Assembly: GCF_000284115.1 (NCBI RefSeq)
Contig: NC_017080.1
Coordinates: 3,690,001-3,722,000, forward strand
Length of the DNA stretch: 32,000 nt
Reading direction: 5' to 3'
From: Phycisphaera mikurensis NBRC 102666
GTDB lineage: Bacteria > Planctomycetota > Phycisphaerae > Phycisphaerales > Phycisphaeraceae
Both the position numbers and the translations under genes were made by a program. Under the pieces are notes generated by a model. It made no database searches and was not told where the DNA came from. It was given only the letters and a program-made list of their open reading frames with translations. This document shows, piece by piece, positions 1-32,000 of the stretch; the stretch's first letter is position 1; every line of letters starts with the position of its first letter.

Positions 1-952
1 CGAAGCGGCTCCACGAGCCCTCGGCGAAGAGGTCCTCACCGGTGACGCCGGCCTCGTCCATCGCGGGCTCCTCGCGCTCGACGCGGACGAAGTCGTAGAG
101 GTCCTCGACGGCGTCGCGGCTGCGGGCCTCCAGCGCGCGGACGCCGTCGGCGTAGCGCCGCATCAGCTCGTCCTTGGCCGCGGCGGGGTCGCCGGTGGGC
201 GGGAGGCGCTTCTCGGCGGAGAAGCGCATCGCGGCGACCACGGCGCGGGCGATGACGCCGCAGGCGTCCTCCCGGCGTCCCGTCGCGTCGCGCTCGAGCA
301 CCTCCACGGCCCGGTCCAGCGGCGCCCGCCAGGCCTCCCGCATCTGGCCGAAGGCCCGGAGCAGGTCCAGCCGCTTCGCGTGGTCGGCGGTGAGCGGGTC
401 GAAGACGCGCACGATGCGGAAGTACTGGCCGAGGGCACGCTCCCAGGCTTCGGCGTGGGCGGCCTCGCCCCCCTGGGCCTCGGACAAGAACGGGTTGATC
501 AGGCCCAAGGAGGGGGCCCCCGTCCACCGCAGCACCTCCATCTCCGCCTCGTACTCCGGCCCGTAGGGCGCCGAGCCATCGACGACGTAGAGGATCCCCG
601 CCGGCTCGCCGCCACGCTCCCCCATCACCGCCCCGAGCAGCGCGTGCTCGTCGGGGTACCGGCCCGCCGTGGCCGGATCGCCGAGGAAGGCCCGCACGGC
701 GGCGGGCCGCTCCTCGGCGTTCTCCGCCCGGGCTTGGAGGTCCTCGAGCACGCGGCGGCTGCGCTGGAACCCGGGGGTGTCCACCAGCTCGTAGAGCACC
801 TCGCCGTCGACCGACATCGGGTACGCGTCGGCCGCGGTGGTGGTGCCCGGCGTGGGCGACACCGCGACGCGGTCGTCGCGGGCGAGGGTCGCGACGATCG
901 AGGACTTGCCCTTGTTGGGGTGGCCGACGACGGCGAAGCGGGGGACGCTCAT
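1..952 (-). CDS. GTPase of the DUF3482 type (MMR_HSR1-like GTP-binding domain plus helical C-terminal region); the 3' end lies beyond the left window edge
   Basis: Absent from the ORF track because no stop falls inside the window. The reverse complement read from ATG (952..950) gives MSVPRFAVVGHPNKGKSSIVATLARDDRVAVSPTPGTT...YELVDTPGFQRS.... It has a P-loop GHPNKGKS and a G3 motif DTPG. The frame stays open to nt 2 with strongly G/C-ending codons. The family name is recalled from the architecture, not searched. Confidence 0.8.
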   Translation of the reverse strand, partial: MSVPRFAVVGHPNKGKSSIVATLARDDRVAVSPTPGTTTAADAYPMSVDGEVLYELVDTPGFQRSRRVLEDLQARAENAEERPAAVRAFLGDPATAGRYPDEHALLGAVMGERGGEPAGILYVVDGSAPYGPEYEAEMEVLRWTGAPSLGLINPFLSEAQGGEAAHAEAWERALGQYFRIVRVFDPLTADHAKRLDLLRAFGQMREAWRAPLDRAVEVLERDATGRREDACGVIARAVVAAMRFSAEKRLPPTGDPAAAKDELMRRYADGVRALEARSRDAVEDLYDFVRVEREEPAMDEAGVTGEDLFAEGSWSRF

Positions 953-1046
953 CGCGGCTCTGCCTTGGGATTTTGCGACGGGGGAAGCGGCACGCGGCGA
1001 GTGTGCGCTAGCCTCGGCGGTTCCGCAAAACCCCGGCCCCGACGAC

Positions 1047-1904
1047 ATGGCACCGCAGGAAGAGATCCAGAAGCTCAAGCAGGAACTCGCCGAGGCGGAG
1101 GCCGCCCGGGCCGAGGTGGAGGCCCGCGACGCGAAGCTCCAGCGGGAGGTCGGGCAGATCGCGCGGATCCACCAGGCGCTGCTGCCCGACCAGATGCCCG
1201 ACGTCGCGGGCGTGCGGCTGGCGGTGCGGCACGCGGCGCCCAACCGGGCCGGCGGCGACTACTACGACGTCATCCCGCTCCAACGCGACGAGGCGCTCTC
1301 GGCCGAGGCCTCCGACCCCTGGCTGCTGATCATCGCCGACGCCTCGGGGCACGGGCCCGCCGCCGCGGTCATCATGGCGATGATCCAGGCGGTGCTGCAC
1401 GGGTACCGCGGCGACGCGCGGGGCCCGGGCCCGGTGATGAGCTTCGTGAACGCGGAGATGGTGAAGAAAGCCGTCCCCGGCTCCTTCACCACCGCCGTGC
1501 TCGGGCTGCTGGACCCGCGGAAGAGCACCTTCAGCTACGCGATCGCCGGGCACCACCCGCCGCTGCTGCGGCGCGAAGGGGAGCCGGTTGTCGAGCTGCC
1601 CTCCGAGGAGGCGGGCCTCCCGCTGGGCGTGGCCGAGGACGAGGGCGCCGGCCGGCACGAGATCCACCCGCTGCGGCCCGGCGACGCCGTGCTGCTCTAC
1701 ACCGACGGAGCGATCGAGACGCGCAACCCCGCGGGCGAGCAGTTCGGGCTCGGGCGTCTCAAGGCGGCGCTGGAAGCCGCCGCCGGCACACCCGATCAGC
1801 AGCTCGACGCGGTGGTGGGCGCGATCGACGCGCACCGGGCGGGCGGGCCGATGGAGGACGACCGCACGCTGCTGATGTTCCAGGCGGAGGCCACGGAGCC
1901 GTAG
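1047..1904 (+). CDS. PP2C-family (SpoIIE/RsbU-like) serine phosphatase with N-terminal coiled coil
   Basis: Track ORF 837..1904. I prefer the internal ATG at 1047 (MAPQEEIQKLKQELAEAEAARAEVEARD...) because the upstream 70 codons overlap the divergent GTPase start. SpoIIE-type motifs are present: GGDYYDV, IIADASGHG, LLYTDGAIE, EDDRTLLM. Confidence 0.85.
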   Translation: MAPQEEIQKLKQELAEAEAARAEVEARDAKLQREVGQIARIHQALLPDQMPDVAGVRLAVRHAAPNRAGGDYYDVIPLQRDEALSAEASDPWLLIIADASGHGPAAAVIMAMIQAVLHGYRGDARGPGPVMSFVNAEMVKKAVPGSFTTAVLGLLDPRKSTFSYAIAGHHPPLLRREGEPVVELPSEEAGLPLGVAEDEGAGRHEIHPLRPGDAVLLYTDGAIETRNPAGEQFGLGRLKAALEAAAGTPDQQLDAVVGAIDAHRAGGPMEDDRTLLMFQAEATEP

Positions 1905-1928
1905 GCCGGGGCGGTGGCCCCGGCCTAC
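1901..1928. terminator. Perfect 12-bp stem / 4-nt loop hairpin shared by convergent genes, with both stop codons inside the stem arms
   Basis: gtaggccggggc-ggtg-gccccggcctac. The TAG of the + gene is at 1902..1904. The complement of the minus-gene stop (cta) is at 1925..1927. Confidence 0.6.
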
Positions 1929-3346
1929 GGGAGGTCGGCGGGCGCGGGCGGGTCCAGGCGGGTCCAGGGGTCGCCGGCGGCGGCGAGGCGGCCGGCCCAG
2001 ACGGCGACGTCTTCGGTGTCGCCGGCCACGCCGCGGATGCGTGGCGTAACCCGCACCGGGCGGCCGCGGCCCAGGGCGGCGCGCAGGTCGGCGAGGAAGT
2101 CGGTGAACTCGAGCACCGGCGGCTCCCACGCCTTCACGTCGACGCGGACCGCGGCGGCCGGACCCGCGGAGGCGGCGCGGTCCGCGGCCGTGGCGACGGC
2201 GGCGCGGTCCTCCGCAAGGGAGCGGCGGCCGCCCACGGGCAGGGCGCCGGCGGGCGCCGGCGCCTCGGCCCAGGAGAGCGTCACGGCGGCCTCCGCGGCC
2301 GGCGCCTCGGGCCCCGCGGGCTCGGCGGCCGCCGGCGGCGGCAGCGCCTCCCCCGGCGCCGCCTCCGCCCGCGTCTGCACCCGCGGCTCGCGCAGCCGGC
2401 GGATGACCGCGTCGGCACCCGGCCACGTCTGCGCCGCCGCGGCCACCGCGGCGCGCCGCCGCCCGAGCGCGACGCCGCCGAGCACCAGCCGCGGGGCGAG
2501 GCCGTACGCGGCCTGCACCGCGAGCAGCCACGGCCACCACGCGGTGAACAGCTCCGGGTCGACCACGCCCCGGAACGCGGCGGCCCGGTACGTGCGGGTC
2601 GCCTCCACCGTCGCGGGCCCGGGGCACAGGCCCGGGGCGAACCAGACGGCGGCCTCGGCCACCGCGTGCAGCCTCGCGGGGTCCAGGTCCAGCGTGCTCC
2701 CCCAGCCGAAGGCGAGGTCACGCGTGGCGATGAGCAGAGCGGCGGTCGCGAGGCCCGCGCCGGCGTAGCCGAGCCCGAACACCTGCGAGAGCGTGAGCGC
2801 CCACCAGCGCAGCGTCGGTCCCAGCAGCACCCGCTCGCTCGCGAGGCCGTGCAGCGGCCGCGTGAGGACCTCGCGCCACAGCGTCGGCAGCCACGGCACG
2901 CGGGCGGCGAGGCCCACCAGCCAGCGCCCGGGCGTGAGCGGCGAGGGCTCCGCCTCCGCCGGGCCGCCGCGCCGCGTCGGCCAGGCCATGGCGACGGCCG
3001 ACAGCACCGAGAAGCCCAGCGGAAGCACCGCCAGCGCGAGCGTCGCGACGAGCACGTTCACCGGCCGGCTGCCGTCGTACGCGAGCGCCGCGGACGCGAC
3101 GCCCACGCCCAGCAGCACCCCGGCCCCGCCCGCCCCCCAGGCCGCGGTCCGCGTGAGCGACAGCGCCTGCGCCCGCGCCTCGCCGCGGTCGACCCGGCGG
3201 ATCCAGGCGAGCAGGTCGGCCGGCGCCTCCGGCGCGGCCGCCGGCCGGTCCCGCTCCAGCAGCTCCCGCCGCGAGCGGTCCGCGTCGCGACGGTCCTGGA
3301 TCGCCAGCGCGAGCAGGTCGGGGAGGTGGAAGCGGGGGGAGCCCAT
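1925..3346 (-). CDS. Polytopic membrane protein, possibly DUF2868 family (the usual genomic partner of DUF3482 GTPases)
   Basis: Track ORF, 473 aa. Hydrophobic segments include AAWGAGGAGVLLGVGVASAALAY, VLVATLALAVLPLGFSVLSAVAMAW, WWALTLSQVFGLGYAGAGLATAALLIA and WWPWLLAVQAAYGLAPRLVLGGVAL. Third codon positions are G/C-rich. The family assignment is inferred from size, topology and proximity to the GTPase. Confidence 0.7.
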   Translation of the reverse strand: MGSPRFHLPDLLALAIQDRRDADRSRRELLERDRPAAAPEAPADLLAWIRRVDRGEARAQALSLTRTAAWGAGGAGVLLGVGVASAALAYDGSRPVNVLVATLALAVLPLGFSVLSAVAMAWPTRRGGPAEAEPSPLTPGRWLVGLAARVPWLPTLWREVLTRPLHGLASERVLLGPTLRWWALTLSQVFGLGYAGAGLATAALLIATRDLAFGWGSTLDLDPARLHAVAEAAVWFAPGLCPGPATVEATRTYRAAAFRGVVDPELFTAWWPWLLAVQAAYGLAPRLVLGGVALGRRRAAVAAAAQTWPGADAVIRRLREPRVQTRAEAAPGEALPPPAAAEPAGPEAPAAEAAVTLSWAEAPAPAGALPVGGRRSLAEDRAAVATAADRAASAGPAAAVRVDVKAWEPPVLEFTDFLADLRAALGRGRPVRVTPRIRGVAGDTEDVAVWAGRLAAAGDPWTRLDPPAPADLP

Positions 3347-3375
3347 GGGGGACGCGAAGGTAGTTGGGGGGGGGG

Positions 3376-3560
3376 GAGACGGAGCGACGTCTGAGAGGGT
3401 GCCCTGCGCTGGGGCTGCATGGACCGCGAACGTCTGCGCCGCGGGTCGGGCGGGGGTTGGGTGAGAGACGGAGCGACGCTTGGGGGGGTTTCGTGCGGAG
3501 GGGCTGCATGGACCGCGAAGGTCTGTGCGGCGGGTCGGGCGGGGGGTGGGTGAGAGACGA
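3376..3560. repeat. Tandem direct repeat, ~89-bp unit, two copies plus a partial third
   Basis: gagacggagcgacg recurs at 3376 and 3465, with a partial copy at 3553. ggggctgcatggaccgcgaa recurs at 3411 and 3500, giving a period of 89. The repeat lies in the divergent intergenic region between the genes starting at 3346 (-) and 3682 (+). Confidence 0.85.
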
Positions 3561-3667
3561 AGTCAGCAAGAGAGAAAGAAAGGGAGAGAGAGAGAGAGAG
3601 AGAGGCGGTCGGCGCAGCCGCCGCCTTTGTCTGTCTTCGTCTCTTCGTCTCTTCGCTTCCCCCCCCA
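3553..3667. repeat. Polypurine tract with a (GA)n microsatellite (3584..3604), followed by a polypyrimidine tract (3624..3667)
   Basis: The purine tract reads gagagacgaagtcagcaagagagaaagaaagggagagagagagagagagagagagg. After a short GC-rich spacer comes cctttgtctgtcttcgtctcttcgtctcttcgcttcccccccc. The cttcgtctctt motif appears twice and is near-complementary to gagagacgaag. Confidence 0.8.
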
Positions 3668-3681
3668 CTACCTTCCGGCTC

Positions 3682-4158
3682 ATGGACCTGCCCTCCTCCG
3701 GACAGCTCGCCGAGCGGCTCATGCGCGAGCACGGGCTGCTGCCCGGGGCGGGGCAACCCAGGACCCGCAAGCACTGGACGTTCGGGTTCAACAACCGCAA
3801 GCGTTGCCTCGGGCTGTGCCGCTTCGACGCGAAGCGGATCGAGCTTTCCGCGGCGTTCGTGCAGCGGAACGACGAGCCCGCCGTCCGCGACACCGTGCTC
3901 CACGAGATCGCCCACGCGCTCGCCGGCGCCCGTGCCGGCCACGGCCAAGCCTGGAGAGACGCGTGCGTCCGCGTCGGCGCCAAGCCCGAGCGCCTCGACC
4001 GCGAGGCCGACATGCCCGAAGGCCGCTGGCGGGCCGTCTGCCCCGGTTGCGGCCAGGTTCACACGCGTCACCGCCGGCCGGCCCGCGGGGCCAGGTACCA
4101 CTGCCGCGCGTGCGGGGCGGCCCGGGGCCCGCTGGTGTTCGCGGCGGGAGCCCCGTAG
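3682..4158 (+). CDS. SprT-like zinc metalloprotease domain protein with C-terminal zinc ribbon
   Basis: Internal ATG of track ORF 3364..4158; the upstream part covers the repeat region. Sequence starts MDLPSSGQLAERLMREHGLL.... It has an HExxH motif (VLHEIAHAL) and CPGCG...YHCRACG. Confidence 0.8.
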   Translation: MDLPSSGQLAERLMREHGLLPGAGQPRTRKHWTFGFNNRKRCLGLCRFDAKRIELSAAFVQRNDEPAVRDTVLHEIAHALAGARAGHGQAWRDACVRVGAKPERLDREADMPEGRWRAVCPGCGQVHTRHRRPARGARYHCRACGAARGPLVFAAGAP

Positions 4159-4182
4159 GGCGGGTCGGCGAACCGCCCTACG
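4154..4182. terminator. Perfect 10-bp stem / 9-nt loop hairpin between convergent genes, again with both stop codons in the arms
   Basis: cgtagggcgg-gtcggcgaa-ccgccctacg. TAG of the SprT-like gene is at 4156..4158. The complement of the reductase stop is at 4178..4180. Confidence 0.55.
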
Positions 4183-5269
4183 CGTCCGCCGCCAGCGCCG
4201 GCTCGACGTAGCCGGCCCGCAGCGAGCCGCCCTCGGCCACGCTGCTCTTGAAGTCGCAGGGGTGCGCCGCCTCGCCGAGGCCGAAGTCGTCGAGGTAGAG
4301 CGCCCGCAGCTCCGCGAGCGTCTCGGCTTCGAGCGGCACGCCGTCGCAGGCGTGCGCGAAGTCGTCGAGGTCGCGGTCGCTGAGCAGATTTGGCTCGATC
4401 GTCACCAGGCCCGGCTGGCTCGCCAGCCACCGCGTCGACAGCTCCCGGAGGCTCATCCCCAGCGGCCCGCCGAAGCGCTCGCGGAGGATCTGGTTCTTCT
4501 TGAGCCCCTGCACCAGCCACGCGCGGTCGCGGTACTTGCGGTGGTCGTGCGGGGCGAACTTGTGGTCCGCCGAGGCGAACTCTTCGTCGAGGATGCCCGA
4601 GTTGGTCGGCACCCGCGCGATCACGCCGCCGCGGCCCAGCCCCGTCGCCGCCTCGCACAGCTCCAGCCCCAGGTCCTGCTCGTAGAGGTTGAAGACCGTC
4701 TGCACCGTGTCCGCCCCGCGGGCGACCAGCGCCTCCTGCCCCTCCTCGCGCCAGCCGATCGCCGGCCCGAGGGCCACGCCCCAGGCCCGGATCTTGCCCT
4801 CGTCCTTCAGCGCCTCCAGCGTCGCGAAGAGGTCGTCCGCGTACGCGTCGAGCTTCACGTTGTGGGCCTGGTACAGGTCGATCCGGTCGGTGCCGAGGCG
4901 CCCCAGCGAGCCCTCGACCTCGCCGCGGACGTCCTTCGGCGTCCAGTGCTGCTCCCGCTCGCGGTGCTTGCCCTCCTCGCGGTCCTGCTCGATTTTCGCG
5001 GTCGCGAAGGGGTAGCCGAACTTCGTGGAGATCACGAGCCGGTCGCGGCCGACGTCGGCGATCGTCCGCCCGAGCAGGTTCTCGGCGCGGCCCTTCCCGT
5101 AGGCGGGGGCGGTATCGAAGAAGGTGACGCCGAGGTCGACGGCGCGGTTCTGGAGGCGGACGGCTTCGGTGTCGGAGAAGTCGCCCCACCAGTTGTTCCC
5201 GAACACGAAGTTCCCGAAGCCCAGGAGCGAGACTTCGAGATCGGTGCCGGGGATCCTGCGGTGCTGCAT
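4178..5269 (-). CDS. Aldo/keto reductase family oxidoreductase
   Basis: Track ORF, 363 aa: MQHRRIPGTDLEVSLLGFGNFVFG...VTFFDTAPAYGKGRAENLLGR...LVISTKFGY. This is a typical AKR N-terminal signature (DTAxxYG). Confidence 0.9.
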   Translation of the reverse strand: MQHRRIPGTDLEVSLLGFGNFVFGNNWWGDFSDTEAVRLQNRAVDLGVTFFDTAPAYGKGRAENLLGRTIADVGRDRLVISTKFGYPFATAKIEQDREEGKHREREQHWTPKDVRGEVEGSLGRLGTDRIDLYQAHNVKLDAYADDLFATLEALKDEGKIRAWGVALGPAIGWREEGQEALVARGADTVQTVFNLYEQDLGLELCEAATGLGRGGVIARVPTNSGILDEEFASADHKFAPHDHRKYRDRAWLVQGLKKNQILRERFGGPLGMSLRELSTRWLASQPGLVTIEPNLLSDRDLDDFAHACDGVPLEAETLAELRALYLDDFGLGEAAHPCDFKSSVAEGGSLRAGYVEPALAADA

Positions 5270-5385
5270 GCCGCGACGTTACGGCCGCTCTCGCGCCGTC
5301 CGCCTGCGGCGACGGCACACCGAGGAAGCCCGCTTCAGCCTCGAAGGCGCGGGCCTTCGGTCGCCTGCGGCGACCGCCCGCGGAT

Positions 5386-5431
5386 CCGCGGACCGCCGGC
5401 CGGAACCCGCCGAAGCGCCGGCGGTCCGCGG
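5386..5431. terminator. Strong hairpin (15-bp perfect stem, 16-nt loop) just 3' of the methyltransferase stop; shares the CCGCGGACCG palindromic core family
   Basis: ccgcggaccgccggc (5386..5400), loop 5401..5416, gccggcggtccgcgg (5417..5431). It lies between two same-strand (-) genes and has no U-tract. Confidence 0.5.
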
Positions 5432-5433
5432 GT

Positions 5434-6360
5434 TCACGCCCCGCCGTGCCGGGCGATGCGTTCCAGCGCCTTCTCCCGGTAGTCGGGGCTCAGCTCGCAG
5501 CCCAGCCACCTCCGGCCGAGCCGGTTGGCCACCGCCAGCGTGGTCCCGCTGCCCGCGAACGGGTCCAACACGAGGTCGCCCGGGTTCGAGCTGGCCGAGA
5601 CGATCCGTTGCAGCAGCGCCTCGGGCAGCTGGCAGGGGTGCCAGGCCTCCCGTTCCTTGAAGCTGCCGCACAGCCGCGACTGGAACCACGTGTCCGAGTC
5701 CTCGGCGAAGGCCCCGTCCTGCTCCTGGGCCGGCTGCGGCCGCGTGTGCCACGCCTCGGCGTGGGCGAAGCTCACGCCCGAACCTTTCAGCACCCAGGTG
5801 TCGTCGGGCAGCTTGCCCTTGGGGTTCGTCCGCGCGTCGTTGTACGTCGTCATGCGGGCCGATGGCACCGCCACCTGATCGTAGTGGAAGGTGAACGGCG
5901 GGTTCCGCACCAGGTCCGCCCGCGGCTTGCCGGTCCTGGGGTTGAGCGCCGCCGAGCCCACGCAGTAGAAGAGGTGGGCGTGGCTGCGGTTGAACTTCGC
6001 CTTGCAGCGCTGGCCGAAGCTGTAGTGCCAGACGATCCAGTTGCGGAACAGCAGCTTGCCCGCGCGTTCGAGCTTCTTGAGATGGACGCGGGTCTCCGCC
6101 GCGTACTCGTCGCCGATGAGGATGTACATCGACCCCGACGGCGCCAGCGCCCGCGTGCAGGCGTCGATCCAGTCGCAGGTCCAGCCGAGGTACTGCTCGT
6201 CGGTCTTGTCGTCCTCGTAGTGGCCGTCGTAGCCGAAGCCGATGTTGTAAGGCGGGTCGGCGAACACGAGGTCCACGCAGCCCTCGGGCAGCGCGTTCAC
6301 GGCCTCGATGCAGTCGCCCAACAGGATCGTGTTCTCCGGCGGCGTCGCGGTCTCGGGCAT
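5434..6360 (-). CDS. Beta-class N6-adenine/N4-cytosine DNA methyltransferase (N6_N4_Mtase type); no cognate endonuclease seen
   Basis: Internal ATG at 6360 of track ORF 5434..7293: MPETATPPENTILLGDCIEAVNALPEGCVDLVFADPPYNIGF.... Motif IV (DPPY) is N-terminal and motif I (LDPFAGSGTT) is C-terminal. The upstream 311 codons of the track ORF are antisense to an S8 fragment and to repeats. Confidence 0.85.
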   Translation of the reverse strand: MPETATPPENTILLGDCIEAVNALPEGCVDLVFADPPYNIGFGYDGHYEDDKTDEQYLGWTCDWIDACTRALAPSGSMYILIGDEYAAETRVHLKKLERAGKLLFRNWIVWHYSFGQRCKAKFNRSHAHLFYCVGSAALNPRTGKPRADLVRNPPFTFHYDQVAVPSARMTTYNDARTNPKGKLPDDTWVLKGSGVSFAHAEAWHTRPQPAQEQDGAFAEDSDTWFQSRLCGSFKEREAWHPCQLPEALLQRIVSASSNPGDLVLDPFAGSGTTLAVANRLGRRWLGCELSPDYREKALERIARHGGA

Positions 6361-6744
6361 CCGCGGAGCGTAAAGAAGCCGCCGCCTCCCGCCGCCCCCC
6401 CGGTCCGCCCACGCCGCCGCGGCGTTCCGATCGCCCGCCGTCGAAGAAACGCAAGAGGAAGGGAGCGACACGGACGCTTCAGGAGCCTCCCCATTCGCGG
6501 GCGGAGCGCTGCGACGGCAGGTTGAGCCTCGGCCCGCGGTGTCATGCGGTCGGGCTTGCGTACGGTCGCCGCAACGGCAAAACGAAGAGGAGAACGTCTT
6601 GAAGATCGTCCCTTGTCCCGCCTCGGTCGGCTCCCAGAACGCGTGGCAGCCTCGGATCTGCCGGCGGATTGCGAACACGCCGCAACCCGCCGCCGGTCGT
6701 GCGGTGCTGGCCGCCGCATCGGCAGCAGCGATCCGCTGCACCGC

Positions 6745-7137
6745 GGGGTGGCACCGGACGTCCGCTCCCTCAACGGGCGCGGGCTCGACGAGCACAACGC
6801 CTTCTACAACGGCAACGAGATCGTGAAGGCCACCGGCTTCACGGTGGACCTTGGCGCCGACGTGCTGAATCTCAGCCTCGGCTACGGCAACTCCAGCTCC
6901 GACGCCTCCAGCCTGCTCTCGCGGAACGCGGTCGCGATCACGTGGGAGCGCGGCATCCCGGTGGTGGCTTCGGCGGGCAACAAAGGCCGCAACCGCCCGA
7001 GCGCCACCCCCAACTCTTCCTCCCAGGGCCCCGGCGACGCCTTCAACGCGTTCTCCGTTGCCGCCAGCGACGCGGACTTCGACCGGATCGCCGACTTCAG
7101 TTCCTGGAGCGAAACCCAGAGCGCCCCGCGGGCCTGA
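6745..7137 (+). pseudogene. Internal fragment of a subtilisin-like (S8) serine peptidase lacking in-frame Asp, His and Ser catalytic motifs
   Basis: Within track ORF 6544..7137: GVAPDVRSL...GADVLNLSLGYG...AITWERGIPVVASAGNKGRN...FSVAASDADFDRIADFSSWSE. This matches the central S8 core, including the oxyanion-Asn region (AGN). No D-T/S-G, HGTH or GTSMA motif is present. The fragment ends where a ~150-bp repeat begins. Confidence 0.6.
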
Positions 7138-7525
7138 CCCGATCGACGGCCTCCGGCTCGGCTCGGGGCCGCTCGCGGTCGGACGTCGCTCGGCCTCCCC
7201 CCCCCGGCGCAGCACCGGGGTCGGTCCAGACGCGCGTCCGCCCGCGTCGGCGGAAACGCGGTAAAAGCCTTGAAGCCCGCGTTCTCGCCGCACGGGGAGG
7301 AAGAGCGCGGAGCCTGTGCGACGTGCTCCACAGGTGGCTCATCGACTCCGTCGATGTCGATCGTCGGCCGAACGAAACCGCCCGAGCGCCCCGCGGGCCC
7401 GATCCGATCGACAGCCTCCGGCTCGGCTCCGGGCCGCTCGCGGCCGGACGTCGCTCGGCCTCCCCCACGGCGGAGCACCGGGGTCGGTCCAGAGGCCCGT
7501 CCGCCCGCGTCGGCGGAAATGCGGT
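7111..7525. repeat. Two ~150-bp direct repeat copies (7111..7262 and 7372..7525), about 90% identical by eye
   Basis: Both copies read gaaacc..agcgccccgcgggcc.ga.ccgatcgac.gcctccggctcggctc.gggccgctcgcgg.cggacgtcgctcggcctccccc...gcaccggggtcggtccaga..c.cgtccgcccgcgtcggcggaaa.gcggt. Confidence 0.8.
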
Positions 7526-7597
7526 GGCTCTCAGGGTGCCGAAGATCTCACGCGGCGCACACCCGGCGGTGACCCGGCGGGTTTAGCGTTCCGCGGG

Positions 7598-7999
7598 ATG
7601 GAGGCTCCCGTTCCCGCCGGCGACGAGGAAGCGGTGCTCCGGGTCGGCGCCGTCGTGGTGCGGCCGGAGTCGTTCCGCGTGAGCGTCGCCGGCGAGCGCG
7701 TCGGCTTCACGGCCGCGGAGGTGCGGGCGGTGGCGCTGCTCGCCCGGCGGCCCGGCTGGACCTTCTCGCCGGCGCAGCTCCACGCCGCGGCGCACGGGCA
7801 GGCGTCCGCGGTCGGGCCCGCCAGCGGCGCCGCCAAGACGCTCGTCCACCGGCTCCGCAGGAAGCTCGGGCCGGCGGCGGCGCGGCAGCTGCAGAGCGTG
7901 CGCGGCGTCGGCTACCGGCTCGTGGAGGCGTCAGAACCCGGGGCGTCCGGCGCACCGGAGGCCCTTGGCGCGGCGGACGCCTTGCCCCGCCGGGATTGA
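7598..7999 (+). CDS. Stand-alone OmpR/PhoB-type winged-helix DNA-binding protein (Trans_reg_C domain only, no receiver domain)
   Basis: Internal ATG of track ORF 7316..7999: MEAPVPAGDEEAVLRVGAVVVRPESFRVSVAGERVGFTAAEVRAVALLARRPGWTFSPAQL...LVHRLRRKLGPAAARQLQSVRGVGYRLV. This fits the consensus LT..E..LL..L...pG.v.s...L and h..LRrKL......i.tvRGvGY.l. Third codon positions are very G/C-rich. Confidence 0.75.
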   Translation: MEAPVPAGDEEAVLRVGAVVVRPESFRVSVAGERVGFTAAEVRAVALLARRPGWTFSPAQLHAAAHGQASAVGPASGAAKTLVHRLRRKLGPAAARQLQSVRGVGYRLVEASEPGASGAPEALGAADALPRRD

Positions 8000-8100
8000 C
8001 CGGCCCCAAGCGCGGAAGCCACACAACGGCAACGCGGCGGTGACCCCCCGCCCGGATGGTTTCGGCCGTTGAGGAGGCGCACGAAGCGCCTCCGCTCGCC

Positions 8101-8119
8101 CCGGGGCGCAGCGCCCCGG
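8101..8119. promoter_or_regulatory. 19-bp perfect palindrome CCGGGGCGC-A-GCGCCCCGG, 21 nt upstream of the DUF1559 gene start, preceded by an 8-bp-stem hairpin at 8073..8093
   Basis: Read directly from the sequence. The hairpin is ggaggcgc-acgaa-gcgcctcc (8073..8093), followed by ccggggcgcagcgccccgg (8101..8119). Function is unknown; it could be an operator, a 5'-UTR structure or a terminator of the upstream regulator gene. Confidence 0.25.
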
Positions 8120-8139
8120 CACCCGACCCGGAACCCGAC

Positions 8140-9162
8140 ATGATCCGCCGCACCGGCCCCGCCTTCACCCTCATCGAGCTGCTCGTGGTGATCTCGATCA
8201 TCGCGCTGCTCATCGGCATCCTGCTCCCCGCCCTGGGCGCCGCCCGCGGGGCGGCCCGCAGCTCGGTCTGCAGCTCCAACCTGCGGCAGGTCGGCATCGC
8301 GATGACGACCTACAACGCGGAGAGCAAAGACCACTACCCCGCCTCCTACGTCTACCCCACCTCCACCTGGAACGGCACCGGCGGCGGCCGGCCGTTCCGC
8401 TGGAACCTCACCGACCAGGTCTCCGCGGGCATCAGCTCCACCGGCTACGTGCATTGGTCGTTCGCGCTCATCGACTCGGACACGCTCGGCCAGGAGGGCT
8501 TCCAGTGCCCCGAGCTCGAGGAGGGCGGCCACCCCGCCACCAACCCCGCGCCCGGCTTCGAGCGGGCCGACCAGACCCGCGAGGTGCCCAGCGTCGACCG
8601 GCAGGTCAACCGCTTGGCCTACGCCGCCAACGAGCTGATCATCCCACGCAACAAGTTCAACGACAAAGCGTTCGGGAAGGAGCGGAACAACCGCTTCGTC
8701 AAGGCCTCGGAGCTGCGGGCGGCCTCCAACGAGATCCTCGCCACCGAGCTCTTCGAGAACTTCGATCGCATCAAGAACGGTGCGGGAAACATCTCCAAGT
8801 CGCACCGCTCGCTGAACCCGATCCAGAGCATCTCCGGTGGCGCCGGGAACCCGACGGGCTACGCGAGGGATCAAGTGATCCGCGACATCCGCGGTGCGGG
8901 CGATCCCGACAGGTACGGCCTCGCCGACTACGACGACCTGCTCCAGAACAGCCCGACGCCCAACATCACCAGCGAGCCGATGAACGCCGTGGGCCGGCAC
9001 CACCCCGGCGACAACGGCCCCTCCGGCGGCGGCACCGCAAACTTCGTCTACGCCGACGGCCACGTCGAGACCACCGGCGTCGCCTACACGCTGGCGAACA
9101 AGAAGTGGGGCGAGCGCTTCTACTCGCTCACCGGGAACCAGCAGATCCGGTACCAGTGGTGA
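8140..9162 (+). CDS. DUF1559 protein with prepilin-type N-terminal cleavage/methylation domain (type II secretion pseudopilin-like)
   Basis: Internal ATG of track ORF 8056..9162: [52 protein letters not shown].... The C-terminal ...[17 protein letters not shown] is typical of the planctomycetal DUF1559 family. Confidence 0.9.
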
Positions 9163-9270
9163 ACTGACCTTCCCCGCCGCGCGGCCCAACGGCCGCGGGG
9201 CGCTTTGTCTGCGCGGCGGCCTTCCGGCGGGTGTGTTCCCGCCAACGCCGCGCCCAATTGAGAGGAAACC

Positions 9271-12200
9271 ATGCCTGTCACCCCTTCGTCCCCGCGCTCC
9301 GCCCCGTCCGCCGCCCGTCGCACGGCCGTCCTGCTCGCCGCGAGCTGCGCCAGCTTCGGCGGCGCCGGCTCCGCCTTCGCCGACGAGGTCACCGTCACCG
9401 GCGCCACGCTCTTCGAGGAGTTCTTCAAGGTCGCCGCCAACGCGTCGGACTTCATCGACGCCGACAACGACGGCGTCATCACCGACTTCACCGCCAACGG
9501 CGGCGTCGGCACCGTCGACATCCTCTACGGCGGCGCCAACCCCTTCTTCGCCCAGCAGTACCGCGCCATCGGCTCGGGCAACGGCTTCCAGGAGCTGATC
9601 AACTACGGCAGCGTGAACGGCCCCGGCTCGTCCTTCGCCGCCATCAACGCCCTCAACGGCGGTGCCCCCAACGTCCGCAACACCGGCGAGGTGCCGATCG
9701 GCAACTTCACCGGCCCCGCCACCGCCGACATCGCCACGCTGGACGTGCCCGCTTCGTGGTTCGTCACCGACACCAGCGCCCAGGGCCGCTGGGACCTCGC
9801 CCCCCGCACCGGCTCCGGCGCCACCCCCGGCTACGGCAACGGCCAGGCCGTCTCCAACCCGGTGTACGGCACCACCGCCGACCCGCTCCAGGCCGGCGGC
9901 CAGGGCAACACGCTCAAGAGCCTCACCCCCTCGTCCAACAGCGCCGCCCCCGGAACGCAGACGCTCAACACCAACACGGGCTCGCCCGACGCGAACACGC
10001 TCTTCGAGACGCAGCTGGCGCTCTCGCCGATCGCCTTCGTCGCCAACGCCGGCGCCGCCGTCGACAGCACCACCTCCACCGGCGCCGCCGACGGCAACAT
10101 CAAGAAGAGCGAGCTGCAGCACCTCTTCGTGACCGGCCGCACGGTCAGCGGCGAGAACCTCGTCGCGATTACCCGCGACTCCGGCTCGGGCACCCGCAAC
10201 GGCGCGATGAACTCCATCGGCGTCGACCCCTCCTGGGGCACCGGCGACAACGTCGGCCGCAAGAACAAGGGCTCCGGCGACGACCTGGACACCCCCGGCC
10301 CCGACTACATCCCCACCAACAAGAACAGCTCCAGCCGGCTGGAGAACACCGTCCAGAACACCCGCCTGGGCGTCTCCTACAACGGCATCGTCGGCAACGC
10401 CGGCCCCGACTCGGTGGGCAACCGCTACGAGATCCTCAACGTCGCCAACGACCTGGACGCCACCTGGGACGGCACCAGCTACGTCCGGCCGCAGATGACC
10501 GACGACGCCGGGAACAACGTCGTCTTCAACGACGACGCCAACACCGGCCACCAGATCGGCGCCACCCAGACCTTCGTCACCATCGGCGACCCCTTCGCCG
10601 GGGACATCCACGTCGACGGCTCCGGCAACATCGTCGCCGGCCCCGGGACCGGCATCAAGACCTTCGCCGGCAACGGCTCGGGCAACCCGGAGATGGCCGA
10701 CAAGAAGGCCGCCCTCTACATCCGCAACATCCAGGAGTCGATCGACGCCTTCGTCGCCGCTCCGACCAACCCGGCCACCGAGGGCACGCCCGGCGAGTAC
10801 CTCGCCAGCAACTTCGCCCTGGTGAACGCCGCCAGCGCCCTCGCCGATCCCACCGCGCCGGGCACCTTCATCACCAACGTGAACACGAACCCCGACCTCC
10901 AGCAGGTCGGCGTCCTGCCCACCGAGGCCATCGAGGCCTCCTACGGCGGCGACCACGGCACCGTGCCCAACCGCGACAGCGGCACGATCTACACGGATGG
11001 CCAGTCGGCCAACTACCTCACCAACGGCGGCACCGCCGTCAACTACGCCTCCACGCTGGCGGCCGGCACGGCCATCGGCGAGGCGAACGCCATCGCCGGC
11101 GACTTCGACGGCGACCAGGTGCGGGACACCGACGACATCGACGACATGGTCGCCGCCGCCGAGGCCGCCGCCTCGGGCTTTGCGGCCCGCGCCGCCCTCG
11201 GCCAGGACGATCAGGTGCTCGAGATCATCGGCGACTTCAACGCCGACGGCAACTTCGACGCCGAGGACGTCCGCTACGGCGCCGACGGCCTCTTCACCCG
11301 CGGCCGCTCCAGCGGCACGCTCGACCGCGCCGCCAACTTCGCCGAGGTCGACGCCGCCTCGACCAGCGGCAACTTCTTCGGCACCACGCTGGCCACCGGC
11401 AAGGCCTACGCCGCCGGCGACGCCCGCGGCGACATCGCCGGCTCCGGCGACATCGCCGCCGGCGCCAACCCCCTCGGCGCCGACGGCACCGTGGCCGCCG
11501 AGGACATCGACGCCGTGTACGAGAACTTCGTCGGCCTCAACCTCGACGCCACCGCCGGCGTGCAGTGGAGCAACATCGAGGAGATCGCCAACGCCGTCAA
11601 CGCCAAGGGCTCCCGCGTCGACCTCTCCGCCGACATGAACGGCGACCTCACGATCGACCAGACCGACGTCGACGCCGTCGTCCGCGGCATCCTCGGCACC
11701 GAGTACGGCGACGCGAACCTCGATCGCACGGTCGGAGCGGCCGACGTGAGCGTGCTCTCCGGCAACTTCGGGCAGGCGGCCGGCTGGGCCGGCGGCAGCT
11801 TCGACGGCGACGGCCAGGTGGGCGCCGCCGACGTGAGCGTGCTCTCGGGCAACTTCGGCTTCGAAGGCTCGGGCTCCAACGCCCTCGCCTTCGCCTCGGC
11901 CGTCGCACCCGCCGTGGGGTCCGCGGTCTCCGCCCCGGCGGCGGTGGACGCCCGCGAGGTGGCGGCCCCCAGCGGCGACGCGGTGGCCTTCGAGCTGCAA
12001 GTCGGGGCGCTGGCGGACGGCTTCGACACCATCGAGACGATCATCGAGCTCACGGCGGGGACGATCGTGGCGGACGCGGACGCCACGGCGAGCCTGCTGG
12101 CCGAGGGCGACGACGAGTCGGGCTTCTCGGCCTTCCTCACGGCGCCCGCGGCCTTCGGCGGCAAGGGCCTCAGCGAGTTCGGTTACACGGAGCAGCCGAC

Positions 12201-12453
12201 GCTGCTCTCGGCCACGTACGCGAGCCTCGGGAACAACTCGGCGGCGTCCTCGGACGTGCTGCTGGCGCAGATCCTGCTGGGCCAGTCGCTGTCGGAGACG
12301 GCCGGGACGTACACGGTCAACCTCTTCGACAACGGGATCCTCCAGGACACCCTCACGGCCAGCTTCGGCGGCTTCGTGATCCCCGAGCCGGCGACGGCCG
12401 CGGTTCTCGGCCTGGGCGGGCTGACGCTCCTGCGGCGTCGGCGCAACGCCTGA
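9271..12453 (+). CDS. Large secreted PEP-CTERM-anchored protein with a PstS-like periplasmic-binding-protein region and dockerin/EF-hand-like Asp-rich repeats
   Basis: Track ORF, 1060 aa. SD-like gagagga sits 5 nt upstream of the ATG. The signal peptide is ...TAVLLAASCASFGGAGSAFA. ITRDSGSGTRNG resembles the PBP/PstS motif. Asp-rich repeats include GDFDGDQVRDTDDIDDMV, GDFNADGNFDAEDVRYG, ADMNGDLTIDQTDVDAVV and 2x GAADVSVLSGNFG. The C-terminal VIPEPATAAVLGLGGLTLLRRRRNA is a PEP-CTERM sorting signal. Confidence 0.85.
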   Translation: MPVTPSSPRSAPSAARRTAVLLAASCASFGGAGSAFADEVTVTGATLFEEFFKVAANASDFIDADNDGVITDFTANGGVGTVDILYGGANPFFAQQYRAIGSGNGFQELINYGSVNGPGSSFAAINALNGGAPNVRNTGEVPIGNFTGPATADIATLDVPASWFVTDTSAQGRWDLAPRTGSGATPGYGNGQAVSNPVYGTTADPLQAGGQGNTLKSLTPSSNSAAPGTQTLNTNTGSPDANTLFETQLALSPIAFVANAGAAVDSTTSTGAADGNIKKSELQHLFVTGRTVSGENLVAITRDSGSGTRNGAMNSIGVDPSWGTGDNVGRKNKGSGDDLDTPGPDYIPTNKNSSSRLENTVQNTRLGVSYNGIVGNAGPDSVGNRYEILNVANDLDATWDGTSYVRPQMTDDAGNNVVFNDDANTGHQIGATQTFVTIGDPFAGDIHVDGSGNIVAGPGTGIKTFAGNGSGNPEMADKKAALYIRNIQESIDAFVAAPTNPATEGTPGEYLASNFALVNAASALADPTAPGTFITNVNTNPDLQQVGVLPTEAIEASYGGDHGTVPNRDSGTIYTDGQSANYLTNGGTAVNYASTLAAGTAIGEANAIAGDFDGDQVRDTDDIDDMVAAAEAAASGFAARAALGQDDQVLEIIGDFNADGNFDAEDVRYGADGLFTRGRSSGTLDRAANFAEVDAASTSGNFFGTTLATGKAYAAGDARGDIAGSGDIAAGANPLGADGTVAAEDIDAVYENFVGLNLDATAGVQWSNIEEIANAVNAKGSRVDLSADMNGDLTIDQTDVDAVVRGILGTEYGDANLDRTVGAADVSVLSGNFGQAAGWAGGSFDGDGQVGAADVSVLSGNFGFEGSGSNALAFASAVAPAVGSAVSAPAAVDAREVAAPSGDAVAFELQVGALADGFDTIETIIELTAGTIVADADATASLLAEGDDESGFSAFLTAPAAFGGKGLSEFGYTEQPTLLSATYASLGNNSAASSDVLLAQILLGQSLSETAGTYTVNLFDNGILQDTLTASFGGFVIPEPATAAVLGLGGLTLLRRRRNA

Positions 12454-12466
12454 CCTCCCCCTGCCC

Positions 12467-12492
12467 GCCGAGCCGCCCGACGGCGGCCCGGC
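12467..12492 (+). terminator. Candidate stem-loop just after the stop codon (10 of 11 positions paired, 4-nt loop)
   Basis: gccgagccgcc-cgac-ggcggcccggc followed by ggcttgg. The U-tract is weak. Confidence 0.35.
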
Positions 12493-12552
12493 GGCTTGGT
12501 CGCGGCGGATCGTTTCCCGCTGCGCCGATCCTCGCCACCTTCGGAGTTTGCC

Positions 12553-13116
12553 ATGAAGTTCCTTCTGCCCGCCCTCGCCGCCTTCGCCGCCGCTTCGCCC
12601 GCGGCCGGTGCCTCGCTCCAGATCGACGCCGGCCCGACCATCGGCGGCTTCGACGCCTTCGCCTTCACGCTCCTGCCCGAGCAGCTCGACGGTGGATTCG
12701 ACACCATCGAGACCATCGTGACCGCCACCAGCGGCAGCTTCCTGACCGACTCGGACACCGCCGCGAGCCTGCTCAACGTCGGCGACGACGAGACCAGCTT
12801 CTCCGCGTTCCTGACGGCCCCGTCCGCCTTCGGCGGCAAGGGCCTCAGCGAGTTCGGCTACACCGAGCAGTCGGCGCTGCTCTCGGGCACCTACGCGAGC
12901 CTCGGGAACAACTCGGCCTCCGAGGGCGACGTGCTGCTCTCGCAGGTCGCCTTCGCCGCCGGCACGCCGGGCTCGGGCACGGTGCGTGTCAACCTGTTCG
13001 ACAACGGCCTGGTCGTCGACCAGATCACCGAGAGCTTCGTCGTGCCCGAGCCCGCCTCCCTCGCCCTGCTCGCCGCCGGGGGCGTCGCCATCCTCGGCCG
13101 CCGCCGCGCCGCCTGA
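12553..13116 (+). CDS. Small PEP-CTERM-anchored secreted protein; paralog of the C-terminal module of the preceding gene
   Basis: Internal ATG of track ORF 12496..13116, with GGAG 6 nt upstream. The signal peptide is MKFLLPALAAFAAASPAAGA. The C-terminus VVPEPASLALLAAGGVAILGRRRAA is a PEP-CTERM signal. The body aligns with aa ~905-1060 of the 1060-aa protein. Confidence 0.85.
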   Translation: MKFLLPALAAFAAASPAAGASLQIDAGPTIGGFDAFAFTLLPEQLDGGFDTIETIVTATSGSFLTDSDTAASLLNVGDDETSFSAFLTAPSAFGGKGLSEFGYTEQSALLSGTYASLGNNSASEGDVLLSQVAFAAGTPGSGTVRVNLFDNGLVVDQITESFVVPEPASLALLAAGGVAILGRRRAA

Positions 13117-13158
13117 GCCGCCTGAGTCGCCGAATGATCTGATTGGAGGAGGAAGCCT

Positions 13159-13192
13159 CCGCCGCCGGCCCCCGCGGACCGTCGGCGGTTTT
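13159..13192 (+). terminator. Rho-independent-like terminator (GC stem followed by TTTT)
   Basis: ccgccgccgg...ccgtcggcgg followed by tttt (13189..13192). It overlaps the CCGCGGACCG palindromic element at 13172..13217. Confidence 0.5.
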
Positions 13193-13217
13193 CGCTTGGG
13201 CGCCCCGCGGTCCGCGG
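13172..13217. repeat. Palindromic element: CCGCGGACCG - 26 nt - CGGTCCGCGG
   Basis: Left arm 13172..13181, right arm 13208..13217, 26-nt loop. It lies 3' of the small PEP-CTERM gene. Confidence 0.7.
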
Positions 13218-13318
13218 CGCCGCTCACCGGGCCCGCCGGCACCGGGGCCCGAAGCGGTAGCGTCGGGAGCCGCACCGGCTCCGCCGCCGGGCGGATCCAC
13301 GCCCCCTCCCGCCACGCC

Positions 13319-14467
13319 ATGAGCAACCCCTCCCCCCACCGCGTCGGCCTCGGCGTCATCGGCCTCGGCGGCTTCGCCCGCTTCTCGCTGCAGCACTTCG
13401 TGCAGGCCCCCGGCGTGGAGCTGGTCGCTGCCGGCGGCGTCACCAGCGACGAGGCCCGCCACGCCGCGGCCCGCTACGGCATCCCGGTGCTGGAGAGCAA
13501 TGACGAGCTCTGCGCCCACCCCGGCATCGACTGGGTCTACATCAACACCCCGCCCTTCCTGCACTTCGAGCACGCGATGCTCGCGCTGCGGGCGGGCAAG
13601 CACGTCCTCATCGAGAAGCCGCTCGCCACCGAGATCGGTCACGCCGAGGCCCTGATGGTGGAGGCCGACGAGCGGGGCCTCCGCCTCGTCACCAACCTCA
13701 TGCAGCGCTACAACCCGCTGCTGGAGACCCTCGGCACGGTCCTGCGCGAGGGCCTGCTCGGCGCGCCGCTGTTCTTCAACCTCACCAACCACGCCGTGGA
13801 CCAGGGCCTGCCCTCCGGGCACTGGTTCTGGGACCGCGACAAGAGCGGCGGCATCTTCGTCGAGCACGGCGTGCACTTCTTCGACATGGCCACGATGCTG
13901 CTCGGCCCCGGCCGCATCGACTCCGCCGGCAGCGCCCGCCGCGCGAGCGACGGCGCCGAAGACCAGGTCTGGTGCGACGGCCGCTTCGGTTCCGCCATCG
14001 CCCGCTTCTACCACGGCTTCAACCAGACCGCCGCCACCGAAGCCCAACGCTTCGAGATCGTCTGCGAGCGCGGGCAGATCACGATGGAGGGCTGGATCCC
14101 ACTCGCCGCCACCATCACCGCCACCGTCGATCTCGCCGCCACCCGCCGCCTCACCGAGCTCGCCCCCGCGGCCCGCCTCCGCGTGCTCGAGCAGTTCCCG
14201 CCGGACCGCCAGGAGGTTCGCGGCCACGGCCGGATGCATCGCGTCGACCAGTCGATCCGCCTGGACGTCCCGCCCGCCAGCCCCAAGAGCGAGCTCTACG
14301 GCGAGCTGCTCCAGCGCCTCTTCACCGAGCAGACCGCACCCGACGCCGCCTCGAACTCCAACTCCCTCCGCCTGCAACCCGACGACGGCCTGGAGAGCCT
14401 CCGCCTCGCCATCGCCGCCCGCGACCTGGCCGATGCTGCGGACGCGGCCGACCCGCCGGAGGATTGA
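13319..14467 (+). CDS. Gfo/Idh/MocA family NAD(P)-dependent oxidoreductase
   Basis: Internal ATG of track ORF 12986..14467: MSNPSPHRVGLGVIGLGGFARFSLQHF... (Rossmann GxGxxG/A). It also has ...AGKHVLIEKPLA (the family EKP motif). Confidence 0.85.
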   Translation: MSNPSPHRVGLGVIGLGGFARFSLQHFVQAPGVELVAAGGVTSDEARHAAARYGIPVLESNDELCAHPGIDWVYINTPPFLHFEHAMLALRAGKHVLIEKPLATEIGHAEALMVEADERGLRLVTNLMQRYNPLLETLGTVLREGLLGAPLFFNLTNHAVDQGLPSGHWFWDRDKSGGIFVEHGVHFFDMATMLLGPGRIDSAGSARRASDGAEDQVWCDGRFGSAIARFYHGFNQTAATEAQRFEIVCERGQITMEGWIPLAATITATVDLAATRRLTELAPAARLRVLEQFPPDRQEVRGHGRMHRVDQSIRLDVPPASPKSELYGELLQRLFTEQTAPDAASNSNSLRLQPDDGLESLRLAIAARDLADAADAADPPED

Positions 14468-14526
14468 GCCGGCAGGCGACTCCGCGGGCGCTCCGCCCTC
14501 CCCCGCCGCCCCCGTACCTTCTGCGG

Positions 14527-17298
14527 ATGCTGATCGAGCCGTACGTCACGCCCGCAGGGGCGCTTGCGGTCCGCGAGGCCGAGGGCGGAGAAACGGCACC
14601 GAGCGTGGCCGCCGCGAAGCGTCTGCTCACAGCCGCGGACGCGGAAGCCGGCGGGGGCTCCGGCGCTGCGCTGCTGGAGCTGGGCGCCGGCTGGGCCGAC
14701 GCCGAGCTTGGCCCGCGGCTCGGGTGGCTGCGGGCCTTCGCCCGGGCGGCGCTCACTGCGTGGTGTCGGGCGGCCGCGCAGGAAGCCGGGGCGGTGGAGA
14801 CGCCGAGCGAAGCCGCGCTCGCCGAGCGGGTCACGCACGCGCCGCCGCTCGCGGGCGGGGAGTACCTCCGGCCCGAGACCCTCGCGGCGTGGTGGGAACA
14901 GACCGGAGTGGCCCTCCACGCGGCGGCCGACGCGGCGGGGCTCCCCATCGGCGAGTACCTCGCGTCGCGGCACGCGTCGTGGAGAGCCGTCGGCCGGGTG
15001 ACCTTTCACCTCGCCGAGAACCAGCGCGACGAGGCGCGGCCCTTCGCCTTCCTCGCCACCTACGCCGACGGCCCCGCGCCCGATGGCACGCCGCGGCACC
15101 GGCCGCTGGGCAAAGCGATCGAGACGTCCGCCGGCTCAGGCGACCGCGCCACGCTGCTGGGCCTGCTGACCCCGATCTACCGCGCGGCGGAGCGGGCGGA
15201 CTGGCTGAGGGAAGCTGTCGTGAGCGGCGCCGTCTACCGGCCGCTCGCCTGGACCACCGGCGAGGCCTACGCCTTCCTCCGCTCGGTCGACACGCTGCAG
15301 GCGGCGGGCCTGGCGGTTCGCACGCCGGACTGGTGGTCCGCGAAGAAGCGGCCGCGGCCGACGGTCAGCGTGCAGGTGGGCGGGACCAAAGGCGGAGCCG
15401 TCAACACGGCGTCGCTGCTCTCGTTCTCGGTGAGCGTGACACTCGAGGGCGAAACGCTCAGCCCCGAGGAGATGGACGAGCTGCTCTCCGGCGGCGGCGG
15501 CGATGCCGCGGGCCTGGTCCGGCTGCGGGGCCGCTGGGTCGAATTGGACCGCGACCGGCTCGGCGCTGCGCTCGACCACTGGAAGGAGGTTGAAGCCGCG
15601 CACGCCGAAGGCGTCGGCTTCTCCGAGGCGATGCGGTGGATGTCCGGCGCGCAGGCGGTGGCGGAGGAGCAGGAGCCCTCGGCCGGAGCCGACCCGGAGG
15701 ACCCGGCCGCCTGGGTCGGCATCGAGCCCGGCCCCTGGCTGGAGGAAACGCTTGCGACGCTCCGCGACCCCGCGTGCCTGGCGCCCGCGGAGATGCCGGG
15801 CCTGAAGGCCCGGCTCCGCCCGTACCAGGCGACCGGTGTCGGCTGGCTGGGCTTCATGTCGCGGCTGAAGCTGGGCGCCTGCCTGGCGGACGACATGGGG
15901 CTCGGCAAAACGCTTCAGGTGCTGGCGCTGCTGCTGCGGATGAAGCGGGCGGACGCCGAGGCCGGACCCGACGCGAACCTGCCCCCGAGCCCGAGCCCGC
16001 CCCCGAGCCTGCTCGTCGTGCCGGCCTCGCTCCTGGCCAACTGGGCGGCCGAGCGTGACCGCTTCGCACCCTCGCTCCAGAGCGTCACGCTGCACCCCGC
16101 CGAGAGCGCCGTTGACTTGAAAGACGCCGGGGCCGTGAAGCGGGCCGTCGCCGGCGTGGACCTCGCGATCACCACCTACGGCATGCTCACCCGGCTGGAC
16201 GTGCTGCGCGAACTGCCCTGGCGGCTGGTCGTGCTCGACGAGGCGCAGGCGATCAAGAACTCCGGCACGCGGCAGACCCACGCGGTGAAGAAGCTCACCG
16301 CCGAATCGCGGGTGGTGCTCACCGGCACGCCGGTGGAGAACCGGCTGTCGGACCTGTGGTCGCTCTTCGACTTCCTCAACCCCGGCCTGCTCGGCTCGGC
16401 CGCCGCGTTCAAGCGGCTCGTCAAGCAGATGGGCGGCGACGACGACCGGCCGGCGGACTACGCCCCGCTCCGCCGCCTGGTCGGCCCGTACATCCTCCGC
16501 CGCCTCAAGACCGACAAGTCGGTCATCGCTGACCTGCCCGAGAAGACCGAGGTGCAGGCCTGGTGCGGGCTGAGCAAGCCGCAGGCGAAGCTGTACCAGG
16601 CGTCGGTCGACGAGATGGCCCGCGAGCTGCGTGAGGGGGAGCGCGCGGGCATCCACCGCAGAGGCCTGGTGCTCGGCTTCCTCACCCGCTTCAAGCAGGT
16701 CTGCAACCACCCCGCTCAGTTCCACGGCACCGGCGCCTACGCCGCCGAGGAGAGCGGGAAGTTCCTCCGGCTGCGTTCGCTGTGCGAGGAGATCGCCGCC
16801 CGGCAGGAGAGAGTGCTCGTCTTCACGCAGTTCCGCGAGGTCACCGCCCCGCTGGCCGAGCAGCTGGGCGAGGTCTTCGGCCGGTCGGGTCTGGTGCTCC
16901 ACGGCGGCACGCCGGTGAAGAAGCGGCAGCAGATGGTCCAGCGCTTCCAGGCGGCCGACGGGCCGCCCTTTCTCGTGCTCTCGCTCAAGGCCGGCGGCAC
17001 CGGCCTGAACCTCACCGCCGCCTCGCACGTCGTCCACTTCGACCGCTGGTGGAACCCCGCCGTCGAGAACCAGGCGACCGACCGCGCCTTCCGCATCGGC
17101 CAGAAGCGCAACGTGCTCGTCCACAAGTTCGTCTGCCGCGGAACCATCGAAGAGAAGATCGACGCGATGATCCAGGAGAAGACCGCCGTCGCCGACGCCG
17201 TCCTCGGCGGCGAGGCCGAGAAACGCCTCACCGAGATGGACGACGTCGAGCTGCTGGACTTCGTCAAGCTGGACGTGGCCAGAGCGGGCGAGCTTTGA
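14527..17298 (+). CDS. SNF2-family helicase/ATPase with long N-terminal SNF2-associated region (YwqA-like)
   Basis: Internal ATG of track ORF 13972..17298 (MLIEPYVTPAG...). Helicase motifs are LADDMGLGKT (I), LVVLDEAQAIKN (II), VVLTGTPVENR (III), ...SLKAGGTGLNLTAASHVVHFDRWWNPAVENQATDRAFRIGQKRNV (V-VI). Confidence 0.9.
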   Translation: MLIEPYVTPAGALAVREAEGGETAPSVAAAKRLLTAADAEAGGGSGAALLELGAGWADAELGPRLGWLRAFARAALTAWCRAAAQEAGAVETPSEAALAERVTHAPPLAGGEYLRPETLAAWWEQTGVALHAAADAAGLPIGEYLASRHASWRAVGRVTFHLAENQRDEARPFAFLATYADGPAPDGTPRHRPLGKAIETSAGSGDRATLLGLLTPIYRAAERADWLREAVVSGAVYRPLAWTTGEAYAFLRSVDTLQAAGLAVRTPDWWSAKKRPRPTVSVQVGGTKGGAVNTASLLSFSVSVTLEGETLSPEEMDELLSGGGGDAAGLVRLRGRWVELDRDRLGAALDHWKEVEAAHAEGVGFSEAMRWMSGAQAVAEEQEPSAGADPEDPAAWVGIEPGPWLEETLATLRDPACLAPAEMPGLKARLRPYQATGVGWLGFMSRLKLGACLADDMGLGKTLQVLALLLRMKRADAEAGPDANLPPSPSPPPSLLVVPASLLANWAAERDRFAPSLQSVTLHPAESAVDLKDAGAVKRAVAGVDLAITTYGMLTRLDVLRELPWRLVVLDEAQAIKNSGTRQTHAVKKLTAESRVVLTGTPVENRLSDLWSLFDFLNPGLLGSAAAFKRLVKQMGGDDDRPADYAPLRRLVGPYILRRLKTDKSVIADLPEKTEVQAWCGLSKPQAKLYQASVDEMARELREGERAGIHRRGLVLGFLTRFKQVCNHPAQFHGTGAYAAEESGKFLRLRSLCEEIAARQERVLVFTQFREVTAPLAEQLGEVFGRSGLVLHGGTPVKKRQQMVQRFQAADGPPFLVLSLKAGGTGLNLTAASHVVHFDRWWNPAVENQATDRAFRIGQKRNVLVHKFVCRGTIEEKIDAMIQEKTAVADAVLGGEAEKRLTEMDDVELLDFVKLDVARAGEL

Positions 17299-17335
17299 GA
17301 CGATCCGGGGCCGACCCGGCGACACGGAGACACCG

Positions 17336-18385
17336 ATGAGTTACTACGGGTACCAGCACTTCGCCCCCGCCCCCACCGTGGCCCAGCTGCGGGCCAAGGG
17401 CGAGAGAGCCTGCGCCAAGCTGCGCAAGACGAACCCGGGCATCGAGCCGGTCCACATCGAGGGCCGCACGATCGCGCGGACCTTCTGGGGCCGAGCCTGG
17501 TGCGACAACCTGGAGGCCTACCGCGACTTCGCCTACCGGCTGGAGCGCGGCCGCAAGTACGTGCGGCATCGCTGCGTCGTCGACCTGTCGATCCGCGGCG
17601 GCCGGGTGGGCGCGGTGGTGCAGGGCAGCTCGCTCTACGACGTCCGCGTGGAGGTCGAGCCGCTGCCCGAGGCCCGCTGGACCCAGCTCAAGGGCGCCAC
17701 GGTCGGGCAGATTGGCTCCGCGATCGACCTGTTGAAGGGCGAGCTCTCCGACGCGGTGATCCAGCGGCTGATCGACCTGGACACCGGCCTGTTCCCCGCC
17801 CCCGCGGAGATCCGCATGTCCTGCAGCTGCCCCGACGGCGCCGGCTGCTGCAAGCACGTCGCCGCCGCGCTGTACGGCGTCGGCCACCGCCTGGACACCA
17901 AGCCCGACCTGCTGTTCGTGCTGCGCAACCTCGACCCCGCCGAGCTCATCGCCCACGCCGCCTCCGCCGACGCCCTCACCGGCGGCAGCGGCCCGGGCTC
18001 CGCCGCCGAGCTCGCCGGCGAAGACCTCGACGACATCTTCGGCCTCTCCCTCGGCCAGGAGGAAAAGGACTCGGCTCCGTCGGCAAAAAGAAAGCCCGCG
18101 ACCGAGGCTCCCGCGAAGAAGAAGACGAAGAAGAAGCCCGCCGCCATGAAGGCCGCCAGGAAGAAGCCGGCCGCCGCGGCGAAGGCCGCCAAAAAGAAGC
18201 CATCCCCGAAGAAGAAGCCCTTGGCGAAGAAGTATCCCGGGAAGAGTTCCGAGCCCGCACCGCCCGTTCGCAAGAAGGCAACGAAGAAAGCGGCGGCGAC
18301 TAAATCCACCGCGAAGAAACCGACTACGAAGAAGAAAGCCGCTCCGAAGAAGGCCGTCAAGAGGTCCAGCACGCCGAGATGCTGA
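17336..18385 (+). CDS. SWIM zinc-finger protein (YwqB-like SNF2 partner) with a C-terminal Lys/Ala/Pro-rich histone-H1-like tail
   Basis: Track ORF, 349 aa, with SD-like ggaga 6 nt upstream. The SWIM CxCxnCxH motif is MSCSCPDGAGCCKHVAAALYGVGHRL. The last ~100 aa read KRKPATEAPAKKKTKKKPAAMKAARKKPAAAAKAAKKKPSPKKKPLAKK...KKATKKAAATKSTAKKPTTKKKAAPKKAVKR. Confidence 0.9.
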   Translation: MSYYGYQHFAPAPTVAQLRAKGERACAKLRKTNPGIEPVHIEGRTIARTFWGRAWCDNLEAYRDFAYRLERGRKYVRHRCVVDLSIRGGRVGAVVQGSSLYDVRVEVEPLPEARWTQLKGATVGQIGSAIDLLKGELSDAVIQRLIDLDTGLFPAPAEIRMSCSCPDGAGCCKHVAAALYGVGHRLDTKPDLLFVLRNLDPAELIAHAASADALTGGSGPGSAAELAGEDLDDIFGLSLGQEEKDSAPSAKRKPATEAPAKKKTKKKPAAMKAARKKPAAAAKAAKKKPSPKKKPLAKKYPGKSSEPAPPVRKKATKKAAATKSTAKKPTTKKKAAPKKAVKRSSTPRC

Positions 18386-18400
18386 CCTCCCACCGGGCCC

Positions 18401-18446
18401 CCGCGGACCGTCGGCCTCCAGGCCACCCAATCGTTCCGGTCCGCGA
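18401..18446. repeat. Palindromic element: (C)CGCGGACCG - 26 nt - CGGTCCGCG
   Basis: Arms at 18402..18410 and 18437..18445 with a 26-nt loop. It starts 16 nt after the SWIM gene stop. It shares a 20-nt identical stretch (ggcccccgcggaccgtcggc) with the copy at 13168..13187. Confidence 0.65.
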
Positions 18447-18516
18447 CTTCCCCCGGCGTAGGCGAGCGCCTGCTTGAGGCCAGTGTCGAAGGCCGTGATT
18501 CTGGCAGACTCCGCAC

Positions 18517-20217
18517 ATGCAACAACCGGAGCCGCAAAGCCGCAACCTCGACAGCTTCCTGCACGAGATCGACAAGGGCGCGATCAAGATCCCGCTCTTC
18601 CAGCGCGACTTCGTGTGGGAGCGAGCGAAGTCGGCGGCGTTGCTCGACAGCGTCCTGAAGGGGTACCCGGTGGGTACGTTCATCCTCTGGAAGACGAAGG
18701 AGCGGATGCGGAGCGTCCGGGACATCGGCGGGGTGCCGCTCCCCGAGCTCCCCGAGGGGGAAACTGTTGAGCAGGTGCTCGACGGGCAGCAGCGGCTGAC
18801 GAGCCTGTACGCCGCCGTCAAGGGGCTCAGCATCCAGCGGGGGAAGCGGGTCGACGACTTCGGTGAGATCGTTCTTGACCTCGATGCAGATCCCGATGGC
18901 ATCCAACCGCTGGTCCTCCCAAGGGTCCCGGCGAGCGATGAGCAAGATGAGACGCCCGACGCCGACCGGTACGCTCCCGTCGCCTCGCTGCAAGACAAGA
19001 AGCTGTTTGCCTTGCTCGGCAGCCTCGACCCCGCCCGGAGCGAACGCTTGCTGATGCTCCGGGACCGCCTGAGCAAGTATCGCTTTTCGATGATCATCGT
19101 CGGCGAGGCGCCGCTTTCCACGGCCACCGAGATCTTCACGCGGATCAACGTGACCGGCAAAGCATTGACCGTCTTCGAGATCATGGCGGCGAAGACGTAC
19201 AACGAGAAGACCGGGTTCGATCTTGCCGAGCGGTTCGACAGGTTCCGCGAAGACCTCGATGGTGTCGGCTACGGATTGATCTCGGGCGTGTCGATGCTGC
19301 AACTGACCTCGTTGCTGCTCACTGAGCATGGATCGGCGACGCGAGAGGACATCCTCAACCTCCCGCCGGCTGGGTTCCCCGCGGCGTGGGAGCGAGCGGT
19401 GTCGGCGGCGGAGGCGGCGGTCGATCACTTCCGACAGGTGATGCGGGTTCCCGTTTCTCGTCTACTGCCCTACGGATCGCTGATCGTCCCCTTTGGATTC
19501 TTCTTCGCACACCACCCCGCCAACGCCAACGGCCACGAACGCAAGGCGCTCGAAGAGTTCTTTTTCCGCGTAGCCCTCACCGGCCGCTACACCTCCGCGG
19601 TCGAGACGAAGCTGGCCTCTGATGCGCGGATCATCGCGATGATTGCCCGCGGCGAAGAGCCTGCCTTCGACAGGACCTTCGCCGCGGAAACCTCTGCGGC
19701 CTCGATCGAGCGTCGCGGTACCTTCCGCACCAGCGGCAGCTACGTCAAGGCGTTGCTCGCCGTGCTGGCGGCTCAAGGCCCCCGCTCCTTCTCGAACGAC
19801 GCGGCAGTCACGCTCGGCAACGACTGGTTGAAGCAGGCGAACAGCCGCAACTACCACCACTTCTTTCCAAAGGCTTTCCTGACAAAGCAGGGTGTCGCAA
19901 GAGAGCGAGCAAACCACACGGCGAACATCACACTCGTCGATGACTTTCTTAACAAGCGGGTCATCCGCGCCCAGCCTCCGTCGGAATATCTCCCCCGATT
20001 CCGGGAGGAGAACCCAGACCTCGACGCCACGTTGCGTTCTCACCTGATTGAGCCAGGGCCAGAATTGTCGACCGACGATTATGGAAGATTCTTCCGACGC
20101 CGCTGCGAGCGGCTGTCAAAAGAGCTGGCCATGAGGGTGCCAAGGCGGTCCATCGACGACGGCTTGAGCGGGCCGCGAGACGCGGACGATGTCGATCCGG
20201 AAGATGCGGACGCGTGA
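18517..20217 (+). CDS. DUF262 (ParB-like nuclease superfamily, GmrSD N-terminal type) protein with a His-rich C-terminal putative nuclease region
   Basis: Track ORF, 566 aa. The N-terminus is FLHEIDKGAIKIPLFQRDFVWERAKSAALLDSVLKGYPVGTFILW...LDGQQRLTSLY, carrying the DUF262 hallmark DGQQR. The C-terminus has NYHHFFPKAFL...NHTANITLVDDFLNKR, which is reminiscent of DUF1524/His-Me finger (inference). Codons end in A/T visibly more often than in neighbouring genes. Confidence 0.85.
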   Translation: MQQPEPQSRNLDSFLHEIDKGAIKIPLFQRDFVWERAKSAALLDSVLKGYPVGTFILWKTKERMRSVRDIGGVPLPELPEGETVEQVLDGQQRLTSLYAAVKGLSIQRGKRVDDFGEIVLDLDADPDGIQPLVLPRVPASDEQDETPDADRYAPVASLQDKKLFALLGSLDPARSERLLMLRDRLSKYRFSMIIVGEAPLSTATEIFTRINVTGKALTVFEIMAAKTYNEKTGFDLAERFDRFREDLDGVGYGLISGVSMLQLTSLLLTEHGSATREDILNLPPAGFPAAWERAVSAAEAAVDHFRQVMRVPVSRLLPYGSLIVPFGFFFAHHPANANGHERKALEEFFFRVALTGRYTSAVETKLASDARIIAMIARGEEPAFDRTFAAETSAASIERRGTFRTSGSYVKALLAVLAAQGPRSFSNDAAVTLGNDWLKQANSRNYHHFFPKAFLTKQGVARERANHTANITLVDDFLNKRVIRAQPPSEYLPRFREENPDLDATLRSHLIEPGPELSTDDYGRFFRRRCERLSKELAMRVPRRSIDDGLSGPRDADDVDPEDADA

Positions 20218-21298
20218 GCCTGCGCTCGCTCGTCGCCTGCTCCGCTTCATCGGCAGAGTAGAGCGGCGGGACCATGTCCCGCCAATTGCCTCGACTTCGG
20301 GGCAGGTTCGGAAGAGGCAGCGGAGCGGGACGCCCCCGGTGCCCAGGATGCGGCGGGGCCACGTCGCACAAATCCCACTGCTCCTCCGTGAGGCCGGTCA
20401 GGTCGCCGAGCTCTGTCCAGCCCATCGATGCGAACCCTCCCGCCTTCCACTGCGGCCAGACGCGGGCGCCCTCACCGGGCGCGATCTTCCAGATCCGAGC
20501 CGACTCCAGGCCCGTCGCCTCCTTCTGCCAGAGCGGCGCGATCTGCGGGTCGCAAAACTCAAAACCTCGCCCGTGCTCATGCTCCAGCCTCGCCCGGATC
20601 TTGCGCAGCGTCGCGTCAACGTTTCCGGGCACCCGCTCTTCCGGCTCCGCAAGTGCCGCTTCGATGGCTTGCTTGTGACCATCGGATGCGATCAACTCAA
20701 ACGCCCCCGGGAACATCAAATGCAGCAGGTGATTCCGCATCGACTGCGCCGCCTGCACGTCGATGGCGTCGAGGAAGGTCCGCCAGGCGTCCGGACCCCC
20801 GAGCAGCTCGGCCCGTCGCTCGGAGTCGAGTTGCTTGAAGGCGATCGCCGCCTCCAGGAGAAAGCGCAGCTGCCAGTAGCGGTGCTGGTGCAGCGACTGC
20901 CCGGGGTTGCGGCACGCGATCGTGACCGACGCCGCAATCTCCTGCGGCACCTCCACCGCCGGACGCCGCGCCGCAAGGATCCTTTCCACCTGCTCCAGAA
21001 TGGTCTCAGGCTTGATGACCTTCTCGTTCGCACCCAGCGTCTGCACGAACTGCATCTCCGCCATCAGGTCGACCACGCCCGCCGGCTCGCCCTCCAGCTG
21101 GTTCGCCAGCTTCGTCCAGCAGTCGTCCTCCCCCTCGTCCGCTCCGCCCACGTACGCCGCGTGCAGCCGCTGGAGGTTCTCCAGCGTCCACACCGCCTCA
21201 CCCGGGTGGAACAGGCTCCCGTCCCCCGCGAAGCAGTCCTCGCGGAGCCGCTCGGCGAATTGGTAGAACCGCCCATCGACTCGCTCGTGGATCGCCAT
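19961..21298 (-). CDS. Hypothetical protein resembling N-terminal modules of McrB/COG1401-type restriction ATPases; probably truncated or decayed (no AAA+ domain, and its 3' tail overlaps the DUF262 gene)
   Basis: Internal ATG at 21298 of track ORF 19961..21373 (MAIHERVDGRFYQFAERL...). The motifs NHLLHLMFPGAFELIASDGHKQAI and ARIWKIAPGEGARVWPQWKAGGFASMGWTELGDLTGL recall N-terminal regions of McrB-like proteins; this is from memory, not a search. After about nt 20360 the translation becomes low-complexity (PPHPGHRGRPAPLPLP...). It then runs 257 nt into the convergent gene. Confidence 0.45.
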   Translation of the reverse strand: MAIHERVDGRFYQFAERLREDCFAGDGSLFHPGEAVWTLENLQRLHAAYVGGADEGEDDCWTKLANQLEGEPAGVVDLMAEMQFVQTLGANEKVIKPETILEQVERILAARRPAVEVPQEIAASVTIACRNPGQSLHQHRYWQLRFLLEAAIAFKQLDSERRAELLGGPDAWRTFLDAIDVQAAQSMRNHLLHLMFPGAFELIASDGHKQAIEAALAEPEERVPGNVDATLRKIRARLEHEHGRGFEFCDPQIAPLWQKEATGLESARIWKIAPGEGARVWPQWKAGGFASMGWTELGDLTGLTEEQWDLCDVAPPHPGHRGRPAPLPLPNLPRSRGNWRDMVPPLYSADEAEQATSERRLTRPHLPDRHRPRLAARSSRRRWTALAPSWPALLTAARSGVGRIFHNRRSTILALAQSGENATWRRGLGSPPGIGGDIPTEAGRG

Positions 21299-21879
21299 CC
21301 GCGGATTGTTGCAGAAACAGGAGCACCCAATCGCAACCTTGGCGCGGCCGCGGGCAGCCTCCCGCCGACGCACCGCCAGCCTTGCGGGATCGCCAACCCA
21401 GGGCCGGCGGTCATCCCCGCAACTTCAGCCTCGCTTCCGCCAACGCCGCGGCACCAAGCGGCGTGCCCCACCCCGCTTCGCGACGCGGTCCGCTGGATCT
21501 GAGCACCGATGCACGCGGCTCATTGGCTCTGCCGCCGGCCGTGCACGAAGTGGGAAGGCTGCGAGGGCCAGTTCTCCACAGACTCCGGGATCGAGAGTAT
21601 CGCCCGCGGCGACCCCTTGTTCCTCAGGGTGCGCGGCGACGCGGCGATCGACCGCGAGGCGATCGCCGAGGCCGGGCAGCGTGCGCGTGGAGGAGCGGCC
21701 CGGCGTGAAGGCGCTCCGAGACCTGCCCGAGGGCCCGATGCTCGCCGGCCCGCCGCCGGCTACCTCCAAGATTAGATGGGCCTGGGCCTCGCCCGCTCCG
21801 CCCTGGACCGCCTCGACACCGATGGCTCCGCCACCCCGGCCGGGGCCTGAGCGGAGCCGCCGACCTCGACGCACCACGG

Positions 21880-22796
21880 AGGCTGGGCCCGCGCAGCGGA
21901 CGCGTCCGCATCTCCGAGAACCGCTCGGGCTCCGCCCGACCTACACCGCCGGTGGCGGTGGGCCACCTCGGCCTCCGGCCGGCAGACGGCGCGGGCCGCC
22001 AAGCCGCACGCTCAGCGCGAAGCCGCGGACCCTGGGAGCCCGGGCCCAGGCCCGCAGGTGGCTCACCGCCCCCGGCGGTGTAGAGCCCGCGCAGCCGACA
22101 CGCCCGCACCGCCAAGAACCGCTCGGGCTCCGCCCGACCTACACCGCCGGAGGCGGTGAGCCACCTCGGCCTCCGGCCGGCAGACGAAGCGGGCCGCCAA
22201 GCCGCACGCTCAGCGCGAAGCCGGGGACCGCGGGGGCCCAGGCCCGCAGGACCGCAGGTGGCTCACCGCCCCCGGCGGTGTGGGGTCCACGCAGCGGACG
22301 CGTCGGCATCTCCGAAAGACCGCTCGGGCTCCGCCCGACCTACACCGCCGGTGGCGGTGAGCCACCTCGGCCCCCGGCCGGCAGACGAAGCGGGCCGCCA
22401 AGCCGCGCGCTCAGCGAGAAGCCGGGGACCGACGAGGAAAAGGCCGCGGCCCGTAAGGACTCCAGGCCCGCAGGTGGCTCACCGCCCCCGGCGGTGTAGA
22501 GCCCGCGCAGCCGACACGCCCGCACCTCCAAGAACCGCTCGGGCTCCGCCCGACCTACACCGCCGGTGGCGGTGGGCCACCTCGGCCTCCGGCCGGCAGA
22601 CGGGGTGGGCCGCCAAGCCGCGTGCTCAGTGCGAAGCCGGAAACCGCGGGGGCCCGGGCCCGCAGGCCCGCAGGTGGCTCACCGCCTCCGGCGGTGTGGG
22701 GTCCACGCAGCGGACGCACCCGCACCGCCAAGAACCGCTCGGGCTCCGCCCGACCCACACCGCCGGAGGCGGTGAGCCACCTTGGCCTCCGGCCGG
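21880..22796. repeat. Tandem array of ~200-bp units (4 complete plus 1 partial), each carrying a 27-nt inverted repeat that can form a long hairpin
   Basis: The left arm ggtggctcaccgcc(c/t)ccggcggtgt(a/g)g occurs at 22057, 22257, 22473 and 22673, giving periods of 200, 216 and 200. The right arm ctacaccgccgg(t/a)ggcggtg(g/a)gccacc occurs at 21941, 22139, 22340 and about 22556 and 22755. Loops are ~55 nt and come in two alternating variants. The periods are not multiples of 3. Confidence 0.85.
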
Positions 22797-22982
22797 CGCG
22801 TGGGGACCTCTCCGGGGGGGCGGGAGGTTCCGTCGGGGTTCGCCTGAAAATCTGGAATCTCGCCCGAAAGGCGGCTTCGCCCGGTCGGAGCGGGCCGCAC
22901 CTCCTTAGGTTCTTCGCTCCGGGGTTGGAACCGAGGAGGGGTCTCTTCCTGGTCGCGGCCCGCACTCCCAAGGAGGTTCCGG

Positions 22983-23885
22983 ATGAGACGCAGGCACACG
23001 TTCGCGGGCTCGGCGTCGGCGGCGCTGCTGGCGGTGGCGGCGGGCGGGGCGGCCTCCGCGGCGGTCGTTCCCGCGTTCGATCTCGTCGACGACTTCCTCA
23101 AGGTCGGCGGCAACTACAACGGGCCGGGCCTCTACGACGTCTTCGACGCGGCGACCGGCTTGGCCGTCGCGGACGGCGTGGCGGACATCGCGGTGTCGGT
23201 CACCGCCACCGGGCTCACCGCCGACGACGGCAACAACGTGTCCTGGGTCGCGACGACGGGGACCAGCGGGACCGGGCTGGTCTCGACGATCGATCCGAGC
23301 TTCGTCTCCGGCGGCGGGGTCCTCGCCAACAACGGCGGGCACCGCGTGACGCAGACGATCCAGATCGACTTCCTCACGCTTCTCGTGGAGGCGAGCGACG
23401 TCACCGACCTCAGCTGGTCCAGCGGCAACAGCGCGGGCGTGGTGTGGGAGCACTCCGTGATGGAGTTCCTCGACGCCGGCGGGAACCCCTTCAGCCCGAC
23501 GCCCGCGATCGGGTCCTACGCGACGCACACGCCGGTCGAAGGCTCGGCGTCCGCCGGCAACTACGTCGCCGACGGCCTCGGCAGCGTCACGGCGGTGGGG
23601 ACCGACCTCACGGTGCCGGGCTCCAACGGGAGCATGGACGCGATCACCGGGTCCGAGCCCGACACCCCGGCCGCGACCGGCGTCGCGCCGGCGACGACGC
23701 TCATCGGCGGGATCCGCTTCACCCACGGCGTCGAAGACGTGCGCGGCGTGGACAACGGGGACACCGTCTTCACGAACACGATCAACGACCTCGACCTCGT
23801 GGACTTCGAGGTGGTCCCCGAGCCCGCCTCGGCCCTGCTGCTCGCCACCGGAGCCCTGCTGATTCTCACCGGCCGCCGGAACTGA
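22983..23885 (+). CDS. PEP-CTERM-anchored secreted protein
   Basis: Track ORF, 300 aa, with a strong SD (aaggagg) 7 nt upstream. The signal peptide is MRRRHTFAGSASAALLAVAAGGAASAA. The C-terminal VVPEPASALLLATGALLILTGRRN is a PEP-CTERM signal. Confidence 0.9.
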   Translation: MRRRHTFAGSASAALLAVAAGGAASAAVVPAFDLVDDFLKVGGNYNGPGLYDVFDAATGLAVADGVADIAVSVTATGLTADDGNNVSWVATTGTSGTGLVSTIDPSFVSGGGVLANNGGHRVTQTIQIDFLTLLVEASDVTDLSWSSGNSAGVVWEHSVMEFLDAGGNPFSPTPAIGSYATHTPVEGSASAGNYVADGLGSVTAVGTDLTVPGSNGSMDAITGSEPDTPAATGVAPATTLIGGIRFTHGVEDVRGVDNGDTVFTNTINDLDLVDFEVVPEPASALLLATGALLILTGRRN

Positions 23886-23947
23886 TCGCGGCGGCGGGGC
23901 CGCGGATCGGCGGGCGGCGGCATCAGCGGCCCGCGGGAGAGGCGAGA

Positions 23948-24757
23948 TCAGTTGCTCGCCTGCGCAGCGGCGTTCAGCGCGGTGTCCAGCGCGTCGAGCA
24001 CCTCCGCCGCGATGCTCGGGATCTTCTCCGCCATCGAGCGGTCCTCGCCGCCGCCGTCGCCGCCGCCCGCGTCCTCCAGCAGGCCGATGTCCTCGGTGTC
24101 GGTGTCCTCCTCGGGCACGCTCACGGCGAAGACGCCGCCCTGCTGCGTGGTCGGGTGGATCAGCGCCTCCACCTGCTCCGCGAGGCGGTCGGCGTTGAAG
24201 ATCGCCCGGGCCGCGTCCTCGCCGGGGGCCTGCTTCCGATAGACGTGCGCCTGCAGGAGGTTCGCCGCCGCCGAGTCGAGGCTGTACGCGAACATCGACT
24301 CGTCGCCGCGCTCCAGCCCGGCACGGGCCTCGGCAAGCTGCACGCGGGCGATGCCCAAGGTCACCGCAGCCCCGGGGCCGGAGAGATCGTCGGGGTTCAC
24401 GCGGGTGCGGTTCTGCACCTCCTGCGTGAAGCGGCTGAGCTCCGCCGCCGCCGCCCGCAACTCCTCGCCCCCGCCCGAGGACGCGGCCGCACCGAGGATC
24501 TCCGCCAGGCTCACCGCCAGCCGCAACTCCTTCACGGCCTCCTCCGGGTCCCGGTACAGCGCGTCGTACGCCGCTGACAGCTTCACCCGCACCTCGTTGC
24601 TGAACCCCCACGTGCTGGCCCGCTTGATCTCGACCCGCTCCGTGTCCCGCTGCGGCTCGGAGCCCCCGGACCGGTCCTGCGACAAAGCGGTTGGAGCCGC
24701 GAGCGAGAGAGCGGCGGCGAGGGAGGCGAGCGAGGCGCGAGGGGCGAGGCGGTGCAT
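23948..24757 (-). CDS. Secreted Ala/Glu-rich helical protein of unknown function with an acidic C-terminal stretch
   Basis: Internal ATG at 24757 of track ORF 23948..24991, with ggaga upstream. The signal peptide is MHRLAPRASLASLAAALSLAAPTALSQD. The acidic region is EEDTDTEDIGLLEDAGGGDGGGED. Confidence 0.7.
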   Translation of the reverse strand: MHRLAPRASLASLAAALSLAAPTALSQDRSGGSEPQRDTERVEIKRASTWGFSNEVRVKLSAAYDALYRDPEEAVKELRLAVSLAEILGAAASSGGGEELRAAAAELSRFTQEVQNRTRVNPDDLSGPGAAVTLGIARVQLAEARAGLERGDESMFAYSLDSAAANLLQAHVYRKQAPGEDAARAIFNADRLAEQVEALIHPTTQQGGVFAVSVPEEDTDTEDIGLLEDAGGGDGGGEDRSMAEKIPSIAAEVLDALDTALNAAAQASN

Positions 24758-24827
24758 GGGAGTCTCCGGGTGGGTGGTTCCGTGCTTGTCCTCGAGGTGT
24801 AGGCCGCAGCCAGGACCCAAACCAGAA

Positions 24828-24875
24828 CCCGCGGACCGAGACCGATTCCCACCCGAGAGCGTCACGGTCCGCGGG
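24828..24875. repeat. Palindromic element: CCCGCGGACCG - 26 nt - CGGTCCGCGGG
   Basis: Arms at 24828..24838 and 24865..24875 (11 bp) with a 26-nt loop. It lies about 70 nt upstream of the start of the minus-strand secreted-protein gene. Confidence 0.65.
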
Positions 24876-25446
24876 CTCCCGTCGCACCAACCCCCCAGAG
24901 CCGAGCCCGCTCGCCCGGCCCAGCGGAGCCCGGCGGCAGAATAGACCTCGACCTCCAGAGACCAACCCCCCCGCACCCCCGACCCCCACAACGGGGAAAG
25001 TCGGCTCCTCCAAGTCCGAAGGGAGGCAGCCCGATGAACGGCTCGGCGGGACGTGGCCCCGCAGAATCCGCGGCAACGTCTTCGCCCGCCTCACCTCCCT
25101 CCGCCGCGGCGACCTCGAACGCGCGGTGCGGCCCGCGCCCGAGAACGACGCCCAACGCCGCTTCGTCCTCGCCGGCGGGTGAGGTGCCCGAGTTCTGTGT
25201 TCCGTAGCGTCGGAGCAGAGCGATGGGGACCGTCAGAGCCACACCCCGCCACACCTGCCAAGCGGACGCGAGTTCAGCAAATCCATCAGCCGGATCGGCT
25301 CCCGCCTGAGCCCCTCGATGACGGAGCGTGGTGCTCCACGCGACGGGCAGCCCGGCGGCAAGCGGCCTCCCAGAATCCCGCTTCATCCTCATTCTCGTCT
25401 GATGCAGTAACTGCCACCCGTGGCGTTCGAGCTGGTGGACATCGGG

Positions 25447-28400
25447 TCACACATCCGGCTCCCAACGCCCACCGCGCCTGCGGAACGTCGCGAAGCGGCC
25501 TGCAAGCTCAAATGTCTTGCTGTCGTCGGGCCGGATGAGCAAGCCGATGAAGCCTATTCTTTTGAGACCCAATAGCGCCCGCGTCTCCAGCCGGAGTGCT
25601 TGAGCCTTGGATGGTCCTGCGAGCCGGCTTGCCGCCACGGGTACACCCACGGTGCCAGCGTGGTGTTTCTCCACCCAGGGGATGGCGTTGGCCGCGTCTT
25701 TGCCCCGCTCCGGCTCATTCATGAAGGTCAGGAAGGCGCGGCAGCAGCCGCTTGAGTCCAGCTGCCGGAGGCTCATGACGACGCCGGTCAGCCGGTCCTC
25801 TCCAAGCTCCTCGTGAGGCAGCACCTCGCCGCTCCACGAACAGGTCGCGACCTCGTCCGGGTGGAAAGTCCGGCCTCTGGTGGCGCGGGCGGCCGCGCCA
25901 GGAAGCATCCGCCGCCCGCTCTGCTCGCTGGTGGCCATTTCGGAAGGCATCGCCTTCCTGCCGGTGCAGACGCAGGCTTCGAGCTCATTGGGGAGCGCGT
26001 GCTGCCCCGTGACCGCGCAGGGCACGAGTAGCCGGGTCCGGGCGAGCTTGCCTGAAGCCTCGGATGCCGATGCAACATCCCGTGCGATGCGGTCGCCGAG
26101 GACGGCGCAGGTGACAAGCTCGTCGGGCAACACCTGCCGCCCGGACTCCCCGCAAGTTTCCAGCTCGCCAACGAGTGCGGGACGACCCTGTAGACCCGAG
26201 GGCACCAGAAGCGACCGGAGGGCTCGCTTGCCGCTCGCCGCGCACGTCGCCAAAAGATCAACTCGAACACGGCGGCCGGTCGATTCGCACGCCTGCAGGA
26301 AACGCGGGAGCACGAGGTCGCCGCTCTCCTCGCACGGCTCTAGCTCCGCGGGAGGCACCCGCTCGCCGGACCGTGCGCATGCGCGCAGCAGGCTCGGGCG
26401 GACGCGTCGCCCACCGGAAATCTCCACCAACTCTTCGGGGAGCACCCGCTCTCCGGAGAGGTCGCAGCGGCGGAGGCACTCCGGCAGGACGCGCTGCCCG
26501 GTGACGGCACAGGCCTCCAGCTCCGTAGCGAGAACCCGCCGGCCGCTCATGCCGCAGGCGGCGACGTGTTCCGGCAAGGCGGTGCGGCCCTCGTTGAGGA
26601 CCTCCAGGCGGCTAGGCAAGACCCTCTTGCCGGAGGCGCAGCAGGTGCCCAGCTGTCCCGGCGCCACGGCCTGCCCCGTCACCTCACAAGCCTCCAGCTC
26701 CCCAAGCGGAATCGGTTCCTGGGTGACCTCGCAGCGACCCAGCAGGTCCGGGAGGGCGTGCCGCCCGAGCGTCGTCGCCTGCAAAGTCTCCGGAAGCACC
26801 CGCTTGCCGGAAAGGTCGCAGGCTTTGAGCAAGCTCGGGAGCACCAGACGTCCGGTGACGGCGCAAGCTTCGAGTTCGGAAGCGACCACGCGGTCCCCGC
26901 TCTCTTCGCAGGTCGCCGCGTGCTCTGGCAAAACCACTCGATCGTCGGAAAGCGTCTCCAAGCAGGCGTGGACCACCCGCTTGCCCGAGACGCAGCACGT
27001 CTCCAGCTGTTCCGGTGCCACCGCCTGCTCGGTCACTGCGCAAGTCTCCAACTCGTCAAGCGGCACCCGGGCGCCGGTGATAGCGCAGGAACCGAGCAGG
27101 TCCGGGCAGGCATGTCTGCCGCCGGAGGTGCCCTCAAGAAGTTCGGCAAGGACCCGCTCCCCGGAGACGTCGCACGCCCGCAAGAGGCGGGGGTGGACCT
27201 GCTTCCCCGTGATGGCGCAGGCTTTGAGTTCGGCCTCGGGAACCCGCTCGCCCGAGATGGCACAGGCGGAAACGAGCGCGGGCGGGAACCGCCGGCCATC
27301 GGTCACCGTCTCCAGAGCTTCGGCGAGAGCCCGTTCACCGGGCGCGTCGCTTTCTACGAGCAGGTCCGGGGCCACCCGCTTCCCGGTGACGGCGCACGCC
27401 ACCAGTTCACTGGCGGGGAAGCGCCGCCCTGAGGCCTCGCAAGCCTCCAGGTGCTCCGGCAGCGCCAGCCGCCCGTCTCCCAGCGTCACCAGTTCGTCAA
27501 GGAGCACCCGGTCGCCGCTGACGCAGCAGGTGCCCAGCAGCCCGGGGGTCACGAGCCGCCCGGTGCGAGCACAGGCGATGAGCGTCCCGGGGATCACCCG
27601 CTCGCCGCTGACGGCACAGACCGCGGCGGCTTCGGGTCGCACGCGTTCTCCGGTGCCAAGCTTGACAAGTTCGCTGCTGAGCACGCGATCGCCGGTGATG
27701 GCACAGGCTTGCAACAGCTTCGGCCGCACCCGCTTCCCGCTGGCTGCGCAAACCAGCAGGCTCCCGAGCTTCACGCGGTCGCCGCTCGCTTCGCAGGTTT
27801 CGAGGAAGGCTGGGTCCACGAAGCCCCCGCGGTGAGACTCCATCTCCGTCCGGAGGCTCCGCTTTCCGCTGATTCGGCACTTCTCCGTCAGGCTCTTCTC
27901 CACCACCGCACCGGTGATGGCGCAGTCAACGGTCAGTTCTGGGAGGAGCCGCTTCCCGCTGGAGTCACAAGTCAACAGCGATCCAGGGCCAGCCCGCTTC
28001 CCGCTGACCTCGCAGGATTCAGCAAGGTGCTCAGCGATCGGAAGCCCCGTCACGGCGCAGTCGAACAACTCCGACCGGTGGCCGGTGGCGGCGGAGGCGG
28101 AGCAGGTCGCGCCTTCGTCCTCCCGGTACCGCTTCTGGGAGATCTCACTCACCGCCAACCAGGCGGGCAGGACATGGTCGCCCGTGAAGTCGCACGGCTC
28201 AAGCTCCTCCTCGAGGGCGGCGTCGCCGGAGACGGCGCACGTGGCCGTCAAGCTTGTCTCTGCCCAACGGCCATCGGCCAGGTGAGTCATCTCTTCGAAC
28301 AGGAGCGTGCGGTCGGTGACGCAGCACGACCCGACGTGCTCCGGCTTGGCGGCACGCTTCGACAGGTCCGACACCTTCAGCAGGTGCTGGAGCACCGACT

Positions 28401-31128
28401 GCTGATCTACCTCGCAGCGGCCGAGGAACGCGACCGGCGTGCTGCGGCCGCTCAGGTGGCACACCCCGAGCTTGGGCTTGACCTTGAGGGAACCACCGGG
28501 CAGGCAAACGCGGAAAGGGAGCGTCCGGCGTGACACGCCATCCACCTCGACATCGATCTTCACCCCCACCTCGCCGTAGCGCAAGCCCTCGAAGCCGACG
28601 ACCTCCGCCCGAAGCTTCGGTTCGAAGTCCGCTTCGAGCCGCGCCCGGCCGTGCGCCCCGTCGGCGCCCGTGAGCGACGCCGCGAGGCGCTGACCGTAGT
28701 GGCTGATGAAGGCTTCCACGCCGGGGTCCGCGGCCGCGGCACGACCGAGCGTTGCGGCGTCGGCGCCGCACTCGTCGGCCGACATTCGCTCGTCCATGAA
28801 CGGGAGCGTGTCCAGTTCCTCGCCGGCGGGGAAACTGGGGCTGTCCCCGACCGACGCTTCGACGAGCGTCTCCAGGCGGTCCACGCCGTTGAAGGCCTCC
28901 ACCCGCATCGTGACCCGGCCGTGGACCTGCGGGCGTCGGTCCAGCACCTCCACCGCTTCGACGGCGTACCCGTCACCGCACTCCGCCACCAGCCAGGCGT
29001 CGACAGCCGCCCGCACCGCCGCCTCCGGCGTCCGCAGAGCGTCAGCGGTGAGGTGACCGCCCTCGACGATCAGCCGTTCCATCGTTCGCACAAAGCCGGG
29101 GCGGCCGGGCCGATGGTCCTGCTCCCCGATCAGGGTCCGGCTGCCACGATCTCCAAAGTGGAGGTGCGTCCCCCGCCCCGAAGGCCCGACCGTCCGGTAC
29201 AGCCGAGCCCGCGGGTCGAAGTCCACCTCGTGCCCGAAGGCGCGGTAGGCGGCAAGGACCAGCTCCTCGGAATCCATCGTCGGCTCCACCTTTTCAAACT
29301 TGGGTGGTCGAGGCTGGTCGTCCTCGAGGTTCCCGGTGCCGAGGATGTCGTCCTTCCCGCTCACGACTTCGGCATAGATCTTCTTGGCCCGCTCCTGGCT
29401 CTCGAATTCTCTTCTGAAAGCCTCCGTTTGGTCGCTTTGGCGGAGCGAGCCCATCACGATCTCGCCGATCCGCTTCTCGAAACCCTCTCCATCCGGGTCG
29501 CCGTTGAAGTCGAGGATTGCCTCGATGTCGCCCAACGCTGCATTGACCCCCTCCAGCTTCAGGGTCAGCAGCTTGACCACCATCTCCTCGCTGGTTTCCT
29601 CCACCGCAAGGTTCACCACCTCCACCCGTTCGTATGTGGAGCCCATCCGCTGCACCCGCCCGATCCGCTGCTCCAGCACCATTGGGTTCCAGGGGAGGTC
29701 GAAGTTGAGGATGACGTTCCCGGCCTGCAGGTTGACGCCTTCCGCTCCGGAGTCGGTGGACACCAGAACGTGAATGGAGGGCGGCTTCCCCTCCTCCCCG
29801 GTGTAAGCCTCCACCGCCTTGGCATTGGCTTCCGGGGTACCCCCACGGATGAAGCCGTGCGACACCCCTCGCAGGCGCAGCATCCGACCGATCGCGTCCT
29901 GCGTCGCCACCCGCAGTGTGAACACCACCAGCCGCCAGTCCTCCGGCCGCTTGGCCGCGAGCTCATCCACCAACGCCAGAAGTCCCGCCATCTTGGAGGT
30001 CACCGGGTCGTTTTCGCACAGGTTGTAAGCTCGATCTTCCACCTGCTTCGTGGCCCAGTCGCCCTTGCTGTTGGCAACCTGCGTCGCGAGGGCGTGCGGG
30101 CTGCTCATCATCGCCCGGCAAAGCGACAGTGCTTCGAAGTAGGAGAGTGTCTCGCTGACCTCACGGACCAGCTTGATCATCTCCTTCTCCACCCGCCGCG
30201 GCTTGAGCGTCCGGCTCTCGATGTCGCGACTGGGGAAGTTCAGCTTCACGTCCACCCGCCGGGTCCGTCGGAGCGTCCTCCGCACCGCACCGTGGAATGC
30301 TTCTTCTTTGTCTGGACGCAGCCGCAAACCCCGCTGGCTCATGGCACCGTCGAGCAGGTACTCGAAACGGAAGTCGTCGATGTGCCCCAGCGGGTGCTGC
30401 CGTCCTTCCGCCGCGGCCGCGAGGTCGAGCAAGCTGTACAAGTCCGTGATCCGGTTCTGCATCGGCGTCGCCGTCAGCAGCAGCATGTGCGGAAAAAGCC
30501 GGTCCTTCAGCGCCTTCTGAATGTTCACCGCCATCTTCGGCGGCTTCGGCGTCCCGTGCAGGTTCCGGAGTTTGTGGGCCTCATCCAGAATGAGCATCTG
30601 GAACGCCCCCTCCGGGACGCTGCCGCGCTCGAGCACCCGGCTGATGGTGTGGTAGGTCGTCACCACCACCTCCGCCCGCTGGTTGCGGAGTTCGTATGTC
30701 AACTCAGAACCGGTGGCCGCGGTGGCCTTCAGCTTGAACTTCTTCCCGAGTTCCTCGACCCATTGCCTCTGGAGGATCTTCGGGCACACCACCAGCGTCC
30801 GCTGCACCCGCCCGCGAACCATCAGCTCACTGAGGATCATCCCGGCGCTGATCGTCTTTCCAAGCCCGACGTCATCCGCCAGCACCGCCACCGGCAGCCG
30901 CCGCAGCGACGCGATCAGATTCTCAACCTGGTGCTCGAAAGGATTCCAGTCCCGCTTCGGATCGTGGTACCAGCCGCCCTTGATGTCCTGCTCGCTGTGG
31001 AGCACGATCGGGTCCGCCAGCCCCCACTCAAGCGCCGCCCGCCGGAGCCGGTGCCATTGCCGCGACTCGCTCGCTTGGAGCACGGGCCGCTTCAGACTCA
31101 GTTCCGGCGGGGCGGATTGCAGGGCCAT
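25447..31128 (-). CDS. Giant SNF2-family ATPase (1,893 aa from ATG 31128; an alternative GTG start is at 31221) with a C-terminal array of 15-residue Cys-anchored repeats
   Basis: Track ORF 25447..31221. SNF2 motifs are LADDVGLGKT (I), MLILDEAHKLRN (II), LLLTATPMQNR (III), VLVSTDSGAEGVNLQAGNVILNFDLPWNPMVLEQRIGRVQRMGS (V-VI). Then come a ~280-aa unassigned region, a ~890-aa repeat array and a ~110-aa unique tail. Confidence 0.9.
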   Translation of the reverse strand: MALQSAPPELSLKRPVLQASESRQWHRLRRAALEWGLADPIVLHSEQDIKGGWYHDPKRDWNPFEHQVENLIASLRRLPVAVLADDVGLGKTISAGMILSELMVRGRVQRTLVVCPKILQRQWVEELGKKFKLKATAATGSELTYELRNQRAEVVVTTYHTISRVLERGSVPEGAFQMLILDEAHKLRNLHGTPKPPKMAVNIQKALKDRLFPHMLLLTATPMQNRITDLYSLLDLAAAAEGRQHPLGHIDDFRFEYLLDGAMSQRGLRLRPDKEEAFHGAVRRTLRRTRRVDVKLNFPSRDIESRTLKPRRVEKEMIKLVREVSETLSYFEALSLCRAMMSSPHALATQVANSKGDWATKQVEDRAYNLCENDPVTSKMAGLLALVDELAAKRPEDWRLVVFTLRVATQDAIGRMLRLRGVSHGFIRGGTPEANAKAVEAYTGEEGKPPSIHVLVSTDSGAEGVNLQAGNVILNFDLPWNPMVLEQRIGRVQRMGSTYERVEVVNLAVEETSEEMVVKLLTLKLEGVNAALGDIEAILDFNGDPDGEGFEKRIGEIVMGSLRQSDQTEAFRREFESQERAKKIYAEVVSGKDDILGTGNLEDDQPRPPKFEKVEPTMDSEELVLAAYRAFGHEVDFDPRARLYRTVGPSGRGTHLHFGDRGSRTLIGEQDHRPGRPGFVRTMERLIVEGGHLTADALRTPEAAVRAAVDAWLVAECGDGYAVEAVEVLDRRPQVHGRVTMRVEAFNGVDRLETLVEASVGDSPSFPAGEELDTLPFMDERMSADECGADAATLGRAAAADPGVEAFISHYGQRLAASLTGADGAHGRARLEADFEPKLRAEVVGFEGLRYGEVGVKIDVEVDGVSRRTLPFRVCLPGGSLKVKPKLGVCHLSGRSTPVAFLGRCEVDQQSVLQHLLKVSDLSKRAAKPEHVGSCCVTDRTLLFEEMTHLADGRWAETSLTATCAVSGDAALEEELEPCDFTGDHVLPAWLAVSEISQKRYREDEGATCSASAATGHRSELFDCAVTGLPIAEHLAESCEVSGKRAGPGSLLTCDSSGKRLLPELTVDCAITGAVVEKSLTEKCRISGKRSLRTEMESHRGGFVDPAFLETCEASGDRVKLGSLLVCAASGKRVRPKLLQACAITGDRVLSSELVKLGTGERVRPEAAAVCAVSGERVIPGTLIACARTGRLVTPGLLGTCCVSGDRVLLDELVTLGDGRLALPEHLEACEASGRRFPASELVACAVTGKRVAPDLLVESDAPGERALAEALETVTDGRRFPPALVSACAISGERVPEAELKACAITGKQVHPRLLRACDVSGERVLAELLEGTSGGRHACPDLLGSCAITGARVPLDELETCAVTEQAVAPEQLETCCVSGKRVVHACLETLSDDRVVLPEHAATCEESGDRVVASELEACAVTGRLVLPSLLKACDLSGKRVLPETLQATTLGRHALPDLLGRCEVTQEPIPLGELEACEVTGQAVAPGQLGTCCASGKRVLPSRLEVLNEGRTALPEHVAACGMSGRRVLATELEACAVTGQRVLPECLRRCDLSGERVLPEELVEISGGRRVRPSLLRACARSGERVPPAELEPCEESGDLVLPRFLQACESTGRRVRVDLLATCAASGKRALRSLLVPSGLQGRPALVGELETCGESGRQVLPDELVTCAVLGDRIARDVASASEASGKLARTRLLVPCAVTGQHALPNELEACVCTGRKAMPSEMATSEQSGRRMLPGAAARATRGRTFHPDEVATCSWSGEVLPHEELGEDRLTGVVMSLRQLDSSGCCRAFLTFMNEPERGKDAANAIPWVEKHHAGTVGVPVAASRLAGPSKAQALRLETRALLGLKRIGFIGLLIRPDDSKTFELAGRFATFRRRGGRWEPDV
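25790..28461 (-). repeat. Intragenic coding tandem repeat: 45-nt (15-aa) units with consensus C-x-[VI]-[ST]-G-x-R-V-L-P-x-x-L-x-x, organised in 59-aa and 118-aa higher-order periods
   Basis: I count 43 units starting with Cys, from CHLSGRSTPVAFLGR (Cys codon 28461..28459) to CSWSGEVLPHEEL (Cys codon 25842..25840). The 29-residue units each contain a Cys-less half unit. Segments 26734..27087 and 26380..26733 are two aligned 354-nt super-repeats. Confidence 0.85.
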
Positions 31129-31404
31129 GGAAACATTCTGCCATGACGCACCGAAGTCGCAGCGCGGTAAATCGCAATAGCAAAGCGGCTTTGGACACCC
31201 CGTTGTCCAGCCCACCGGCACCGGGTTTCCGCTGCCGGAACCATATTGTGCTGAGGCTACGTCCCGCCGCTTGCCCTCACCGCGTCGACCGCTTCCTCGC
31301 CGGCGCAGCGTGCCGCCTCCCGCTACGCGCCGCGGACGGTGCGCGGAAACGCCGCCAACCTTCGATGGTCCGCGACGTCCGGAGGAGCTTGCTGATCCCG
31401 GCGC

Positions 31405-32000
31405 TCAGGCGGCGAGGCGGACGGGGGGGGTCTGCTCGGTCTCGGGGCGGACCTGGTTGGCGGGGGCGGCGGGGGCGGCGGCCTGGAGGTAGGTGCTCAC
31501 GGGGTCGCTCCAGGGGCCGGCTTGCTGCTTGCCGTTGACCCAGGCGGCGCGGAGCCACACGCGGGTGCCGCCGGGGGCGGAGGCGGGGAAGGAGACCTCC
31601 GACTGGTACTTGGTGGTCGCGCCCTCGAAGGACCAGCCCGCCGGGTCGGCGGGGGTCTGGTCGCCCACGAAGGTCTGCACCCACGCGGCCACGGCGCCCG
31701 GGGCCTTGCCGCGCTTGCTGGCGGTGTGGGGGTCGAAGAGGCGGAGCGTCACCTCGCGGCCGCGGACGGCGCCGACGATGGCCGAGGGCGCCGCGCTGGG
31801 CACCGGCACCGGCGTGGCGCCGTTGCGGAGGCGGATGCCCAGCCGCACCTTGAGCTGGTCGCTCACGTCGCTGTTGGCGGCGACGGTCGCGTACAGCTCG
31901 CGGCCGACCTTCAGCAGCGCGTCGCGGGCGGTGTCGCGGGCGGCGGTCTGCTGCTTGGAGCGCAGGCCCTGGGACCGCTGCACCTCCAGATCGGTCGCCG
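31405..32000 (-). CDS. Hypothetical protein, 5'-partial (the frame stays open to the right window edge)
   Basis: Track ORF 31405..31983 begins at a GTG, but the codons upstream (..ATDLE) remain open to nt 31998. Third codon positions are very G/C-rich. The C-terminal part (...GTRVWLRAAWVNGKQQAGPWSDPVSTYL) looks like an Ig/FN3-like beta domain, which is a weak inference. Confidence 0.6.
   Translation of the reverse strand, partial: ATDLEVQRSQGLRSKQQTAARDTARDALLKVGRELYATVAANSDVSDQLKVRLGIRLRNGATPVPVPSAAPSAIVGAVRGREVTLRLFDPHTASKRGKAPGAVAAWVQTFVGDQTPADPAGWSFEGATTKYQSEVSFPASAPGGTRVWLRAAWVNGKQQAGPWSDPVSTYLQAAAPAAPANQVRPETEQTPPVRLAA

What the first reader, a model, noticed from the sequence alone, without database searches (positions are those of the whole stretch)
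25790..28461. SNF2 ATPase fused to ~890 aa of unrecognised 15-residue Cys-anchored repeats
Seen in the sequence:
- After a complete SNF2 motor and a ~280-aa linker, the protein becomes a near-continuous tandem array with consensus C-x-[VI]-[ST]-G-x-R-V-L-P-x-x-L-x-x.
- Examples are CAVTGKRVAPDLLVE, CAISGERVPEAELKA, CAITGKQVHPRLLRA, CAVTGRLVLPSLLKA, CGESGRQVLPDELVT and CAVTGQHALPNELEA.
- I count 43 Cys-initiated units. Counting Cys-less half units such as TTLGRHALPDLLGR gives roughly 55-60 units.
- The array is followed by a unique ~110-aa tail (...CCRAFLTFMNEPERGKDAANAIPWVEKHH...).

From knowledge: the motif is not a CxxC zinc ribbon, dockerin, pentapeptide or Myxococcus Cys-rich repeat, and I cannot name a family for it.

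Inference: a strict 15-residue period with one invariant Cys suggests a solenoid-like rod with a Cys ladder (structural or metal-binding) attached to a DNA translocase. The gene sits near DUF262/McrB-like genes and uses visibly different codons from host genes. That makes it a candidate for an undescribed mobile or defence-type single-protein system.
Basis: partly seen in the sequence, partly recalled or inferred. Interest (0 to 1): 0.8.

Follow-up and report, generated by a model that had tools for sequence, protein, structure and literature searches.

The report
SNF2 motor with degenerate zinc-knuckle rod
The gene encodes a DNA-motor protein (SNF2 ATPase) whose second half is a rod of about 60 tiny 15-residue hairpin units, which look like zinc-binding knuckles that have lost their metal ligands; it belongs to a rare, unnamed family that is probably a restriction-like defence module, though its function is untested.

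Summary
Window 25447-31128 (-) encodes Phycisphaera mikurensis WP_014438498.1 (1893 aa), with these parts:
- an intact SNF2 motor
- a folded ~295-aa domain
- ~60 units with consensus C-x-[VI]-[ST]-G-x-R-V-[LP]-P-x-[EL]-L-x-[AT]
- a ~114-aa tail

There are 27 Cys-Cys spacings of exactly 15, against 1.3 in shuffles. The period is hierarchical: 15, then 59, then 118 residues.

AlphaFold2 predicts the array with pLDDT ~90 as repeated knuckle-hairpins. Pfam, NCBIfam, PADLOC and PDB (sequence and Foldseek) give no real match.

About 415 cluster representatives share the repeat, nearly all fused to SNF2, with arrays from ~13 to >60 units.

Two haloarchaeal plasmids carry the module split into an operon: SNF2, then the rod protein, then an Mrr nuclease. 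Their units have the same 15-residue period but a full C-x2-C-G-x3-C-x2-[H/D] ligand set. The bacterial repeat therefore looks like a zinc-knuckle array that lost three of four ligands.

Short bacterial forms usually sit beside a Cas4-like/RNase H-like nuclease (DUF2779 type). Long forms, including this one, have no conserved partner but often lie among defence genes.

Most likely this is a restriction-like, SNF2-driven anti-invader module. The rod's role is unknown and no function has been tested.

The parts
25447..31128 (-). Whole gene from Met32 to the stop codon: 1893 aa, P. mikurensis WP_014438498.1. The longest ORF extends upstream to a GTG at 31221.
30937..31098 (-). Conserved N-terminal segment (aa 42-95, GTG numbering) that precedes the motor and is shared by 66 of 120 homologues.
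   Evidence: consensus
29392..30936 (-). SNF2 ATPase motor (aa 96-610) with motifs I GLGKT, II DEAH, III TATP, V STDSGAEG and VI QRIGRVQR.
   Evidence: Pfam SNF2-rel_dom 1.4e-26 and Helicase_C 7.3e-15; motifs; E 4e-160 to family members
28507..29391 (-). It contains very long beta-hairpins and has no known fold match.
   Evidence: AF2 pLDDT 91.4, pTM 0.76; Foldseek PDB best E 0.05; conserved in 87 of 120 homologues; matches the N-terminus of the archaeal rod protein, E 7e-7
25792..28506 (-). Array of ~60 knuckle-hairpin units of 15 residues (aa 906-1810), with 14-residue Cys-less variants. It is organised in 59-aa quartets and 118-aa octets.
   Evidence: AF2 pLDDT ~80-97; DNA copies only 60-72% identical
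26380..27087 (-). Two clearest 118-aa octets (aa 1379-1496 and 1497-1614). Each has the unit pattern C, C, CC, Cys-less, C, C, C, Cys-less.
   Evidence: used as the query
25450..25791 (-). C-terminal tail domain (aa 1811-1924): two helices followed by a six-stranded beta meander. It is conserved across the family.
   Evidence: AF2; phmmer and consensus; only weak NTF2/CaMKII-hub-like Foldseek hits, E ~1

Best explanation
**What is shown.** The gene encodes a member of an unnamed, sparsely but widely distributed family. Each member has an ATP-competent SNF2 dsDNA translocase, a family-specific alpha/beta domain, a rod of 15-residue beta-hairpin 'knuckle' units, and a small C-terminal domain.

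**Origin of the rod (inferred from sequence comparison).** The rod units look like descendants of C-x2-C-G-x3-C-x2-[H/D] zinc knuckles. Those are still intact in haloarchaeal homologues. In bacteria, ligand positions 4, 9 and 12 have been replaced, mostly by S/T, L/P and E/L. Position 1 remains Cys or Ser. The direction of change was not tested.

**Function (inferred from gene neighbourhoods).** The family is most likely a restriction-like anti-invader module. The motor loads on and translocates along DNA, and an associated nuclease cuts it. That nuclease is Mrr in the archaeal operon and a Cas4-like plus RNase H-like exonuclease in most short bacterial forms.

**This protein (guess).** The rod plus terminal domains would act as a portable recognition or scaffold module that gates or targets the motor. 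The P. mikurensis protein is a long-array form with no dedicated nuclease. It would either act alone, by translocation or stripping, or use a nuclease encoded elsewhere in its island.
For: **Architecture and ATPase motifs.**

**Family conservation.**
- N-terminal segment, motor, linker domain, rod and tail are all conserved.
- There are 415 cluster representatives in 1.84 billion proteins. Of 133 newly listed, 93 have SNF2. Most of the rest are short and begin inside the linker or the array, consistent with fragments.

**Ordered rod.** AF2 pLDDT is 89.8. Each unit is a 6-residue knuckle coil, a 2-residue strand, a 3-10 turn and a 3-residue strand.

**Archaeal split operon.**
- Genes have overlapping stops and starts: SNF2 (family HMM E 5e-116), rod protein (E 5e-55; linker HMM E 7e-7), then Mrr_cat (2.9e-6). 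The order is the same on two plasmids.
- The archaeal unit has the same 15-aa period with C1, C4, G5, C9 and H/D12.
- The two units are in register. Cyclic shift 0 scores 7.9 against a mean of -14.3 (sd 6.9). It remains best when Cys columns are excluded.
- Intermediates P0008, P0023 and P0045 carry true CxxC...C..H units at the ends of their arrays.

**Nuclease partner in bacteria.**
- 23 of 33 short-form loci have an immediately adjacent DUF2779- or COG2251-type gene. None of 15 mid or long forms do.
- Both partner types are Cas4-like plus 3'-5' exonuclease fusions (PMC3985635, PMC13621843).

**Defence or mobile neighbours.**
- The window has GmrSD_N / PDC-M55C and a type III-like Mod+Res pair upstream.
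- L004 has a type I R-M system, Abi_2 and GmrSD.
- L017 has Bub-type genes.
- L012 has an OLD-type gene.
- L016 has helicases and IS21.
- L022 has Mrr, HNH and ScoMcrA.
- The archaeal plasmids have a PbeA-like helicase.

**Signs of horizontal acquisition.** GC3 is atypical. The phyletic spread is patchy: Planctomycetota, Nitrospirota, Elusimicrobia, Alphaproteobacteria, Paceibacterota, Eisenbacteria, Bacillota and Halobacteria.

**Precedent.** SNF2 with a nuclease gives phage defence in HmaA (PMC11232893).
Against: - No experiment exists for any member.
- This protein and all 15 mid or long forms examined lack a conserved nuclease neighbour. The nuclease-hand-off step is therefore extrapolated from other subfamilies.
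- Several loci sit among housekeeping or otherwise non-defence genes: L003, L007, L009, L014/L015.
- No member was found on phages or bacterial plasmids.
- DUF2779 is quasi-essential in a minimal Mycoplasma (PMC13621843), which would also fit a repair role.
- Defence-island association was judged from ~20 loci by eye, not by a statistical test.
- Rod geometry and Cys positions could not be inspected because no coordinates were returned.
Confidence: 0.5

Rival explanations
1. DNA repair or recombination accessory factor. The SNF2 motor remodels stalled forks or DNA ends, and the partner Cas4-like/exonuclease resects them. The rod would tether the enzyme to other repair or replication proteins.
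For: - The partner architecture (PD-(D/E)xK plus 3'-5' exonuclease) resembles end-processing nucleases (PMC3985635).
- DUF2779 is quasi-essential in JCVI-syn3.0 (PMC13621843).
- The family is present in a small-genome Paceibacterota (L010).
- SbcCD lies next to the gene in L012.
- Several loci have housekeeping neighbours.
Against: - Distribution is patchy and rare, with 415 clusters in 1.8 billion proteins.
- GC3 is atypical.
- Neighbourhoods vary and are rich in R-M, Abi, OLD, Bub and Mrr genes.
- The archaeal version is plasmid-borne with an Mrr restriction nuclease and a PbeA-like helicase.
Confidence: 0.2
2. Remodeller of protein-DNA complexes, in the manner of RapA or Mot1. The rod would bind a protein such as RNA polymerase, a nucleoid protein or an invader protein, and the motor would strip it from DNA. 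No nuclease would be needed in long forms.
For: - Long forms have no nuclease partner.
- The motor scores against RapA at 2.6e-36.
- The repeat array is portable. It also occurs behind a kinase-like head in P0152, as expected of a binding module.
- Mot1 pairs a repeat array with an SNF2 motor (own knowledge).
Against: - The RapA score is 125 bits against a cutoff of 576.
- No conserved link to transcription genes was seen.
- Nuclease coupling in short and archaeal forms points to DNA destruction.
Confidence: 0.12
3. Metal-binding or redox-sensing Cys ladder. The one Cys per unit would line up to bind metal ions or form a redox switch that controls the motor.
For: - There are 52 Cys in 905 aa with a regular spacing.
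- Archaeal homologues have full ligand sets.
- A few units keep extra ligands, for example CCVSGKRVVHAC at aa 1409-1420.
Against: - Position 1 is Ser in 32% of family units.
- Ligand positions 4, 9 and 12 are mostly S/T, L/P and E/L.
- AF2 models the array confidently without metal.
Confidence: 0.07
4. Artefact: a shadow ORF or a translated DNA tandem repeat in a high-GC genome, not a real protein domain.
For: - The window is 72% GC and full of long shadow ORFs, such as 7912-13443 (-).
Against: - The frame has coding GC1/2/3 of 0.71/0.49/0.83.
- DNA copies are only 60-72% identical.
- Protein-level homologues occur in many phyla, including low-GC ones.
- The AF2 model is confident.
Confidence: 0.01

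Closest known systems
HmaA of the Hma system (Swi2/Snf2 helicase with a C-terminal PD-(D/E)xK nuclease; PMC11232893)
   Same: - It is a large SNF2 protein that defends against phage.
- Defence depends on the motor and on a nuclease.
- The motors are related: PADLOC HmaA 4.8e-42 over aa 308-601.
   Different: - HmaA carries its nuclease in the same chain and has no repeat rod.
- Here there is no nuclease domain, and ~900 aa of knuckle repeats follow the motor.
- The match covers only the motor.
ZorD of type I Zorya (SNF2 plus Mrr-like nuclease)
   Same: - It combines an SNF2 translocase with an Mrr-type nuclease, as in the haloarchaeal operon.
- The archaeal Mrr weakly matches the ZorD nuclease part, 8.5e-5.
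   Different: - NCBIfam ZorD scores 39 bits against a cutoff of 1500.
- There are no ZorABC neighbours.
- In archaea the nuclease is a separate gene, and in this window it is absent.
- ZorD has no rod.
DISARM DrmD, and also BREX BrxH and Dpd DpdE SNF2 helicases
   Same: They are the best-scoring named relatives of the motor: DrmD 1e-58, BrxHI 1.2e-50, DpdE 7.7e-49.
   Different: - Scores are far below the equivalog cutoffs (199 against 610, and 166 against 500).
- The matches are partial.
- The window has no drmABC, brx or dpd genes.
Zinc-knuckle and zinc-ribbon hairpins (CxxC-G knuckles, e.g. retroviral-type C-x2-C-x4-H-x4-C knuckles and the DnaJ CxxCxGxG repeats; own knowledge)
   Same: - The unit is a beta-hairpin whose tip is a C-x-x-[C/S/T]-G knuckle.
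- Archaeal homologues keep four ligands per 15 residues.
- The structure-search lists include small zinc-finger and LIM-domain proteins: weak PDB hits to LIM/PHD/RBR fingers (E 0.5-2) and a stronger BFVD hit to a phage LIM-domain protein (E 9e-5).
   Different: - No sequence-family match was found.
- Dozens of contiguous units have a fixed 15-residue period.
- The bacterial units lack three of the four ligands.
Adenovirus fibre shaft (15-residue repeat, triple beta-spiral)
   Same: - It shares the 15-residue period with two short strands and turns.
- It gives the best BFVD Foldseek hits, E 5.6e-10.
   Different: - TM-scores are 0.07-0.16 and rmsd is tens of angstroms.
- There is no sequence similarity.
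- The fibre is an obligate trimer.
- This is resemblance of local backbone states only, not evidence of homology.

Membership tests
SNF2/Swi2 ATPase superfamily | SNF2-related N-lobe and Helicase_C lobe above Pfam gathering scores, with helicase motifs I, II, III, V and VI | tested here: met
   SNF2-rel_dom scores 93.7 bits (cutoff 24.9) and Helicase_C 55.6 bits (cutoff 23.5). Motifs GLGKT, DEAH, TATP, STDSGAEG and QRIGRVQR are present.
DISARM DrmD | NCBIfam equivalog score at or above the cutoff (NF038317 610; NF038318 950) | tested here: not met
   Scores are 199.5 and 183.4 bits, and the matches are partial.
DISARM DrmD | Operon with drmA, drmB (DUF1998) and drmC or a methylase | tested here: not met
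   No such genes appear among the window ORFs scanned with Pfam or PADLOC.
Zorya ZorD | NF041790 score at or above 1500, a fused Mrr-like nuclease, and zorABC neighbours | tested here: not met
   The score is 39.2 bits. There is no nuclease domain and no zorABC.
Dpd DpdE | NF041062 score at or above 500, and a dpd cluster | tested here: not met
   The score is 166.5 bits, and no dpd genes are nearby.
RapA (HepA) | NF003426 score at or above 576 | tested here: not met
   The score is 125.3 bits.
HmaA | SNF2 motor with a C-terminal PD-(D/E)xK nuclease domain | tested here: not met
   The PADLOC match covers only the motor (aa 308-601). No Pfam nuclease family matches the rest of the protein.
Zinc-knuckle / zinc-ribbon repeat | Four metal ligands (Cys/His) per site | tested here: not met
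   The window unit has Cys only at position 1. Positions 4, 9 and 12 are mostly S/T, L/P and E/L. The feature is met in sequence by the haloarchaeal homologues, with C1, C4, C9 and H/D12.
Zinc-knuckle / zinc-ribbon repeat | Bound zinc | not testable with these tools
   This needs metal analysis, and no coordinates or metal predictions were available.
Described Cys-containing or short repeats (pentapeptide, dockerin, Myxococcus Cys-rich repeat, DZR and other zinc ribbons) | Match to the Pfam or NCBIfam model | tested here: not met
   No such family appears at E <= 1 on the whole protein. Only sub-threshold chance hits were seen (ETF_alpha, DUF2093, CRAM_rpt).
Adenovirus-fibre-type triple beta-spiral | Global structural superposition and trimeric assembly | tested here: not met
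   Foldseek TM-scores are 0.07-0.16 despite low E-values. Oligomeric state was not tested.
Unnamed SNF2 / knuckle-rod family (this work) | Conserved order: N-terminal segment, SNF2 motor, alpha/beta domain, 15-residue C/S-x-x-[ST/C]-G array, tail domain | tested here: met
   phmmer with each segment hits 66, 115, 87 and 14 of 120 homologues. The family consensus is, and the family HMM covers the whole query.

The most novel reading that the evidence does not exclude
The array is an undescribed fibrous repeat fold: a tape of zinc-knuckle-derived hairpins that persists after zinc loss. It serves as a length-tunable recognition or scaffold arm of a new SNF2-based defence family. That family has three architectures:
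- an archaeal split form with Mrr
- a short bacterial form with a Cas4/exonuclease partner
- a long stand-alone form in which the greatly expanded rod replaces the dedicated nuclease partner
Probability: 0.3. Interest if true: 0.8.

Novelty: new variant of a known kind. Interest (0 to 1): 0.62.

Why it matters
- **Protein evolution.** If the reading holds, this is a naturally occurring series in which the same 15-residue unit exists with a full zinc ligand set (haloarchaea), mixed (Eisenbacteria and Bacillota forms) and almost ligand-free (this protein). That makes it a useful test case for how metal-dependent mini-folds become metal-independent.
- **Repeat-protein catalogue.** It adds a repeat or fibre type with no Pfam, NCBIfam or PDB counterpart.
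- **Defence biology.** It defines a candidate defence family built on an SNF2 motor, with interchangeable nucleases and an array that varies from ~13 to more than 60 units. The short two-gene form is directly testable.

Tried and rejected
- **Pfam PF26196.** It is listed as precomputed on P0022, P0023 and P0035. The local Pfam copy could not reproduce it even at E <= 10, and no paper mentions it. Its identity remains unknown.
- **Foldseek against PDB.** It gave only noise for the rod (megalin, LIM, PHD; TM < 0.11) and for the linker domain (best E 0.05).
- **Genome-contig scan.** It was swamped by generic SNF2 motifs and returned only 7 loci.
- **Phage and viral searches.** There were no relatives in INPHARED phages or IMG/VR, where only one pattern was used.
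- **Archaeal accessory genes.** Mrr, the hypothetical protein and the helicase have no homologues in the 17 bacterial loci held at that point.
- **Partner for long forms.** No recurrent adjacent gene exists for mid or long forms.
- **McrB-like neighbour.** None was found.
- **Recent DNA slippage.** This was rejected as the origin of the array. TRF finds only one weak 45-nt array, and copies are 60-72% identical.
- **Tail or linker as a hidden nuclease.** No conserved acidic catalytic motif appears in the consensus, and there is no Pfam hit. This rests on inspection only.
- **Literature.** Searches for an SNF2 protein with Cys or zinc-ribbon repeats found nothing describing this family.
Full report

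Yes. The longest ORF covering the finding is 25447..31221 on the minus strand, 1924 codons from a GTG. Homologue N-termini align from about residue 42. The exact 1893-aa product starting at Met32 (nt 31128) is on record as Phycisphaera mikurensis WP_014438498.1 / BAM05294.1, annotated only as 'SNF2-related protein' or 'DEAD/DEAH box helicase'. I number residues from the GTG.

The array spans aa ~906-1810.
- It holds 52 Cys.
- 27 consecutive Cys-Cys spacings are exactly 15, against 1.3 +/- 1.2 (maximum 9) in 5000 shuffles.
- 44 units start with Cys.
- A unit HMM finds 48 units, and the array length implies about 60.
- The consensus is C-[AE]-[VI]-[ST]-G-x-R-V-[LP]-P-x-[EL]-L-x-[AT].

The frame has a coding composition, with GC1/2/3 of 0.71/0.49/0.83. 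The DNA copies are only 60-72% identical. This is therefore an old protein repeat, not a shadow ORF or a recent slippage product.

- The period is hierarchical. Three 15-mers plus a 14-residue Cys-less unit form a 59-aa quartet, and two quartets form a 118-aa octet. BLOSUM self-similarity is 0.90 at lag 118, 0.82 at lag 59 and 0.54 at lag 15, against -0.85 +/- 0.07 for shuffles.
- Cys is not invariant (see section 4).

**2. Anatomy of the protein**

- **Motor.** Residues 96-610 are a complete SNF2 motor: Pfam SNF2-rel_dom 1.4e-26 and Helicase_C 7.3e-15. Motifs I, II, III, V and VI are intact.
- **Named relatives.** The best-scoring named families are defence SNF2s: DrmD, BrxH, HmaA, DpdE and ZorD. 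All match only the motor and score far below curated cutoffs, for example DrmD at 199 bits against 610.
- **Linker domain.** Residues 611-905 are not a linker but a confidently predicted alpha/beta domain with very long beta-hairpins (AF2 pLDDT 91.4, pTM 0.76). It has no PDB match by Foldseek (best E 0.05).
- **Array.** It is predicted with pLDDT ~80-97 (mean 89.8). The low pTM of 0.48 is what an elongated object would give. Each unit reads as a six-residue coil (the C-x-x-S/T-G-x knuckle), a two-residue strand (R-V), a 3-10 turn (P-x-E) and a three-residue strand (L-x-A) that runs into the next knuckle.
- **Tail.** Residues 1811-1924 form two helices and a six-stranded beta meander.
- **Database matches.** No Pfam, NCBIfam or PADLOC family and no PDB sequence matches the linker domain, array or tail.
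- **Structure searches on the array model.** Foldseek against PDB gives only noise, with small Cys-rich or zinc-finger proteins near the top. Against BFVD the best hits are adenovirus fibre shafts, which also have a 15-residue repeat, and phage LIM-domain proteins. TM-scores are only 0.07-0.2, so this is local resemblance only.

**3. A real family**

A word-indexed search with the C-terminal 1044 aa found 125 proteins. Nearly all had the full architecture, and their lengths ran from 1210 to 1826 aa. N-terminal segment, motor (E down to 4e-160), linker domain and tail are each conserved.

An exhaustive HMMER scan of 1.84 billion cluster representatives, using two octets as query, found 415 proteins at E <= 0.001.
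- Of 133 newly listed, 93 carry the SNF2 motor.
- Most of the rest are short and begin inside the linker or the array, consistent with fragments.
- One clear exception is P0152, where an APH/RIO-type kinase-like head precedes the array. The array is therefore a portable module.

Array length ranges from ~13-17 units in the ~1230-aa forms to more than 60 units here and in ~2100-aa proteins.

Named sources span Planctomycetota, Nitrospirota, Elusimicrobia, Alphaproteobacteria, Paceibacterota, Eisenbacteria and Bacillota. The family is rare and patchy.

**4. Where the repeat comes from**

A tblastn search of plasmids hit two haloarchaeal plasmids, Haloferax lucentense pSVX82-3 and Halorhabdus tiamatea pHTIA. 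There the module is split into translationally coupled genes:
- an SNF2 protein of 594 aa (family HMM E 5e-116)
- a 1245-aa protein with the linker domain (E 7e-7), array and tail (family HMM E 5e-55)
- an Mrr_cat restriction endonuclease

The archaeal unit has the same 15-residue period, with 32 exact spacings and 146 Cys. It carries a full ligand set: C1-x2-C4-G5-[ED]-x2-C9-[PET]-[DE]-[H/D]12-L-E-[TA].

Bacterial and archaeal units are in register. Cyclic shift 0 scores 7.9 against a mean of -14.3 (sd 6.9). It stays the best shift when all Cys columns are excluded.

Some bacterial members (P0008, P0023, P0045) keep true CxxC...C..H units at both ends of otherwise single-Cys arrays. Across the family, position 1 is Cys in 57% and Ser in 32% of canonical units. 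The P. mikurensis protein is unusually Cys-rich, with Cys in 34 of 40.

The most economical reading is that the repeat is a zinc-knuckle array in which positions 4, 9 and 12 were replaced by S/T, L/P and E/L. Residues V8, P10 and L13 may supply a small hydrophobic core, which is inference. Position 1 would survive as a turn-capping small residue, also inference. The direction of change was not tested. A functional metal-binding 'Cys ladder' is therefore unlikely here, though a few vestigial sites are possible, for example CCVSGKRVVHAC at aa 1409-1420.

**5. Genomic context and likely function**

No gene is conserved next to the family across all loci. Within subfamilies, however, there is clear structure.

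| Form | Adjacent nuclease | Evidence |
|---|---|---|
| Haloarchaeal split operon | Mrr_cat on both plasmids; a PbeA-like helicase is encoded divergently | |
| Short bacterial (<1300 aa) | 23 of 33 loci with adequate flanks (8 of 13 groups at 85% identity) have a ~500-aa gene immediately adjacent, mostly 4-60 nt away | |
| Mid and long bacterial (>=1300 aa) | 0 of 15 loci; none in this window; no alternative recurrent neighbour | |

The short-form partner is of two related kinds, DUF2779 (PF11074) and COG2251/PF13482. Both are fusions of a Cas4-like PD-(D/E)xK nuclease and an RNase H-like 3'-5' exonuclease (PMC3985635, PMC13621843). The motifs are visible in the sequences.

Neighbourhoods are often defence- or mobile-type:
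- **This window.** There is a DUF262/GmrSD_N gene at 18517-20217 (PADLOC PDC-M55C 1.6e-54). A type III-like Mod+Res pair lies just upstream, beyond the window end. GC3 is 0.83 against 0.91-0.99 for most flanking ORFs called by the GC3 filter, and overall GC is lower from ~18 kb to 31 kb.
- **Elsewhere.** Neighbours include a type I R-M system with Abi_2 and GmrSD, Bub-type genes, an OLD-type gene, helicases with IS21, and Mrr, HNH and ScoMcrA.
- **Exceptions.** Several loci look housekeeping or otherwise non-defence.

No members were found on phages or bacterial plasmids.

An SNF2 motor plus a nuclease is a proven defence design in HmaA (PMC11232893) and is the architecture of ZorD.

I therefore favour a restriction-like anti-invader role, at about 0.5, with these steps:
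- The motor translocates on DNA. This is inferred from the family.
- A nuclease partner cleaves the DNA. This is inferred from operons in other subfamilies.
- The linker-rod-tail module targets or gates the motor. This is a guess.

Three observations fit a separable binding or scaffold module better than a precise ruler:
- The module stays in one piece when the gene is split.
- It also occurs on a kinase-like head.
- Its length varies greatly between relatives.

For the nuclease-less long forms such as this one, the effector step is open.

Rival explanations are a repair accessory (0.2), a RapA/Mot1-like remodeller (0.12), a metal or redox ladder (0.07) and an artefact (0.01).

**6. Comparison with known families, and novelty**

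The protein is a member of the SNF2 superfamily. It fails the membership tests for DrmD, ZorD, DpdE, RapA and HmaA on both score and context. The rod, linker domain and tail have no described family.

It works most like the SNF2-plus-nuclease defence enzymes. Its distinguishing part, the array of degenerate 15-residue zinc knuckles, is undescribed as far as these libraries and the searchable literature show. I rate it a new variant of a known kind, with interest 0.62.

The main uncertainties are:
- There is no experimental evidence for any member.
- This subfamily has no nuclease.
- No statistical test of defence-island enrichment was done.

Noticed in passing
window 13972-17298 (+) and 17336-18385 (+): A second, unrelated SNF2 gene (DUF3670 plus SNF2-rel_dom 3.6e-59) is followed by a SWIM zinc-finger protein. 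PADLOC DpdE and ZorD models hit its motor at ~1e-113. The pair lies 7 kb from the finding.
   Followed up: no
window 18517-20217 (+): A DUF262/GmrSD_N protein of 566 aa matches the PADLOC candidate-defence model PDC-M55C (1.6e-54) over aa 4-459. Pfam detected no C-terminal nuclease family.
   Followed up: partly
window ~20200-22900: In this stretch no reading frame shows the host's strong GC3 signal; from ~21600 to 22800 all three codon positions are ~0.75-0.81. The ORFs have no Pfam or PADLOC hits. It could be degraded or foreign DNA inside the low-GC island.
   Followed up: no
window 7912-13443 (-): This 1843-aa ORF is a shadow ORF (GC3 0.66). It lies opposite real plus-strand genes with GC3 0.94-0.98, including a DUF1559-type gene and PEP-CTERM genes.
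   Followed up: yes
window 5434-7293 (-): An N6_N4 DNA methyltransferase of 619 aa has its methylase domain only in aa 340-609. The N-terminal ~320 aa are unassigned, and no cognate nuclease was recognised nearby.
   Followed up: no
L005 894-5831 (upstream of the gene, beyond the window end): A type III-like pair, N6_N4_Mtase (751 aa) plus ResIII helicase (893 aa), lies about 4 kb upstream of the SNF2-rod gene in the P. mikurensis contig.
   Followed up: no
L018 6702-10439 (+): The 1245-aa Cys-rich ORF is missing from the PLSDB gene table for Haloferax plasmid pSVX82-3. Two small opposite-strand 'hypothetical protein' CDS (8259-8660, 8673-9155) are annotated inside it and are probably spurious.
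   Followed up: partly
P0152 (locus L020 3829-6936): The same repeat array sits behind an APH/RIO-type kinase-like N-terminal domain instead of SNF2. It is flanked by unannotated genes.
   Followed up: partly
L013 132-2427: The family gene in a Nitrospirota MAG is split into two overlapping ORFs (132-1190 and 1159-2427). This is a possible frameshift or pseudogene.
   Followed up: no
L042 and L054: Family-gene spans of ~2560 and ~2217 codons suggest arrays even longer than the one in this window. I did not check whether each is a single ORF.
   Followed up: no
L018 3955-4791 (-) and 11459-12352 (+); L019 2850-3698 (-) and 10146-10829 (+): Paralogous ~280-aa hypothetical proteins flank the archaeal SNF2-rod-Mrr operon on both plasmids. 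They have no Pfam or PADLOC match.
   Followed up: no
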